Below are positions 1-64,000 of a stretch of 64,000 nt of DNA, one piece after another; the first letter of the stretch is position 1, and each line of letters starts with the position of its first letter. The stretch is taken from positions 91,986 through 155,985 of the forward strand of contig CAYMNK010000004.1 of the NCBI GenBank assembly GCA_964391805.1, in the 5' to 3' direction. The notes below the pieces were generated by a model. That model was not told the origin of the DNA. It made no database searches and was given only the letters and a program-made list of their open reading frames with translations. Source of the stretch: an uncultured Christensenellaceae bacterium (lineage in GTDB: Bacteria; Bacillota; Clostridia; Christensenellales; CAG-1252). Made by a program: the position numbers and the translations under genes.

Positions 1-121
1 TTCTCTTAGTTTCTTTCTTAGTCAAAATATGGTTCTTACCCATCTTTGCTCTCTTAATCTTTCCGTTCTTGGTAACACGGAAACGTTTTCCAGCACCGGA
101 GTGCGATTTCATTTTTGGCAT
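1..121 (-). CDS. rpmI: 50S ribosomal protein L35 (partial; 3' end lies outside the window)
   Basis: Minus-strand translation from ATG at 121-119 gives [40 protein letters not shown], a typical L35 N-terminus. GGAGG lies upstream. It directly follows infC, as in the infC-rpmI-rplT operon. Confidence 0.9.
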
Positions 122-137
122 ATTATTACCTCCGCAA

Positions 138-644
138 TTATTTTTTGTTTTGTAATGCAAGCACCATTCTAATGGTGTTACCCTCTATAACGGGTCCTTG
201 CTCTTTAACGGCATTCTCCATCATGGAGAAGAACTCATTCATTACATTGATTCCCAATTCGGGACGCTTATTCTGACGGCCTTTCATTCTAATAACGACT
301 TTGACCTTATCACCGTTAGAAATAAATTCATTTGCTCTCTTCGCCTTGGTCCTCATATCGTTAGTATCGATGACGATGGAAAGCTGAACCTCTTTGATTT
401 TAATAATCTTTTGATTCTTTTTCGCTTCCTTCTCTTTCTTCTCGGTTTCGTAACGGAATTTGTCATACTGCATCAATTTACAAGTCGGGGTTTGCCCTTG
501 ACCAACCTTAACGAGGTCTAAGCCTACATCCTCGGCAATTTGCAGTGCGCTTTGAATCGACATGACTCCTAAAGATTTACCTTGGGTGTCAATGACCATT
601 ACTTCTCGATCTCTAATTTGATCGTTGATTAGATACTCTTTTAT
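138..644 (-). CDS. infC: translation initiation factor IF-3, probable non-canonical ATA start
   Basis: The ORF-track protein from [27 protein letters not shown]... to the end is typical IF-3 (168 aa). AGGAGG sits 8 nt upstream of ATA at 644-642. The 43 residues upstream in the ORF track are hydrophobic junk that overlaps a terminator hairpin. Confidence 0.85.
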
Positions 645-663
645 AAGAAAGTCCTCCTGACAT

Positions 664-693
664 AAAAAATTCGGTAAGCAGACGCTCCCGAAC
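664..693 (-). terminator. Leader hairpin plus U-run just upstream of infC (possible L20-leader-type attenuator)
   Basis: Minus strand reads GGTTCGGGAGCGTCTGCTTACCGAATTTTTT. The stem TTCGG/CCGAA with inner AGC/GCT is followed by a T6 run about 20 nt before the infC SD. Confidence 0.4.
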
Positions 694-909
694 CAAAACA
701 GAATCCACGCATAATACGTGCAAATATCAATTTTAGAACACAGGAACAACGGAATGTCCAAGGTGAGAATCATCTACTTCGCGAATATAATACCATTAAC
801 AACCATTATTGTCAACGGTTTTTAACCAATTTATTAAAATTTTTTTACATTTTTTGCAATTCACTCACGCTTAACTTTAACCTATAAAGATGAGCCAATT
901 GCAAATATA

Positions 910-2019
910 TTAATTGTTTTTTATCATTTTTGCAATTTGACGCGCAACTTCGCCTGCATCGTCACCTACCATAACTTCGGTATCACATATTTCGGAGTTA
1001 CGATATTCAAAATCGAGAGACATAATTCTTCTGGTCTTATCCTCTATATCGATATCTCTTGATATTATACTCTTTATCGCATCAGTCTTTTCACGATTGA
1101 GAAACACAAGCATTGCCTTATGACGATACAAGTTTTTAAGAGTTAGCGCTCCGCAAATATCTATAGGAATTACGGCTATATTGCCTTTTTCGACAATGGG
1201 AGAAATTTCCTTATCGGAGGTACCGTAATAATGGGAGCTATAAACAGTGGTCTCGATATAATTACCGTCATTCAGTTCGTCAAGAAATTGTTTCTCGGAA
1301 ATAAATCTATACGCATCATCGGTTTCTGCATCTCTTTTAGGTCTTGTGGTAGATGTCAACGGCTTTTCAAACCCTTCTATCAAAGATAGCTCGTTGGCAA
1401 TTTGGTTTTTAAGAGAGCCCGAAGGACCTACTAAACACAAAACACCGCCTGCTTTCAATTCGGGAAATTTTTCACGGAAGGAATTACATGCCATTTTACA
1501 AAGATGTAAAAAATCATCGTAACTGTTAACCGAAAGAAGCCCGGATAAGTTATTATTCCAAGGTTTACGGAACAAAACAGGATACGCAGCCTTAGAATTA
1601 GAAATGTTATGAGCACCGTCATCGAGAATTATATCAAGCGAGATAACGTCTTTTCTCGTACCCAATATAATATTTTGCATAGGTATTTCCGGAAAATCCT
1701 TAATAATTCTTTCGGCTCTCGCACTCATACATTGAGGAGGAACAGCGGTCACTATGAAAACATCGGCAATTTGAGAAAGCTTTCTAACGAATGCTTGTGC
1801 ACCCGGAGTAATCGGCTGAGTACGGACAAATTCCGGATCACCGTATAAAGCAATTCTCTCATCGGCATGTCTACCGACCTTACCCCAACCCTTGATATCC
1901 TCAAGTGTCATCGGTTCTTCGTCGGGATGACGCGCATTGATAATAGATAATGCATAAGAATTACACTCATACAAAGTATCGTCAACATCTAAACCTACTC
2001 TCATTCTATACTTTTTCAT
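910..2019 (-). CDS. Fusion protein: HAD-family 5'(3')-deoxyribonucleotidase-like N-domain plus guanylate-kinase-like C-domain
   Basis: N-terminus has GLDVDDTLYEC (DxDxT HAD motif I). C-terminus has LVGPSGSLKNQ (P-loop-like), TTRPKRDAETDDAYRFIS and YYGT, which are guanylate kinase signatures. GGAG lies about 10 nt upstream of the ATG. Confidence 0.7.
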   Translation of the reverse strand: MKKYRMRVGLDVDDTLYECNSYALSIINARHPDEEPMTLEDIKGWGKVGRHADERIALYGDPEFVRTQPITPGAQAFVRKLSQIADVFIVTAVPPQCMSARAERIIKDFPEIPMQNIILGTRKDVISLDIILDDGAHNISNSKAAYPVLFRKPWNNNLSGLLSVNSYDDFLHLCKMACNSFREKFPELKAGGVLCLVGPSGSLKNQIANELSLIEGFEKPLTSTTRPKRDAETDDAYRFISEKQFLDELNDGNYIETTVYSSHYYGTSDKEISPIVEKGNIAVIPIDICGALTLKNLYRHKAMLVFLNREKTDAIKSIISRDIDIEDKTRRIMSLDFEYRNSEICDTEVMVGDDAGEVARQIAKMIKNN

Positions 2020-2236
2020 TCGCGCTTATCTCCTTATGGAAAAATTATAATATATCTCGTTATCCTTGTCAAGATGTTTGGAAATATTAGAAGTGTAACA
2101 TTCTTACAGTAAATCATCTTTATCAATCGAGACAAATAAAACGTTTAAAAACGATAATAAATATGGTAATAAAATAATACAATAATAAAAAAATGAACAA
2201 AAAAATATTTTTTTTCAAAAACTAATAAAAAAATTG

Positions 2237-2265
2237 TTGCAAAATAATTAAATCTGTGGTATATT
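2237..2265 (+). promoter_or_regulatory. sigmaA-type promoter for the tRNA cluster
   Basis: TTGCAA (2237-2242), exact 17-nt spacer, TATATT (2260-2265). The first tRNA starts at 2280. Confidence 0.55.
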
Positions 2266-2279
2266 AAACCTACACGTAT

Positions 2280-2354
2280 GCGGGAGTGGCTCAGTGGTAG
2301 AGCGCTGCCTTGCCAAGGCAGATATCGCGGGTCCGAATCCCGTCTCCCGCTCCA
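2280..2354 (+). tRNA. tRNA-Gly (anticodon GCC), CCA encoded
   Basis: Hand-folded cloverleaf: acceptor GCGGGAG/CTCCCGC, anticodon stem CTGCC/GGCAG, loop TTGCCAA. The T-loop is an unusual TCCGAAT. Confidence 0.85.
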
Positions 2355-2360
2355 CTACGT

Positions 2361-2434
2361 GGCGACATCGCCAAGCGGTAAGGCTCGGGTCTGCAAAACC
2401 CTTATCCCCAGTTCGAGTCTGGGTGTCGCCTCCA
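2361..2434 (+). tRNA. tRNA-Cys (anticodon GCA), CCA encoded
   Basis: Acceptor GGCGACA/TGTCGCC, anticodon loop CTGCAAA, T-arm CCCAG-TTCGAGT-CTGGG, discriminator U. Confidence 0.85.
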
Positions 2435-2438
2435 AAAA

Positions 2439-2524
2439 GCCGAAGTGGCGGAATGGCAGACGCAAGGGATTTAAAATCCCTCGTAGGCAACTATGTGCGG
2501 GTTCGAGTCCCGCCTTCGGCACCA
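2439..2524 (+). tRNA. tRNA-Leu (anticodon TAA), class II long variable arm, CCA encoded
   Basis: Acceptor GCCGAAG/CTTCGGC, anticodon stem AGGGA/TCCCT with loop TTTAAAA, long variable arm, T-arm GCGGG-TTCGAGT-CCCGC. Confidence 0.85.
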
Positions 2525-2528
2525 GAAA

Positions 2529-2554
2529 AAGGCACGCGAAAGCGTGCCTTTTTC
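2529..2554 (+). terminator. Rho-independent terminator of the tRNA cluster
   Basis: AAGGCACGC-GAAA-GCGTGCCTT followed by a T-run. Confidence 0.8.
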
Positions 2555-2562
2555 AATTAAAT

Positions 2563-2630
2563 CCGCTTTCGCGGAATAAATCCACTGGAGGGGATGAAAT
2601 CGCTATGCGATGAAATCTTGCTTCGCAAAG
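2563..2630 (+). repeat. Tandem mini-hairpin array (4 short hairpins separated by ATGAAAT/AATAAAT linkers)
   Basis: CCGC-TTTC-GCGG, aataaat, CCACTGGAGGGG (imperfect), atgaaat, CGC-TAT-GCG, atgaaat, TTGC-TTC-GCAA. Same grammar as the arrays at 26.65, 31.3 and 42.55 kb. Confidence 0.6.
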
Positions 2631-2707
2631 TTAAGAATTTTTTTCTATCATCAATTCATTTATAGCTTTAATTTCCTGAAAGAATCTGAAAATTGAATTG
2701 ATTAAAA

Positions 2708-3550
2708 TCATTTTAGGCGTTGTTTCAATGTTGCAAAGCGACAAGCTCTTTTATATGCTTCGGCTATATATGTACTAATATCCATATTATTATAGATATC
2801 GTTATCGTGCCTTAAAGGCTTACTTTTTTTATTTATTTCAAACGTCAAAACATCGTTAAACCCATATTTATTAAGTCTTTTAGCAATATTTTCCCAGTCG
2901 GCTATTCCGTCATACGGTAATAAATGCAAATCATCGAGCCATGTTATCTTGCCATCAAAATCTCTTATCCCGAGATTATCGTTAAGATGAACATAGAATA
3001 ATTTTTCACCATATAAATCTAATAAGTTCCGACTGTGATTATAGCACATTTCGTGACCTGTATCCCAACAAAAACCAACATTGTAATTATTTTTAAAACG
3101 ATTCATTATTGCGGACAAATATTCTTCGCCTTCTGTATTCTCAAATGCAATTTTAATTCCTAACGCAGTTGCCCTATCTACAATTTTAGCAATATTTTGT
3201 AAACCGTACTCTGTCGGTGAATGCTCCTCAAACCCTATGAATGCATGCATTACAACTATAGGAACCCCTACCTTTTTAGCTTCATCAATACATTCTAATA
3301 GTTCATTTATCGCATCATTTGTATTTTCATTATATGTCCATAACGAATTCATCTTTTCAAAAGGTGCATGAATAGAATGAAAAATCATTCCGTTTTCGTC
3401 GGCAACTTTTTTTAGTACAGATAAGTCTTTTCCTTTTTCGTATTGTGCGAAAAACGCACCGAATCCGCATTTTTTTAATAGCTTTATTTGCTCAATTTCA
3501 TCAATATCGAATTGACTGCTTATATTTAAACAAAACACTTGATTCCACAT
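2708..3550 (-). CDS. Sugar phosphate isomerase/epimerase family protein (xylose-isomerase-like TIM barrel)
   Basis: Length and motifs are typical of the family: HAPF, VVMHA, FENTEG, WDTGHE, HLNDN. Confidence 0.6.
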   Translation of the reverse strand: MWNQVFCLNISSQFDIDEIEQIKLLKKCGFGAFFAQYEKGKDLSVLKKVADENGMIFHSIHAPFEKMNSLWTYNENTNDAINELLECIDEAKKVGVPIVVMHAFIGFEEHSPTEYGLQNIAKIVDRATALGIKIAFENTEGEEYLSAIMNRFKNNYNVGFCWDTGHEMCYNHSRNLLDLYGEKLFYVHLNDNLGIRDFDGKITWLDDLHLLPYDGIADWENIAKRLNKYGFNDVLTFEINKKSKPLRHDNDIYNNMDISTYIAEAYKRACRFATLKQRLK

Positions 3551-3709
3551 AATGATATCTCCAACTTAAATGCTTTTTATATTAACATAACGGTAATAAA
3601 ACTATAATGTAAACATTTACTGCAAAACTAATTTAACATAAAAAAAGAGCACCAATATTTCAATTATATTTAATAATCATATGATGCTCCATAATATCAA
3701 AACGCTATT

Positions 3710-5326
3710 TTATTCCATTACTATATCGTAGAAATAGTGTGATTGTCCACCGTCGTAGGTCATAACCTCAAGATCGGGATAAGCTTCTTCGATTGCCTCT
3801 ACCATAGCATCACATTCTTCTTCACTGACATCCTTACCGCGATATAATGTAATAATATCAACATCCTCGGTCCCGAATTTACCGACCAAGTCAACAAGCA
3901 CTTTTTGAATATTGTCGCCCGTTGTAAGAAGTTTCTTTTCGGATAAACCGATATAATTACCCTCTCTAACTCTCAATCCATTCATAATAACGCTTCTAAC
4001 CGCCTTAGTTACCGAACCGAACTTGAAGTCTTGGATTGCGGACATCATTCTATCGGCATTTCTTTCTGCAGAATCATCCGGTTTAAATTCGACCATGGCG
4101 GATAATCCTGCTTGGACGCATTCGGTAGGTATTACAACGCAATGTTTTTCGGAAACGTCGGCTGCTTGAATGGCTGCCAACAAAATATTTTTATTATTTG
4201 GTAATATAAGTATGTTATCGGCATTAACACGACGAATTGCAATATTAAAATCGTCAACGCTCGGGTTCATCATTTGTCCGCCTTCTACTATATAATCTAC
4301 ATTCATAGACTTATAGAGTTCGCTATATCCGGCACCCGAACATACGGCAATAACACCCAAAGGCTTCTTTTCTGCTTCACGTTTAGCAATAAGTGCTCTA
4401 TGTTGGATAAGCATATTTTCGATTTTAACCTTATCCAATTCACCCAATTCTACTGCGTAACCGAGGGCTTTACCGGGAGTATTGGTATGTACATGTACTT
4501 TGATTAACGACAAATCGCCGATGCAAATCAAACTATCACCGATATTGGATAGTTTTTCGCGAAGTTTCTCGATATCGGCTGTAGTTGTTTTAGGATAAAT
4601 ATTTGTGATAAAGAATTCGGTACAGTAGGCAAATCTAATATCTTCTAACTCGTCGAGATCGGGATCGACAACCTCTACCGACTCGGCTTTTTCTTCGGTA
4701 AATTCGATTTCTTCACCGGCGATAATCTTACGCATACCGTCGAGAACACAAATTAAACCATAACCGCCGGCATCCACAACGCCTGCCTTTTTAAGCACAG
4801 GAAGCATATTAGGCGTTTGGTTAAGAATATCTCTACCTAATGAAATAACATTTTCAAAAAACTTTTCAAACGATGTATTACGGTTAATCAAGGGGAATAT
4901 GTCCTCCGAAATAACTCTGATAACCGTCAATATTGTACCCTCTTTAGGTTTAGCAACTGCACCGTAAGCAGTCTTAGCGCCATTTTTGATAGCAACGGCG
5001 AAATCTCTCGGGGTAATATCCTCTTTATCTTGTAAACTTGTACAAATACCTTTAAAAATTTGACTAAGAATAACACCGCTATTACCGCGAGCACCACGCA
5101 AGGAACCCTTGGTTACACAATCACATACGTTAGCAATGGTAACATCTTGTAATTGTTCTAATTCACGAGCGGCTGCCTGAGCCGTCATTGTCATATTAGT
5201 ACCGGTATCGCCGTCGGGAACCGGGAAAACGTTTAACGAATCGACATAAGCCTTATTAGCATTAAGGTTCATGTATCCACCGACAAATATATTTTTTAAT
5301 AACTCACTATCCAATGTAATAATCAT
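3710..5326 (-). CDS. yloV: DAK2/DhaL-domain fusion protein YloV
   Basis: N-terminal NVFPVPDGDTGTNM DhaL motif and 538 aa length. It follows the asp23-like yloU and lies divergent from rpmB, as in Bacillus. Confidence 0.85.
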   Translation of the reverse strand: MIITLDSELLKNIFVGGYMNLNANKAYVDSLNVFPVPDGDTGTNMTMTAQAAARELEQLQDVTIANVCDCVTKGSLRGARGNSGVILSQIFKGICTSLQDKEDITPRDFAVAIKNGAKTAYGAVAKPKEGTILTVIRVISEDIFPLINRNTSFEKFFENVISLGRDILNQTPNMLPVLKKAGVVDAGGYGLICVLDGMRKIIAGEEIEFTEEKAESVEVVDPDLDELEDIRFAYCTEFFITNIYPKTTTADIEKLREKLSNIGDSLICIGDLSLIKVHVHTNTPGKALGYAVELGELDKVKIENMLIQHRALIAKREAEKKPLGVIAVCSGAGYSELYKSMNVDYIVEGGQMMNPSVDDFNIAIRRVNADNILILPNNKNILLAAIQAADVSEKHCVVIPTECVQAGLSAMVEFKPDDSAERNADRMMSAIQDFKFGSVTKAVRSVIMNGLRVREGNYIGLSEKKLLTTGDNIQKVLVDLVGKFGTEDVDIITLYRGKDVSEEECDAMVEAIEEAYPDLEVMTYDGGQSHYFYDIVME

Positions 5327-5344
5327 ACTTTATCCCTTACTGAC

Positions 5345-5695
5345 TTATTCCACCACGTCTACAATATAAACATTAACATGCTTAACAACCATACCTGTAA
5401 AATTCTCTACAGAATACTTAATCGTTGATTGTAAAGACTGAGAAACGGCATTAGCTGAAATACCACCCTTAATCTCTGCATAAACGTCAATATAAATATT
5501 GTGATCTACACAAGTAACCTTAACACCCTTAGTATTGGATGCACTACGAAATGCGGAAGCTAATATGTCGGTCAATCGGCGCGAAACCAAATTAACGACG
5601 CCCGGACATTCCATAGCGACGTTATGTGCAATCATTACTACCGCATCGTCCGATACGGTAATCTTACCATACGCATTACTTGTTTTAACAGCCAT
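5345..5695 (-). CDS. yloU: Asp23/Gls24 family envelope stress protein (YloU-like)
   Basis: 116-aa Asp23-family sequence (ITVSDDAVVMIAHNVAMECPGV...). Conserved position upstream of yloV. Confidence 0.8.
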   Translation of the reverse strand: MAVKTSNAYGKITVSDDAVVMIAHNVAMECPGVVNLVSRRLTDILASAFRSASNTKGVKVTCVDHNIYIDVYAEIKGGISANAVSQSLQSTIKYSVENFTGMVVKHVNVYIVDVVE

Positions 5696-5933
5696 AATTT
5701 ATCTCTATATAGTATTTTTGAATAAAAACATTAATTCTTATTCATATTAATAATACTATATAAGTTGAGATTTTGCAAGTTTTTTCTTCTAATGGAGTGA
5801 AAAAATAGTGAAAAATAATTATTTTTTTTGAAAATATGAAAAATAACTAAAAAAATCCCCTCAAAGTTCTTGATTATTTTCACATTAAGTGATAAAATAA
5901 CAAAAGTCAAAAATCCTTTGGAGGTATTTAATC

Positions 5934-6140
5934 ATGTCAAGAGTTTGCAGCGTTTGTGGAAAAAGCAAGATGGGTGGTAATACTGTTAGCCACAGTAACC
6001 GCAAGGCTCCCCGTCAATGGAATGCTAACGTGCAAAAGGTAAAAGTCGTTTCCGATAACGGTACCGTTTCCAGCGAATACGTTTGTTCAAGATGTCTTCG
6101 TAGCGGTAAAGTTGCAAGAGCGACAAAGGTTTCCGAATAG
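5934..6140 (+). CDS. rpmB: 50S ribosomal protein L28
   Basis: MSRVCSVCGKSKMGGNTVSHSNRKAPRQWNANVQKVKV is typical L28. GGAGG lies upstream. Confidence 0.9.
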   Translation: MSRVCSVCGKSKMGGNTVSHSNRKAPRQWNANVQKVKVVSDNGTVSSEYVCSRCLRSGKVARATKVSE

Positions 6141-6160
6141 TTTACTAATTGCAATCGTTT

Positions 6161-6196
6161 GGCTGTTGTCATTCTTTTTTGACGACAGCCTTTTTT
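6161..6196 (+). terminator. Rho-independent terminator after rpmB
   Basis: GGCTGTTGTC...GACGACAGCC followed by T6. Confidence 0.7.
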
Positions 6197-6266
6197 CGTA
6201 AATAAAATCAATTTTTGTTATTGACCTATTGCAATTAATCCGTTATAATTATTTAAAGGGAGTTAT

Positions 6267-7169
6267 ATGGAACTAATAACTATAAACAGTTTTGACGGCA
6301 CTCCGTTGCGTGTGCGTATATGGAAGGAGGTAGTTTCACCTATTGGAATCGTGCAGATATCTCACGGTATTTTTGAGCATAGCGAAGTATATTCCGATTT
6401 AGCCGAAAAACTTCAGTCACAAGGTTTTATAGTCTTCTGTAACGACCATAGAGGCTTAGGGCTTACCGAATCGACAGACGGATTAGGTTATCATGACGGA
6501 GATATTTTCGAGGATTCGGTAAACGATTTGATTTTTTTAAGCAGATATTTCAAAAGAGAATTCAATCTCCCCTGCTTCATTTTCGGTCACGAATACGGGA
6601 GTTTTCTCACTCAAACACTATTGGCTCGAGGAATCGAATATAAGGGCGTTATTCTATCGGGTTCAGCCTATGTAAACACATCCGATTATAAGACAAAACA
6701 CCTCTTTTACAGTTTAATAAACAAAAAGAATAGGTCTCAACTTTTAGCAATTTCTAATAAACGTAAATTGAATTCCTATTACGCAAAAGAGAAAGGTGAC
6801 CATTTATGGATTACATCTAATGAGCAAGTGAGAGCAAAGTTTGCAGATGATCCGCTCTGTAATGCAGTACTTAGCGGTAACTTCTATTCGAGTTTATTCA
6901 AAGGCTTAACTACCCTATCTCCGAAAAATATAAAGGATAAAGCGAACATTACAACTCCTATTGCGATTTTTTCGGGACGGAAAGACCCGATTGGCGGACG
7001 ACTCGCTTCTAAGGTAATCAAATTATATAAGTTATACAAAAAGATTGGATACAAAACGGTTCGTTTGTTTATATACGAAAAGTCAAGAAATCGTTTTTTG
7101 AGCGAAACGGATCGTGATGTTTATATGAAACATTGTATCACGTTTATCAATAGATGTTTTAAAGGATAA
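6267..7169 (+). CDS. Alpha/beta hydrolase fold protein (lysophospholipase/monoglyceride-lipase-like), nucleophile elbow reads GHEYG
   Basis: HG..EHS..Y and DHRGLG family motifs are present. The nucleophile elbow is FIFGHEYGS instead of GHSxG. An SD lies upstream. Confidence 0.7.
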   Translation: MELITINSFDGTPLRVRIWKEVVSPIGIVQISHGIFEHSEVYSDLAEKLQSQGFIVFCNDHRGLGLTESTDGLGYHDGDIFEDSVNDLIFLSRYFKREFNLPCFIFGHEYGSFLTQTLLARGIEYKGVILSGSAYVNTSDYKTKHLFYSLINKKNRSQLLAISNKRKLNSYYAKEKGDHLWITSNEQVRAKFADDPLCNAVLSGNFYSSLFKGLTTLSPKNIKDKANITTPIAIFSGRKDPIGGRLASKVIKLYKLYKKIGYKTVRLFIYEKSRNRFLSETDRDVYMKHCITFINRCFKG

Positions 7170-7175
7170 AGAAAA

Positions 7176-7207
7176 AAACGGACTTTATGAAGTGGTCCGT
7201 TTTTTTG
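7176..7207 (+). terminator. Rho-independent terminator after the hydrolase gene
   Basis: ACGGAC-11 nt loop-GTCCGT followed by T7. Confidence 0.65.
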
Positions 7208-7228
7208 TGATTTTTTGATTGATTTTTT

Positions 7229-7605
7229 CGTCCGCAAGATACCAAATTGTTGCACAATTTGATTCTCGCTACGCTCGAATTTCGACTTCGCTCAGTATGA
7301 CGGCGGACGAATTGTTCAATATGATGAGGACGGACGCAAACTCTTGTCTTTATGCGGATTTTAGATTCCGATGCTACGCATCGCCCTACGGGTTCGACTA
7401 CGTGTTTCACACTTCGCTCAGTATGACATTTGATGGTGCAGTGCTATTTAAAGTTTCGCTCAGTATGACATAATAGGCAAAAAAAGTTGGTACATAATAA
7501 AAAGCAAGTGCAATGACTTGCTTTTGGCGGGCGATTATTAATCGCCCCTACATTTTTGCAATATATTATTTACTTTTTTGTCAAAGAAATATGCATTATG
7601 ACATG
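7229..7605 (+). repeat. Mosaic intergenic repeat locus R1 (type-2 unit, type-1 unit, extra motif, double-hairpin module, tail module)
   Basis: Type-2 unit at 7229-7311 is closed by CGTCCGC/GCGGACG. Type-1 unit spans 7354-7440. CAGTATGAC occurs at 7293, 7419 and 7461. The double hairpin at 7499-7548 is shared with 37.78 and 58.0 kb. Confidence 0.85.
7494..7524 (-). terminator. Rho-independent terminator of the nth-obg-yhbY transcription unit, embedded in the repeat module
   Basis: Minus strand: AAAGCAAGT-CATTGC-ACTTGCTTT followed by TTATTAT. It lies about 110 nt downstream of the yhbY stop. Confidence 0.65.
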
Positions 7606-7632
7606 TTTTCTTTGCTTTGTTTTTATGTTCTA

Positions 7633-8130
7633 TTATTTCTTGCCGTATCTTTTACCGTTTTTGTACACGGTTACACCATTTTTCTTTTCTGGCGCATAGG
7701 CTTGTCTTGCTTTTTTCTTTGATAACTTACCACCTTCATTGGCAGATTTGCTGAAACGCTTATCAAAATGAGTTTTTATCTTCTTTTTAGGCTCCGCATT
7801 CTTGGGTTGAGCTTTTACTTCGGGCTTAGGATTACCGCTATAATCGATATGCTCGATACCTTCCTTATCGCTTCTTCTATAAATAATAAGTTTACTACCT
7901 ATTGCATGAATGGGCTCTGCAGATAATTTTTCACACAAAATATTGATGCACTCTTTTGCGGTAAAATCAGAGTTTCTTTGCACCCCTATTTTAATCAATT
8001 CGTGATCAAAAAGCATCTCGTCAATTTGGGCAATTACAGACTCTGTAATGCCGTATTTACCTATATAAACTGTCGGATTCAACTTATTAGCTAAAGCCAA
8101 CAAATTACTTCTTTCCTTACTATTCAACAT
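7633..8130 (-). CDS. yhbY: YhbY/CRM-domain RNA-binding protein with Lys-rich C-terminal extension
   Basis: N-terminal about 97 aa match the YhbY pattern (SKERSNLLALANKLNPTVYIGKYGITESV...). A strong AGGAGG lies upstream. Confidence 0.8.
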   Translation of the reverse strand: MLNSKERSNLLALANKLNPTVYIGKYGITESVIAQIDEMLFDHELIKIGVQRNSDFTAKECINILCEKLSAEPIHAIGSKLIIYRRSDKEGIEHIDYSGNPKPEVKAQPKNAEPKKKIKTHFDKRFSKSANEGGKLSKKKARQAYAPEKKNGVTVYKNGKRYGKK

Positions 8131-8149
8131 AATACTCCTCCTTAGTTCG

Positions 8150-9406
8150 TTAATCTAAAAATTCGAAGGCTATTTCGGCTATTCTTATCAAATCGCCGTC
8201 TTTTGCTCCACGTGCTCTCAATTCATCAAAGATACCGCGTTCTTTAAGTTTACGTTGGAAATACCTAAATGATTCGGGGTCCGATAGTACTACATTTCGA
8301 ACGAGCATATCGATAAAACCGCCGGTAACTTCAAACGATGCATCCGGGTATCTTACGATCTCGTAACTATCGTCGTCACGGTCATCATACTCCATAAATT
8401 CGGTTTCTGTCTCAACCGTATCGGGCAACGATACCACTATAGAAGATAATTGTTTGAGCAATTCTTCGATATTTTGGTGATAAGCTGCACAAAGCGGTAT
8501 AACCTTTTTACTAATGCTCTCTTCGAATAACTCTACACTGCCTTCCTCTGCAATATCAATCTTATTAGCGACGATTATTTCGGGTTTCTCGGCAAGTAAA
8601 GGACTATATGATTCTAATTCTTTCCTTATAGTGAAATAATCTTCAGTAGGATCTCTATCTTCAATACCGGATACATCGACTACGTGAACAAGCATCTTAA
8701 CTCTTTCGATATGGCGTAAAAAGTCGTGTCCTAAACCAACGCCCTCGCTCGCACCTTCTATAAGTCCGGGAATATCAGCTATTACGTAAGACTTTTCATA
8801 AAACTTGATAACGCCCAAATTCGGTGCCAATGTGGTGAAATGATAGTTAGCGATCTTAGGTCTTGCCTCGGTCAATACAGAAAGCAAGGTAGATTTACCA
8901 ACATTAGGAAATCCTACTAAACCTATATCTGCTATAGTTTTAAGCTCTAATACAACTTTATGCTCAATGGTCTTAAAACCGTCTTGTGCAAATGACGGTG
9001 ATCTTCTAGTAGGAGTCGCAAAGCAAGCATTTCCCTTACCGCCCCTACCGCCACGCTGTATAACCTTAGTCATTTTATCCTTATACATATCAGCAAGCAC
9101 ACCACCGGTAGCATCATCCTTAATAACGGTACCGACAGGAACTCTTATATATAGAGGTTCACCCGATTTACCTGTTTGATTATTAATTCCGCCGTTTTCG
9201 CCGTTTTGGGCACGATAATGCACCTTGAATTTAAAATCGATCAAGGTATTCATATTAGCGTCGGCAACAAATATAATGTCGCCACCGTTACCGCCGTTAC
9301 CGCCGTCGGGACCACCGCTTAGGTTGAATTTTTCTCTATGAAAATTCACCTTACCGTTACCGCCGTTACCGGCTTTAATATATATCTTAGCAATATCTAA
9401 AAACAT
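8150..9406 (-). CDS. obg: GTPase Obg/CgtA
   Basis: MFLDIAKIYIKAGNGGNG, the Gly-rich Obg fold, G-domain GFPNVGKST and a C-terminal OCT domain. Start placed at ATG 9406, which has a GAGGAG SD; the ORF-track start at 9472 would overlap nth. Confidence 0.9.
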   Translation of the reverse strand: MFLDIAKIYIKAGNGGNGKVNFHREKFNLSGGPDGGNGGNGGDIIFVADANMNTLIDFKFKVHYRAQNGENGGINNQTGKSGEPLYIRVPVGTVIKDDATGGVLADMYKDKMTKVIQRGGRGGKGNACFATPTRRSPSFAQDGFKTIEHKVVLELKTIADIGLVGFPNVGKSTLLSVLTEARPKIANYHFTTLAPNLGVIKFYEKSYVIADIPGLIEGASEGVGLGHDFLRHIERVKMLVHVVDVSGIEDRDPTEDYFTIRKELESYSPLLAEKPEIIVANKIDIAEEGSVELFEESISKKVIPLCAAYHQNIEELLKQLSSIVVSLPDTVETETEFMEYDDRDDDSYEIVRYPDASFEVTGGFIDMLVRNVVLSDPESFRYFQRKLKERGIFDELRARGAKDGDLIRIAEIAFEFLD

Positions 9407-9419
9407 AATTATCTCCTCG

Positions 9420-10064
9420 CTACTTATTCGAATTATGGTACTTACAAAGGGATTGTAAATTACACTCCACACATTGTGGATTGATGGCCTTACATCCGTA
9501 TCTACCCAAGAATATCAGTAAATGGTGCATTTCACGCCAATTACATTCGGGAATAACCTCATTAAGCTGTTTTTCGGTTTCTTCCGGCGTTTTAGCTTTC
9601 ACCAATCCTAACCTATTAGCGACTCTAAAAACATGGGTGTCTACCGCTATTGCATTACCGTTAAATGCTTCGGCATACACTACATTTGCAGTTTTACGAC
9701 CGACGCCGGCAAGCGACTGCAATGCATCTCTATCGGCAGGAACTTCTCCATTGAAGCGTTCAACCAATGCTTTACTGCACTCTATAATAGCCTTAGCTTT
9801 ATTATTGTAAAAACCGCAACTTCTAATGTAAGGAATCAATTCATCGACGTTAAGAGTCGCCATTTTAAACGGATCGTTACAAAAAGCAAAAAGCTTGGGC
9901 GTAACCATATTAACACGTTTATCGGTACATTGAGCAGACAAAATGACCGCTATCAACAACTCATAGGGCGTTAAATGGTCAAGTTCGCATTTTGCTTCGG
10001 GAAATCTTTCCCGCAACCGTTCCATTATTTCATTAACATCGAGATTCGCATCATTTGTACTCAT
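9420..10064 (-). CDS. nth: Endonuclease III
   Basis: HhH-GPD motifs (LAGVGRKTANVV) and a C-terminal 4-Cys cluster (CKAINPQCVECNLQSLC). Confidence 0.9.
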   Translation of the reverse strand: MSTNDANLDVNEIMERLRERFPEAKCELDHLTPYELLIAVILSAQCTDKRVNMVTPKLFAFCNDPFKMATLNVDELIPYIRSCGFYNNKAKAIIECSKALVERFNGEVPADRDALQSLAGVGRKTANVVYAEAFNGNAIAVDTHVFRVANRLGLVKAKTPEETEKQLNEVIPECNWREMHHLLIFLGRYGCKAINPQCVECNLQSLCKYHNSNK

Positions 10065-10150
10065 ACGCTAAAATTATATCATATTAATAAAATATTGTCC
10101 ACGTTTTTATTTTAATAATCGAACAATAATATCTATAAAAACCCGCATAT

Positions 10151-11266
10151 TTACGCTTTAAAGCGTTCAATTGCTCTCAAAAAAGCGTAAATATCGCCAA
10201 GTGTATTGTCAAAACCCAAACTCACCCTCACCAATCCGCTGTTGACGGTTCCGAGATATTTGTGCATTAATGGAGCACAATGAAGCCCTGCTCGCACCGC
10301 TATTCCGTTATAATTCAAATAGTCTGCAATTCGTTCCGAGTCCACTCCGTCAATAATAAATGCTACAATTCCCGATGCATTAGGCTTGGAATAAACACGA
10401 ACGCCGTTCATTCTTTTTAGTTCGGAAATAATAAATTCGGTATTATTCAAATTGCTTTCTGCCGTTATCTCGGTCCTTGGATCAACCCATTCGATAGCCT
10501 TTCCTAACGCAATAATTGCCGAAGCATTCAGTGTTCCGGACTCGAGGGCTTCGGGATAATTTTCGGGCTGAACAATGGATATACTCTCGGTTCCGGTACC
10601 GCCAAAAATAATTGGACGAAGTCGCATTCTCGTATTGAATACCAAAAATCCCGTACCTTGCAATCCATACAACCCCTTATGCCCGGACGAACATACAATA
10701 TCACAACCTAAACTGCCCATATCGATTCGTTTATGACCGGCTATTTGCGAAGCGTCTAAAATAGTTCTTATTCCGTTTTCGGCACAATATTTGCATATGT
10801 CCTCGTAATCGTTTTCGGTACCTGTAACGTTACTGCAAGCATTGAGTATCACCAATCTTGTTTCAAGTCTCAATGCACAGCGTATTCTATCAAGCGTAAC
10901 CCTTCCGCTTTTATCGGGACGGACATAAGAAACTTCGACTTTTTGTTTTCGTTCCAAATAGTTTAACGGACGTAAGACCGAATTATGTTCGGTAACCGTT
11001 GTAACGATATGACCACCCGAATATCCACCAAGTATTGCGATATTGAGCGCCTCGGTACAATTCTTAGTAAACACCGTTTCGCCGTCCAATAGTGAAAAAT
11101 AATTACAAATAATATCACGACAATGTTGGATTTTTAAGGCAGTTGCAATGCTATCATTATGTCCGCCTCTACCTGCATTACATTTATGCTTACATTCGGA
11201 AACGTAACATTTTAACACCTCTTTTGGCACATAACGAGAGGTTGCTGCATTATCTAAATATATCAT
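10151..11266 (-). CDS. Class V aminotransferase-fold PLP enzyme, cysteine desulfurase family
   Basis: YLDNAATS and SGHKGLYGLQGTG (PLP-Lys) motifs. An alternative upstream ATG at 11284 lacks an SD. Confidence 0.75.
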   Translation of the reverse strand: MIYLDNAATSRYVPKEVLKCYVSECKHKCNAGRGGHNDSIATALKIQHCRDIICNYFSLLDGETVFTKNCTEALNIAILGGYSGGHIVTTVTEHNSVLRPLNYLERKQKVEVSYVRPDKSGRVTLDRIRCALRLETRLVILNACSNVTGTENDYEDICKYCAENGIRTILDASQIAGHKRIDMGSLGCDIVCSSGHKGLYGLQGTGFLVFNTRMRLRPIIFGGTGTESISIVQPENYPEALESGTLNASAIIALGKAIEWVDPRTEITAESNLNNTEFIISELKRMNGVRVYSKPNASGIVAFIIDGVDSERIADYLNYNGIAVRAGLHCAPLMHKYLGTVNSGLVRVSLGFDNTLGDIYAFLRAIERFKA

Positions 11267-11348
11267 TTCTTCCTTAAACCTCATATAATACAGTATATTT
11301 TTGTTATCCGTTAGAGGTAACTAAAAAAAGACAAGCGAGGATATATAG

Positions 11349-11597
11349 ATGAATTATTTATTGATTGTTTTTGCAAGCAGAAGAGATGCCGTTTCTTTCG
11401 CCGAAAAACTGCAGTATAATAATGCACCGTTTGAAATAATAAATACCCCAAGACAGCTTAGTTTAAGTTGCGGAATTTCGGTAAAAACAAGCGAAAGAAG
11501 TATAAATACTGTGCGAAGAATCCTTAATTCATACCGTTTTTCTTCTTTTTCAGGTGTGTATATTTTTAAAAACTCTAATTATTATCTTTATCGGTAA
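11349..11597 (+). CDS. DUF3343-like small protein (putative S/Se carrier-associated)
   Basis: 82 aa with the pattern LIVFAS..DAV..EKLQ....FEIINTPRQLSLSCGISV, which resembles DUF3343. Divergent from the desulfurase gene. An SD is present. Confidence 0.5.
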   Translation: MNYLLIVFASRRDAVSFAEKLQYNNAPFEIINTPRQLSLSCGISVKTSERSINTVRRILNSYRFSSFSGVYIFKNSNYYLYR

Positions 11598-11600
11598 AAA

Positions 11601-11623
11601 GCGAACGCCAAAACGGCGTTCGC
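11601..11623. terminator. Bidirectional terminator hairpin between convergent genes
   Basis: GCGAACGCC-AAAAC-GGCGTTCGC, a 9-bp stem flanked by A/T runs. Confidence 0.6.
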
Positions 11624-11649
11624 TCTAAATGTTATTTTATTTTTATCGA

Positions 11650-12552
11650 TTATTTGAGGTCCTTTTTGTTATAACCGAGGATGTTGAGTATATTATTATC
11701 CTCACGCCAACCCGATTTGACCTTTACCCACAACTTTAGATATGTTTTTTGATCAAAAAGTTTTTCTATCTCAAGTCTTGCTGCGGTTGCAATACGCTTA
11801 AGCGTTTCTCCTCCCTTACCGATAATTATTGCCTTGTGATTGTCTCTTTCGGTAATAATATCCGCTTCAATACTAATAAGTCCGTCCTTTCTTTCGTCAA
11901 AAGACGTAATATCTATTCCTATACCGTGCGGAATTTCCTCTTGTAAGAATTTCAAAGCCTTTTCCCTAATAATCTCGGCTACTATAAATCTCATAGGTCT
12001 ATCGGTATACATATCTTCGGGATAGCATTCTTCGCCCTCGGGTAATACTTCGAGTATTTCATCTATTAGAGGTTCGAGATTCTTATGTTTTTCGGCACTT
12101 ATAGGAACTACCGATATCGATTCAATCGGGTTTAGCATCGATAGATTCTTAACAAAAACTTCCTCGTCGGCAATATCCATTTTATTGAGAACGACAATGA
12201 GTTTACTTGCTTGCTTTTTATAACTTTCAATATTAGCAAAATCCTCGTCGCTTATCTTCTTTTGACCATCTATAACGTATAAAATGACGTTTCCGTCTTT
12301 GGTGGCAGAAGAAATACTTTCGGACATATAATCGAAAAGTTTACCTTTACTATGGTTTATACCCGGCGTATCCGAGAATATCATTTGATATCTTTCGCCG
12401 TTTTTCTCGCCGTTGGCTATGCCGATTATCTTATTTCTCGTAGTTTGGGGACGCCACGAAACTATACTGACTTTCTCGCCGACAAGGGCATTGATTAGAG
12501 TAGATTTACCTGCATTCGGCTTACCTATTATTGAAATCGTACCTGTTTTCAT
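11650..12552 (-). CDS. era: GTPase Era
   Basis: GKPNAGKST G1 motif, DTPG, NKMD and a C-terminal KH domain. Its start overlaps the ybeY stop. Confidence 0.92.
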   Translation of the reverse strand: MKTGTISIIGKPNAGKSTLINALVGEKVSIVSWRPQTTRNKIIGIANGEKNGERYQMIFSDTPGINHSKGKLFDYMSESISSATKDGNVILYVIDGQKKISDEDFANIESYKKQASKLIVVLNKMDIADEEVFVKNLSMLNPIESISVVPISAEKHKNLEPLIDEILEVLPEGEECYPEDMYTDRPMRFIVAEIIREKALKFLQEEIPHGIGIDITSFDERKDGLISIEADIITERDNHKAIIIGKGGETLKRIATAARLEIEKLFDQKTYLKLWVKVKSGWREDNNILNILGYNKKDLK

Positions 12553-13016
12553 CTTGAAATACCTAAGTCCTCCATTATTGCCTTTTGATGCTCGAGCATC
12601 TCCTCTTCATCCTCTTTTTCGATATGGTCGAATCCGAATAAATGAAGCATACCGTGAACAAATAGATACACGAGTTCTCTTAGTTCGCTATGACCGAATT
12701 CTTTGGCTTGTTCCCTTATCTTACTCTTACAAATCATTATATCGCCCAAGAATAAATTACCGGTGTCGGGATCGACTTCGCCTTTATAAGAACAAGGGCA
12801 TATAGGCCATTTAATCTCAACGGAAGGGAAACTCAAAACATCGGTTACTCTGTCAACTCCTCTATGCTCGAGATTAAGCGATCTAATTGATTCTCTACCT
12901 ATAACCGAAATATCGGCATCGAACCAATCGGTCAATTCAAGGTTTTTCAAAACAGCAAAATAAGCTTTTGAAAGTATTTCTTTGTCCTGCTTAGACATAT
13001 TATATGTATTAATCAT
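12549..13016 (-). CDS. ybeY: rRNA maturation endoribonuclease YbeY
   Basis: HGMLHLFGFDH zinc motif; conserved position upstream of era. Confidence 0.9.
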   Translation of the reverse strand: MINTYNMSKQDKEILSKAYFAVLKNLELTDWFDADISVIGRESIRSLNLEHRGVDRVTDVLSFPSVEIKWPICPCSYKGEVDPDTGNLFLGDIMICKSKIREQAKEFGHSELRELVYLFVHGMLHLFGFDHIEKEDEEEMLEHQKAIMEDLGISR

Positions 13017-13019
13017 AAT

Positions 13020-14486
13020 TTACCTCAATAACTTTTTTCTTGTAGGATAGGTGATTCTCGTATGCGCGTTACCTGCTAAAGCTTCAACCAATGTATCGCG
13101 GACAATGGCAAGTTGCTTCATTGTAATATCACAAGAATCGAATTGTCCTGCATCACGCTTATCTCTAATAATCTTATCAACGAGTGTTTCCATGCCTTCT
13201 CTATTATTAAAACTCATGGATCTCGATGCAGCCTCTACGCTATCGGCAATCATTATTATTGCACTTATTCTCGTGGTCGGCTTAGGTCCCGGGTAACAAT
13301 AATCCGATGAGTCAACATCACCTTCGGTGATATTCAACGCTTTAACATAGAAATAATTCAATGAACTGTCTCCGTGGTGTTCACGCGCAACATCGCAAAT
13401 AATCTTCGGGAATTTATTATCAACAAGCATTTCATAACCGATTTGAGTATGTCTGGTAATGATTTTGACACTCGTTTCAAAAATGAGATCGTCGTGAGGA
13501 TTATAATTGTCTGCTTGATTCTCGGTGAAAAATTCGGGGCTTTCCATTTTACCGATATCGTGGAAATACGCGGAAGCCTTAGCAATATTTACATTTTCAC
13601 CTATAGCGTACGCACAGCGTTCGGCAAGATTACCTACTTGAATGCTATGGTTAAACGTACCGGGTGCTTTTTCAGCCAATTCTTTAAGTAACGGCTGGTC
13701 GAAACTGATATATTGCAAAAACTGCATACTCGTTTCCAATCTGAATACCCATTCCAATACGGGGGATAATAATAGCGACAAAACCGTAGCACCAAATTCG
13801 GCACAGAACATCCAAACCGCATTCATAACAGATTCGATGAATACCGTTTTTAATATAAACAGGTTAAAGATTAATGATAGTATAAACGCCAAACACGCAG
13901 AAAGCGTTCCTACAGTAACAACGTTTAATCTATTAAAGGTCGGCTTATATAATACGATGAGCATTAAACTCGTAATGACTTTGATGACAAGGGTAATCAA
14001 AACCGAATAATCGGGTGTATCCAACGCGTATTCGTTATATATGTAAATAAACACAATAAATACGCTACTTGTCAAAAGCAAGGACACAAGCGCCTCACGT
14101 TTAGACAATACAAGAACAATTATCAAGGATGAAAGCGAGAAAAGAATAACATCAAAAGATATGTATTTCATCAAAATAGCCGAAGCACCCAATGAAATAA
14201 CCGATACAATACCGATTACAGTAGCAGAATTGTTATCCGTGCCGAAACATATTCTCGAAAATCTAAAAATTAGTATCAACACGATTGACAAGATAAGCCA
14301 TACCACAAAAGGCGGTAACCCTGTAAAAAAGAACTCACCGTCATAGCACAGACAAACCATGATTATGGTAAATATTGCAGATAAAACAGCGGATAACAGC
14401 ATCATATACAGAGTTTCTTTTCCTGTACCGTTATCCTTGTTTTTAAACGCTTTATTTTGATTTTTTAACTCATCGACATTTTTCAT
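13020..14486 (-). CDS. pgpH: 7TM-HD membrane phosphohydrolase (PgpH/YqfF-type cyclic-di-AMP phosphodiesterase family)
   Basis: Multi-TM N-terminal half plus a C-terminal HD domain (YFHDIGK). Located between phoH and ybeY as in Bacillus. Confidence 0.8.
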   Translation of the reverse strand: MKNVDELKNQNKAFKNKDNGTGKETLYMMLLSAVLSAIFTIIMVCLCYDGEFFFTGLPPFVVWLILSIVLILIFRFSRICFGTDNNSATVIGIVSVISLGASAILMKYISFDVILFSLSSLIIVLVLSKREALVSLLLTSSVFIVFIYIYNEYALDTPDYSVLITLVIKVITSLMLIVLYKPTFNRLNVVTVGTLSACLAFILSLIFNLFILKTVFIESVMNAVWMFCAEFGATVLSLLLSPVLEWVFRLETSMQFLQYISFDQPLLKELAEKAPGTFNHSIQVGNLAERCAYAIGENVNIAKASAYFHDIGKMESPEFFTENQADNYNPHDDLIFETSVKIITRHTQIGYEMLVDNKFPKIICDVAREHHGDSSLNYFYVKALNITEGDVDSSDYCYPGPKPTTRISAIIMIADSVEAASRSMSFNNREGMETLVDKIIRDKRDAGQFDSCDITMKQLAIVRDTLVEALAGNAHTRITYPTRKKLLR

Positions 14487-14488
14487 TT

Positions 14489-15442
14489 TTAGTGTTTTTT
14501 ATTGTAGTTTTCGTATGCATTAACTATCTTTTGTACGAGATCATGTCTAACGACGTCCTTTGAACCGAGTTTACATATCGCCACGCCTTCAACCTCGGAT
14601 AAAACGTCAATGGCATGCAACAATCCCGAACGAACACCCGAGGGCAAATCTATCTGAGTAGCATCGCCTGTAACGATCATCTTACTACCCTCGCCCATAC
14701 GAGTCAAGAACATCTTCATTTGTTCCTTGGTGGTATTTTGCGCTTCGTCTAAAATTATAAAGGCGTTAGATAACGTTCTTCCTCTCATATATGCAAGAGG
14801 TGCAACCTCGATTATTCCTCGTTCTATCATTTTACCGTAATTCTCGTATCCGAGCATTTCACGCAATGCATCATACAACGGTCTAAGATAGGGATCTATC
14901 TTTTGCTGAAGGTCGCCCGGTAAAAATCCCAATCTTTCTCCTGCTTCAACTGCCGGTCTCGTGAGAATAATGCGGTCAACCTCTCTGTTTTTATAAGCGG
15001 TAACCGCCTTGGCTACGGCAAGATAGGTTTTACCGGTTCCGGCAGGACCAATACAGAAACAAAGGGCGTTTTTATCGATAGCTTTCACATATTTACGCTG
15101 TCCTACCGTTCTACATTTGATAGGCTTACCGAGAGCGGTGATCGCTATCGAATCGATAAGTTCGGTTGCCTCGATGGGTGCGCCGTCGCGTTCGATTTCG
15201 AGAAGCATTCTAAAATGATAAGGTTTCAACCTCTCTCCACGTTCGATAAGGGTAATAGCAGACATAAGCGTTTTAGCAGCTATATCCACATTATCGTCTT
15301 CACCGCTAACAAAAATAACGCTATCATCGGCATTAACATCTACGTGCAAGCTTTTAGAAAGCTCATCGATATTCTCATCGTAATTCCCAAATAAGATACT
15401 TACAACTTCGGCATCTTCTATGGGTAATTTAACCACTCTCAT
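14489..15442 (-). CDS. phoH: PhoH-family ATPase
   Basis: GPAGTGKTYLAV Walker A, ILDEAQN Walker B and conserved synteny. Confidence 0.9.
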   Translation of the reverse strand: MRVVKLPIEDAEVVSILFGNYDENIDELSKSLHVDVNADDSVIFVSGEDDNVDIAAKTLMSAITLIERGERLKPYHFRMLLEIERDGAPIEATELIDSIAITALGKPIKCRTVGQRKYVKAIDKNALCFCIGPAGTGKTYLAVAKAVTAYKNREVDRIILTRPAVEAGERLGFLPGDLQQKIDPYLRPLYDALREMLGYENYGKMIERGIIEVAPLAYMRGRTLSNAFIILDEAQNTTKEQMKMFLTRMGEGSKMIVTGDATQIDLPSGVRSGLLHAIDVLSEVEGVAICKLGSKDVVRHDLVQKIVNAYENYNKKH

Positions 15443-16565
15443 CTATAACTCCTACTTGATCTATGTACTCCACTAAACCCTTTAGTGTATAAGTACTCAT
15501 AATATTATTAATTATACACCATTTTCTTACTATTTGTACATCTTTTTTTAGTGATTCGGTCATTTTATCTAACATTTCCTGCTGAATTGTTGTTTTTACC
15601 TCGTCAAGTGGTAAATATATCATACTTTCAGTAGTTTCAATTCGTTTATATTCGACTATTTTAAAAGGAAAATCAATAGGTTGTATCTCAATAATTTCCT
15701 CTCGATAAGCGTCAAAATCACTGTCTTTTATTCTTGATAACGGTTTTTCGCCAAAGTATAATATCCTTTGAATTTCTACCCTTCCCGTTTCTTGCTGTAC
15801 AATATTGTATTCCTTATACTCCCGAACTTCCTCTAAATATACCCGCGCATATACACTTCCACGAGCAGGAACCGTCTCCGTAATCGATTCATTGGCATCG
15901 ATAATCGAATATGGCGCTATAAGAATATCGCCCTTCTTGACGGTTTGTCCTTTGGTTACAAGCGCAGTTCCGCTCTCTACGATTATTTGCTCTATTATGC
16001 AATCGGCATTGGCAACAATTGGTTTATAATTATCCTCTATTATCACTCCGTCATTCAGTTCTTCGTTGATATCTACATGCAATATAACACCTTTAATGTA
16101 AACCGACACCAATGCAACGTTATCCAACGTTGATATATTCTTTTTCAATTCAGTACAATCAATTTTACTCTTAAAAGACGGGACATCTATGCCTTCTTCT
16201 TGTAATATCGATAATATTTCATTATAATCAACATCAACAAGCGGAGAAATCTCTACCCTGATAACCGAATTAAACAAAATGACCGATAAAATGATCGATA
16301 AAATAAGACCTACGATAAATCCGAATGTGCGTCTTAATATACCGAGAGATGATGTGGATGAGAGCATCATAATTCTATATTCTATCAATTTTTCGTCAAA
16401 ATATCGTTCGACGGTATCGAGATAACGTACATCGACGGTTAAAATTAGTCTTTTATATTCTCTCTTAATTTTAAGCAACGGAATACCTTGCTTTATCAAA
16501 TAATTGACGTGCTTAGAATGATTCAAACTATCTATAACAACAGTAGCATATCCGTTAGGTCTCAT
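15429..16565 (-). CDS. yqfD: Sporulation protein YqfD
   Basis: Size, the single central TM segment and the position between yqfC and phoH. Confidence 0.75.
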   Translation of the reverse strand: MRPNGYATVVIDSLNHSKHVNYLIKQGIPLLKIKREYKRLILTVDVRYLDTVERYFDEKLIEYRIMMLSSTSSLGILRRTFGFIVGLILSIILSVILFNSVIRVEISPLVDVDYNEILSILQEEGIDVPSFKSKIDCTELKKNISTLDNVALVSVYIKGVILHVDINEELNDGVIIEDNYKPIVANADCIIEQIIVESGTALVTKGQTVKKGDILIAPYSIIDANESITETVPARGSVYARVYLEEVREYKEYNIVQQETGRVEIQRILYFGEKPLSRIKDSDFDAYREEIIEIQPIDFPFKIVEYKRIETTESMIYLPLDEVKTTIQQEMLDKMTESLKKDVQIVRKWCIINNIMSTYTLKGLVEYIDQVGVIDESG

Positions 16566-16809
16566 CGAACAAAACCCCCTTGATAATGCCCTGAATATAG
16601 GCTTCTGCGTTGGATAAATATACTATTTTGAGATCTGTTCCGATAAGTTTGATATACGTTTTCTTTATAATAAAAACAATTTCATTATCGGTATACACCT
16701 TTAACCCTTTATGTCCGTTGATAACTGCATAGGTATTATCAACTAATTGTATTGGTGTATCTCCCTGCGAGATGGGCAAAAGGTTTCGAATATCGTCAAA
16801 AAAAGCCAT
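16555..16809 (-). CDS. yqfC: Sporulation protein YqfC (YabP family)
   Basis: 84-aa YabP-like protein immediately upstream of, and overlapping, yqfD. Confidence 0.7.
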   Translation of the reverse strand: MAFFDDIRNLLPISQGDTPIQLVDNTYAVINGHKGLKVYTDNEIVFIIKKTYIKLIGTDLKIVYLSNAEAYIQGIIKGVLFDET

Positions 16810-16857
16810 ATTATAGCATATTCACACTTAACGGATTTATGATTACTATATGTCTAA

Positions 16858-16882
16858 TTAAAAAGGTCGCCTAAGCGACCTT
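16858..16882 (-). terminator. Terminator hairpin after the ppx / small-membrane-protein unit
   Basis: AAGGTCGC-TTAG-GCGACCTT followed by TT on the minus strand. Confidence 0.5.
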
Positions 16883-16891
16883 AAATGATTT

Positions 16892-17173
16892 TTATTCTTG
16901 AATATCAGAATCATTGAATGTTTGGGACTCGATTTCATCACGAAGTTTATTCAACTTCTTATGGTGAAATACAATTATAACCACAACCAACGCTATCAAT
17001 AACGCCAATAATACAGCCGAAACGATTATAACAGCAAGAATCCAATGCAATGTTTGCTCTGTTTTCAGTCCGTTACGAGAAGACTCGGTAGCAAATATCG
17101 CAGAAACGAAAACAATGCAAATAACACAAAGAATGCATAAGACAACCTTGACGGTATAATCAAGCTTAGTCAT
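16892..17173 (-). CDS. Small membrane protein (2 predicted TM helices), unknown function
   Basis: 93-aa ORF with two long hydrophobic segments, tightly packed after ppx. No family recognised. Confidence 0.5.
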   Translation of the reverse strand: MTKLDYTVKVVLCILCVICIVFVSAIFATESSRNGLKTEQTLHWILAVIIVSAVLLALLIALVVVIIVFHHKKLNKLRDEIESQTFNDSDIQE

Positions 17174-17174
17174 A

Positions 17175-18695
17175 TTATAGAATTTCCAACGACTTACCGT
17201 ATGCTGCCTTAAATTGATTCCTACAACTTAATGCATCTTGAATTTCTAACGAGCAGTCACTTTCGGAAACGGTTTGCATAATAACGCTGTCACCCAAAAC
17301 ATCGCAGTTAATTTCGGTAATCAGTCCGCACATACTTCTATCAAAGCTTTCGGCGATCTTAAGGATCACACCGAGTTTATATACGGCGTCGATATCCTCG
17401 GGAGTAAGCATAGGTTTATATCTCGCGAATTCTTCAAACGGTTCGCCCCTCTTATGAGCGGACGCAACACACGCGGCCATAACGATATCCTTTTGGGAAA
17501 TCCCGTATACATTACAGTTCATAATGATATATGCGGAATGATTTGGATGATCGTAATACTTAATAGTTGTACCGGTATCGTGCAAAACGGATGCCACTCT
17601 CAAAACCTTGAAATATTGTCTGGGAAGTTTATGTATAACCTTCAATTGTTTAAATAACTGCATCGAAAGTTCGGCAACATGCTTAGCATGCGTTTCATTC
17701 GCATTAAAATATCTAATCAAGGTCTGTAAACTATAGCCCAAAACATCGCTGATAGGCTTCTCGTTAACTGAAGGAACGGCATACTTGAACATTGCACCCT
17801 CTCTCAATCCGCAAGCCGATATGGTTACCTTTTGGAACTTCGCGCAGTCAAATACTGCCTTAATCGCTGCTAACGCACTCGGGAAGATATCCGCTCTACC
17901 GCTCGACAATCCCTTAATCTTCATCGTTCTATCTAATGGAAGAACCTTAATTGTGTTATAAATAACATTGAACTCTTGAAGCGAAACGGGATAATTATGA
18001 GCTTTATCCAAAGGATAATGCTTCATTCTTCTCGAAATCTTACCTAAATTACGGAAGGAACCGCCTACACCGATGAATTGAATATCGGGATCGACATTAT
18101 TCAACCATTCGATAGGCTCGATGGATTCGTGTATAAATTCCTCGATCTTTTCGGCTTTTTCCTCGGGTTTAAGTCCGCTACCCTTGTAAAAATCGGTAAG
18201 AGTAACCGATCCAAAAGGTAAAGTGGATTGAGCCAAAATATTTTTACGGTTATAATAAACGAACTGAGTCGAACCGCCACCCATATCCATAATGATACCC
18301 TTAGGAATATCCATCGAATTGATAACGCCGGTATATGTAAATTGTCCTTCCTCTTCGGAGGATAAGACTTTCAACTTAATGCAACATGAAACCGCTATCT
18401 CGTCGATAAAACTCCTTTGGTTTTTAGCGCGTCTAACTGCACTGGTGGCATACGCAAGTATCTTTTCAACTCCGTTACTATCGCAAAAACGACGGAACAT
18501 AAGAAGCGTCTTCTTAGTCTGTTCAATTCTGCTCTGGCGAAGGAATCCGTCTATCTCCATATCTTGACCGAGACGAACATTTTCCTTTAATTCATCGAAT
18601 ACAACAAAATAGCCACCGTCATAGACGTTAACCAAAACCAAACGTGCGGTGTTCGACCCTAAGTCAATAATACCTATTTTTTCACATTCTGCCAT
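17175..18695 (-). CDS. ppx: Ppx/GppA-family phosphatase with C-terminal HD-like domain
   Basis: IGIIDLGSNTARLV and DMGGGSTQ actin-fold ATPase motifs. Start placed at ATG 18695, which has a GGAG SD. Confidence 0.85.
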   Translation of the reverse strand: MAECEKIGIIDLGSNTARLVLVNVYDGGYFVVFDELKENVRLGQDMEIDGFLRQSRIEQTKKTLLMFRRFCDSNGVEKILAYATSAVRRAKNQRSFIDEIAVSCCIKLKVLSSEEEGQFTYTGVINSMDIPKGIIMDMGGGSTQFVYYNRKNILAQSTLPFGSVTLTDFYKGSGLKPEEKAEKIEEFIHESIEPIEWLNNVDPDIQFIGVGGSFRNLGKISRRMKHYPLDKAHNYPVSLQEFNVIYNTIKVLPLDRTMKIKGLSSGRADIFPSALAAIKAVFDCAKFQKVTISACGLREGAMFKYAVPSVNEKPISDVLGYSLQTLIRYFNANETHAKHVAELSMQLFKQLKVIHKLPRQYFKVLRVASVLHDTGTTIKYYDHPNHSAYIIMNCNVYGISQKDIVMAACVASAHKRGEPFEEFARYKPMLTPEDIDAVYKLGVILKIAESFDRSMCGLITEINCDVLGDSVIMQTVSESDCSLEIQDALSCRNQFKAAYGKSLEIL

Positions 18696-18962
18696 ATATA
18701 CTCCTAACACTTTATACAAAGTGAATTATAATGAATAGTCAATTTGTTTTAGTTTTACAACACATAGCATCCGTATTATAAAACATCAAATAGATTATAC
18801 CATACTTTTTGGAATTTTTAAACATTTTTTTAAATATTTAATAAAAATATTATTTTTCTCCAAAGAAATGTGTTTATTTCACGGAAAATGTCAAATTAAC
18901 GACTTTTTTAATCAACTATTCGCAAAAAGTTGACATTAACCCTTGCGAATAGTTTGATTCAA

Positions 18963-19829
18963 CTACATCCTCGACTTGGAATGGAAGATTATTGCCGTAG
19001 TTCCCGGACCACAGTGTGCTCCGATAACAGGTCCTACAGGATAATGCCATATTTCGGATGAAGGATATTTTTCTCTAATCGTCTCTTCGAGTTTACCGCC
19101 CAACTCGGGATTATCCGCATCGAGAACGACGATGGGATATTTTTCAAGTTCGCTACCTAATTCATCGAGTTTTTCCATAAAGTATTTGATTGCTTTTTTC
19201 TCGCCTTTTACTTTATCTACAACCTCGAGTTTACCTTCGTCGGTAATCGTAATCATCGGCTTAATTGCCAATACAGAACCTAAGATTGCCGAACTCTTAC
19301 TGAGTCTACCACCGCGATGTAAATGCATCAAATCGTCCACCATAAAACAAACGCCTACATGATGTGTGAATTCCTTAAGAAATTCAACTGTTTCTTCAAC
19401 ACTGTGTCCCTCTTGGAAATATTTGATTGCAAAATAAACTTGATAACCTGCACCGAAAGAAATACTCTTGGTGTCGAATCTGGTAAATTTAACTCCGGGA
19501 TACTTTTCGTTTAATTCTCTTAATGCAACCTCTAAATGGTTAAACGTACCGCTCATTTGGTCGGAAAAACTTATGTAGAAAATTTCTTCGCCCTTAGCAA
19601 AATACGGCTCGAATATCTCAATATATTGGGTAGGATTCAATGCAGATGTAATGGGCATCGATCCTTTACGGATTCTCGAATAGAAATCCTTAAAATCGGT
19701 ATTTCTACCAAGGTCGTAGAAAGTTTCTTCGCCATCGATGGTATAAGGCATTTTGATAACTTGTGCACCGAGCTCGTCGGCTTGAGTATACCACAATTCA
19801 CAGTCTGTATCAAAGAAAATTACGCTCAT
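18963..19829 (-). CDS. degV: DegV-family fatty-acid-binding protein
   Basis: Typical DegV length and N-terminus (IFFDTDCELWYTQADELG...), with C-terminal GPVIGAHCGPGT. Confidence 0.85.
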   Translation of the reverse strand: MSVIFFDTDCELWYTQADELGAQVIKMPYTIDGEETFYDLGRNTDFKDFYSRIRKGSMPITSALNPTQYIEIFEPYFAKGEEIFYISFSDQMSGTFNHLEVALRELNEKYPGVKFTRFDTKSISFGAGYQVYFAIKYFQEGHSVEETVEFLKEFTHHVGVCFMVDDLMHLHRGGRLSKSSAILGSVLAIKPMITITDEGKLEVVDKVKGEKKAIKYFMEKLDELGSELEKYPIVVLDADNPELGGKLEETIREKYPSSEIWHYPVGPVIGAHCGPGTTAIIFHSKSRM

Positions 19830-19929
19830 TTTTATTTCTCCTTTTTCGTTTTATCTAAAAATATTGCTATAAATAAACAACGAGGCTTATTAAACACAAG
19901 CCCCGTTATCAATTTAAAGATTTCAATTA

Positions 19930-20397
19930 TTAAAAGTTTTCATCGATTTTTACGACTTCACTTAGTTCGTATTGATTGATAGCCTTTGCATCATTGTCAT
20001 ACTTACAAGTGATTCTCTGCTTATAGTACTTAGTATATACGATTACTGACCATTCTTGACTCTTTAACTTGGAACTTGTACTTAATATAATATGTATGGA
20101 ATCATCGCTACAAGATGTTACGTTTGTACCTGTGTTATCATCAATAACAAGATCAGGCATATCTTGTTTTAGAAGTGCCGTCAAACCATCTTTAGTCTCT
20201 TTATAATCGTCCAATGAAATATAATACTGAAGTTGAGTCTTCAAGCTGGAAGCTGCATCAGTAACGGGTGTTTTACGCGCATTGTTCAAAACAGCAATGG
20301 TAGCCACTGTAGCGGTACCAGCCAAAATCGCAAGAATTGCGATAACTACTACTAATTCAACGAGGGTGAAACCTCTTTTCTTTTTAAATATTCTCAT
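19930..20397 (-). CDS. Prepilin-type N-terminal cleavage/methylation-domain protein (type IV pilin / pseudopilin-like)
   Basis: MRIFKKKRGFTLVELVVVIAILAIL is the class III signal. Start placed at ATG 20397, which has GGAGG 5 nt upstream. Confidence 0.8.
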   Translation of the reverse strand: MRIFKKKRGFTLVELVVVIAILAILAGTATVATIAVLNNARKTPVTDAASSLKTQLQYYISLDDYKETKDGLTALLKQDMPDLVIDDNTGTNVTSCSDDSIHIILSTSSKLKSQEWSVIVYTKYYKQRITCKYDNDAKAINQYELSEVVKIDENF

Positions 20398-20487
20398 AGA
20401 TTCCTCCATAACTTCTTCATTGCGAAATCAAAAATATTATACTATATTCGCTTTTCGCTTGTCAATAGTCAATAAATTATAAAACTA

Positions 20488-21456
20488 TTATTTTTTCTTA
20501 TTTAATGCTAATTTCTTTAATTTTTTCTGTATTCTTACATTTTTTGCGCCCCTTTTCAACAATAAAAGAACGGTTGATATCCCTAATACTATTCCGAAAT
20601 AACTAAAAAACGGATAAACTGTAGTCACCATAGAATCAAACGGGAATACCGATATCAAAAAACAAAATACAAAAGTAAACGCGTAAACAGTTTTATTGTC
20701 AAAGTATCTCTTACCGAATTCGTTACTGATTTCTAAGCAGTTCACCATCGTTGAATAAATGGCTAAAATAATTACAATATAGGCTAACCACCCTAATCCG
20801 TGAGCATTGCTCGATACAAGAAAGGGCATCACGTCACTTATGGGCAAACACGCTTTTCGCATGCATATTATCAACACACCTATTCCAACGCTAACCGCTA
20901 ATCCGCATAATGAAATATCTTTACCCGACATTTCCCGTCCTTCTCGATACATTAGTGCACTTTCGAAGAATATATTCATACAAGAATATCCAAAGCCCTT
21001 TAAGAATAAAAAATTCCCTTCGATTTTCCCGTTATTGATAATCGCTACCGCCAAAACAGCAATTATGATCATGGCCACGGCAATTACATTGAATATTTTC
21101 ATTGCTCTATTGCCGAAAACCGAAATAAGCATACAAGCAGTTAGGGATATAAGTACTATAAAAGGGGAATGCGCTATTTCTTGTATTGCCGAAAGCATTA
21201 TTCCGACCGTCACCAATCCCGAAATCGCAAACACTCCGCCGAGAATTAGTTCGCTTTTTTCGTTTAACAATCTCTTTTTGCCGGCATACAACATCAAGGA
21301 GCATAATCCGCCTGCAGTAACGGCGGAAATTAATATGGTAAATATATCGGACGAATCAAAGTATAATTGCACTTCTTGTCCAGTGGCGAAGCCTGCTCCG
21401 ACCATAGTTCCTATATATACAAGGGCGACTCTTAACCAATTTGCTCTATTCTTCAT
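20488..21456 (-). CDS. YkvI-family polytopic membrane protein
   Basis: IGTMVGAGFATGQE motif near the N-terminus and about 10 TM segments. The start is uncertain (ATG 21456 or TTG 21483). Confidence 0.65.
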   Translation of the reverse strand: MKNRANWLRVALVYIGTMVGAGFATGQEVQLYFDSSDIFTILISAVTAGGLCSLMLYAGKKRLLNEKSELILGGVFAISGLVTVGIMLSAIQEIAHSPFIVLISLTACMLISVFGNRAMKIFNVIAVAMIIIAVLAVAIINNGKIEGNFLFLKGFGYSCMNIFFESALMYREGREMSGKDISLCGLAVSVGIGVLIICMRKACLPISDVMPFLVSSNAHGLGWLAYIVIILAIYSTMVNCLEISNEFGKRYFDNKTVYAFTFVFCFLISVFPFDSMVTTVYPFFSYFGIVLGISTVLLLLKRGAKNVRIQKKLKKLALNKKK

Positions 21457-21539
21457 AAAAAAGATTATGATTTGTAATTTCAATATAAAACCACACTTCT
21501 AAAAAACACATTTACAAAGGTTGATGCATATTATTATTT

Positions 21540-21797
21540 ATGGACGATCTCGAACTACTGAAAAACTTATTATCACTATCGGGTGTGAAGAATCAAAAAC
21601 TGTGCAAAACCTTGACAATGCTCGAATCTGTCCGAAAAATAAACAAGGAAGGATTTAGTCAAGAATCGGTAGTCGGACTACTATCTCAATACAATCCAAA
21701 ACTCAAACCGCTGGTTGCGATTCTTAAAAACGAGGGCAAAAAAGATGCTAACGCCGATAAGGGCGATTCGGTGCAATATAATCGTCCATTTAAGTAA
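21540..21797 (+). CDS. Hypothetical small protein
   Basis: 85-aa ORF with no SD and no recognised family. It is closely followed by the next small ORF. Confidence 0.4.
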   Translation: MDDLELLKNLLSLSGVKNQKLCKTLTMLESVRKINKEGFSQESVVGLLSQYNPKLKPLVAILKNEGKKDANADKGDSVQYNRPFK

Positions 21798-21808
21798 CGA
21801 GGAGTGTA

Positions 21809-22075
21809 ATGAAATCAATCAAAGAACAAATTAAAAAGAAAAACAAAAACGCTAAGGTGGAAAACTCAATCGATATGAATCAATCAATTGAGGAATTGTC
21901 TCAAAAAAGCGAAAGCGAACTAATGAGTGAACTATTATCGGTCGCAAGCGCAAAAAGAAAAGACGGAACGCTCGATAACTCTTCTTTAGAAGAATTCCAC
22001 AAGGCAATCGCTCCGTCCTTAAATAACGAACAACTAAATAAACTGAACGAAATAATCGATATGTTAAAGAAATAG
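21809..22075 (+). CDS. Hypothetical small helical protein
   Basis: 88-aa ORF with GAGGAG SD at correct spacing. No recognised family. Confidence 0.55.
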   Translation: MKSIKEQIKKKNKNAKVENSIDMNQSIEELSQKSESELMSELLSVASAKRKDGTLDNSSLEEFHKAIAPSLNNEQLNKLNEIIDMLKK

Positions 22076-22100
22076 TTTTACAAAACGATTTTTGATAATG

Positions 22101-23348
22101 CTATTTTGAGAGAATTTCAAGTGCTTTAACGATTTCTGCATCCTCGTTAAGTGTGTGAATGTCGCTCTTAGCAACCGTGATATCGGGCACGATTCCGTTC
22201 TCATGAATACAGTATCTACCCTCTTCGTATGACGGATCTATTATATAATAGTAACCACTTACAAGCATTATATAGTAACTGTCATTAATGGCTTCCGACG
22301 TATCTGTAATGTCTTCGATTTTGGGCGAACTCGATTGAAAAACGCCTTTACCGAATGTTTTATTACCTATTACTGTAGTATTTTGAGAATTATATGCCCT
22401 AAGTGCACCTGTGAGTGCTTCAGCGGCGGAAGCGGTGTTTTCATCTACTAAAACGGTGACGGGAATATCTACATAGTTATCTTCGCTGACCTTTACCATT
22501 ACTTCGGCATTTTCCTTGGCGTATGTGAGACTGAGAATATCTCGAGGTTGTCCGTCATCGAGTGGCACAAAGTATGATGCAATATGCGATAATATGGAAG
22601 CTGAACCGCCGGGATTACCACGAAGATCGAGTATAAGAGAAGATTTGCCGTCATCGACCAATGACGCCATACAAGCATCAAATTCGTCTTTAACACTTAC
22701 AACAATTCCGCTCGATAGTTTTGTCTCGGAAAAATCGGTAAGTTTAATGTAGCCCACTTCATCGCTTATATCCGATAGATAGTAAGCACGAGGTACGTAT
22801 TTTTCCACCTTTGTATACGAATAATCGCCGATTATCTCGCCGTTTCTCTTGATCGTAAAGACAAGCTCGGTACCGACTCCGCCTGCATTGAGGCTGTTAA
22901 ATAGGGTGTACGAAGCTCCCTCTACCCTCTCGCCATTGATTGCATATATAAAATCACCTCTCATTAAGTGGAAACCGTCCGATTTCACTTCATCGGCAGG
23001 AAAACCGTCATAGATATGGTTGATTATATATTCGTTATACTTAGTGCGAGAAATGCTAATTCCTATGGTAGCATTCGATATCGTAGAAACCGTGTCGTCA
23101 GTCAAATATGAAAAATCGTCAAGTGCAGTAATTAATGCATATGCTGTCATATAGTCCATTTTGTCAAGGTCGACATCGCCTATATAGTTTGCCTTGACAT
23201 ACTCGACAACCTTACCAAGCAGGTCAAAATCATCGCTCCAATCACCTTTCGGCGTATTATTCCCCGTAACAATATATCCGCAAGAACATGCAAGCAATAC
23301 TGATAATATAATCATTATACAAAGAGTTATTTTGATAGTTCGTTTCAT
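22101..23348 (-). CDS. S41-family C-terminal processing peptidase, lipoprotein
   Basis: Signal peptide ending in the lipobox LLACSC. LILDLRGNPGGS and TASAAE S41 catalytic-region motifs, plus a PDZ-like middle region. Confidence 0.8.
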   Translation of the reverse strand: MKRTIKITLCIMIILSVLLACSCGYIVTGNNTPKGDWSDDFDLLGKVVEYVKANYIGDVDLDKMDYMTAYALITALDDFSYLTDDTVSTISNATIGISISRTKYNEYIINHIYDGFPADEVKSDGFHLMRGDFIYAINGERVEGASYTLFNSLNAGGVGTELVFTIKRNGEIIGDYSYTKVEKYVPRAYYLSDISDEVGYIKLTDFSETKLSSGIVVSVKDEFDACMASLVDDGKSSLILDLRGNPGGSASILSHIASYFVPLDDGQPRDILSLTYAKENAEVMVKVSEDNYVDIPVTVLVDENTASAAEALTGALRAYNSQNTTVIGNKTFGKGVFQSSSPKIEDITDTSEAINDSYYIMLVSGYYYIIDPSYEEGRYCIHENGIVPDITVAKSDIHTLNEDAEIVKALEILSK

Positions 23349-23424
23349 ATGTATTTTTCCTATTAAAGTGAAGTGTTTTTGATAAAATTACTTACTGCGT
23401 AAGTAACATTCTATTTTTACAATA

Positions 23425-24450
23425 CTAAGCACAATAAATGAGTCGCTCGGTAACTTTGTCGTACAATGCAATTTTATCAAGATCGAGGTCCACTGAAGAC
23501 GAATCGACAGCAGAATAAAACTCGACTCCGTTAATCATAATCAAATGTATATTTCCGGTCGTGGTAGTCAAAGAATGAATGCTTTGAGCGGGTATTTCTC
23601 CATCTATCAATGCATCGGGTTTAAATCCCAATAAAACACTCTTTCCAATGTAACTTTCGGCTAAAGTTTCCTCTAATGATAACTCAAAATGGTGGTCAAG
23701 AAGTTCAAAACCGCTCTCTTTCAATAAGACTTCCACTTTATTGTAGAATGGAAAAAATAATTCCGCAGTTTGTAAACATTTGGGCTTTTTCAAAAATTCC
23801 GATGGTAATCCGCTCTCAAGATTGTAGCCATACGATAAAACAAGGGTAGAACGATTAAGCAATTCGACTTCTTCCGCATTATCGGTTGCGTATATAATAA
23901 TCGAATCGGTACAGAACATATATTTCGCGAGCAGTGCAAATGTTCTCCGTCTTTCGGACGGATTAAGACAAGCAAGAGGGTTATCGAGAACAATAACTTT
24001 GCTTTGACGATAAAAAGCTCTAATCAATGCACTTTTGACTCTATCTTCATTGGATAAACGAAAAACGGCATCATCGAGCAAATAACGAGAAACCCCGAAT
24101 TTATCAAGCCATTCATTGATAATATCATTGCGTTCTTCAATAGGGATTTTACGCAACTTCAACGGATAATGAAGGTTATATTTAAGACTTCTACGCTCAA
24201 AAAAAGCAAGATCGTCAAAAACCATATTAACAGATGTGTTTCTATCTAATAATATGTTTTCTTCATCAAGTGTAATCGAACCGTCGTGAACATAGTTGAT
24301 ACCGGCTATTGCTTTCAAAAGGCTTGTTTTACCCGAACCGACATTGCCAAAAACTACATTCACACCCTCAGTGAAAATATGTGTTATAGAATGCAAGCAA
24401 TCGGCATGTCCAAAATAGTTAAGTGTTACTTCGTTTATTTTTAGTTCCAT
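23425..24450 (-). CDS. Orphan MalK/UgpC-like ABC ATPase homologue with degenerate catalytic motifs
   Basis: Walker A GNVGSGKTS is intact. The signature reads LSNED, Walker B reads VIVLDNP and the H-loop region reads YATDN. No adjacent permease gene. Confidence 0.7.
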   Translation of the reverse strand: MELKINEVTLNYFGHADCLHSITHIFTEGVNVVFGNVGSGKTSLLKAIAGINYVHDGSITLDEENILLDRNTSVNMVFDDLAFFERRSLKYNLHYPLKLRKIPIEERNDIINEWLDKFGVSRYLLDDAVFRLSNEDRVKSALIRAFYRQSKVIVLDNPLACLNPSERRRTFALLAKYMFCTDSIIIYATDNAEEVELLNRSTLVLSYGYNLESGLPSEFLKKPKCLQTAELFFPFYNKVEVLLKESGFELLDHHFELSLEETLAESYIGKSVLLGFKPDALIDGEIPAQSIHSLTTTTGNIHLIMINGVEFYSAVDSSSVDLDLDKIALYDKVTERLIYCA

Positions 24451-24514
24451 AAAAATATTATATATTTTTGTATTATCAATGTCAAGAGCGTTAGAAAAAT
24501 AACGTTTTACAATA

Positions 24515-24680
24515 AAAAGTATGCATTATTATATAATTTTTTTTCTGCGGATTTTAGATACCGACGCTATGCGTCGCCCTTCGGGTTCGACTACAGGACG
24601 GTGTCCTTCCGCTAAGTATGACGGGACGGGAATCAGTATGACATGATTGGGCGCTGACGCTTGCCATGATTGCGATACTT
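24515..24680 (+). repeat. Mosaic intergenic repeat locus R2 (one complete type-1 unit)
   Basis: GATACC, H1 (CGACGC-TAT-GCGTCG), H2 (CCC-TTC-GGG), GTTCGACTAC, H3 (AGGAC-GGT-GTCCT), TCCGCTAAGTATGAC, ...CAGTATGACATGATTGGGCGCTGACGCTTGCC. Confidence 0.85.
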
Positions 24681-24694
24681 TTACAAATAAAGCG

Positions 24695-26011
24695 TTAGTT
24701 TAAGCTATTAACTGTTCCTGAGAAAAGTACTGCACCGTAAGTATCGGTAATAACGAAACCAAAGGCTCTGTCAACAATATAGTCATGATATACCTCTGTG
24801 TATCCTTCCAGAGGACCTGCGGCTCCTGCCATCGGCATAATTGTTACGGCAGCACCTTCGATTCCTCTATCGGTTACATCGATGCTACATTTATGAATGA
24901 CCGCGTCGCAAGCAATTTCCTCATCGGTTATATTTGAAAAATCACATTCTTCACTATTGAACAAACTATTGATTCCGAAATCGTTTTTAAGAATGTCGGC
25001 AAGGTCATCGTCATATGAAGCATTATATTCGGGAAATAAGACTCTTGTATTATGCAACAGTTTATTTTCTTCGTCAATATATCCGTAATTGCCAATATTG
25101 TTGATATTGTATAAATTTTCCGTTGTAAATACTTCGTTAAGGGTTCGTCCGTCTGTAGGTACGATAAATTTTATATTGAAACCATGTTCCGTTCTTGTAT
25201 AGAATGAAGTGTATCCATCGCCCTGATAAATATTCCCTGCAAAATAATATCCGCTTAACAACTTAGTAGTTTTTACCGTTCCGTCTACATTTTTAAAATC
25301 GTAGGCTTTATCGGTAAACCTAAGTTCATCGCCATCTTCGTTCCAAACCTCTTTGAGGTAAAAAGTGTTGATAAGTGTAAATAGTGTTTCGGGAGACAGT
25401 TCTATATCTCCGTCAATAATGCCGTGAGTCTTTTCTTTGATATAGGCATTGATTGCTTTTTTGGCTTCATATGTTTTATAGTCCACGTTAAACATGTCGC
25501 AATTGTAATTGTGCGCAAGATTGTTTATTCCATCATCTTTAAGTGACGTGCCTTTATTTACCCAAATCGAATTGGCAAGTTCCTCGAATGCAACAATCTT
25601 TTTATTATTCAAAATATCGGTATAGTAGAATTCGCGATTGGAAAAAGCATATAAAAACTTAGTAAAATTATTTACTTCGTCGTAAGTAACACCCACTGCA
25701 TTCAATATTTCATCTCTCGTTTCACCGTTCGCACACTCGGTTGCAAGAGCAAGTGCCATATAAACCGAAACAGGTGAAATGCTAATATTTGATTTTTTAT
25801 CACTATCCGCGTATACCTCATAGGTCAATTTAACGGAAAAAGCGTCCAATTTATCAAGAAATTCTGCATAACCCTCCTGTTTAGAATCAGAATAATTAAC
25901 TTCAATCGCATCCGAAGCATAAGCGATAGTATAATCACCGAGATTAACCGAACAAGATGAAAAAGCAATACACATTATTACGATGAGTATTAAGGCTATT
26001 ATTTTCTTCAT
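24695..26011 (-). CDS. Serpin-family protease inhibitor, predicted lipoprotein
   Basis: Serpin-length protein with hinge/RCL region DRGIEGAAVTIMPMAGAAGP near the C-terminus. Signal peptide with FSSC lipobox. Start at ATG 26011 has GGAGG 8 nt upstream. Confidence 0.8.
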   Translation of the reverse strand: MKKIIALILIVIMCIAFSSCSVNLGDYTIAYASDAIEVNYSDSKQEGYAEFLDKLDAFSVKLTYEVYADSDKKSNISISPVSVYMALALATECANGETRDEILNAVGVTYDEVNNFTKFLYAFSNREFYYTDILNNKKIVAFEELANSIWVNKGTSLKDDGINNLAHNYNCDMFNVDYKTYEAKKAINAYIKEKTHGIIDGDIELSPETLFTLINTFYLKEVWNEDGDELRFTDKAYDFKNVDGTVKTTKLLSGYYFAGNIYQGDGYTSFYTRTEHGFNIKFIVPTDGRTLNEVFTTENLYNINNIGNYGYIDEENKLLHNTRVLFPEYNASYDDDLADILKNDFGINSLFNSEECDFSNITDEEIACDAVIHKCSIDVTDRGIEGAAVTIMPMAGAAGPLEGYTEVYHDYIVDRAFGFVITDTYGAVLFSGTVNSLN

Positions 26012-26267
26012 AAATTTGACCTCCATTTAGGTTATGCGATAGTGATTTAATGATACGCATAAAACATTGAGTATAGTGAAAATTGTATAATTCTACCATT
26101 TCTTTAGCATTTACCATAAATCATTACTTATATTATACACCATATGCTTTGTTAATTCAACCGCATAAACAAAAAATAGTGAAGATCCCCATTGCTTTGT
26201 TAATGTGGATATGGCGATTACTAATCGTCGCTATAAGATTTAAAATATATTATTGTTTGCAATAAAA

Positions 26268-26770
26268 AAGTATGCACACAAACAAACTCTTTCTTGTAAG
26301 GATTTAGATTCCGACGCTATGCGTCGCCCTAACGGGTTCGACTACGGGTTGTCACCCTTCGCTCAGAATGACATTTGATGGAGTCCGCCGTCATACTGAG
26401 CGTAGCGTAAGCGGAGTCGAAATTCGAGTGTAACGAGAATCAAACGGCGAAGGCGTTTGGTATCTTGCGGACGATAAAGAATAGTCAATTGAACGACTTC
26501 CTTTTTTAATGTGGAATAAGATACCGACGCGTTGCGTCGCTGCTACGCAGTTCGACTTCAGGGCGATGCCCTTTCGCTCAGTATGACAGCGGACGAAATT
26601 GGCTCAGTATGACGGCGGATGAAACCGACTTAGTTAGATATATATTTATCCGCAATATTGCGAAGCAATACATCATTTGCCGTAAGGCAAACATCATTCA
26701 TCATTATGCGTAGCATAACATCATTTACAATGAAGGGACGGAACAGTATGACATTGATGGTATCTGCGTA
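26268..26770. repeat. Mosaic intergenic repeat locus R3 (two type-1 units, one inverted type-2 unit, mini-hairpin triplet)
   Basis: Type-1 units at 26299-26383 and 26511-26625. The type-2 unit at 26384-26473 is the reverse complement of 7229-7311. Three hairpin+ACATCATT units span 26657-26725. Confidence 0.85.
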
Positions 26771-26787
26771 AAAATTGGTGATAATAA

Positions 26788-26819
26788 TGCGAAAACGGTG
26801 GGAGCAAAGCTACCCACCG
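26788..26819 (-). terminator. Rho-independent terminator of the ABC transporter operon
   Basis: Minus strand: CGGTGGG-TAGCTTTGCT-CCCACCG followed by TTTTCG. Confidence 0.6.
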
Positions 26820-26891
26820 CCGCATAAGGGGATAAAGAGGAAATTTATGATTCAACATTGTGTATTGTTGATGTCAATATATATCAATCTA

Positions 26892-28697
26892 CTATAGCGG
26901 TAGATCTTTCTTGGTAAATCTTATAGAACCTACTATGTATCCAAGCAAACCCATAACTATAAGTATTGCAAACTTCCATATGAAAGTTGTAGTATTTTCG
27001 ATAATCGATATTACATCGAATAACGATATTATTGTTACGTAATTAAAGTAATTTAGTGCTTTTAGACGAACTACCGATGGAATCACAGGACTTCCAAACA
27101 AGCCAAGCATTGCTGCAACCAACGCAAAAATACTCAATCCGCCACCGATTGCCATCGAGTGCTTGCTTCTATCGAAGAAACACGATGTAAAGAAACACAA
27201 TCCCGAAAGTGCAAACAATACAAGGAAAGCGCCTACATTGAGCAATATTAAGTTCCCATAACTCAACCCGACTTCTTCACCAACTATCGCTAAACAAACA
27301 CAGCCTGTTGCCGTCGTCAATCCGAACATCGCTAACAATGAACCTATTAAAAATACGCTTTGGGTAAATACTACCGTTTCTCTTTTTGTAGAGGTTGACA
27401 GTACATATGCCATAGATCCGCTATCTACTTGCCCTGCTATTAGGTTATTGGATGCCATAATCATATAGATTATCGGCAATAAAAGCCCTGCTAATTTATA
27501 GAAAATCGATCCGACAATCAAAGTATATAAGTTTGCTTTACCTACCTCTTCGAGCGCTTCGGATACCGAACTTGGAAGTGTTGTTAAAAAACTTGAAGAA
27601 ATTTCGGTTGCAAGATCGCTTTGCATACTCTTTACTGCCGTCGCATACTCTTCATCTGTCAATTCACCGTTATCGAGTTTTTCTTTTAGAAGCTCGGTTT
27701 CATATTCTACCCTTCCGCGATATGTAACAATGGAAGTTTTCGCCATACCCTTGACTGCATCGTAGGTATATCCAAACGAATCGAATTTTTCCTTAGTAAC
27801 GCCGTAACTCGATAATGCGTCGGTAAGCAACTCTACGTTTTCCGCTTTAAGCATATTACCCGCAAGGAATATTGCCGAACTGTCGAATGCTCTATCATCG
27901 CGATAGTCTATTCTTTCTCTCGACTTTACGTATTCATCGACTGTGCCAGATTGTATAGAGTTGATAATAGACATAAAGTCATAATCTTCGGGAATCGACT
28001 CTCCGTTTTCGATATAAAAATCGTCGAACATTCCGTTGGGATTTAATGCGTACATTACACTTCCTAACATCTCTTGCGCTTCGGACGAATTCTCGTCATA
28101 ACCTAATTTTTCCGCTTTTAATAGTATATATGCCTGTAAATCTGCACATGCATCGGTATATACTTTGGTAATTCCGTTTTCAACAGTAGCGGGAGATTGC
28201 GCTTGCCAATCGGCAATTGCGTTGAGATACTCGGTATTGTCAGTATAGTTACTTTCCTTCGGTTTGGAATTATTCCACTCGGTTACACTATCCGCATATG
28301 CCATCCCTGTGGATGTTGACATTTCGGGACACTGTAATGACCACAATAACAATGAGGATACATATGCACCGTTATCCTCAAAATCGGCTTCGTCGGGCAT
28401 TTTGGAACACCATAATAGATAACTCACGACATCATTTGCCTTCTCGCTAAATAACGAATCGAAATGAGCCAATCCGTCGGTAATATCCGAATAATAGCTC
28501 AAACCGCGTTTTTGTAATTGTGCATCGACTTCTTTAACTATAATGGTATCTTGGACCGAATCTTTTACTTCTCCTATATTTCCGTTGCCCGATATAAGCA
28601 TTACACAGGCAAGCATAAAGCAAACTGCAAACGTTATGATCGCCCACATTGTTCCGTTCGCTTTACATGATTGTTTAAATAAAGCTTTACTAAACAT
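26892..28697 (-). CDS. ABC transporter permease with large extracytoplasmic domain
   Basis: One N-terminal TM helix, a soluble region of about 380 aa, then about 5 C-terminal TM helices. Directly downstream of two ABC ATPase genes. Confidence 0.7.
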   Translation of the reverse strand: MFSKALFKQSCKANGTMWAIITFAVCFMLACVMLISGNGNIGEVKDSVQDTIIVKEVDAQLQKRGLSYYSDITDGLAHFDSLFSEKANDVVSYLLWCSKMPDEADFEDNGAYVSSLLLWSLQCPEMSTSTGMAYADSVTEWNNSKPKESNYTDNTEYLNAIADWQAQSPATVENGITKVYTDACADLQAYILLKAEKLGYDENSSEAQEMLGSVMYALNPNGMFDDFYIENGESIPEDYDFMSIINSIQSGTVDEYVKSRERIDYRDDRAFDSSAIFLAGNMLKAENVELLTDALSSYGVTKEKFDSFGYTYDAVKGMAKTSIVTYRGRVEYETELLKEKLDNGELTDEEYATAVKSMQSDLATEISSSFLTTLPSSVSEALEEVGKANLYTLIVGSIFYKLAGLLLPIIYMIMASNNLIAGQVDSGSMAYVLSTSTKRETVVFTQSVFLIGSLLAMFGLTTATGCVCLAIVGEEVGLSYGNLILLNVGAFLVLFALSGLCFFTSCFFDRSKHSMAIGGGLSIFALVAAMLGLFGSPVIPSVVRLKALNYFNYVTIISLFDVISIIENTTTFIWKFAILIVMGLLGYIVGSIRFTKKDLPL

Positions 28698-28703
28698 TGT
28701 CTT

Positions 28704-29606
28704 CTACTCCTTTGACTTCGATTTTGTTAATATTTTTTTGAAATGCATTTCTAAGGTATAAGGTAATTCGGATATAAATTTAACATCATACTCCCGGAGT
28801 GATTTCAGTAAATCGCCCGTATCGTGCGATCCGATCCTTATAGTCACCTGATTGTATTGCTCTTGAATCCTTATTTTATCAAACGGCTTTGATAAAAAAG
28901 CAGTAAAATCGGATGCATTATTAAATTCGATTTTAAAATCCTTAACTTCGCTATTACGTATACTATTCATATCGCAAATATCTATTAAATGCCCGTCATT
29001 TATCAATGCCACCTTATCACAAGTCTTTTCAAGTTCGTCAAAACTGTGACTACTCATAAATACCGTTTTTCCGCGCGAATGCTCTTCTTGAATTATATCA
29101 AGAAAAGTTGCACGCATAAGCGGATCGAGTCCCGTTGTAGGTTCATCCAAGATAATTATCGGTGAATTATTCATTAGCGCCGAGACAAGTGCCGTTTTTT
29201 GTTTCATACCTTTACTCATTCTCTTAAGATTGGCACGTGGATCGAGTTGCAAACGCTCTATCAATTCGTTTGCATAATTCATATCGGTCATTCCTAAAAA
29301 TTCCGCTTGACACTTAAGAAACTCGATTCCTGTTTTGAGATCGGGAAAAGCTATCTCACCGGGAACATAACCGATACTTTTGACTATCTCGTTCGAATGC
29401 TCCCAAGAGGTAAGTCCGTTTACGTATGAATTACCTTGATCGGGCTTCAAAAATCCTAATATGTGTCTAATTGTTGTCGTTTTACCGCTTCCGTTTGTTC
29501 CGACATATCCAATCATTTCGCCTTCTTCGATTGATAAGTTTAAATCAAAGATTCCGCATCCGTTTCCATAATCTTTGGAAAGATTTTTTAATTCAATTAC
29601 GCTCAT
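28704..29606 (-). CDS. ABC transporter ATP-binding protein
   Basis: GTNGSGKTT Walker A, MSKGMKQK signature variant, IIILDEPTTGLD Walker B. Confidence 0.85.
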   Translation of the reverse strand: MSVIELKNLSKDYGNGCGIFDLNLSIEEGEMIGYVGTNGSGKTTTIRHILGFLKPDQGNSYVNGLTSWEHSNEIVKSIGYVPGEIAFPDLKTGIEFLKCQAEFLGMTDMNYANELIERLQLDPRANLKRMSKGMKQKTALVSALMNNSPIIILDEPTTGLDPLMRATFLDIIQEEHSRGKTVFMSSHSFDELEKTCDKVALINDGHLIDICDMNSIRNSEVKDFKIEFNNASDFTAFLSKPFDKIRIQEQYNQVTIRIGSHDTGDLLKSLREYDVKFISELPYTLEMHFKKILTKSKSKE

Positions 29607-30568
29607 TTCAATGCACCTCCGTAATTGTTGTCTTCCTTGTAAAACTTCATAAAATAGTCTTCGAGAGTTTCTTTTCGATTGCTAAACAACGAAACGGAAA
29701 GTTCGGATAACATCGATATTAAAGTATTCAAATCGCTATCTTCTACCGAAATGTATACCGTATTTTCACTTACACTAAGTAACATCATCGAAGAAATTTG
29801 ATCCTTTTCCAATAAGAAATTAGATAAATCATCATCCATTTCGAATGTGATATTATAGTTTTTTCGTGTAGCATGTTTTAAGTCATCCGCGACAAACTCT
29901 GATACTATCTTGCCGTCCTTAATGATCGCAATTCTATCACAAGTATTATCGATTTCGGAGAAGATGTGACTCGATAAAAGTATTGTCTTGCCTCTTGCTT
30001 TCTCTTCGTGAATAAAGCGAATAAACACTTCTTGCATCACCGGATCGAGCCCACTTGTAGGTTCGTCTAAAATCAAAACTTCGGGATCCGACATAAATGC
30101 TGTAACAACAGCAAGTTTGCGCTTAACACCTAAACTCATTCGCTTAGTTTCACAGCAAAGAACTTTGTCATCGAGTTCGAACAAAGTTAGCATATCGCTT
30201 AGTCGTTCTTCATTATGGATTCCTTGCAAATTTTGCATCATCCTTATAAATTCCCAGCCTGTTAAACCTTGGGGTAATGCTATTTCTCCCGGGATATATC
30301 CCACCTTGTTGAGTATTTGATGATATCGATCAAAGCTTTCCATTCCAAAGATTTTTGTACTTCCTGTATCAGGTTTAGAAAAGCCCATCAAATGTCTGAT
30401 CGTAGTGGACTTTCCTGCGCCGTTTGGTCCTAAAAAGCCAAAAACTTCACCCTTTTTTACATGAAAGCTAACATCAAAAACTCCTCTCGAAAAACCATAA
30501 TCTTTGGTCAAATGATCAATTTCGATAATATTTTCATTCAAAATAACCGATTTTTCTTCGTTTTCCAT
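29603..30568 (-). CDS. ABC transporter ATP-binding protein
   Basis: GPNGAGKST, MSLGVKRK and VLILDEPTSGLD motifs. Start at ATG 30568 has GGAGG 7 nt upstream. Its stop overlaps the next ATG (ATGA). Confidence 0.85.
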   Translation of the reverse strand: MENEEKSVILNENIIEIDHLTKDYGFSRGVFDVSFHVKKGEVFGFLGPNGAGKSTTIRHLMGFSKPDTGSTKIFGMESFDRYHQILNKVGYIPGEIALPQGLTGWEFIRMMQNLQGIHNEERLSDMLTLFELDDKVLCCETKRMSLGVKRKLAVVTAFMSDPEVLILDEPTSGLDPVMQEVFIRFIHEEKARGKTILLSSHIFSEIDNTCDRIAIIKDGKIVSEFVADDLKHATRKNYNITFEMDDDLSNFLLEKDQISSMMLLSVSENTVYISVEDSDLNTLISMLSELSVSLFSNRKETLEDYFMKFYKEDNNYGGALK

Positions 30569-30598
30569 CTTTTTAGCCTCCTTATTTTTTTTGAACAC

Positions 30599-30639
30599 TG
30601 TTGACATTTGAACATTGTTATATTATAATTATGTCAACA
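30599..30639 (+). promoter_or_regulatory. Consensus sigmaA promoter for the tetR-family gene, overlapped by a 9-bp inverted repeat (candidate operator)
   Basis: TTGACA (30601-30606), 17-nt spacer, TATAAT (30624-30629). Inverted repeat TGTTGACAT (30599-30607) / ATGTCAACA (30631-30639). Confidence 0.6.
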
Positions 30640-30718
30640 ACAAAAAGAAAGTACACATTTTTATTCAATGTTAATATTTAAACAGAGTAAATAAATTTGT
30701 GTAAAGTTAGGAGAAACA

Positions 30719-31285
30719 ATGAAGGTACAAAACAAAAATAGGTCTTCCATAAAGACAAAAAGAATAATTAGAAAAATGTTTGCCGAAATGCTTTCGGAGA
30801 AAAAAGATCTTGGTAATATTTCGATAAGCGAACTTTGTGAACGTGCTGAGATTTCACGCGGGACCTTTTACGCCCACTATGACGATATCTACGGTGTTGC
30901 CGAGGAGTATGAAAACGAACTTATCGATACGTTCTTCAGCAATGTCGAATCGATAAATCCGCATAATATTATGGATGTAATGGATACTATATTTCAATTT
31001 ATTAAACAAAATAATGAGAATTATCAGTTATTATGTAAGTCAAATGAGATTCTTTTTGCAGCAAAAAAATTGACTCAAACCACATCGACTAAGCTATTAG
31101 AGATTATCGAAAGAGATTTTAAAACAAAAAATAACAAATTTATCGAATTAGATATAACCATTTTCTTAGACGGTATTTTTTGTGAATATGTCAAAAGTTG
31201 CAGAGGTTATTCCAATAAATCGCTCGACGATTTATATGAGTATAGTAAATATTGGTTATCAAACTTTATTAAGTTAATAGGATAA
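30719..31285 (+). CDS. TetR/AcrR-family transcriptional regulator
   Basis: N-terminal HTH (ISISELCERAEISRGTFYAHYDDIY). AGGAG SD. Divergent from the ABC operon. Confidence 0.85.
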   Translation: MKVQNKNRSSIKTKRIIRKMFAEMLSEKKDLGNISISELCERAEISRGTFYAHYDDIYGVAEEYENELIDTFFSNVESINPHNIMDVMDTIFQFIKQNNENYQLLCKSNEILFAAKKLTQTTSTKLLEIIERDFKTKNNKFIELDITIFLDGIFCEYVKSCRGYSNKSLDDLYEYSKYWLSNFIKLIG

Positions 31286-31700
31286 GCGCTAACGCGAATG
31301 ATGTTATGCTTTGCATAATGATGTTACTTCGTAATGAGGTTTGCCTCTGGCAAATGAGGTTTTGCGTTGCAAAATTGTGGATGCAGATACCGACGAGTTG
31401 CATCGCCCTACGGGTTCGACTACAACATGACATGATATATGTCGATATCGTTCGCAAGATACCAAATTGTTGCACAATTTGATTCTCGTTACGCTCGAAT
31501 TTCGACTACGCTCAGTATGACGGCGAACGAAATTTGCTTGCCTTGAGGTGTATTTAGATTCCGACGCTATGCGTCGCCCTATCGGGTTCGACTACGGGTT
31601 GTCACCCTTCGCTCAGTATGACTATATTGGGCGCTATCGCTTACCTTGATATGGATAAGGCATCTACTAAACGCCCTCATGATGTAATATATTATTTCTT
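31286..31700. repeat. Mosaic intergenic repeat locus R4 (5 mini-hairpins, truncated type-1, type-2, type-1 unit)
   Basis: Hairpins with AATGATGT/ATGAGGT linkers span 31286-31373. The type-2 unit at about 31450-31525 is closed by CGTTCGC/GCGAACG. The type-1 unit at 31545-31650 has a core identical to 26299-26370. Confidence 0.85.
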
Positions 31701-31720
31701 TTATTGCAAAGATGTACCAC

Positions 31721-32740
31721 TTACTTACTCTTACTCCCCTTAAAGCCATTGGCGTAATCTTGTATTATTTCTGTACCGTATATTGGGCGAGGTTTTGTGC
31801 CTCTACTAATTCCTTCTTCTATCAATAGAGTCAATAATTTTGCAAAATCTAATCCGATTGCCGAAAATAGATAGTATGAAAGCGATCCGGGAATTGTATT
31901 AATTTCATTGACATATAATTTTTCTCCCGCCAATAAATAATCTATTCGAACAACGCCAAATAATCCAAGTTTTTGATATATTTCGACACTCGTTTTTTGA
32001 ATTTTATTTCTTAATTCATCACTTATTTTCGCGGGAATTTCTCTCTCTCCATTACGATATTTATCGTCAAAATCAAGATATTTCCCTTTATGCAATGGTT
32101 TTTCCACCTCGGACGGTATCGGAATGCCGTCTTTAATAACAACCGCACAATTAAGTTCTATCGAATCTTGCAAAAATGGTTCTATTATGTAACTGCCGAA
32201 GTATTTTGCATTTTCCTTGCCTTTTTCTAAAGTTTCTTTATCATTTGCTATCGATATTCCTATGCTTGAACCCAAAACTGTCGGTTTAATAATGCAAGGA
32301 TAATCTTTTCCGTTCCATTCTTCAACAACGTCAAAACCTAAACACCTCAATCTCTCTTTAGTTAAAGCTTTATCCATACATATATATGAAGATGCCATAT
32401 CGCAAGAAGTGTAAGGTATGGAATAATACTCCAATAGCGCCGATAAAGTGCCATCTTCGCCCTCTCCGCCATGCGTCGCCACAAGTGCACAATCAACCGC
32501 CGCGAATTTCCTTCCAATCTTCAATCCGCCTTTTGTAAAGATCGCTTTTTTGTCTTTATTGTCCTTTATGTAAGATGAGAAAGTGCGAAAATTCCTTTTA
32601 ATATAGAGTAATCCGTCCTTCATATATACAGGGATAACATTGTAATCGTCGGGGAAGAATGTCCCTGCTTGAATTGCAGTTAATATTGATATTTCGTGTT
32701 CATAAGACCTACCGCCATAAAATAATGCAACTGTTAACAT
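31721..32740 (-). CDS. ddl: D-alanine--D-alanine ligase
   Basis: FYGGRSYEHEISILTA N-terminus, ATP-grasp motifs and a C-terminal EINTIPGS motif. Confidence 0.9.
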   Translation of the reverse strand: MLTVALFYGGRSYEHEISILTAIQAGTFFPDDYNVIPVYMKDGLLYIKRNFRTFSSYIKDNKDKKAIFTKGGLKIGRKFAAVDCALVATHGGEGEDGTLSALLEYYSIPYTSCDMASSYICMDKALTKERLRCLGFDVVEEWNGKDYPCIIKPTVLGSSIGISIANDKETLEKGKENAKYFGSYIIEPFLQDSIELNCAVVIKDGIPIPSEVEKPLHKGKYLDFDDKYRNGEREIPAKISDELRNKIQKTSVEIYQKLGLFGVVRIDYLLAGEKLYVNEINTIPGSLSYYLFSAIGLDFAKLLTLLIEEGISRGTKPRPIYGTEIIQDYANGFKGSKSK

Positions 32741-32752
32741 ACTATCTCCTTA

Positions 32753-34252
32753 TTATAATTCATAACTTGTGGGAATATCTGCAAGTATCAAAAGTGTATC
32801 ACCCGATACAAGCAACTCGGAATATATCTTGATACATTCTTGCATATCACGCGCTATTCGAAAGGGAATCCTTTCACCAATAATATCAAGCATTGCTTTT
32901 TTATTCTTATTACCGAGAATTATAAGCATATCTGCACATTCTTCTACCTTATCAATCAACATATTCAAGGCTTGTTTGTCATTGCTTCCTTGTTCGACAA
33001 AGCCCGACGAAGTCACTATTTTCCTCCCATTTGCGGTTTTCAAAACATCTAATGCCGAAATTGCACCTAACGGATTGATATTGAAACTGTCATCTATAAT
33101 CGTGATACCCTTATCGTTCTTAATTAATTCCATCCTATGCGGTACAGCCTTGACCGAAGGTAGTGAATTAACGATATCGTCTATGTCGATACCAAGTCTA
33201 ATCGCTACACCTATTGCCAATATTAAATTGTCCGCATTCACGTTACCTAAGAGTTTAGATCGAATAGTTAATTCTTTACCGTCTATAACTGCATTTATTA
33301 TTGTACCGTCAACCGTGCATTGTTTAGAAATACACTGACTTTCACCGAAAAATACCGTATTACTTGGAAAATCATCACCTGCCCATTTGCATTTTTCATT
33401 GGCAAAACTCATATGAGATGCCTTTAAAAGCTTCACTTTTTCGCTAAATACCGCACCGATATCCCCAAATGTTTCAAGATGCTGTGGAGAAATGGCAGTC
33501 AATATCCCAATATCAACGGGTACGATATCTAATAAGCAGTCAATATCTCCTTTATGTCTTGCTCCGTACTCTACTATAAAAATATCGGTATCCGACGGCA
33601 TTGTCGAGATAGAACGCACCAGCCCCATAGGTGTATTGTAGCTTTTCGGTGTTACGTAAATCTTTCCGAGCGGTGCAAGCAACACTTTCAATATCTCTTT
33701 GACAGTCGTTTTACCTGCACTTCCGGTTATTCCTATTACCATTGGCTTAACGGTAGACAATTTAGTTTTCGCATCTAAAATGTAGCGATTATTTATTCGT
33801 TTTTCAATAGGATGCATAATAAGCAACGATATGTAAGCGAATATTCCGCTAAGTGCAACAATTATTCCATATGAATAGACATACTCTTTAACCCACCAAA
33901 TGGGAAGCGAAAGAGAAACAACTATCACGCTATATAGCGAATAACATCTAATAAGTCTATGTGTAAAAGTTACCCTCAACCCGATGTAGCGAATCGCTTT
34001 ATATACTCCCGAAATCAAGCTCGGTATCATTGTTATCAAACAAGCAACTGACGCGTCAAGAAAGTTTGAGAACTTAAAAATCAAGCTTAATACTACGGCA
34101 ATGATAAATGTCAAAGTATCTATAACTATAAGTTTTGTTACACCAAACAAGCAGTCCTTAGGCTCGTAACTTTTAGACTGAAATCCACCAAAGTAAAAAT
34201 ATGAATTGAGCAAAAATAAAAATAATCCAAATAGAAAAATCACAATATTCAT
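32753..34252 (-). CDS. murF: MurF-like Mur ligase with polytopic membrane N-terminal domain
   Basis: GITGSAGKTTVKE P-loop, central Mur ligase domain and C-terminal PHRMELI...IIDDSFNINP. The N-terminal 170 aa or so contain 5 hydrophobic helices. ATG 34252 overlaps the upstream stop (ATGA). Confidence 0.75.
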   Translation of the reverse strand: MNIVIFLFGLFLFLLNSYFYFGGFQSKSYEPKDCLFGVTKLIVIDTLTFIIAVVLSLIFKFSNFLDASVACLITMIPSLISGVYKAIRYIGLRVTFTHRLIRCYSLYSVIVVSLSLPIWWVKEYVYSYGIIVALSGIFAYISLLIMHPIEKRINNRYILDAKTKLSTVKPMVIGITGSAGKTTVKEILKVLLAPLGKIYVTPKSYNTPMGLVRSISTMPSDTDIFIVEYGARHKGDIDCLLDIVPVDIGILTAISPQHLETFGDIGAVFSEKVKLLKASHMSFANEKCKWAGDDFPSNTVFFGESQCISKQCTVDGTIINAVIDGKELTIRSKLLGNVNADNLILAIGVAIRLGIDIDDIVNSLPSVKAVPHRMELIKNDKGITIIDDSFNINPLGAISALDVLKTANGRKIVTSSGFVEQGSNDKQALNMLIDKVEECADMLIILGNKNKKAMLDIIGERIPFRIARDMQECIKIYSELLVSGDTLLILADIPTSYEL

Positions 34253-34935
34253 ACAATCCCCCTTGCAAACTCGGTAACTAATGAATAAAACCTTGTCGGC
34301 TCTTCTAAAAAACAAAAGTGTCCGCAGTTTTCGAATATAACCGTTTTATGCTTAGATATGTTACGCTCCAACTTTTTGAGCATATATATAGGCGTTTCCC
34401 TATCCTTTTCACCCCATATAAGCATTGTAGGTACGCTGATTATCGTTGTTAGTTTAGATAAATCCTCGTTAACGACATTGACAAAGGTCTTCTTCATTGT
34501 ACCGGTTAGCCGTTTATAGTCCTCAGAACCCATACTCGACGAAATTCTCATTCTTTTTAGAATTTTATATACCCCAACCTTGATGAAATAATCTAAACAA
34601 CGTTTTGGTTTTATTCCTGCCGAATCGACTAGAACAAGCCCTGCTACACGCGTATTGGATGCAAGTTTAATAGCAACCCTTCCCCCAAAGGAATGCCCTA
34701 TAACTATCACGTCTTCCATATTATAATAACGCATTATCTCTTCTACCGCTTGTACGAAATAATCGAGATTAATGGGAAAGGGAGGTGAGGGAGATCCACC
34801 GAAACCGTAAAAATCAAGCCTTGTTACGGTAAAGCCCTGTAAATTGTCCGCCGTTTTGAATATTTCTTTATCACAACCCCATCCATGCAAAAACAAAAGT
34901 TCCGCGCCACTACCGTTGCGTTCGTGTGAAAGCAT
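34249..34935 (-). CDS. Alpha/beta hydrolase (esterase family)
   Basis: HGWG oxyanion motif, GHSFGG nucleophile elbow, C-terminal GH. GGAGG SD. Confidence 0.8.
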   Translation of the reverse strand: MLSHERNGSGAELLFLHGWGCDKEIFKTADNLQGFTVTRLDFYGFGGSPSPPFPINLDYFVQAVEEIMRYYNMEDVIVIGHSFGGRVAIKLASNTRVAGLVLVDSAGIKPKRCLDYFIKVGVYKILKRMRISSSMGSEDYKRLTGTMKKTFVNVVNEDLSKLTTIISVPTMLIWGEKDRETPIYMLKKLERNISKHKTVIFENCGHFCFLEEPTRFYSLVTEFARGIV

Positions 34936-34965
34936 TTCCCCTCCTATTCGATTATTAATCGGATT

Positions 34966-35403
34966 TTAGTCGCGATACAACCAATAAATCAAAGCGTCTT
35001 CGCCGTCCATGTAATAATGAGGTCTTACTCCGACGCATTTAAACAAATACTTCTCATATAAACCGATGGCTTTTACATTACTTCTCCTAACCTCTAAGGT
35101 CAAATTATCAAGCCCCTGCGTAAGAGTTTGACTAAGCAACGATTCCATCATCGCACTGCCGTAGCCGAAGCCTTGAAAACAAGGAAGTATCGCTACGTTC
35201 ATTATATGCGCTTCGTTAAAAATGTGTAAATAACTGTAGTAACCTATAACTTGTTCGTCCAAATAAAAAAGGCTGTATGTCGTATTGCTCTGCCCAACCT
35301 CGCTTTCGAGCATACCATAACTCCAAGGATCGGGAAAACATTGCTTCTCGATATCCTCTAAAGTCTTACAATCTTCGATACTTGCCTCTTTAATACTAAA
35401 CAT
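34966..35403 (-). CDS. rimI: Ribosomal-protein-alanine N-acetyltransferase
   Basis: GNAT fold motif (QGFGYGSAMME). Conserved tsaE-tsaB-rimI order. Confidence 0.8.
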   Translation of the reverse strand: MFSIKEASIEDCKTLEDIEKQCFPDPWSYGMLESEVGQSNTTYSLFYLDEQVIGYYSYLHIFNEAHIMNVAILPCFQGFGYGSAMMESLLSQTLTQGLDNLTLEVRRSNVKAIGLYEKYLFKCVGVRPHYYMDGEDALIYWLYRD

Positions 35404-35981
35404 TATTCTTTTTTACCCTCTCTCATTCTTTCTGCTTGAGATTTTTTTAGGTACATAGGTTCAAGCGGTTTTAATTCATTATGCTCAACCATATATACAG
35501 CCTTAGTAAACAATGCGGAAATATACTCGTCATCAGTCACTTCTCTGCCGTATTCGCTCTCCATATATCTATAACTAAAATCGGAATAAGACACAATCTC
35601 TTCCATAGATTTCTCACCGTATTCGCCGTCTAATCTGTAATAGCAATAACCACGTCTTGACGGAATAACAGCCAATCCTTCACCGAAGCCGTCAAATACG
35701 TTCAATCCGGATTTAGCAATATCCGCACCGAAACTTAGCGCGTTAGCAGTACAAACGCCTATTCTTATACCTGTAAACGATCCCGGACCTACAAGTGCAA
35801 ATACACAGTCAATATCTTGCAATTTAAGCTTAGATTCGGTCAATACGCTATCGATAAACGGAATAATAGAAGACGAAGTCGTACCCTTATTACCCGATCC
35901 GAATTTTTTATATATAGTACCGTCTACAAAAGTTGCAACAAGCATTCTGTCTGCCGTAGTATCTATCAATAACAGTTTCAT
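35403..35981 (-). CDS. tsaB: tRNA t6A37 biosynthesis protein TsaB
   Basis: MKLLLIDTT N-terminus, GPGSFTGIRIG motif and position between tsaE and rimI. Confidence 0.85.
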   Translation of the reverse strand: MKLLLIDTTADRMLVATFVDGTIYKKFGSGNKGTTSSSIIPFIDSVLTESKLKLQDIDCVFALVGPGSFTGIRIGVCTANALSFGADIAKSGLNVFDGFGEGLAVIPSRRGYCYYRLDGEYGEKSMEEIVSYSDFSYRYMESEYGREVTDDEYISALFTKAVYMVEHNELKPLEPMYLKKSQAERMREGKKE

Positions 35982-35982
35982 A

Positions 35983-37230
35983 TCAAATTCCCTCTATCGT
36001 AATTGTTCTCTCGGTTTCTGATAAATAGTCGATGTTCACGGTAATGACCTTGGCTCCGTAGTATTCTTGAGCGACAGTCCATTCAATAAGGCATACACTA
36101 TCCGCTAAACCATAATACTCCTCGAATCCGTAATCGATGTCACTTCCCGACGGTAACCTGTACATATCGAAATGATACATTTTAAGTCTACCCGATTCGT
36201 AACTATTCATTAAAGTAAACGTAGGACTTGTAATAGTTTCGCTAATACCCAAACCAAGTGCTATTCCCTTAGAAAAAGTAGTTTTACCCGCACCCAATTC
36301 GCCGTTCAAAAGAATAACCTCTCCGCCCGATAGCCGAGATGCCAATTTGACGCCTAAATTCATAGTTTGTTCTTGAGTACAAGTTACGTATTCCATAGTA
36401 GAATTATACAACGACTCGTCGTTTTTGGCAATAATATTTGAGTTATTTACGTTGTCCTGTGTATTATTGCCCTTCTTTTGGGCGTTAAATCGCTTATTTG
36501 TCGCTTTAATCAACTTAGATAACGGCTTGTATACAAGAAATACCGCTACAGATAATAAAACAGTTTTTATAAGATTAAATAATACCGCCCAATACCATAC
36601 GTCTAAATAAAACGCCATACCGTCAAGCCAAGGTGTATCCATATATACGCCAAGATAGAACGGAAAAGTCAACAAATAATTGATAGGCACCGAAAATGCC
36701 GTTTGAGCAATGACAGCACAAACAAGCATAATGATTACAGCCTTGATTCCCTTATGTTTTTTATAGGCAAACGAAGGAATCAATACATAAGGAAGCATTA
36801 ATAAAATATTGGCAAGTTCGCCCACTCCTACTGTTTGAGAAAAGGTCAAAGCGTGCAATAATTCTTTTAAAACTCCGACTATTATAGCCGACAACGGTCC
36901 CATGGTAAGTCCCGAAATCAATACAAAAACATTGGAAAAGTCAATTTTTAGAAATGGAACAGCAGGAAAAATGGGAAATTCAAATGTAGGTAAATAAAGA
37001 ATATATGCTATTGCCGTAAACAATGCCATATAGGTCAATCTTAACGGTGTAAAATACTTGGTTCTTATAACTTTTTCGTCCGTTTTCTCTTCGATTAAAA
37101 TAGGCTTATCAAAGTCGTTTGGCTCAATCGATTCATTGTTTTGAGAAGCTAACGAAGATTGCATTTGAACATTAGTACCGCTTGTTACATCATTAACAAC
37201 AGTGCTTTCGATATCTTGAATTTGGTCCAT
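35983..37230 (-). CDS. Single ORF fusing a RibU-type ECF S-component (riboflavin transporter) with TsaE
   Basis: Residues about 60-240 are RibU-like (FLKIDFSNV, 5-6 TM helices). The last 137 aa, from an in-frame Met at 36396, are TsaE (LNGELGAGKTTFSKG, SPTF, FDMYR). No stop codon lies between them. Confidence 0.75.
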   Translation of the reverse strand: MDQIQDIESTVVNDVTSGTNVQMQSSLASQNNESIEPNDFDKPILIEEKTDEKVIRTKYFTPLRLTYMALFTAIAYILYLPTFEFPIFPAVPFLKIDFSNVFVLISGLTMGPLSAIIVGVLKELLHALTFSQTVGVGELANILLMLPYVLIPSFAYKKHKGIKAVIIMLVCAVIAQTAFSVPINYLLTFPFYLGVYMDTPWLDGMAFYLDVWYWAVLFNLIKTVLLSVAVFLVYKPLSKLIKATNKRFNAQKKGNNTQDNVNNSNIIAKNDESLYNSTMEYVTCTQEQTMNLGVKLASRLSGGEVILLNGELGAGKTTFSKGIALGLGISETITSPTFTLMNSYESGRLKMYHFDMYRLPSGSDIDYGFEEYYGLADSVCLIEWTVAQEYYGAKVITVNIDYLSETERTITIEGI

Positions 37231-37267
37231 ATTATAAACCTCGAAATAGATTTAAAGCCGTTCCTTG

Positions 37268-37293
37268 AAAAAATATCCCGATATCTCGGGGTA
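37268..37293 (-). terminator. Expression-platform terminator of the FMN riboswitch
   Basis: Minus strand: 8-bp stem (TACCCCGA...TCGGGATA) with a 4-nt loop, followed directly by T6. It lies about 35 nt upstream of the ribU ATG. Confidence 0.65.
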
Positions 37294-37310
37294 ACAAACT
37301 AAAGTAGTTT

Positions 37311-37425
37311 CATTCTTTTCTCATCCGGACTGTTACCGTAGGTACGGGAATTTCACCCGTTCGGGACCGAAGTCTTCGTGGACTATACCACCTGTGGGGA
37401 TTTACACCCCGCCCCAAAGAATAAC
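37311..37425 (-). promoter_or_regulatory. FMN riboswitch (RFN element) aptamer
   Basis: Minus strand: UUCUUUGGGGCGGGGUGUAAAUCCCCACAGGUGGUA...GGGUGAAAUUCCCGUACCUACGGUAACAGUCCGGAUGAGAAAAGAAU. This matches the conserved RFN core. P1 is UUCUUU/AAAGAA. It lies upstream of a RibU-like gene. Confidence 0.9.
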
Positions 37426-37496
37426 TTTATTAATTGAAGTATATCACTAAATATATTTGGTGTCAATAATTAGTGAAGTATTTATTGACTTTTCAT

Positions 37497-38090
37497 TCTT
37501 TAATGGATTTTTGATTCCGATGCCATTGGCATCGCTACTACGCAGTTCGAATACAGACTTCGTCTCACTCAGTATGACATGATTGAACGCTGACGCTTGC
37601 CTTAATATGGATTGTAGATACCGATGCCGATGGTATCGCTGCTACGCAGTTCGACTCCGCTTGCGCTACGCTCAGTATGACGGGACGGAAATTAGTATGA
37701 CGCTCAGTATGACATGATTGAACGATTGCGCTTGCTTTTATGTGGATAATTGATAGATTGTTGACAAAAATAAATCCAAAATAAAAAGCAAGTGCGATGA
37801 CTTGCTTTGGCGGGCGATTACTAATCACTCTTGTTTTTATAATATATTATTAGCGTTTTTTGTAAAATTCTATGTGCTACTTTTGCTTTTTTTACACGGA
37901 ATCAGATACCGATGCCGATGGCATCGCTGCTTCGCAGTTCGACTTCGGGCTTCACCCTTCGCTCAGAATGACAAGATGGCGGGCGATTACTAATCGCTCC
38001 TATTTTTTTGTAATATAATGTCGTATCTTTGTAATATATTATTGTATTTTCTGTAAATTTTATATGCTTTTTATGCTTTTAAATTTAGCA
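37497..38090 (+). repeat. Mosaic intergenic repeat locus R5 (three type-1 units, double-hairpin modules, tail modules)
   Basis: Type-1 cores start at about 37511, 37617 and 37903. CAGTATGAC occurs at 37570, 37673 and 37705. Double hairpin at 37783-37830. GGCGGGCGATTACTAATCGC recurs at 37977. Confidence 0.85.
37783..37808 (-). terminator. Terminator hairpin (repeat-borne) downstream of scpB
   Basis: Minus strand: AAAGCAAGT-CATCGC-ACTTGCTTT followed by TTATTTT. Confidence 0.55.
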
Positions 38091-38102
38091 TTCATTGAAG
38101 AC

Positions 38103-38912
38103 TTAATCGTTTTCGCCTTCTTCGTCGGAAACATCTTCCGATAAATCTTCATCGGCGACATAATCGTCTTCGATATCTTCGTCGGCAGTTACATCGGATA
38201 AATCATCATTGGATATATAATCGTCTTCCAGGTCATCCTCTAATTCACCCGCGCCCATAGATAGGCTGACATCGGATATATCTTCTTCATCGAGTTTGAT
38301 AAAATTCTCATCGATTTCAAGCTTAGCAAAGTCGGAAGGAACTTCTTTAAACAATGACTTCTCTTCACAAGCTTCGGTGATTGCTTTCAACCTATTTTGA
38401 ATCTCTGCCGACTCGGTAAGTTCATAGATATTCTTAAGTTGGAAACGAAGAAGGAATTCTTGAGTTGTGCTATATTCTCTCGGCGTTCCTAAAGTATTAC
38501 GTTTACCCGATACGTAAATCAACTTAGCTGCTTGCAATACGTTGATAGCATAATCACAGTTGACTCCTCTAATTCTTTCGATTTCGCCTTTGGTTACGGG
38601 TTGTTCGTATGCAACAATGGCAAGGGTTTCAAGCAATACGCCGGTCAACTCTTTTTGCTTGTCCTTTAACAAAATATCGCCTACTTGTTCACCGACCTTG
38701 GAATATGTAGATATGCTGAGTAACTCGCCGAAATCATTGAGAACCAGACCGCTGGTACCGTCGTTGGGGTACTTTTGTTTAAGTTGATAAATTGCAAGTT
38801 CCAACTCGCTTGGATCGATATTCGATTTTTCTAAAATAGTATCTCGAGTTACGCCTCTTTTACCTGCTGCGTAAATTACGCCCTCAACTAATATTTGAAC
38901 ATTATTATCCAT
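38103..38912 (-). CDS. scpB: Segregation and condensation protein B with long acidic C-terminal tail
   Basis: ScpB winged-helix region (EAIVYEQPVTKGEIERIRGVN). Follows scpA. Confidence 0.85.
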   Translation of the reverse strand: MDNNVQILVEGVIYAAGKRGVTRDTILEKSNIDPSELELAIYQLKQKYPNDGTSGLVLNDFGELLSISTYSKVGEQVGDILLKDKQKELTGVLLETLAIVAYEQPVTKGEIERIRGVNCDYAINVLQAAKLIYVSGKRNTLGTPREYSTTQEFLLRFQLKNIYELTESAEIQNRLKAITEACEEKSLFKEVPSDFAKLEIDENFIKLDEEDISDVSLSMGAGELEDDLEDDYISNDDLSDVTADEDIEDDYVADEDLSEDVSDEEGEND

Positions 38913-38914
38913 GA

Positions 38915-39802
38915 TTATTCTCCTTTATTATCGTTAGTAGCATTGTCCTTGGTTTCGCTCTTTACTTTCTTTTTCTGCTTAGGATCGTCAAATTCGTAGA
39001 TATCGTAATCGGCTGCAAATAATTTTTCAAGGTTCATATTTGCACCGCTTTCAGATAATTTGATTTTGATTTCACCGCATATAAAATCTTGTTCAACCTC
39101 GGCAAATTGACATTTGAGTAATTCAAGCAACGCTAAAAATGCATTGATTTTTTCACTCTTGGTGTAGTCCTCGTGTGCGATATCCTCAAAAGTTATTTCC
39201 TTTTTGTCCTTAAGTATTATGATTATTTCATCAATCTTATTACGTACGGTAAATCTGTCCTTAACTATCGTTTTTGGTTGTTCAACCTTATTGGTTCCTC
39301 TTACCGCCTCTATTTCCTTTACAGACAAGTATGCCTCTATAAGCTCGCTTAAAGAAAAGTTTTCGATACAATAATTGCAATCCTCTTCGGTAAACTCGGG
39401 TTCTACGAAGTGACGGCACTTGACCTCGGTGCTCTCGAGATTTTTACGCATATCATTGAGCAACTTACGAATGGAAAGCATATCCAAGAAACTGCTCGTG
39501 TCCTCTTCAAGTTGGTAAGTTTCCTCATCGGTTTTGGGCATCATGGTCCTAACCTTGAGATCCAACAAAATGGATGCGTAATAAGCAAATGAATTGGCTT
39601 TTTCTACATCAAGATTTTCCAATGTTCTAATGTATTCAAGATATTGGAAGGTCAAATCGGATATAAAAAGGTCCTCGATAGCAAGATCTCTCTCGTCTAT
39701 CATCTCCAATATTCTATCAAGAGGTTCATATTCTCCGTTACGTAGTTGAAACGGGTAATCCTCCATTACTTCATCGATAAATTCACTTTCACGTCTTAAC
39801 AT
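38915..39802 (-). CDS. scpA: Segregation and condensation protein A
   Basis: ScpA/kleisin pattern. Immediately upstream of scpB. Confidence 0.8.
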   Translation of the reverse strand: MLRRESEFIDEVMEDYPFQLRNGEYEPLDRILEMIDERDLAIEDLFISDLTFQYLEYIRTLENLDVEKANSFAYYASILLDLKVRTMMPKTDEETYQLEEDTSSFLDMLSIRKLLNDMRKNLESTEVKCRHFVEPEFTEEDCNYCIENFSLSELIEAYLSVKEIEAVRGTNKVEQPKTIVKDRFTVRNKIDEIIIILKDKKEITFEDIAHEDYTKSEKINAFLALLELLKCQFAEVEQDFICGEIKIKLSESGANMNLEKLFAADYDIYEFDDPKQKKKVKSETKDNATNDNKGE

Positions 39803-39812
39803 AAGTGTTCTC

Positions 39813-40532
39813 CTAACCTATTCCTAAAATCAGATTTATCAGCGATAAAACAGCATCTTGAATAACTCCAATATACATACTGAGAATATTACAAGGAATA
39901 CCGGTACGATCTCCTATAATATCCAATGCAATAAGCAACAAGAATACATAACGGCTATATTTATACATAAACGTAACGTACTTGTTACCGGGCTTAGTCA
40001 ATGTTTCTACCAAACGGAAACCGTCAAGCGGTGCTATCGGAAGCAAATTAAACGCTATAAGCGATACGTTTATCATAGTTCCGAATAAACCTAAGTAATA
40101 AAACAGTTTAACTACTATTACCGCTATGTCGCTGACGATCTCTCCCTTAAGTATTATTGCTTCCATTCCAAGCAACAAGCAGAAATTAACTATGGCAAGT
40201 ATAAGATTCACGCCTACTCCCGCCAACGATACCGTAATCATTCCTTTTTTATAATTGCGAAAATTATTAGGATCGACAGGCACGGGACGAGCCCAACCCA
40301 TACCGATAAGTAGCATCATTGCAAAGCCCAACGGATCTAAATGTCTCAAAGGATTCAACGATAACCTGCCGTTAATCATAGCCGTATCGTCACCGTTTAA
40401 ATGCGCGACATAACCGTGACCGACTTCATGAAGAACGATAGCAAGATATATCGTAACGACATACGCTACAATTGTTAAAAACTTATCCTGTAATGAAGCA
40501 TCTTGGAATATAAGATTTAACAGCATCGACAT
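39813..40532 (-). CDS. M50-family site-2 metalloprotease-like membrane protein
   Basis: HEVGHG zinc motif in a TM helix, LPIAPLDG second motif, polytopic. Confidence 0.8.
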   Translation of the reverse strand: MSMLLNLIFQDASLQDKFLTIVAYVVTIYLAIVLHEVGHGYVAHLNGDDTAMINGRLSLNPLRHLDPLGFAMMLLIGMGWARPVPVDPNNFRNYKKGMITVSLAGVGVNLILAIVNFCLLLGMEAIILKGEIVSDIAVIVVKLFYYLGLFGTMINVSLIAFNLLPIAPLDGFRLVETLTKPGNKYVTFMYKYSRYVFLLLIALDIIGDRTGIPCNILSMYIGVIQDAVLSLINLILGIG

Positions 40533-40615
40533 CTTCTCCTTTATTTCTTCTATTTATTATAAAATAAAAAAATCAATTATGCAACATTTTTATTTAATAA
40601 ATAAACATAAATTAC

Positions 40616-40648
40616 ACATAAAAATTGGGTAACGATAAATTACCCAAT
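40616..40648 (-). terminator. Rho-independent terminator after the carboxypeptidase gene
   Basis: Minus strand: ATTGGGTAA-7 nt-TTACCCAAT followed by TTTTTAT. Confidence 0.65.
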
Positions 40649-40669
40649 CAACAAATATTATAGATTCGT

Positions 40670-41860
40670 TTAGGATGTTTTAACGCTCCATCCGCCCATT
40701 ACTCTACCTATGCAATCTCCGTAAGTCTCTTTTTCGACATTTTCCATAAGAATCACATCAGCTCTATCACATTCTTTTCCATTCTTTACGGTAAAGGCTG
40801 TACCTATTACGCTTCCTTTTTCAAGCGGAGCTTTTATGTCCGACAGTTCGATAATTAGTTTTCCGTCGTTTTCACTACCGCGTTTTGTAAAAATTCCTAT
40901 GTCGCGAGAAACTGTTACATCAACTGCATTTTTACTGCCCTTGAGTCTAACCTCGCCCAACGATTCTCCGCTTACCGCAAGTCTATCGAAAGTATATGAT
41001 GCAAAAGCATAATTCAAAAGTTTTTTACTGTCTTCGAATCTCTTGGTACTATCCGACTCGCCTATTACTACCGATATTACCCTCATTCCGTCTTTTACGG
41101 CTGTAGCCGTCAAGCAAAAACCTGCTTCATTGGTAAATCCTGTTTTTCCGCCGTCACATCCTTTATAAAATCTAATCAACTTATTGGTATTGGTAAGTAC
41201 CGTGGTTCTTCCGTCGGGATGTGTGTAATTTTCCAACCATATAGTAGAATAATCATGATAGCGTGGGTGTTTAAGAAGTTCGGATAACATGACCGCACAG
41301 TCATGCGCACAACTGTAACCGTTGACACAGGGTAAGCCCGTACAGTTTACAAAATTTGTATTAGTCATCTTAAGTTCTTGAGCCCTTTCGTTCATTTTGT
41401 TAACAAAATGCCCTTCGCTTCCCGATATTCTCTCGGCTACCGCTACCGAGGCATCGTTTGCACTCGCAACCACTATGCCCAATAAAAGATCACTCATGGG
41501 GTATTCTAAACCTTCTTCAAGAAACATTTGTGATCCACCCATGCTCATTGCCTCGTGACTAATCGATATATTCTCATCAAGACTTAGCCGTCCCGAATCG
41601 ATTTCCTCAAATGCTAAAAGCAATGTCATCATCTTGACCATGCTCGCAATGGGATATCTTTCCCTTGAATTATATTCGTATATCTCCTCGGTAAAATTGC
41701 TATCGGTAAGGTATGCCGATTTCGCTTCGGTCATCTTTGTTTCGGTACCTGTAGTAAAAGTTTGAGACGTTTTTACATCGTTACTTTCCGCCAATGAAAC
41801 CGTAGGCGTTAAAAACAAACAACCTACCATTATACATACTAACAATATTGCTTTTTTCAT
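40670..41860 (-). CDS. D-alanyl-D-alanine carboxypeptidase (S11 family, DacB/DacF-like)
   Basis: Signal peptide and the SMVK (SxxK), SAND (SxN) and KTGFT (KTG) motifs. Confidence 0.85.
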   Translation of the reverse strand: MKKAILLVCIMVGCLFLTPTVSLAESNDVKTSQTFTTGTETKMTEAKSAYLTDSNFTEEIYEYNSRERYPIASMVKMMTLLLAFEEIDSGRLSLDENISISHEAMSMGGSQMFLEEGLEYPMSDLLLGIVVASANDASVAVAERISGSEGHFVNKMNERAQELKMTNTNFVNCTGLPCVNGYSCAHDCAVMLSELLKHPRYHDYSTIWLENYTHPDGRTTVLTNTNKLIRFYKGCDGGKTGFTNEAGFCLTATAVKDGMRVISVVIGESDSTKRFEDSKKLLNYAFASYTFDRLAVSGESLGEVRLKGSKNAVDVTVSRDIGIFTKRGSENDGKLIIELSDIKAPLEKGSVIGTAFTVKNGKECDRADVILMENVEKETYGDCIGRVMGGWSVKTS

Positions 41861-41922
41861 TATTTCCTCCGCTGTTAGTATATACCGTGACAGTTATAAT
41901 ATTCAAAAATAATTCCTAATGC

Positions 41923-42510
41923 TTAGACCACGTTAACAAAAAGGTTAATTACTCCGCCTATTATGATGTTTACAACAAAAAGACATAAAAAGGCAATTCC
42001 TATCACCTTACCGCTTTTTATAAGTAAAGGCATATTGTTTTTTAAAGTTCCGCATATGGGCGATTCCAATGCTTTACAATAAGCGTAATAAACGGATAAA
42101 ATGAGTATAAATGCATTGGGTATCACGAATAGAATAATTGATAAGATCCCCCAAAAAACACTTTCGCCTATCGAAAAAACACAGATTCTACCGAATATAT
42201 ATCCAATAAATACAATATCCAAAATCAAAGCGACGATAAAACCTTTTTTCCAAGCAGTAAAGAGGCACAACAAAACAGAAAAGATAAGAATCGCCGAATA
42301 CATCCACAAACTTTTGAAAGGTTCAAATTCGTTTGAGAGTATCAAAGTAAATGCACCTGAATAATCGCTTTCGGCATTGTTTGCCACCACAATTCCGACA
42401 ATTAGCCCTAACGAGAATAAACCAATTACTGCAAATAATTGTTTTGAATAGCGAGTTAGAAAGTTCTTGATGTCGTGGGGAATGTAATAAAAAGAAGAAA
42501 ACCTTTTCAT
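41923..42510 (-). CDS. spoIIM: Stage II sporulation protein M
   Basis: SpoIIM-like polytopic profile and size. Start placed at ATG 42510, because the ORF-track TTG at 42549 runs into the repeat array. Confidence 0.65.
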   Translation of the reverse strand: MKRFSSFYYIPHDIKNFLTRYSKQLFAVIGLFSLGLIVGIVVANNAESDYSGAFTLILSNEFEPFKSLWMYSAILIFSVLLCLFTAWKKGFIVALILDIVFIGYIFGRICVFSIGESVFWGILSIILFVIPNAFILILSVYYAYCKALESPICGTLKNNMPLLIKSGKVIGIAFLCLFVVNIIIGGVINLFVNVV

Positions 42511-42544
42511 ATAAATATGATATGGTTTTACAATTAGATAATAT

Positions 42545-42900
42545 GACAAGAATGCAAGCTGTGCTTACGCAATATGTGTCTAACGACACACGATATAGCT
42601 TCGCTACGATATGTGCCTTTGGGCACGCGATATGTTGCTTCGCAAAAGTTGCGGATAAGGATTTTAGATTCCGACACTTTGTGTCGCCCTACGGGTTCGA
42701 CTACAGACTTCGTCTTTCGCTCAGAATGACATTTGATGGTGCACGTTATCGTCCGCAAAATATAAAACTGACTTTTAGTTACCGTCCAAGATACTGCTCG
42801 GCTCTGCCTCGCACTGCTTAGGCAGTTCGACTACAGACTTCGTCTTCCGCTCAGTATGACGGGACGGGAACAAGTATGACGGCGGACGGACGCTGACACG
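42545..42900 (+). repeat. Mosaic intergenic repeat locus R6 (5 mini-hairpins with CGATATG linkers, two type-1 units)
   Basis: Mini-hairpins span 42556-42644. Type-1 cores start at about 42665 and 42790, both with H3 = AGAC-TTC-GTCT. CAGTATGAC at 42852. Confidence 0.85.
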
Positions 42901-42909
42901 TAAATGATG

Positions 42910-43929
42910 TTATGCGCTTTGAGCAGTTTCAAATAAGAAATCAGAATATATTCCGTAACCTTTGAGAGTATCGCCGACCATAACATGGGTGACTGCACCT
43001 ATTAATTTGCCGTTTTGTATTATGGGGCTTCCCGACATTCCCCTTGTAATACCGCCTATAGCAATTAAACGCTCGTCGGTTGCCTTAAGTAGTATCCCCT
43101 TTTCTTTGATTTTCGGCTGAAGGCTTAGCGACAATATTTCAACATCGTAATAATCGGGTTTGGTGCCGTGAATTGTAGTGTATATTTGAGCCTTACCCAA
43201 TGAAGCTAATATTCTCGATTGTGTACTTATAGCGGTTACACTATAATCTTTGGTTAGCATCTTACCGTATACTCCGTATTCTGTATTCTTATCGATTATT
43301 CCTATCGGACCGTCTTTACTAAAATCGCCATTCAGTTTACCGGGTGCATTGGGCGCAGACGGAGTGACACCCTCAATAGTACAACTATACAAATAACCCT
43401 TGTTTATCACTACATTACTGCCACCTTCGTTTTGAATGGGATGTCCTAAAGCCGAAAAATATCCGTTTTCGGTTATAAAAGTGACAGTTCCTATTCCGTC
43501 AATTCCGTCCGATAAAAACAAACCAAGTACCGAATTATTTAGTTTAATATCCCTATAACAAGGTGTTTTTACTGTGTATTTCTTCACTCCGTCGGTGAAC
43601 ACGAGGACGTTTTGGCTATCCGTTACAATCGCCTTTGCGACATCTTCACGGCTATTTACGGTAAATCCGTTGACGGACAAAAGTATATCCCCCTTAGATA
43701 TTCCCTTGCCGTCCAATGGTTTAAACGCCCCTTTTTCGGTTGTAACCGTTGCCAAATCCTCTACATATAACCCCTCACCCAATGTGGATATACCGACAGG
43801 GAAACCGCCTAAAAAGACCTTTTCGGGCAACAAAAAACCGCAAGGGTATTCTTCGGCAAAAGCCTGCCCGCTTGCGGTAACAAATATAATCAATATAAAA
43901 ATCAATAATGCCTTTGAGAATTTCTTCAT
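42910..43929 (-). CDS. spoIVB: SpoIVB peptidase (S55)
   Basis: PDZ plus S55 motifs (GIGTVTF, GMSGSPI). Located downstream of recN. Confidence 0.9.
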   Translation of the reverse strand: MKKFSKALLIFILIIFVTASGQAFAEEYPCGFLLPEKVFLGGFPVGISTLGEGLYVEDLATVTTEKGAFKPLDGKGISKGDILLSVNGFTVNSREDVAKAIVTDSQNVLVFTDGVKKYTVKTPCYRDIKLNNSVLGLFLSDGIDGIGTVTFITENGYFSALGHPIQNEGGSNVVINKGYLYSCTIEGVTPSAPNAPGKLNGDFSKDGPIGIIDKNTEYGVYGKMLTKDYSVTAISTQSRILASLGKAQIYTTIHGTKPDYYDVEILSLSLQPKIKEKGILLKATDERLIAIGGITRGMSGSPIIQNGKLIGAVTHVMVGDTLKGYGIYSDFLFETAQSA

Positions 43930-44040
43930 AATACTCCTAAGGCTTATTGTGTGAAATAGTTAGTTTATTATACCAAATAAAACACGATACATCGGTTTTA
44001 CGAATATAATAGCGTTCTATGTAAATAACAACTTTAATAA

Positions 44041-45738
44041 CTACCCATTTACTAATTTTGCCTTTTTAATAGCGTGCGCATTATCTATCATTTGTTTAGC
44101 GTGCAATTTACCTGCCTCGGTGATGGCCCCGGCTAAACGAGAGACTTCTTCAACCCTTTCTTCCTCATTGAGAGCAACTAACGATGTGAGTGTTTTACCG
44201 CCGACTACGCTCTTACTGATAAGGAAGTGAGTATCAGCAAAAGATGCAAGTTGTGGTAAATGGGTAACCGCTATAACTTGCTTACCGACGCTGATATTGA
44301 ATAGTTTTTCGGCAACGGTTTGAGCAACTCTACCCGATATACCTGTATCGATTTCGTCAAATACCATGGTTTCGATGCCGTCTAAACCTGCTATTATATT
44401 TTTAATGGCAAGCATAAATCTGCTCATTTCACCGCCCGACGCTATCTTACTCAAATTTTTAAGCGGTTCGCCTACATTGGGAGAAATTAAAAACTCCACG
44501 GTATCGAAGCCGTTAGATGACATATGCTCTAAGAAGTTAGTTTCGTTAACTTCTTCGCCGAATGATACCTTAAATTCGGTGCCTTTCATTGCCAAATCGT
44601 TCAATTCTTTGAGAATGGCTTTTTCAAACTTCAAAGCAGTACGGCGTCTTTCTTGACTAAGTTCGAACCCTGATTTATATAGCGACTCTTCCAACTTCGC
44701 CAGTTTATCTTGTAATTTAGCAATGTTTTCATCCGAATTAGCGAGTTCGTCATACTCTTCTTCGAGTTTATTTAATTCTTCGAGTATTTCTTCGACCGAT
44801 GATCCGTATTTACGCTTCAAAAGCTTAATGGTATCTACTCTGCGCTCCACTCTGTCAAAACTGCGTTGGTCGAAATCGAAGTTATCCGAATAGCCTTCCA
44901 AGGTATCGGCTATATCTACTATTTCTATACGAGCATCTTCTAAACGTGATTCGAGTTCGGCTAACGATTCGTCATAATTGGATACTAATTTTAAGTATCT
45001 AATCGCTTGGGTGAGCATTCCGCTAACCGAAAAATCTTCGCCGTCAAGCGAATTATACGCACCGCTGACACCTTCCATAAGTTTCTCGGCGTTACGATAT
45101 TTATCGCGCAATTTAATAAGTTCCTCTTCTTCTCCCTCTTTTAATTCTGCTTTTCTAATCTCGTCGATTTGATACTCTAAAGATTCCTTTCTGCGCTCCC
45201 TTTGTCTACTGTCACCAAAAGATTGTAATGCCGATTGAGTTTCTTTGTATTCGTTATAAATCTTGGTGTATTTATCAAGAAGGCTACCTGCTTTACCCGA
45301 ATACTTATCGATTATAGCAAGGTGCGAACTGACCTTCAACAACGATTGATGTTCGTGCTGTCCTAAAATGTCTACTAAAACCGAGGTAAGACGCTTGAGC
45401 ATAGACAAATTAAACGGATTACCGTTAACTCTTATCTCGTTACGAGTTTCGGTCATTGTACGCTTGATAATAAGCATATTGTCCTGCTCTAAACCTAATT
45501 CCTCCATGATCGGGAACAGTTCCTCGCCAACTTCGAAAACTCCCTCGACAGACGCCTGTGTCGCTCCGTACCTTATGAGTGATTTATCCGCTCTACCGCC
45601 TAAAACAAAACTGAGCGAGTCTATAACGATAGACTTACCCGCACCTGTTTCACCCGATAAAACGTTCACTCCTTTATTGAATTCAACCGAGCATTCCTCG
45701 ATCAACGCTATATTTTTAATACGAAGCGATACTAACAT
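44041..45738 (-). CDS. recN: DNA repair protein RecN
   Basis: GETGAGKS Walker A, long coiled coil, C-terminal SGGE signature. Confidence 0.92.
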   Translation of the reverse strand: MLVSLRIKNIALIEECSVEFNKGVNVLSGETGAGKSIVIDSLSFVLGGRADKSLIRYGATQASVEGVFEVGEELFPIMEELGLEQDNMLIIKRTMTETRNEIRVNGNPFNLSMLKRLTSVLVDILGQHEHQSLLKVSSHLAIIDKYSGKAGSLLDKYTKIYNEYKETQSALQSFGDSRQRERRKESLEYQIDEIRKAELKEGEEEELIKLRDKYRNAEKLMEGVSGAYNSLDGEDFSVSGMLTQAIRYLKLVSNYDESLAELESRLEDARIEIVDIADTLEGYSDNFDFDQRSFDRVERRVDTIKLLKRKYGSSVEEILEELNKLEEEYDELANSDENIAKLQDKLAKLEESLYKSGFELSQERRRTALKFEKAILKELNDLAMKGTEFKVSFGEEVNETNFLEHMSSNGFDTVEFLISPNVGEPLKNLSKIASGGEMSRFMLAIKNIIAGLDGIETMVFDEIDTGISGRVAQTVAEKLFNISVGKQVIAVTHLPQLASFADTHFLISKSVVGGKTLTSLVALNEEERVEEVSRLAGAITEAGKLHAKQMIDNAHAIKKAKLVNG

Positions 45739-46190
45739 TAGAACATCCCCTTGAGTTTATCGGCAAAGACCATTGCCGCGTCATCCGATGATAATATGAT
45801 TAAAACGGTATCGTCGCCCGCAATGGTTCCTAATTTTGCGTTATAATGAAATTCGTCCAATATGGCGGCAACACTACCTGCCGTACCCGGTTTCGAGCGT
45901 AAAACTACCATATTATTGACTTGATTGACGCTGATAACCACTTCTCTATATAGATTGATCATCCTATCGTCCGCATGATCGTTTTTCTCTGCTTGTTTAA
46001 GTACGGTATATCTATATCTTCCGTTGATATTCTTCTTGATAAGATTAAGTTCCTTGATGTCGCGCGAAACGGTTGCTTGTGTAACCTTATAGCCCAATGC
46101 AATAAGTTCGTCAACAAGTTGTTCTTGCGTCTCGATTGCCTTATTCTTAATGATTTCGATAATACTTAATTGTCTTTCAGATCTCGTCAT
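45738..46190 (-). CDS. argR: Arginine repressor
   Basis: N-terminal winged helix (TQATVSRDIKEL) and C-terminal GTIAGDDT motif. Confidence 0.9.
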   Translation of the reverse strand: MTRSERQLSIIEIIKNKAIETQEQLVDELIALGYKVTQATVSRDIKELNLIKKNINGRYRYTVLKQAEKNDHADDRMINLYREVVISVNQVNNMVVLRSKPGTAGSVAAILDEFHYNAKLGTIAGDDTVLIILSSDDAAMVFADKLKGMF

Positions 46191-46199
46191 ATGTTCCTC

Positions 46200-47003
46200 T
46201 TAACTGTTACTTTCAACAGTCCATTGTAATAATTTTTCTTGTAACTTTTTATAAAAACTCGAATCCGATATCTTGATAAGTTTAAAAACTTTTTGAGATA
46301 AACGAACTTCTATTTCACATTTTCCGTCAACCCCTTCAATCGGTCTACCGTCTATGTTGATAATTGCATTATTTTCCGCGCCTATAATCAGTCGGTCTTC
46401 CCCGAATACCATGGGACGCGAAAACAGTACGTGAGCGCATACGGGAGTCATAACCATAGCACGCAAAGTCGGTTCTAAAATCGGTCCACCGCATGATAAG
46501 GAATATGCCGTTGAACCCGTAGGAGTAGCGAGCATTATTCCATCTGATGAAAAACTCGTAATGATTTTATCGTCTTTACCTACATATGCTCTAATAACAT
46601 TGACATCGCTTGACTTGGTAATCGATATATCATTCAATGCATAATAGATTACGCCTCGATATGTGGTCTCGAGAAGTGCTCTCTCCTCGATTTCGTAGTC
46701 ACCCGAAATAATTCTATCTACTGCATCGTCTATCTTGGATAAATCGCTAACTTCGGACAAAAAACCTACTCTACCGGTATTAAAACAAATAACCGGAATA
46801 TCCGCTTTTACCGCTCCGTCTACCGTCATAAGCATGGTTCCGTCACCGCCGATAACAAATATGAAATCCAAGTTTTCTACGTTAATCAATTCGGTAGCCA
46901 CATAAAAAGTTACATCCGAATATGTAGAAAGTCTATTGACTATTATTCGGGCAGTTTCTTCACTCCCCTTTTTAGTGTGGTTGACGATAATTGCAATTTT
47001 CAT
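46200..47003 (-). CDS. nadK: NAD kinase
   Basis: GGDGT motif and ATPTGSTAYSLSCGGP. Confidence 0.9.
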   Translation of the reverse strand: MKIAIIVNHTKKGSEETARIIVNRLSTYSDVTFYVATELINVENLDFIFVIGGDGTMLMTVDGAVKADIPVICFNTGRVGFLSEVSDLSKIDDAVDRIISGDYEIEERALLETTYRGVIYYALNDISITKSSDVNVIRAYVGKDDKIITSFSSDGIMLATPTGSTAYSLSCGGPILEPTLRAMVMTPVCAHVLFSRPMVFGEDRLIIGAENNAIINIDGRPIEGVDGKCEIEVRLSQKVFKLIKISDSSFYKKLQEKLLQWTVESNS

Positions 47004-47123
47004 ATTTCAATTTTATGATTTTTTATGCAAAAAATCAAGCATTATGCATAATTTAGAGGTAATTATTTATATATTTTTTAATGTTTAGTCATATTAAACA
47101 TTTTTATGCAATTAAAAAATGCG

Positions 47124-47837
47124 TTACGCCTTTAATAAATATGCTAAATATTCAACGTTTTTATTGTCAAACAAATCGGGCGTTTCGGTGTAACCCAACG
47201 AATGCAAGCCTACACTTTCTGCATATGTTAGCACATTATCGACTGCCTTTAACGCGATTTTATCGGACTTAACTATACCAGTCTTGGTTAGATTCGATTT
47301 ACCGACTTCGAATTGAGGTTTAATTAGAATTATCGCTCTACCGCCTTTAACCAAAAGTCTCGATATTTCGGGCAACACCTTAGTTATGGAAATGAAACTC
47401 AAATCTGCCGTGATTATATCGGCACAACCGTCATCCATAGGAACAGCCTTAGCATTAGTTTTATCCATAACAACAACCCGACTATCGTTAACAAGTCTAT
47501 CGGGGAGTGCACATTCGCCTACATCGACTGCGACCACCTTTTCGGCACCGCATTCCAATAAAACATCGGTAAAACCGCCGTTTGACGAACCGAGATCGAT
47601 ACAAGTACCATTGACGGCAATATCAAAATATCTAATCGCTTTTATAAGTTTAAGTCCGCCCAAAGACGCATATCTAATGAGGTCGTCAACCTCTACTAAA
47701 TCGCTATCGTTTACGTCAAATGAGGGTTTATTTATCTGTTTACCGTTGACTTTGACACCGCCTAATTTGATAAGATTAAGTCCCCTTGTACGAGATTCGA
47801 CAAAGCCTTTTTCAAAAAGATAACTATCTATCCTCAT
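47124..47837 (-). CDS. tlyA: TlyA-family rRNA 2'-O-methyltransferase
   Basis: N-terminal S4 domain plus FtsJ-like SAM domain (DLGSSNGGFT). Confidence 0.85.
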   Translation of the reverse strand: MRIDSYLFEKGFVESRTRGLNLIKLGGVKVNGKQINKPSFDVNDSDLVEVDDLIRYASLGGLKLIKAIRYFDIAVNGTCIDLGSSNGGFTDVLLECGAEKVVAVDVGECALPDRLVNDSRVVVMDKTNAKAVPMDDGCADIITADLSFISITKVLPEISRLLVKGGRAIILIKPQFEVGKSNLTKTGIVKSDKIALKAVDNVLTYAESVGLHSLGYTETPDLFDNKNVEYLAYLLKA

Positions 47838-49524
47838 CTTCGTCGTCTCCCGAGAGCTCTTGTTTCAAATAAGCGTAAATTTTACCCTTGGACATACCTT
47901 GTTCAAAAAGTATCTCCTCAGTCGTTGCCGATGTAGGAACACTTGTCAATACGAATGCTTTATCTATGTGTATATATTTAGATAGCTTGTCGAAGAAACC
48001 GCCTTCGGTGTAACTCTCGTCCACAAGATAGTTTTTAGAGTATTTACCTATAAATCTACCGTCTATAATACTCGGCACACGAGCATTAACTATATCAACC
48101 GATATATCGCTGTATGACAGCATTTCGGAAACATATTTTGCATTTTTTAAACTTTGAGCGCCTACTGCAAATATGACGGTGTCGGCTTTTCCGCTACCCG
48201 AAACTAACTGCCAACGTGGATAATCGGTATCAAACGCATTTTCGGAATATTCTTCTTTGGGAATTGCCAAAGCATAAGGTGCGTTTTGATTTACACTCCA
48301 CCTGAGCATGGTTTCTAATTCTTCTACGCCCGACGGGTACATTACGCTAACGTCGCTCGATGCAAACGTTTGATACGCAAATATTCCTTGATGGGTACAT
48401 CCGTCTCCGCTAATTATACCGCTTCTTCCTAATATGTAGATTATCGGCAAGCCTTTGGCTTCTATAAGAATTTGATCGTAAGCGCGTTGCATAAAAGTCG
48501 AATAAATACAAACGATAGGTCGCATTCCCGCTCTTGCTAAGCCCGAAGCAACGCTAACCGCCAATCCCTCTGCAATACCTACGTCGATATATCTATCGGG
48601 AAATTCCTTGGCAAACTCACCGAGTCCGTTACCCTCGCCCATTGCGGAAACTATCACAACTATTCTATCGTCTTCACGAGCTAATTTGAGAATGGCTTCT
48701 CCCTCATAGGACGAAAAACCTGTATCCGAACCTACCGAATGATTACGAATAGGATCCATCTCGGCAGGTGCATAACCTTTACCCTTGGTGGTGGTTATAT
48801 GAACAATTACACTTCTATCGGTTTGTTTCGCTAATTCGAACGCATCTATTAGAGACGAAATATCGTGCCCGTCTACAACACCTATATAATCACAATCGAG
48901 ATGCGCAAAAGTTTCTCCGTCTACCGTTCCGTCGTATGCTTTATTTCTAAGTCTCTCAAAAAATTTACCGTAACCGCCTACCGTTTTTTCGATAGAATAG
49001 CGATTATCGTTCAATACAATAATTTGTTTACCGAATTCATTGACGTTATTAAGCGATTCGAGCGTCAATCCGTTGGCAAAAACGCCGTCACCTAAAACCG
49101 AAACATTATAGTGCGATTCGCCTTTAAGTTTATCGGCTATAGCGTATCCTATTCCTTCGGCAAGAGCCGTTCCTGCATGTCCTGCTACGAGTTTATCGTA
49201 TTTACTCTCATTGGGATCGGGAAATCCGCTTATACCGCCATGACGACGAAGTTTAGAAAAACTGTCTTTACGGTCGGTCAATATCTTATAAGCATAACAT
49301 TGATGTCCTACATCGAATAAAATTCTATCGTTAGTTGCGTCAAACGAATATAAAAGAGCCACCGTCAATTCGACGGCGCCCAATGATGACGCTAAGTGTC
49401 CTCCCGAACGCAACACCGTAATGGTGATATAATCACGAACTTCCTTACATAAATCGGCTAAAGCGCGATTATCGAGTTCTTTGATACCTTCGGGTAATTT
49501 GATTTTATCTAAGTAATCGGACAT
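47824..49524 (-). CDS. dxs: 1-deoxy-D-xylulose-5-phosphate synthase
   Basis: GGHLASSLGAVELT, DVGHQCYAYK and LGDG TPP motifs. Confidence 0.9.
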   Translation of the reverse strand: MSDYLDKIKLPEGIKELDNRALADLCKEVRDYITITVLRSGGHLASSLGAVELTVALLYSFDATNDRILFDVGHQCYAYKILTDRKDSFSKLRRHGGISGFPDPNESKYDKLVAGHAGTALAEGIGYAIADKLKGESHYNVSVLGDGVFANGLTLESLNNVNEFGKQIIVLNDNRYSIEKTVGGYGKFFERLRNKAYDGTVDGETFAHLDCDYIGVVDGHDISSLIDAFELAKQTDRSVIVHITTTKGKGYAPAEMDPIRNHSVGSDTGFSSYEGEAILKLAREDDRIVVIVSAMGEGNGLGEFAKEFPDRYIDVGIAEGLAVSVASGLARAGMRPIVCIYSTFMQRAYDQILIEAKGLPIIYILGRSGIISGDGCTHQGIFAYQTFASSDVSVMYPSGVEELETMLRWSVNQNAPYALAIPKEEYSENAFDTDYPRWQLVSGSGKADTVIFAVGAQSLKNAKYVSEMLSYSDISVDIVNARVPSIIDGRFIGKYSKNYLVDESYTEGGFFDKLSKYIHIDKAFVLTSVPTSATTEEILFEQGMSKGKIYAYLKQELSGDDEDEDR

Positions 49525-49742
49525 TATTCGTTATCTATAGGTAAATCTTCGGCTGTGACCTTGTCCATCTCTTTTTTGAGAAGAACAATTTTTCCCTTAG
49601 CCTCGCTCAATGCTGTAAGGCATTCTTTACTAATCCTTATACCCTCGTCAAAAAGACGGATTCCATCGTCAAGGGTGGTTTGAGGATCGTCAAGTTTACT
49701 TATAGTTTGTTCAAGCTGTTTCAATAATTGTTCAAATTCCAT
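49524..49742 (-). CDS. xseB: Exodeoxyribonuclease VII small subunit
   Basis: 72-aa helical protein directly after xseA. Confidence 0.85.
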   Translation of the reverse strand: MEFEQLLKQLEQTISKLDDPQTTLDDGIRLFDEGIRISKECLTALSEAKGKIVLLKKEMDKVTAEDLPIDNE

Positions 49743-49755
49743 ATATATCTCCCGA

Positions 49756-50934
49756 TTATTTTGCTTTTTTTGAGTTTACGGTGGCGTTTACGGTACCTTC
49801 GAGCATTATCACCTCGATATTGTCGCCCTTTTCGAGTTCGTCAAAAGAAATGATCTTATTATCCTTCCACACTCTAAAGTAACCGTTTTGAAGAAGTTTA
49901 AGCGGATTTTTTGAATCTAACATCGCTAAATAATTCATAACTGCTTGTTCCTTACGAAGCACCATATTGTCGGCTTTATTAATCATATTATGCATTAGCA
50001 TCGATGTTTCGCTTTCTGCCTTCTCGATCTTACGAAGGGCCTTATCCTCCAATGCTCTGATATGATTACGAAGCATGTCCTCTTTACGCAATGCTATTCG
50101 TTCAAGTTGACTACACATGTCGCCTACAGATGCAACTATTTGCTCTTTAAGCGCATCTTCGTCAAATGCGACAAGTTCACCCGCAGCCGTAGGTGTTGCG
50201 GCACGTGCGTCTGCTACAAAGTCGGATATAGAAAAGTCGGTTTCGTGTCCTACAGCCGAAATGATAGGTGTATTCATTGCATATATGGTGCGAGCCAAAT
50301 TCTCGTCGTTAAAGGGCATCAAGTCCTCGAATGAGCCTCCCCCTCTTGCCAATATAATACAGTCGAAACCTAAGGTGTCCATAATCTTAAGTCCGCGACT
50401 GATATCTTCCGCGGCGGTGTCTCCTTGAACTCTGACGTCAAATACGCTAATATTCAATATTCTGTTTTTATTTCTAACTGTACGGACGATATCTCTGATA
50501 ACCGCTCCGGTTTTACTGGTAACAACGCCTACCGAGCGACAAAAACGAGGAATTGCCTTCTTATGACTCTCTGCAAATAAACCTTCTTGTAAAAGTTTCG
50601 CTTTGAGTTTTTCGAGCATAATATGCAAGTTGCCCTTACCTACCGGCTGAATGGTATCGACTATAAGCGATAATTTACCCGATTTGGTATAATAGTCAAC
50701 CTTACCCGTACAAATGACAGATTCGCCGTCCTTAGACGGATTATAGGTCTTCTTAGCATAAAAACAAGAGCACGGTATTGCGCCATCCTTATCCTTTAAC
50801 GTAAAATATGCATGCACACCCGAATATTTAAAAGAAGAAACTTCCCCAAAGACTGTAATTTTTTGGAGGAAGTCCTGCTTAACAATAGCTAATTTTATAT
50901 ATTCGTTCAGTTGGGCAACGGTTAGCGGTTCCAT
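49756..50934 (-). CDS. xseA: Exodeoxyribonuclease VII large subunit
   Basis: OB-fold N-terminus, GVVTS..GA.IRD and ARGGGS motifs. Confidence 0.9.
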   Translation of the reverse strand: MEPLTVAQLNEYIKLAIVKQDFLQKITVFGEVSSFKYSGVHAYFTLKDKDGAIPCSCFYAKKTYNPSKDGESVICTGKVDYYTKSGKLSLIVDTIQPVGKGNLHIMLEKLKAKLLQEGLFAESHKKAIPRFCRSVGVVTSKTGAVIRDIVRTVRNKNRILNISVFDVRVQGDTAAEDISRGLKIMDTLGFDCIILARGGGSFEDLMPFNDENLARTIYAMNTPIISAVGHETDFSISDFVADARAATPTAAGELVAFDEDALKEQIVASVGDMCSQLERIALRKEDMLRNHIRALEDKALRKIEKAESETSMLMHNMINKADNMVLRKEQAVMNYLAMLDSKNPLKLLQNGYFRVWKDNKIISFDELEKGDNIEVIMLEGTVNATVNSKKAK

Positions 50935-51332
50935 TATTTATCCTTATTGATGCCCGATAAGATACCGTTTACAAAGCCTACGCTCTTTTCACCGCCGAAC
51001 TGCTGAGATAGATTGATTGCTTCGCTGATTACTACGCCCACAGGAATTTCGGGAGCGTACAATAATTCATAAGCACCGTATAATAATGCCGTATAATCCG
51101 CTCTATTCAATCTTTCGGGAGAACTGTATCCCTTAGCATATTCCATTACCTTATCGGTAAGAATGTCAAAATGCTCGATAATACCGTTAAGGGTACTCTC
51201 TACATATTGTTTATCTTCCTCGGTAAGATTGATACCTGCCAACAATAACAGCTTAGTATGCTCGTTAACGACCTTGGAAAACGTGTATTCGAATACTAAC
51301 TTGTATACCGCATCTCTCGCATCTTTTCTCAT
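50934..51332 (-). CDS. nusB: Transcription antitermination factor NusB
   Basis: NusB-length helical protein in the conserved position before xseA. Confidence 0.85.
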   Translation of the reverse strand: MRKDARDAVYKLVFEYTFSKVVNEHTKLLLLAGINLTEEDKQYVESTLNGIIEHFDILTDKVMEYAKGYSSPERLNRADYTALLYGAYELLYAPEIPVGVVISEAINLSQQFGGEKSVGFVNGILSGINKDK

Positions 51333-51655
51333 TTAAAAACTACTCCTACTACATTTACATTGACCGATTTAACTCTATACGGCGTAGCGGTCTCCACCTT
51401 TTGTTTAACCGCTCTCTGTATTGTATAAGCAAGCTCGGGTACTCTATATCCGTAATATGCCTTGATGGATATATCGATTATAGCACTTTTTTCCACAATG
51501 GTCACCTGCACACAGTTGGCGGTGGATCTAAAAAGTTTACCCGAAAAAGTCGCTCCGCTATCGAGCGATAAATCGGCAACTCCATCAATCTGAGATACGG
51601 TAGAAGCACTCAACGATGAAATAATGTTTTCGTATTTTTGTTGCTCTAATGACAT
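51329..51655 (-). CDS. Asp23/Gls24 family protein (YqhY-like)
   Basis: Asp23-type sequence in the conserved position upstream of nusB. Confidence 0.75.
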   Translation of the reverse strand: MSLEQQKYENIISSLSASTVSQIDGVADLSLDSGATFSGKLFRSTANCVQVTIVEKSAIIDISIKAYYGYRVPELAYTIQRAVKQKVETATPYRVKSVNVNVVGVVFK

Positions 51656-51782
51656 AATCTACTCCGTAAAATGTATTTTTTACTTATATTTATTATATAT
51701 TATAACACTTATATAAAAAAAATTCAATTACTGTTTGACAGAATAATTGAATTTTTTATAGTTTATTCGTTTTTTTATCTCG

Positions 51783-52277
51783 TTAACTGACGGTTGAGTA
51801 CGGTACTATTATCACGTTTGTCGCCTTACACCCAGTTTCTTCGGTCACAATTCCCAAAATCTGTGCTACGTCGGTCGACGATAAATCGGCATCCTTAACC
51901 ACCACGTTAACATTTTCGGTCGACATAGTCACACAAGCATCTTCGAATCCCCTTGCCTTAATCAAGTTTTCGAGAACAAGTTCGCTATCCGAATATTTGA
52001 TAAGATTTAGCTTTTGCTGTTCCGCTTCTGCCTTTGCTTCTTCGGACGATGTTTCCGATTGTAAAATGGAATCGAGATATGTAAAACTTTGAGCTCTTAC
52101 TCCATCTCTGTCCGTTTTCATGGCGCTAAACACCGATACCGTGCCTTGATTGGCAACATTGTTTGAGTCTCCTGTGCCCGAGTCTGTTTTGTTGGCTAAC
52201 AGTACATTCAAATACGCCGCCGCGACAAGCATGACAACCATGGTACAAATGATAACAATCTTCTTTTTATTTGACAT
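51783..52277 (-). CDS. spoIIIAH: Stage III sporulation protein AH
   Basis: N-terminal TM anchor. Last gene of the 8-gene spoIIIA cluster. Confidence 0.7.
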   Translation of the reverse strand: MSNKKKIVIICTMVVMLVAAAYLNVLLANKTDSGTGDSNNVANQGTVSVFSAMKTDRDGVRAQSFTYLDSILQSETSSEEAKAEAEQQKLNLIKYSDSELVLENLIKARGFEDACVTMSTENVNVVVKDADLSSTDVAQILGIVTEETGCKATNVIIVPYSTVS

Positions 52278-52311
52278 TTTTTACCCCCTTTTATTTCGCT
52301 TTATTGTTTTT

Positions 52312-52740
52312 CTACCCGTTATCCATTTCAAATATTCTTATCTTATCCACGGACACGCCGGTAGCTGTTTGAATTGCTCTTAGTATACGAACTTCGCACT
52401 CGGGATCGCCTGCGCCCTCGCTTACTACGATTATTCCTATGATTTCCTTAGGCATTTTACCGTCATCGGTATACGACGAATAGCTCTTACTATCCGAATA
52501 GGTTATGTATACGCGGGTTTTGCCCACTCCTTTTATTTCGGATAACACACACTCCAGAGATGATTGCGAATATGTATCGCTATCCGTTTCCTTGCCTAAA
52601 CCCGATAGAAAATAAATTCCGATTGCCAATACACATACCGTTACTGCTATTATTATTTCTATGTTTTTAATTCCCGCCAATTTACCGAGAAACTTGTTAT
52701 TTTTTAGCTTTTCTTTGAAACTATTACCTATTTCACTCAT
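52312..52740 (-). CDS. spoIIIAG: Stage III sporulation protein AG
   Basis: Position and topology within the spoIIIA cluster. Confidence 0.7.
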   Translation of the reverse strand: MSEIGNSFKEKLKNNKFLGKLAGIKNIEIIIAVTVCVLAIGIYFLSGLGKETDSDTYSQSSLECVLSEIKGVGKTRVYITYSDSKSYSSYTDDGKMPKEIIGIIVVSEGAGDPECEVRILRAIQTATGVSVDKIRIFEMDNG

Positions 52741-53179
52741 AGACTTCCACTATATCCTCGCTTACGGATAGCATTTCGGATACAACCCTCTTGACCGTAT
52801 CCGCATTATCTATCTCGCTTATTCGGACAGAAACGCTTGTAATACTATTTATATTTCCGTCCGAAATCGTTAGAACCACTTTTTCCGTCTTTATTCCTCG
52901 ATTGTCGAGTTCTTTTGCTATTCTCGACTCGAGAGCGGTTACTTCTCTATCGCTAACCTCGGAAATAAAATCGGTATCTATCGCTATCTCATCGCCCCCA
53001 ATTATGTCCGATATATTAAAATCTGCATTTTTTAATTTGATTATCGGTGTAACAAGTGTAAGAATTACAAGCAACGAGAAAATACCTTTGATATATTTAT
53101 TCGTTTGCCCCGACGGCAACAAAACATCTGCTAACACCGACAAAAGTACGACTCCAACCAATCCTAATAACCAATTCAT
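52733..53179 (-). CDS. spoIIIAF: Stage III sporulation protein AF
   Basis: Two N-terminal TM helices; position within the cluster. Confidence 0.7.
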   Translation of the reverse strand: MNWLLGLVGVVLLSVLADVLLPSGQTNKYIKGIFSLLVILTLVTPIIKLKNADFNISDIIGGDEIAIDTDFISEVSDREVTALESRIAKELDNRGIKTEKVVLTISDGNINSITSVSVRISEIDNADTVKRVVSEMLSVSEDIVEVYE

Positions 53180-54342
53180 ACCGAATTCAATGTAAATAAC
53201 AACATGGATATCGACAGTACGAATACGAATCCTACCCCCAATACCGCACCTAACAACTGCCTAACGCTTTCTGAAACATTGTTGATAAAACTCGAAAGTT
53301 TTTTATCAGTTATCGGTTCTATAATGCCTGCTGTAAGTTTAAGCCCGACTGTAAGGGCAAACAATTTGATAGCAGGCGACAATACTATCAAAACTACGGC
53401 GATTATACCCGATACTCCTACGGCATTTTTTACTATAACCATACCTACCCTCACTAAATCCACACCCTGAGAAAGATATCCACCTATTACGGGTACATAG
53501 GACGATACGAGATACTTTGTTGCCTTAATAGATGCCGAATCCACAGTACCTCCTATAAGCCCGGATAAGGACAAATATGCTATAAGTCCGCCAAAGGTCA
53601 AACTCATTACTCCGCTTCCTATGTACCGCGATGCCGACTGAAGTTTGTCAAGTTTGACATTGTCCGAAATACTGCCGACTATAGAAAATACAACAGTTGC
53701 GATAAATAATGGCAATACTACTATCGTCATAATGTTACCCACTACCGACGCTACCACCGCAAGTCCCGGATTGAATAGTCCCGTGCTTACCCCTCCGCCT
53801 ACTGCGGTAAGAAGGGTTATTAAAGGGGGATAGACTGCATTGACTACTCCGCTAAGGATTTCTATCGTCCGCTTGATGTCCTTAACCAATCCTGCAACCA
53901 TCGCAACTACCGTCGTGATTATGGCTGAATAACACACAAAATAAACTATGTCTACCGTTTGCTTCCTTAAAAAGTTTTGAGTTAAACCAAAAATGATACT
54001 GAATAGCACCGCTATAACTATTATTCCAATCAGCGTCGGTATCACCTCGGTTATGCCTCCTGCAAGATATGATAATAGTGCATCGATAATAGTACGTGGC
54101 GTTAACGAAATCTCTCCTTCGGTAAGGTCCTTAATAAACTCCTTAATTCCACCGCTGTTATAGAACAGTTCCAAGTCTTTTACATACTTTTCAAACTCTT
54201 CTAAATCAAGGTCTTCTATAGTTTTATCGACTTCCTCGTTAAGTTGGGCTTGTCCGTCGGTTTCTTCGGCAAAACATATGGTCGTCGGACAAACAAGTAT
54301 GCAAGCAAAAACAATAACCAAAACTATCATGCTCTTTTTCAT
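53176..54342 (-). CDS. spoIIIAE: Stage III sporulation protein AE
   Basis: 388-aa polytopic protein with a signal peptide; position within the cluster. Confidence 0.8.
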   Translation of the reverse strand: MKKSMIVLVIVFACILVCPTTICFAEETDGQAQLNEEVDKTIEDLDLEEFEKYVKDLELFYNSGGIKEFIKDLTEGEISLTPRTIIDALLSYLAGGITEVIPTLIGIIVIAVLFSIIFGLTQNFLRKQTVDIVYFVCYSAIITTVVAMVAGLVKDIKRTIEILSGVVNAVYPPLITLLTAVGGGVSTGLFNPGLAVVASVVGNIMTIVVLPLFIATVVFSIVGSISDNVKLDKLQSASRYIGSGVMSLTFGGLIAYLSLSGLIGGTVDSASIKATKYLVSSYVPVIGGYLSQGVDLVRVGMVIVKNAVGVSGIIAVVLIVLSPAIKLFALTVGLKLTAGIIEPITDKKLSSFINNVSESVRQLLGAVLGVGFVFVLSISMLLFTLNSV

Positions 54343-54722
54343 ACTAATTCCCCTATCGCCTCGATAAGCCCTCGTATTATCGGCAATGACATCAAAAATA
54401 TGGTCAGCTTACCGCCTAACTGTATCTTATTGCCCACTGATGACGCTCCGTAATCCTCGCATATGCTTGCTCCGTATTCGGTGAGGTACCCGATGCCTAT
54501 TATCTTCAACACGCCACCGAATAGACTTGTATCCAATCCGCTTCCCGCAATAAGCGTATCGAAGGCGGTTATCGCTTCGGTCATAGAGGACAAAACCAAT
54601 ACCAATAAAATCATCCCCGTTGCTAACGTAATTATCAGCGAAAACTCGGGATTGTTCCTTTTGAGTAAGCTCGATATGATCACACCGACTATGCCTATAC
54701 CGACTATCTTGACTATTTCCAT
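54339..54722 (-). CDS. spoIIIAD: Stage III sporulation protein AD
   Basis: 127-aa, 4-TM protein following spoIIIAC. Confidence 0.8.
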   Translation of the reverse strand: MEIVKIVGIGIVGVIISSLLKRNNPEFSLIITLATGMILLVLVLSSMTEAITAFDTLIAGSGLDTSLFGGVLKIIGIGYLTEYGASICEDYGASSVGNKIQLGGKLTIFLMSLPIIRGLIEAIGELV

Positions 54723-54723
54723 A

Positions 54724-54921
54724 TCAGTACAGTTCGAATATGGATCGAATATTGTCGAACAATCCTGCTATCATATCTAATACAATAGCAAGCGCTATAA
54801 CCAAAGATGCCAACGTTACTATGGTTGCTATTTCGTCCTTATCGCTCTTTTTTAAAATGAGGTTGACCATTGCGGTCAATATCCCCAATCCTGCTAATTT
54901 GAATAATACACTTATGTCCAT
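54724..54921 (-). CDS. spoIIIAC: Stage III sporulation protein AC
   Basis: 65-aa, 2-TM protein resembling B. subtilis SpoIIIAC (..FKLAGLGILTA..). Confidence 0.8.
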   Translation of the reverse strand: MDISVLFKLAGLGILTAMVNLILKKSDKDEIATIVTLASLVIALAIVLDMIAGLFDNIRSIFELY

Positions 54922-54922
54922 A

Positions 54923-55372
54923 CTATATAATCAATATTACTATAGCTATTCCGCCCAATATGCAGAGTTTCATTATCATTCCGCCCTTGTTTTTGACGTC
55001 CGTTTCACAGCCCATAACCACTTCATCAATCCGTAATCTTTCACGTGAAATTGTATCTATGGTCGCTTGATAATCAGATGCTCCGAACTTGTCGAAAAAA
55101 TCTTTGATATCGTTCCCCTCGTTGTTACCAATATAGCGAGGTAAAACGGAATCGTTAAGATATTTATTAAAGTCCGCACCTAATGATGAAGAAATTCTTT
55201 GATTTATATCATTCTTGCTCCCCTTAACACTTCGTACTGTTTCAAAAGCAAGCAGTAAATATTTTTGATAATCCTTATAAAAAGCGAGCCGTTGCTTCTT
55301 ACGTTTATTGATAAAGATGCCTATAAAACACACCGAGCAAAAGGCTATTGCAGATGTAATTGCTTTAACCAT
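54923..55372 (-). CDS. spoIIIAB: Stage III sporulation protein AB
   Basis: N- and C-terminal TM helices; position after spoIIIAA. Confidence 0.75.
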   Translation of the reverse strand: MVKAITSAIAFCSVCFIGIFINKRKKQRLAFYKDYQKYLLLAFETVRSVKGSKNDINQRISSSLGADFNKYLNDSVLPRYIGNNEGNDIKDFFDKFGASDYQATIDTISRERLRIDEVVMGCETDVKNKGGMIMKLCILGGIAIVILII

Positions 55373-56147
55373 ATCGCACCTCTTGAATACTTCCTAAGGA
55401 TGGATACCTACTCAACAATACCTTGATTTCAAAGTTCGAACATTGCGCGGGCAAGTTGTCTAAGTCGCTACCGTGAACAGACGATACTATATTTATACCG
55501 CTCCGATATATGCGCTCGCTGACTTTATATTCGTCTTCTCCGAATAATTCATCGGTCACCACTGTTTCGGGGGATAGACTTCTAATAATTCCTTCGTATA
55601 ATGAATCCTTAGATATGCCGGAAAGAACTAAACTATTGCCCAAATCAAGCACTCCCATACCGCACAATTCATGTCTTTCATCTACAACTACTGTCTGGCG
55701 AATATGCGAAATGCGCCTCGCAAGATCCCTCAAAAAGGTGGTTTTTCCAGCATAAGGCTTACTCACAACCAAAATATTGCGATTCAAATACTTGTCGGGA
55801 ATAACAGAGGAACATCCGATTATCTCATGCGGGATTCTAATCACGAGTCCCTGCAAATGCTTTATTACCTTATGACCGCTACCGTTAACAACATAATCAC
55901 CCGCAAGACCTATCCTAACACCGCCTTTATATGTTAGATACCCCTCTTGAGCATATTCTCCAACCGCATACACCGAATCATCGGTTACAAGCCTTAGAAC
56001 ATCTTTCAACAAATCATCGGTCACAATTTTATCGATTACAATCGACCGATTGGCCAACTTATACATAATGTGCCTACCGAGAATAAGCACTATTTCATTG
56101 GCGGATAAAGGAATATCGGGGGATAAAAGCTCAAGCAGTCTATTCAT
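55365..56147 (-). CDS. spoIIIAA: Stage III sporulation protein AA (ATPase)
   Basis: Walker A KPYAGKTTFLRDLAR and Walker B-like VVVDE. First gene of the cluster. Confidence 0.85.
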   Translation of the reverse strand: MNRLLELLSPDIPLSANEIVLILGRHIMYKLANRSIVIDKIVTDDLLKDVLRLVTDDSVYAVGEYAQEGYLTYKGGVRIGLAGDYVVNGSGHKVIKHLQGLVIRIPHEIIGCSSVIPDKYLNRNILVVSKPYAGKTTFLRDLARRISHIRQTVVVDERHELCGMGVLDLGNSLVLSGISKDSLYEGIIRSLSPETVVTDELFGEDEYKVSERIYRSGINIVSSVHGSDLDNLPAQCSNFEIKVLLSRYPSLGSIQEVRYG

Positions 56148-56280
56148 ATTCTTATTGTATGCTTGTACATCTCAATAATGAATGTACCGACTTAATTAGA
56201 GTAAATGCGACGATTTTCCGCATTTAAAAAAGTGGGATTATTTACTATGTGGAATTATGTTTAATCGCACGACGACGAGC

Positions 56281-56330
56281 GATTTCTCAATATGACGGGA
56301 TCAGCATGACAATAAACGGAAGTATGTATA
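56281..56330 (+). repeat. Degenerate relic of the mosaic repeat tail
   Basis: TTCTCAATATGACGGGATCAGCATGACAATAAACGG, compared with CGCTCAGTATGACGGGACGGGAATCAGTATGACATGATTG at 24.6 kb. Confidence 0.45.
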
Positions 56331-56362
56331 ACATAACAAACAATTGCTCTTTTTGAGTAGAA

Positions 56363-56397
56363 AAAAGTATGCACTTCAACTGTGACATACTTTTTTT
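56363..56397. terminator. Bidirectional terminator hairpin downstream of the islet gene
   Basis: AAAAAAGTATG-13 nt-CATACTTTTTTT. Confidence 0.55.
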
Positions 56398-56558
56398 ATT
56401 AAACTATAGAGAATATAAAAATTAATGACATAGAATTAGTCAGTATAATCAAGACAACTTTAAATTACTGTGCCTTTTTATGGGATAACCAAATGTAATC
56501 ATATATAGAATGTAGTTTTGACATATCTTCTACAAATTATTTTGTACGCAACAAAATA

Positions 56559-57443
56559 CTAAATATAGACCTGATGGCCATTATTAATTTCAACTAAAGA
56601 ACTAATCGAGTCACATTCTATTAATTGTACTAATACTGGCAATGAACCACTTTTCGATGATCTCACTACTGACATATATCCAATTATTGAAATACCGTTT
56701 TGTTCAAGATAATTAATTATCGAGTCAATCTCTATGTGATAATCGGCAAACAATTCAGTATCTAAAAGTTTTTCAACTACGAGTTTATGCTTTTGTAAAT
56801 AACTAAGTTTTTCTGTGATTTTATTTTGATACCCGGCTTCTGTATCAAGCATCTCCGTATATTCACTTGCTACATTTATGAAAATACATGGCGAATCTTC
56901 TGATAGTCCTGTCTTAATAGCAAAAGAATAAGTAAGCAATATTTCGTTCCACTTTGATATATAGTCATTTATCTCGCTCAACACTAAGTTATGTTTTAAT
57001 GAAAATAATAGATTTCCATTATCGAACTCACCTTCACCATATAAATTGGTGGCCTCTTCTAACGATTCAGCAGATGTTTGGTTACAGACAAAAGTTTTGT
57101 TAGTAGTATATAAACCATCTAAACCGTTTTGAACAAATCGCCTATTATTATCTATAATACTTTTTTTTCTTTGAAAAACTTTAATACTCTTGGACACATA
57201 TTCAATATTCACAAATTGAGTTACATTTCCTACTATTGTTGTTTTATCTGATAGTTTATCAATCTCAACTAATTCGTTCTTAACTAAATAGTATTCATAA
57301 TCGTAACGCCCAAATCCAATATATTTCGATTTACGAAAATATACTTGAGAACCGCGACCAAACAGCTCAATTAAATATGTAAAGCAAGTTTCAACAGTAT
57401 TTTTATATGTATCATCCTTAAACGGATTAAGAACGATATGCAT
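56559..57443 (-). CDS. Hypothetical protein in an AT-rich islet; the ORF appears N-terminally truncated by a homopolymer frameshift
   Basis: 294-aa ORF with no recognised family. The upstream same-frame codons encode KKRIIRLIATSVISICILICIISST (a signal anchor). They are cut off from GGAGG+ATG at 57526 by an A7 run. Confidence 0.6.
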   Translation of the reverse strand: MHIVLNPFKDDTYKNTVETCFTYLIELFGRGSQVYFRKSKYIGFGRYDYEYYLVKNELVEIDKLSDKTTIVGNVTQFVNIEYVSKSIKVFQRKKSIIDNNRRFVQNGLDGLYTTNKTFVCNQTSAESLEEATNLYGEGEFDNGNLLFSLKHNLVLSEINDYISKWNEILLTYSFAIKTGLSEDSPCIFINVASEYTEMLDTEAGYQNKITEKLSYLQKHKLVVEKLLDTELFADYHIEIDSIINYLEQNGISIIGYMSVVRSSKSGSLPVLVQLIECDSISSLVEINNGHQVYI

Positions 57444-57839
57444 AGTGCTACTTATTATGCATATTAAAATACAGATACTTATTACGCTTGTCGCAATTAA
57501 TCGAATAATTCGCTTTTTTTAGCCATAATTATCCTCCATCAATAAACTATTTACTACTCAATGGTTATTTTAATATTTCCCTCCACCGTGCTCTTATAAA
57601 ACCTCACAGCAATCTTATATTTCTTTCCATTCAGTAAATTAATCCTATCCTTATAGTTTCCCTTAAATAAAAATCGTTTTTACTACTCTCGTTAATATTA
57701 TACCACATAATAAAAGAATTCTCACTACACGTTTTATACATTTCTAAAATCTTAAATAAAGTTTAATATTACATTTTAATAATAAAATGAGATTATTTAC
57801 GATGCTCAATTATGTATAAAAGAAAGAAAGTTTAGTATG

Positions 57840-58125
57840 ATGCTGATAAGACGCTGACGCTTACTTTGATTAAGGATTAAGATACCGACGCATTGCGTCG
57901 CCCTATCGGGTTCGACTTCGCTTACGCTCAGTATGACATGATTAGACGCTAATGCTTACATTGATATGGATGATTGATAGACTGATGACAAGTTTAATGC
58001 AAAATAAAAAGCAAGTGCGAGGACTTGTTTTGGCGGGAGATTACTAATCTCCCCTACACATTTGTTATATATTGTTATCGTCGCTTGTGAAAGGTTATGC
58101 ATTATGACATGCTTTTTTTATGCGG
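57840..58125 (+). repeat. Mosaic intergenic repeat locus R8 (single near-full-length composite copy)
   Basis: Tail fragment, type-1 core (57885-57937), tail, double hairpin (57998-58050), then a tail module ending in TATGCATTATGACATG. Confidence 0.85.
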
Positions 58126-58131
58126 AATAGA

Positions 58132-59787
58132 TTATTCGCGACCCATTAGTGCTCTAATGTAATCCAATTCGAAATCTATATTGTCGATATTGATCCCGTT
58201 AAAGGTACAATAATCTTCTAAAAATATTTTTTGCGTACCATGTTCTTCGAGTGCGACACAAATGGCTGCTCTCGCTATTTTTGACATATCCAATTTGTAA
58301 TGCTCTTCGTCTTGATTTATCTTCTCATATATGGAAAACAAATACTTATGACAAGAGTTTTCACTATCGGCAAGCAATGAAAAGGACTCGGCATATGCTT
58401 CACGAAGTAATTCGTCATAGGATGAATAGGAAGGCGGACGCTTTATATTAATATTCATATAGTATCCGTCGGCATTATAGAAGAATTTACCTTTATATCC
58501 TTTATAGACCATCGCTTTGATGAAAAACCTCTTCATCGGTTTGGGCGTATTGATGTCGGAATTTAAACGCTTCAATAAGTAATGTTCATCATCCGGATGT
58601 AAGTTATCAAAATATTTGATCAAATCGGCACCGTACTCATAATTATAGTCGGTGAAAAGGTATACTATAGCCCTTTTGAGCGATTCGCTCATTTTTTTAC
58701 CTTTGACTTCTTTCAAATCCTTGGACACCATACGGAAAATTCTCTTATCGAATACATCGGGGACGATCTTTCCGATTTCTAAATAATCGGGGAAACGAAG
58801 TCTTTCGATATAGTCCACAGGATATTTTACCCTCATGGTATAAAGCAAGGCAAAATACTTTTTCTTACTTTGCTCTTTTTCGCCACGATTCCATCTAATG
58901 AGCGTCTGCATTATCCTATAACAGATAGCATTAGGATGCGATGCAATAAGACTATCTACAACTGATTGAGCATACTCGAATTCACCGTATCTATTGGCTA
59001 AAGATGCAACTTCTTTCATTGCCCAATCGTCATCGGAAAATCTAAATAATTTGAACAAATCTACCACTTCGGGATAACTATTCTTATAATGCAAAAAGTC
59101 CGGTAATATGCCTTGAGTAGGTTTAAGTTTAATGGCTATATGCGCTATTTCGAGTACCCTTTCGCGATTACCGAGTGCGTCTTGAACAAGAGCCTCCGCT
59201 CTAATCCTTTCGTAACGATCGGATTCGGTATCGTATAAACTCTTTATCAATTGCAATGCGCCCTCGTAGTCGTCATGCACCATCAATTTATGTGCGCGAA
59301 GTAGAGTTTCACCATTATAACGAATGCGCTCGGCATCGGCAAACTGCAATTTCGATTTTCTCATTTCGTTGGCACGCTCGACAAAATCTTTATAGGTGTC
59401 TTCGATCATGGTTTCCGTAATCTCGAAGTCTTCGTCGGTTCCGTACGTATTGAGAAAATGGAACGCGGCTAAATGTCTACCTCTATCATCTAAACATCCT
59501 GCTATACAACCCGATAAGTATTCTAAGTCCACTCTCGTGGGTCTATAGGACGCCATAAGTTCGGCAACACAAGCTAAAGCCATTTCTTGATTATCGAGAG
59601 AATAGTAAGCTTGAGGCAAAATGAAAAAGAGTTCTCGGTCCTTTCCTAAGTCATACGCATTATTGGCATGCATAATTGCCTCGTCAAACTCTTCGTTTTC
59701 AAGACAATCGTTCGCCATTTCGATGTAATCGTTTTTACTGATCGAAAAACTTATAGTTCCTGTATTCTTATCGATATTTTTAGACAT
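58132..59787 (-). CDS. Hypothetical helical-repeat (TPR-like) protein
   Basis: 551-aa ORF with a GGGGG SD, 19 nt downstream of hslO. No family recognised; helical-repeat character judged by eye only. Confidence 0.6.
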   Translation of the reverse strand: MSKNIDKNTGTISFSISKNDYIEMANDCLENEEFDEAIMHANNAYDLGKDRELFFILPQAYYSLDNQEMALACVAELMASYRPTRVDLEYLSGCIAGCLDDRGRHLAAFHFLNTYGTDEDFEITETMIEDTYKDFVERANEMRKSKLQFADAERIRYNGETLLRAHKLMVHDDYEGALQLIKSLYDTESDRYERIRAEALVQDALGNRERVLEIAHIAIKLKPTQGILPDFLHYKNSYPEVVDLFKLFRFSDDDWAMKEVASLANRYGEFEYAQSVVDSLIASHPNAICYRIMQTLIRWNRGEKEQSKKKYFALLYTMRVKYPVDYIERLRFPDYLEIGKIVPDVFDKRIFRMVSKDLKEVKGKKMSESLKRAIVYLFTDYNYEYGADLIKYFDNLHPDDEHYLLKRLNSDINTPKPMKRFFIKAMVYKGYKGKFFYNADGYYMNINIKRPPSYSSYDELLREAYAESFSLLADSENSCHKYLFSIYEKINQDEEHYKLDMSKIARAAICVALEEHGTQKIFLEDYCTFNGINIDNIDFELDYIRALMGRE

Positions 59788-59805
59788 TTTGCCCCCTAAA
59801 TAACA

Positions 59806-60696
59806 TTACTTTTTCTTGTGAATCCTATCGTATTCCTGCCAAAGGTCTATAACCGCTTGTTTGTCGAAATTGTATTTCTTATTACAGAATTGACAAACAA
59901 CCTCTATACTTCCTCTCTCCATAAGTATATTGACACATTCGTTCCTACCTAAACTTCTAACGACACCTTTGATATACTCTTCGTTACAAGTACATTTATA
60001 TTCGGGCTTTTGAGGCTCGAAATATTCTATTTCAAAATGTCCGAAATGGTCGTCAATAAGTTGATGAGGATCGCGCCTTGCGACATATTTATCGATATTA
60101 ACGAAGTTCATGGAGATATCTTCGAGAATAACCAATATTTCCTCGGTGCAACCGGGCATGGGTTGTATAACAATACCGCCGGCAGAGGTGCATTCGCCCG
60201 ATTCGTCGAGATTAACAGACAATGCCAATGCTGTCGGTACACCTTCGCTCTTGGTGAAATACCAAGCGAAATCCTCGTCTACATTACCGTTGACAAGTTC
60301 GCTGGTGCCCGAATACGGATCTTTTAATCCAAGGTCCTTTATAACCTTGAGATAACCGCCTTTAATAGCGCCCTTAACGTTTTGCTTACCGTTGCCCAAA
60401 GGCTCGATAGAAATATTAGGATTTTCAACATATCCTCTAACATTCATTGCACCGTTGGATGCAACTACTATTCGACCGATTTCGCCTTCCGAATCGACGG
60501 TAATAGAAAGTTTATCACCCTTATTTTTGAGTGAATTACTCATAAAAGAGGCTATACTCAACACCTTACCGAGGGCAACCGTTGCCACGGGAGAGGTATT
60601 ATGTATTTTACTTGCTTCACGAACTAAATCGGTGGTATCAAAGGCTGTAACCTCTACCAATCCGTTAAAAACTAATGATTTACATACACTATCCAT
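59806..60696 (-). CDS. hslO: Redox-regulated chaperone Hsp33
   Basis: Hsp33 fold sequence with C-terminal zinc centre CTC...CQFC. Confidence 0.9.
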   Translation of the reverse strand: MDSVCKSLVFNGLVEVTAFDTTDLVREASKIHNTSPVATVALGKVLSIASFMSNSLKNKGDKLSITVDSEGEIGRIVVASNGAMNVRGYVENPNISIEPLGNGKQNVKGAIKGGYLKVIKDLGLKDPYSGTSELVNGNVDEDFAWYFTKSEGVPTALALSVNLDESGECTSAGGIVIQPMPGCTEEILVILEDISMNFVNIDKYVARRDPHQLIDDHFGHFEIEYFEPQKPEYKCTCNEEYIKGVVRSLGRNECVNILMERGSIEVVCQFCNKKYNFDKQAVIDLWQEYDRIHKKK

Positions 60697-60707
60697 TATT
60701 AACTCCT

Positions 60708-61433
60708 TTACTCCTTTTCAAGTACGAAGATGATGCGTTCGCTTTTTTCGCGAGGTTTCAAGAAACGCTCGTCTAACACCTTAACTATTTTGAAACCAAC
60801 ATCGGTTGCCGAGTGCTCAATAAATTCTTTTGAATGAGCAAATTGACGCTGAGATTCGTCTCGTCTAACATATAGGCCGTCCGATGTTCTTTCAAAAAAA
60901 GTTAGGTCCATTTTGACGCTTTTGTCTTTTTTTCTCAAACTGTTTTGCCAAAAAAGCACTATATCGTCATAATCTTCGTAATAAAGTTCGTTACCTAATA
61001 TATTGATAAGTTTATATTCAGATGACATATCGAAGATAAAGCGTCCGCCCGATTTTAAAGCATCGTAAACACGCTTAAAAAAAGGTTCAATCTCGGCATC
61101 GCGCAAATAATTAATGCCGTCAGACGTCGCAGTTATGATATCATACGGCGAATTATACTTAAATTCCAAAGCGTTCTCTTGCTTGAAAATTATTTTAACG
61201 CCGGCTTTCGACGCGTTCGATAGCGCTTCCCCCAACATCTCGGTCGAAAGGTCGCTACCCTCTACCTTAAAACCCTTTTGCGCAAGCATTATAGTAAACC
61301 GACCTGTTCCGCAAAATAAATCTAAGGCTTTACCGCTTAAGTGCTTTTCTAACGCTAAATCGAGCACCCTTTCATACGGATACTCGATCATTCTGTCATA
61401 ATATCTACCTAATACTTGATAGGCGTTATCCAT
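60708..61433 (-). CDS. Class I SAM-dependent methyltransferase
   Basis: ALDLFCGTGR motif I and DIITATSD post-I region. Confidence 0.8.
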   Translation of the reverse strand: MDNAYQVLGRYYDRMIEYPYERVLDLALEKHLSGKALDLFCGTGRFTIMLAQKGFKVEGSDLSTEMLGEALSNASKAGVKIIFKQENALEFKYNSPYDIITATSDGINYLRDAEIEPFFKRVYDALKSGGRFIFDMSSEYKLINILGNELYYEDYDDIVLFWQNSLRKKDKSVKMDLTFFERTSDGLYVRRDESQRQFAHSKEFIEHSATDVGFKIVKVLDERFLKPREKSERIIFVLEKE

Positions 61434-61435
61434 TT

Positions 61436-62515
61436 TTATCTCTTATTTCCGCCTTTATGTTTATAGGAAGAATTATAGCTGTTTTTATTTTGTTGCTGTT
61501 TTTCCTTTCTCTTCTCGGCTCTCGTCTTTTCTTCCTCGGGCTCTGCATTCTTTTTCTTCGCGCCAACGTATTCTTTAACTTCCTTAGCAGTTCTCTTTTT
61601 GATAGCAACTTCGATTCTATTACCGTTAACGTCTACTTGAGTACATATAAAGTTGTCGAATAAGTATTGAGCGTATCCTGTCCACATCATAGCAAGGAAG
61701 AAGAATCCAAGCAATGCCAACAATACGGGAATTAAGAAGGAGAATAGACTGACCTTACTCAACATGCATAATCCTACCGTAATACCCAACATAAATATAG
61801 ACGGAACAAACATAATGATATTTAAGAACAATGCATTCTTAAGATGATCGCGAAGTTTAAAATCGTAGCATGCAATGGAAGGAAGTAAAACTAAGACGAA
61901 TATTATCGCCAATGCGCCTACAATACCGACCACGGCTGCAACTAAATAACTTGCCCAATAAGCCTCGGATAACTCCAAAAGAGTATGATGCCATTCGAAT
62001 CCGTATAAGCAACCTGCTAACACTACACAAGATATAGCACCGATGAGCATGAAGGGTTTCCACATTTTCTTGATACCGCGGAAGAAGGATTTGATATTAA
62101 CCTTCTCTCCCCACATATATCCTCTCGAACAATGGAATACTCCCGATAAACCAACGAAAGCGATAAATACCGAACCGATAATGCAGGGGAACAGGAAAAT
62201 TCTATTGACATATTGCTGATATAAAACAGCTTCGGAATAACTGTCCGCTACACCGGGGAATCCAAAACCGAAATTACCGATAAAATGTCTATCGGAATAA
62301 ACGTAATTATGAACCAAATTCGGCAAAATGAATAAACTGAATATCAAAGGTAAAGCAAAAATACACATGTAGATAAGGTTTGTCCAAAAGATATTCTTAA
62401 TGTTAGCATTAAATCGTTTGAAGAAATACGAAATTCTACCGCCCGTTTCAACGGGTTCAACGGTACGCTTGTCCTTACCTACGGTAAGATTTAAGATTAG
62501 ATCTGCTCTTGACAT
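61436..62515 (-). CDS. DUF624/YesL-like polytopic membrane protein with basic C-terminal tail
   Basis: Six or more TM helices. Start at ATG 62515 has a GGAG SD. The Lys/Arg/Glu-rich tail is about 60 aa. Confidence 0.6.
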   Translation of the reverse strand: MSRADLILNLTVGKDKRTVEPVETGGRISYFFKRFNANIKNIFWTNLIYMCIFALPLIFSLFILPNLVHNYVYSDRHFIGNFGFGFPGVADSYSEAVLYQQYVNRIFLFPCIIGSVFIAFVGLSGVFHCSRGYMWGEKVNIKSFFRGIKKMWKPFMLIGAISCVVLAGCLYGFEWHHTLLELSEAYWASYLVAAVVGIVGALAIIFVLVLLPSIACYDFKLRDHLKNALFLNIIMFVPSIFMLGITVGLCMLSKVSLFSFLIPVLLALLGFFFLAMMWTGYAQYLFDNFICTQVDVNGNRIEVAIKKRTAKEVKEYVGAKKKNAEPEEEKTRAEKRKEKQQQNKNSYNSSYKHKGGNKR

Positions 62516-62713
62516 AAAAACTCCTTGAGTCTTGGCGGGAAATCTCAAATTACCCACTATAACTATAATAATACTTATAAATAATACAACATTTTTTATA
62601 ACTTTGCAAGTTATTTATGTAAACATTTAAGTCCTAAAAATCATGCAAAAGCAATAATAAGTATTTTTTTGTTTATAATGCAATATTTAACTTGCAAAAA
62701 TCGAGGCAAAACA

Positions 62714-63715
62714 TTGAAAAAAAAGAAAAACAAAATTTTAGCAATTATCGGGGCCACGGGGCTGGTCGGACGTACGGTATTGAAGGTTCTCGAAGAAAGA
62801 AAACTTCCTTTTGACGATTATTTACTATTCGCATCGGCTAAAAGCGAAGGGGCTTTACTCGCTTTTTTAGGAAAAGAATATACCGTACATGCCCTGACGA
62901 TTGAAAATGTACTCGACAAGGGAATCACTCATGCTATATTAGCGGTAAACTGCAATATCAGTAAGGAGTTCGCACCAATACTTAGGGAAAACGGCATAAT
63001 TGTGGTGGACAACAGTAGTTATTGGCGATTAGATAAAAATTGTCCGCTCGTCGTCCCCGAAGTAAATCCGGAATGTTTATATAATCATAAAGGAATAATC
63101 GCAAATCCTAATTGCACAACTACCATTACTTCGGTTGTTTTAAAGCCGTTACACGATATATTCAAAATCAAAAGAATAGTCTACTCTACCTATCAATCGG
63201 TATCGGGTGCAGGAATGCAAGGGATAGCCGATCTCGAAAGAGGAATTAACGGAGAAATGCCTGTAAAATTTGCATTTCCGATTTTTTCGAACCTTATTCC
63301 TCTAATAGACACAGTAATGAACGACGGTTATACTAAAGAAGAGTACAAAATGATAAATGAGACAAGGAAAATACTAAATAAACCAAAGTTACCGATTACT
63401 GCGACAGCGGTAAGAGTTCCGGTATACATATCTCACGGTATAAGCATTAACGTAGAATTTAAACGAAGATGCGATACATCATTAATCAGACAAGTGCTGA
63501 GTAATTCTAAGGGAGTAACCATTGTAGACGACACAAAAAATGGCGTTTACCCTATGCCGATTTATGCGAAAAATAAAGATACGGTATATGTAGGAAGAAT
63601 TCGAAAAGATAATTCTGTCAAGTACGGGTGTAATTTGTGGATCGTGGGTGATAACCTTAGGAAAGGTGCGGCAACAAATGCAGTACAAATTTTGGAGTTA
63701 TTGGTAGGTTTTTAG
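62714..63715 (+). CDS. asd: Aspartate-semialdehyde dehydrogenase
   Basis: IIGATGLVG NAD motif and IANPNCTT active-site Cys. Probable TTG start at 62714 has a GAGG SD; the ORF track extends to 62669. Confidence 0.88.
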   Translation: MKKKKNKILAIIGATGLVGRTVLKVLEERKLPFDDYLLFASAKSEGALLAFLGKEYTVHALTIENVLDKGITHAILAVNCNISKEFAPILRENGIIVVDNSSYWRLDKNCPLVVPEVNPECLYNHKGIIANPNCTTTITSVVLKPLHDIFKIKRIVYSTYQSVSGAGMQGIADLERGINGEMPVKFAFPIFSNLIPLIDTVMNDGYTKEEYKMINETRKILNKPKLPITATAVRVPVYISHGISINVEFKRRCDTSLIRQVLSNSKGVTIVDDTKNGVYPMPIYAKNKDTVYVGRIRKDNSVKYGCNLWIVGDNLRKGAATNAVQILELLVGF

Positions 63716-63720
63716 TAAAT

Positions 63721-63948
63721 GGTATGTGCTTTTTTACACTTTTTTACAAGGATTTTAGATACTGCAAGGCAAGCCTTGCACTGCTTCGCAGTTCGACTCC
63801 AGGGCAATACCCTTTCGCTCATTATGACAAGATGGGGCGCTATCGCTTACCCTAATTTGGATAAGGGGATTACTAATCGTCCCTATTTCTTGTAATATAT
63901 TATTAGTACTTTTGTAAATAGTATGCGACTTTATGATGTTTTTCGTGG
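63721..63948 (+). repeat. Mosaic intergenic repeat locus R9 (one type-1 unit with divergent H1, tail and tail module)
   Basis: GATTTTAGATAC, H1 (TGCAAGGC-AA-GCCTTGCA), H2 (TGC-TTC-GCA), GTTCGACTCC, H3 (AGGG-CAATA-CCCT), TTCGCTCATTATGAC, ...GGGGATTACTAATCGTCCC...TTGTAATATATTATTAGTA. Confidence 0.8.
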
Positions 63949-63949
63949 A

Positions 63950-64000
63950 ATTAATCTTCGTACTTTTCGACGGTAAGACCGGCCTCGTTGAACATTTCCA
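63950..64000 (-). CDS. 3' end of an unidentified CDS (partial)
   Basis: Minus-strand frame reads ...MFNEAGLTVEKYED-stop, with TAA at 63952-63950. Only 16 codons are visible. Confidence 0.3.

Follow-up and report, generated by a model that had tools for sequence, protein, structure and literature searches.

A dispersed family of small multi-hairpin intergenic repeats with REP/REPIN-like features in an uncultured Christensenellaceae bacterium

INTRODUCTION

REP/REPIN-type biology has so far been documented mainly in Proteobacteria. REPINs are short bacterial repeats with conserved ends and hairpin-forming variable parts in which compensatory changes are common, and they are found in tandem clusters (PMC3116915, which also mentions the small dispersed repeats, or SDRs). 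In the mosaic elements known as BIMEs, REP sequences alternate in orientation (PMC2817692). Groups of the RAYT transposases associated with REPs are known from many classes, Clostridia among them (PMC5581495). A separate body of work concerns DNA mini-hairpins: d(GCGNAGC) combines extraordinary stability with poor SSB binding, and its RNA versions are much weaker (PMC13037366).

Here we describe a family of intergenic repeats in a 64-kb stretch of DNA, referred to below as the window, with emphasis on the locus at 37497-38090. Our best reading is that the family is a new REP/REPIN/BIME-like variant, putatively mobilised by an enzyme acting in trans.

RESULTS

The window contains a genuine dispersed family of small multi-hairpin repeats. 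A profile census recovered 13 full cores (12 on the + strand), three of which lie within the locus, in agreement with the count of an initial annotation made from the sequence. The full cores lie at 7363, 24556, 26306, 26390 (- strand), 26519, 31556, 37513, 37616, 37904, 42666, 42789, 57880, and 63757; two variant cores bearing an outer stem, P1 (placed by the census at 7238-7301 and 31458-31521), one truncated copy (31385-31424), and solo 3' boxes were also found. With at most one mismatch allowed, GCTCAGTATGAC occurs 18 times in the window against 0.15 expected, and 17 of the 18 matches are on the + strand. Self-BLAST delimits 2391 nt of repeats in nine blocks, every one intergenic, which amounts to 3.7% of the window (the earlier estimate of about 3 kb, or 5%, was slightly high) and roughly 23% of what lies outside ORFs of at least 110 aa. 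About 10 loci had been proposed; no core is present at 2.56 or 56.3 kb, where there are only a short hairpin array and degenerate 3'-box fragments, respectively. Coding sequence in the window is free of repeats, which are present in all three convergent intergenic regions and none of the three divergent ones, so that the family is short, extragenic, and high in copy number, as REP/REPIN sequences are. Regular arrays beyond two to three tandem units, cassettes, and spacers were not found, which sets the repeats apart from integron attC sites and CRISPR and bears out the earlier remark that CRISPR-like regular spacing is lacking.

On the + strand, the core consists of AGATWC, hairpins H1 and H2, GTTCGACTNC, hairpin H3, and YNCGCTCAGWATGAC, and P1 often closes a small junction around it. 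The boxes do not vary, and strong covariation in the stems is seen both between and within genomes. The initial annotation had read the element in this orientation; the structurally selected, folding strand proved to be the reverse complement, GTCATWCTGAGCG…AGTCGAAC…GGWATCT. On that strand a scaffold of ~28 nt, 5'-GTCAT-NN-TGAGCG...AGTCGAA...NN-ATCT-3', has a conserved loop closed by the short stem ATNN/NNAT, and it accommodates as many as three variable mini-hairpins (H3, H2, H1), each at a constant position. The core ends, GTCAT... and ...ATCT, share a complementary stem of only 4 bp, P1 being variable or absent, and neither terminal inverted repeats nor a target-site duplication was seen for the core, which separates it from classical MITEs. 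On the folding strand a G-N-AG, in which N is variable, precedes TCGAAC-H2 and is separated from the hairpin by 5 nt. Rather than a palindrome with a conserved 5' GTAG/GTGG, the unit is a 3-4-helix junction, and the REP consensus list holds no similar sequence. The bare 74-nt core folds no better than shuffled sequences (z about 0), a result that counts against our best reading.

The locus is flanked by a strong - strand promoter of sigma-A type (37438..37466; TTGACA-17-TATACT with an upstream TG), which drives the FMN-riboswitch/ribU-tsaE operon and at which synteny with relatives stops. Core copy 1 (37513..37578, full, folding strand -; nhmmer E=2.3e-8) reads on the + strand TGATTCC-H1(CGATGCCATTGGCATCG)-H2(CTACTACGCAG)-TTCGAATAC-H3(AGACTTCGTCT)-CACTCAGTATGAC. 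The linker ATGATTGAACGCTGACGCTTGCCTTAATATGGATTGT (37579..37615; families D1/D5/D13) joins it to core copy 2 (37616..37681, full, - strand; E=1.5e-16), the top-scoring copy in the window, and these tandem copies give a core-plus-linker period of 104 nt. An orphan P1 arm and two solo 3' boxes on the - strand (37682..37713; family D18 and profile census), reading GGGACGG AAATT AGTATGAC GCTCAGTATGAC, represent what is left of nested or overwritten copies; contig L001 departs from the window exactly at 37701. A second linker copy with an A/T-rich spacer (37714..37784; D15) includes TGTGGATAA at 37741-37749, a perfect DnaA-box consensus on the - strand. Beyond it lie the intrinsic terminator of the - strand gene scpB (37785..37808, AAAGCAAGTcatcgcACTTGCTTT then TTATTTTGGA), a module that recurs at 7500-7525 and about 58003-58030; a decayed + strand terminator hairpin, GGGCGATTACTAATCACTC (37812..37830; D9/D19); and an A/T-rich tail module, TATAATATATTATT...TTTTGTAAAA...TATGTGC (37836..37895; D12/D17/D19). 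Core copy 3 (37904..37972, full, - strand; E=3.5e-15) is upstream of the - strand terminator and within the scpB 3' region. It is followed by a + strand intrinsic terminator, hairpin GGGCGATTACTAATCGCTC then CTATTTTTTT (37981..37999), and by a tail module formed by local duplication of a 21-nt unit in 2.7 copies (38007..38063; D12), which borders on the scpB stop codon (38103).

All three modules described earlier were recovered as repeat families: the linker as D1/D5, the double hairpin as D9/D10, and the tail as D12/D17. The double hairpin is a back-to-back bidirectional intrinsic terminator. What had been taken for one composite element is a mosaic of separable modules, namely, a core element family, the bidirectional-terminator module, and separate hairpin-plus-linker arrays.

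Different combinations of these modules make up the sister clusters. The cluster at 7224..7613 (- strand) carries the P1-bearing variant core 7228-7311, a full core (7363-7427), a solo box (7453-7469), a bidirectional terminator (7500-7547), and a tail, and those at 57871..58119 and 63708..63919 (both - strand) each comprise a core (57880-57937 and 63757-63828), a linker, and a tail, with a bidirectional terminator-like module in the former and a hairpin in the latter. Core 24556-24622 and its linker (cluster 24542..24665, - strand) form one boundary of a 7.2-kb indel. The other boundary is the cluster at 31297..31696 (- strand), which holds a hairpin array, the truncated core 31385-31424, the P1-bearing core 31448-31531 (likely the ortholog of a single copy in L174/L175), a full core (31556-31622), a linker, a decayed hairpin, and a tail. 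The cluster at 26283..26725, assigned to neither strand, contains + strand cores at 26306-26372 and 26519-26587, an inverted hairpin array (26640-26725), and the only inverted core in the window (26390-26464, - strand), which forms the single, tail-to-tail inverted doublet (26306-26464); other copies are direct. At 42656..42893 (- strand), core 42666-42730 is accompanied by a concentrically nested copy (42748-42893) with outer stem CGTCCGC/GCGGACG and inner stem CCGTCC/GGGACGG (z=-3.3). Such nesting of copies inside each other extends to other genomes, where 18 nested inverted composites were found; inverted doublets or nested inverted composites occur in L003, L005, L010, and L046. Four of 84 positions distinguish the near-identical copies 7228-7311 and 31448-31531, and a C-G to T-A swap in P1 accounts for two of the four. 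The copies have unrelated flanks, so the repeat unit is discrete. At these two copies neither a target-site duplication nor a conserved flanking tetranucleotide was seen. For the family, too, a target motif or target-site duplication is not evident, which counts against our best reading.

The structure of the core is under constraint both between and within genomes. Covariation was assessed with an anchor-based parse, since the variable hairpins were misregistered in the MAFFT alignment and RNAalifold was therefore uninformative. In a set of 93 distinct copies, pairing at every stem position is 90-100% canonical and draws on two to four pair types, and the canonical pairs observed exceed those obtained when arms are swapped between copies (4.69 versus 3.17 for H1, 3.70 versus 2.79 for H2, and 2.66 versus 1.45 for H3). 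The W-W pair of P2 is T-A in 59 copies, A-T in 30, and mismatched in 4. Close hairpin variants within genomes show 28 two-sided compensatory changes, 9 one-sided changes kept paired as G·T, and 22 stem positions that are unpaired in one copy.

The two strands are not equivalent. The GNA form accounts for 141 of 174 triloops when these are read on the GTCAT strand and for 1 when they are read on the other. Tetraloops on the GTCAT strand read GCAA/GTAA (GNRA). Internal mismatches, counted on the AGAT strand, are Y·Y in 34 cases and R·R in 2, so that the GTCAT strand mostly presents tandem G·A there. The GNRA loops and the G·A mismatches would be at home in RNA as well, which counts against our best reading. 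In the window, GCGNAGC occurs 14 times on the - strand and 7 times on the +, where the matches within repeats belong to the inverted copy. Under DNA folding parameters, 89 of 119 copies are more stable as the GTCAT strand than as its complement (p=1.6e-9); under RNA parameters the two strands do not differ. Counts of G·T (G·U) versus C·A lack a strand preference, which counts against our best reading. The strict loop and mismatch asymmetry indicates that selection acts on one strand. Within the window the GTCAT strand is both the lagging-strand template (GC skew is negative on the + strand) and gene-sense, so that replication- and transcription-linked orientation biases are confounded there; in the CAZSIF MAG, the sign relative to genes or GC skew seemed opposite because opposite-orientation partner copies adjoin the matched ones.

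Copies are present in dozens of MAGs, many of uncultured Clostridia, with lineage-specific stems on the shared scaffold; the family is thus dispersed, as first proposed, and not a local duplication. Minimal or doublet forms occur in MAGs labelled Verrucomicrobiae, Chloroflexota, Planctomycetota, Abditibacteriales, Patescibacteria, and Bacteroidota. At gathering thresholds, the Rfam 15 covariance models matched just an FMN riboswitch and three tRNAs in the whole window, and at E<=10 the locus gave, on either strand, chance-level matches of at most 15.5 bits. Collections of plasmids, phages, and viral contigs held no match to the element, full-text searches with the box strings returned primer coincidences only, and literature keywords led to no description of the family. 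To judge from Rfam 15 and the full-text literature, the family appears to be undescribed, which accords with the initial view that it is unrelated to any recognised family.

Copies are rapidly gained and turned over among close relatives. Their density rises from 0/21 kb through 3/21 kb and 1/13 kb to 13/64 kb as relatives approach the window, and the same site differs in module content between genomes that are 92% identical. The clusters are also sites where recombination or rearrangement takes place and where assemblies break: they bound the 7.2-kb serpin/ABC-transporter indel and a 5-gene rearrangement, two of them lying exactly at the junctions, and short-read contigs terminate within them. 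No pair of filled and empty sites with clean boundaries was found, which counts against our best reading; the single same-strain sample has contigs that break in the repeats.

As the initial annotation had noted for the window, no transposase accompanies the repeats: neither a Y1/HUH (RAYT) enzyme nor any other transposase is associated with copies, whether in the window or across 664 kb of loci that bear the element, and this counts against our best reading. A homology search with RayT returned enterobacterial proteins only and is therefore uninformative for Clostridia. An IS200 beside a copy in L023 was rejected as a partner, as its LE/RE hairpins are unrelated to the boxes and no box occurs in 302 kb around 80 close TnpA relatives, and an ORF that recurs near copies in CAZSIF belongs to pilin-like N_methyl paralogs. 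Further candidates were dropped on reading the sequences, namely, hammerhead or hairpin ribozyme cores, a k-turn, and a Chi-like AGCGG; a tRNA-like T-arm (GTTCGACT) has no closing pairs, and a pC194-type nick site (CTTGATA) in the linker is a 7-mer on the non-folding strand.

DISCUSSION

We read the cores as non-autonomous REP/REPIN-like repeats whose working form is single-stranded DNA, an interpretation in which our confidence is about even. The GTCAT strand, when exposed, would fold as ssDNA into a compact, SSB-resistant junction, and the invariant boxes would serve as recognition or cleavage sites for an enzyme that acts in trans from a single gene elsewhere in the genome, most plausibly a Y1/HUH transposase of the RAYT or IS200/IS605 type. 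Such an enzyme would copy the unit into intergenic DNA, preferring sites beside or inside existing copies, and this preference could build the tandem arrays, inverted doublets, and nested composites that make up BIME-like clusters. It is also possible, though unlikely, that the scaffold GTCAT-NN-TGAGCG...AGTCGAA...NN-ATCT defines a pan-bacterial class of self-nesting elements served by a conserved new transposition or nicking enzyme, or is itself catalytic; the element would then not be just another lineage-specific REP.

The initial annotation had left the choice between a structured RNA family and an ssDNA-mobilised repeat, and the evidence favours the latter, with mobilisation itself our inference. 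A structured RNA on the GTCAT strand (a 3'-UTR stabiliser or terminator, a small ncRNA, or a multi-copy self-cleaving ribozyme) seems decidedly improbable to us. Invariant junction boxes with covarying helices are a classic signature of functional RNA, the boxes are conserved across phyla, and GNRA tetraloops and tandem G·A lie on the gene-sense strand; moreover, core 37904-37972 is inside the scpB 3' region before the terminator, and a minimal copy in L177 lies in sense orientation between ribU and tsaE. Yet neither strand matches an Rfam family, even with the cut-off relaxed to E<=10, RNA-parameter folding has no strand preference, and there is no excess of G·U. The dominant C(GNA)G triloops stabilise DNA far more than RNA, and most cores sit after an intrinsic terminator and ahead of the next promoter, two observations that together favour ssDNA over RNA. 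Both orientations coexist within the 18 nested composites and in the inverted doublets, which would put half of the units in the wrong sense on any transcript, and the family has the copy number and turnover that selfish DNA typically shows.

A role as host-domesticated DNA sites, in which the folded hairpins or the duplex boxes bind or load primase, PriA for restart (ssi-like), gyrase, IHF, Pol I (a BIME partner), or DnaA, would give the repeats a chromosomal function and have them spread by recombination without a dedicated transposase. Mini-hairpins of this kind are present at natural sites of ssDNA priming and keep SSB away, 12 of the 13 copies share one orientation in which the GTCAT strand is the lagging-strand template, the linkers carry DnaA-box-like TGTGGAT(AA) with a perfect TTATCCACA at 37741-37749, and conservation of the boxes across phyla is to be expected if a universal host protein recognises them. 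We nevertheless give this explanation only a slim chance, because an essential host function would not range from zero to dozens of copies among close relatives: the repeats are patchy, with none in 21 kb of a relative at 63% Ddl identity and none in 302 kb of other gut contigs, their positions are not conserved between relatives, and copies decay, truncate, and nest. It is very improbable that the family is a passive by-product of palindrome-prone intergenic DNA amplified by slipped-strand or template-switch errors and homologous recombination, with intrastrand templated repair mimicking compensation, since the 104-nt tandem period, the 21-nt tail duplications, the hairpin arrays with fixed linkers, the coincidence of clusters with rearrangements, and compensatory changes in very young copies (which could come from template switching within hairpins) are set against near-identical discrete units 5-24 kb apart with unrelated flanks, the same invariant boxes in distant phyla with lineage-specific stems, and a strict strand asymmetry of loops and mismatches.

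If the family is what it seems, REP/REPIN-type biology extends to uncultured gut Clostridia and several other phyla, with a unit architecture (junction, self-nesting, GNA mini-hairpins) that, as far as searches of Rfam 15 and the full-text literature reach, has not been described before. The invariant boxes and a defined active strand provide a handle for an enzyme search by phyletic profiling. The repeats explain assembly fragmentation of these organisms at intergenic sites and mark hot spots of genome rearrangement, here the serpin/ABC-transporter indel and the 5-gene rearrangement, and metagenome annotations probably contain spurious ORFs that are translated copies of the element (…FAQ[YND]D…).

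The REP/BIME analogy drawn at the outset proved apt, with its conserved blocks, variable hairpins, fixed linkers, and intergenic clusters. As in the REPIN/REP-RAYT systems of Pseudomonas and Enterobacteria (Bertels & Rainey 2011; Nunvar 2010; Bertels 2017), the repeats are short, extragenic, and high in copy number, they combine conserved blocks with variable hairpins that undergo compensatory changes, they form inverted doublets and tandem clusters, and an ssDNA hairpin is the presumed substrate. In the REP-RAYT system, too, no transposase is adjacent, because the RAYT is single-copy and acts in trans. The differences are that a REP is one imperfect palindrome headed by a 5' GTAG/GTGG, whereas here a multi-hairpin junction is built on a 28-nt scaffold; that copies nest inside one another's helices and no RAYT is linked; and, counting against our best reading, that the boxes are kept across phyla, unlike those of the lineage-specific classical REPs, and that the window copies are tandem and direct, with 12 of 13 in one orientation, rather than alternating as in classical BIMEs/REPINs. 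Like Escherichia coli BIMEs, the clusters are mosaics of palindromic units and a few fixed linkers in intergenic DNA at gene 3' ends; in contrast to them, the mosaic includes a repeated bidirectional terminator, and there is no sequence similarity.

IS200/IS605-derived PATEs, which have neither terminal inverted repeats nor target-site duplication, are likewise non-autonomous and hairpin-bearing, and the strand bias relative to replication seen here is PATE-like. A strand bias on the lagging-strand template is expected for ssDNA transposition of the IS608/ISDra2 kind. The LE/RE of a PATE are also those of a resident full-length IS, whereas the sole IS200 near a copy here (L023) has unrelated ends.

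The DNA mini-hairpins of the G4 origin, ssiA, and the N4 ssDNA promoters (Hirao 2026 review) display the same C(GNA)G and GCGNAGC motifs. With these ssDNA initiation signals the element shares strand specificity and predicted SSB resistance; they are, however, single phage or plasmid sites and not dispersed chromosomal families of dozens of copies. Among the pneumococcal BOX, RUP, and SPRITE repeats, with which, as with cyanobacterial SDRs, no sequence relationship is apparent, BOX is modular, being assembled from sub-elements, as the family described here is. We know of no BOX elements with invariant junction boxes or GNA-loop asymmetry. Cyanobacterial SDRs insert within other repeats or hairpins, a habit that the repeats of this window share.

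Repeat family and core architecture

The dispersed repeat family proposed in the initial annotation is genuine: in the window, the 12-mer GCTCAGTATGAC occurs 18 times with at most one mismatch, against 0.15 expected, and 17 of the 18 lie on the plus strand. A search with a profile built from aligned copies found 13 full cores (12 plus, 1 minus), three of them in the locus at 37497-38090 (37513, 37616, and 37904), in line with the numbers first counted (about 13 and 3), together with two variants bearing the outer stem P1, one truncated copy, and solo 3' boxes. By self-comparison of the window, repeats cover 2391 nt in nine blocks, every one intergenic, which amounts to 3.7% of the window, or ~23% if only its DNA outside ORFs is considered, somewhat below the ~3 kb (~5%) originally estimated. 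Of the roughly ten loci first assigned to one composite element, those at 2.56 and 56.3 kb lack a core; the linker, double-hairpin, and tail modules were all recovered as repeat families. Clusters are present in 3/3 convergent and 0/3 divergent intergenic regions.

On the plus strand, the core reads AGATWC, H1, H2, GTTCGACTNC, H3, YNCGCTCAGWATGAC, where H1 to H3 are variable hairpins. The skeleton GAT.C / GTTCGACT.C / T.CGCT.A..ATGAC is invariant across the 127 copies collected (window plus 86 stretches from other genomes), and full cores span 63 to 72 nt. The 93 distinct copies contain 73 H1, 43 H2, and 39 H3 sequences, and pairing is nevertheless kept: stem positions are 90 to 100% canonical with two to four pair types each, far exceeding a control in which arms were swapped between copies. 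The W of AGATWC covaries with the W of AGWATGAC (T-A, 59; A-T, 30; mismatch, 4), and the variants AGATGC/GCATGAC and AGATCC/GGATGAC were also found in other phyla. P1, of lineage-specific sequence, is added in many families. Close hairpin variants inside one genome differ mainly in their loops; within stems, 28 changes were two-sided and compensatory, 9 were one-sided and kept the pair as G·T, and 22 positions were unpaired in one copy. The window copies at 7228-7311 and 31448-31531, 24 kb apart, differ at four positions, two of which together turn a C-G pair of P1 into T-A, and since their flanks are unrelated, the 84-nt unit is discrete. Thermodynamic support was mixed, as P1-bearing and nested units folded better than shuffles (z of about -3.0 to -3.5) and the bare core did not.

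The double-hairpin module, although it recurs as first described, is a back-to-back bidirectional terminator (7500-7547, 37785-37830, 37981-37999, and ~58003-58053), its minus-strand hairpin (AAAGCAAGT-N6-ACTTGCTTT) and its plus-strand hairpin (GGGCGATTAYTAATCGCCC) each being followed by Ts. Copies of the module are scattered downstream of several genes that are unrelated to one another, and terminators in the window therefore seem to travel within the mosaic. In a second kind of repeat (2555-2640; 26640-26725, inverted; 31285-31380; and 42545-42650), very short hairpins, variable in their stems and mostly closed by triloops, are strung together in tandem; the linkers between them are fixed and particular to each array (GAAATC; AATGAKGTT/ACATCATT; CGATATGT). 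On the strand that carries the GNA loops of the core, the loops of these hairpins are rich in purines. The 2.56-kb array follows three clustered tRNA genes (2280-2521, plus strand) and a terminator. The linker consensus YTTNATRTGGAT, upstream of most cores, contains DnaA-box-like sequences on the minus strand, with a perfect match at 37741-37749 (TTATCCACA) and 7 to 8 of 9 positions at 26.2, 31.37, and 31.65 kb; this likeness may be coincidental.

Distribution and self-nesting

When 185,579 species genomes were scanned with a sequence pattern, at least 86 stretches matched, with ~2 estimated by chance; among the matches listed, uncultured gut Clostridia MAGs (labeled Oscillospiraceae, Christensenellaceae, Eubacteriales, and similar) make up the majority. 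Matches labeled Verrucomicrobiae, Chloroflexota, Planctomycetota, Abditibacteriales, Patescibacteria, and Cryptobacteroides are counted as genuine relatives because they share the 5' box and flanks and usually have a second, inverted copy close by; the short contigs behind these labels may be mis-binned. A Methanoregulaceae match, which lacks the 5' box, is probably due to chance.

In one widespread family, the matched copy lies inside helix H3 of an oppositely oriented outer element (n = 18), and the window holds a concentric nest in the same orientation at 42748-42893. Minimal copies in L177, a stretch from a relative, have one hairpin or none (GTCATCCTGAGCG-GAGTCGTAA-GGATCT and GTCATTCTGAGCG-AA-GCGTAGC-GG-AGTCGAA-GAATCT). 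What all forms share is thus a ~28-nt scaffold with optional intercalated hairpins. An Rfam search for a described family, as envisaged in the initial annotation, matched nothing; plasmids, phages, and viral contigs gave no match, and no description was found in the searchable literature. As far as can be told from Rfam and that literature, the family is undescribed.

Strand and active form

Structural selection acts on the strand complementary to the one on which the element was first written, as indicated by asymmetries in both loops and mismatches. GNA accounts for 141 of 174 triloops when these are read on the GTCAT (reverse) strand and for 1 when they are read on the AGAT (plus) strand, and frequent tetraloops, read on the GTCAT strand, are GCAA/GTAA. 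Internal mismatches read on the AGAT strand are pyrimidine·pyrimidine in 34 cases versus purine·purine in 2, and are therefore purine·purine on the GTCAT strand, mostly tandem G·A; an A·G opposition flanks H3 in every case. GCGNAGC occurs 14 times on the minus strand of the window and 7 times on the plus strand, where all instances within repeats come from the single inverted copy and array.

Single-stranded DNA is favored over RNA as the active form, on four grounds. DNA-parameter folding favored the GTCAT strand in 89/119 copies (p = 1.6e-9); RNA-parameter folding and G·U counts gave no strand preference. Mini-hairpins of the d(GCGNAGC)/d(GCGNNAGC) type combine extraordinary stability with poor SSB binding, and their RNA counterparts are much weaker; in nature, the DNA forms are found at ssDNA priming sites or promoters (Hirao review, PMC13037366). 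The cores at 37513-37713 lie between a bidirectional terminator and the strong rib promoter (37466-37438), in DNA that is therefore probably little transcribed. Finally, where copies are nested or inverted, one strand carries both orientations. GNRA loops and tandem G·A would suit RNA as well, so the step to ssDNA is one that we infer.

Rearrangement junctions and turnover

By its Ddl homologs, the organism belongs to a Clostridia lineage of which little has been described (named matches at ≤47% identity); the same search supplied relatives with 94, 79, 77, 67, and 63% Ddl identity. Distant relatives have the order ScpA, ScpB, five genes, RibU, TsaE … MurF, Ddl, ABC_tran; the five genes are missing from the window, and the cluster at 37.5-38.1 kb lies exactly at the resulting junction. 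The 24.5-31.7 kb region is absent in the 77% relative, where the ortholog of window 24499 comes ~150 nt after ddl and the gap contains one P1-bearing element in the same orientation. This 7.2-kb segment (24500-31720) carries a serpin gene (24695-26026), three ABC-2-type transporter genes (26892-30607), and TetR (30719-31285), and ends in clusters 24542-24665 and 31297-31696; it is an indel or island between repeat clusters in direct orientation. The relative lacking it is ~80% nucleotide identical. Presumably orthologous copies in the window and the 77% relative differ in their H1 stems, with full compensation (CAAACGGC-ATA-GCCGTTTG versus CAAATTGT-GCA-ACAATTTG).

Going through the relatives toward the window, copy density climbs from 0 in 21 kb to 13 in 64 kb. 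In a genome with 92% identity in the region, other modules occupy the same site and the contigs break off inside repeats; contigs from the one sample that contains the same strain also end in repeats. One contig from that sample (L001), 99.98% identical to window 32983-37701, departs exactly at 37701, inside a 3' box, and continues via other repeat copies into other genes (a 295-aa ORF and dUTPase; L001 1-1888), so that it is either chimeric at the repeat through assembly or a second arrangement present in the population.

Several features of the neighboring genes were also noted. A single 415-aa ORF (35983-37230, minus strand) fuses a RibU-like ECF riboflavin-type S component to TsaE downstream of an FMN riboswitch (37309-37425, minus strand; 102 bits). 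The fusion is common to relatives down to 77% Ddl identity, and the genes are separate at 67% and 63%; in L177, ribU and tsaE are separated by a minimal repeat copy. At the 3' end of scpB (38092-38228), 2.4 copies of a 57-nt tandem repeat encode an acidic (D/E-rich) C-terminal tail, ScpB having 269 aa in the window versus 229 aa in a relative (L178).

Search for a partner enzyme

Consistent with the lack of a transposase first reported, the only ORF families that recur beside the element are pilin-like paralogs and generic ABC ATPases. The former, 437 to 539 aa with an N-terminal prepilin-type methylation motif, directly adjoin repeat copies at four separate loci of one MAG (CAZSIF01; L003, L029, L047, and L063). 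When 664 kb were screened in six frames against RayT, IS608, and IS200 references, one IS200 TnpA, frameshifted, turned up ~120 nt from a repeat copy in a comparison stretch (L023). Its ends are unrelated to the boxes, and the 302 kb flanking 80 close relatives of this TnpA contain no box, which refutes it as the partner. The IS200-family element lies between the apparent 3' end of one copy and a full copy (L023 1-930); upstream (~45-90), a sequence ending in ...CCTCACCA resembles a tRNA 3' half. A RayT homology search matched Enterobacteria only. Because RAYT groups are reported in Clostridia, Cyanobacteria, Chlorobia, and Caldilineae (PMC5581495), a putative RAYT-type partner stays plausible.

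Comparison with known elements

The family behaves as a REP/REPIN/BIME-type element, through a mechanism that is inferred. Like these elements, it is extragenic, high copy, and clustered, combines conserved boxes with compensated hairpins (compare PMC3116915), has no adjacent transposase, turns over fast, and sits at rearrangement junctions. Its sequence and architecture nevertheless differ from those that define classical REPs, PATEs, and MITEs, and its junction on a cross-phyla scaffold, self-nesting, and strict GNA/GNRA strand asymmetry are unusual traits.
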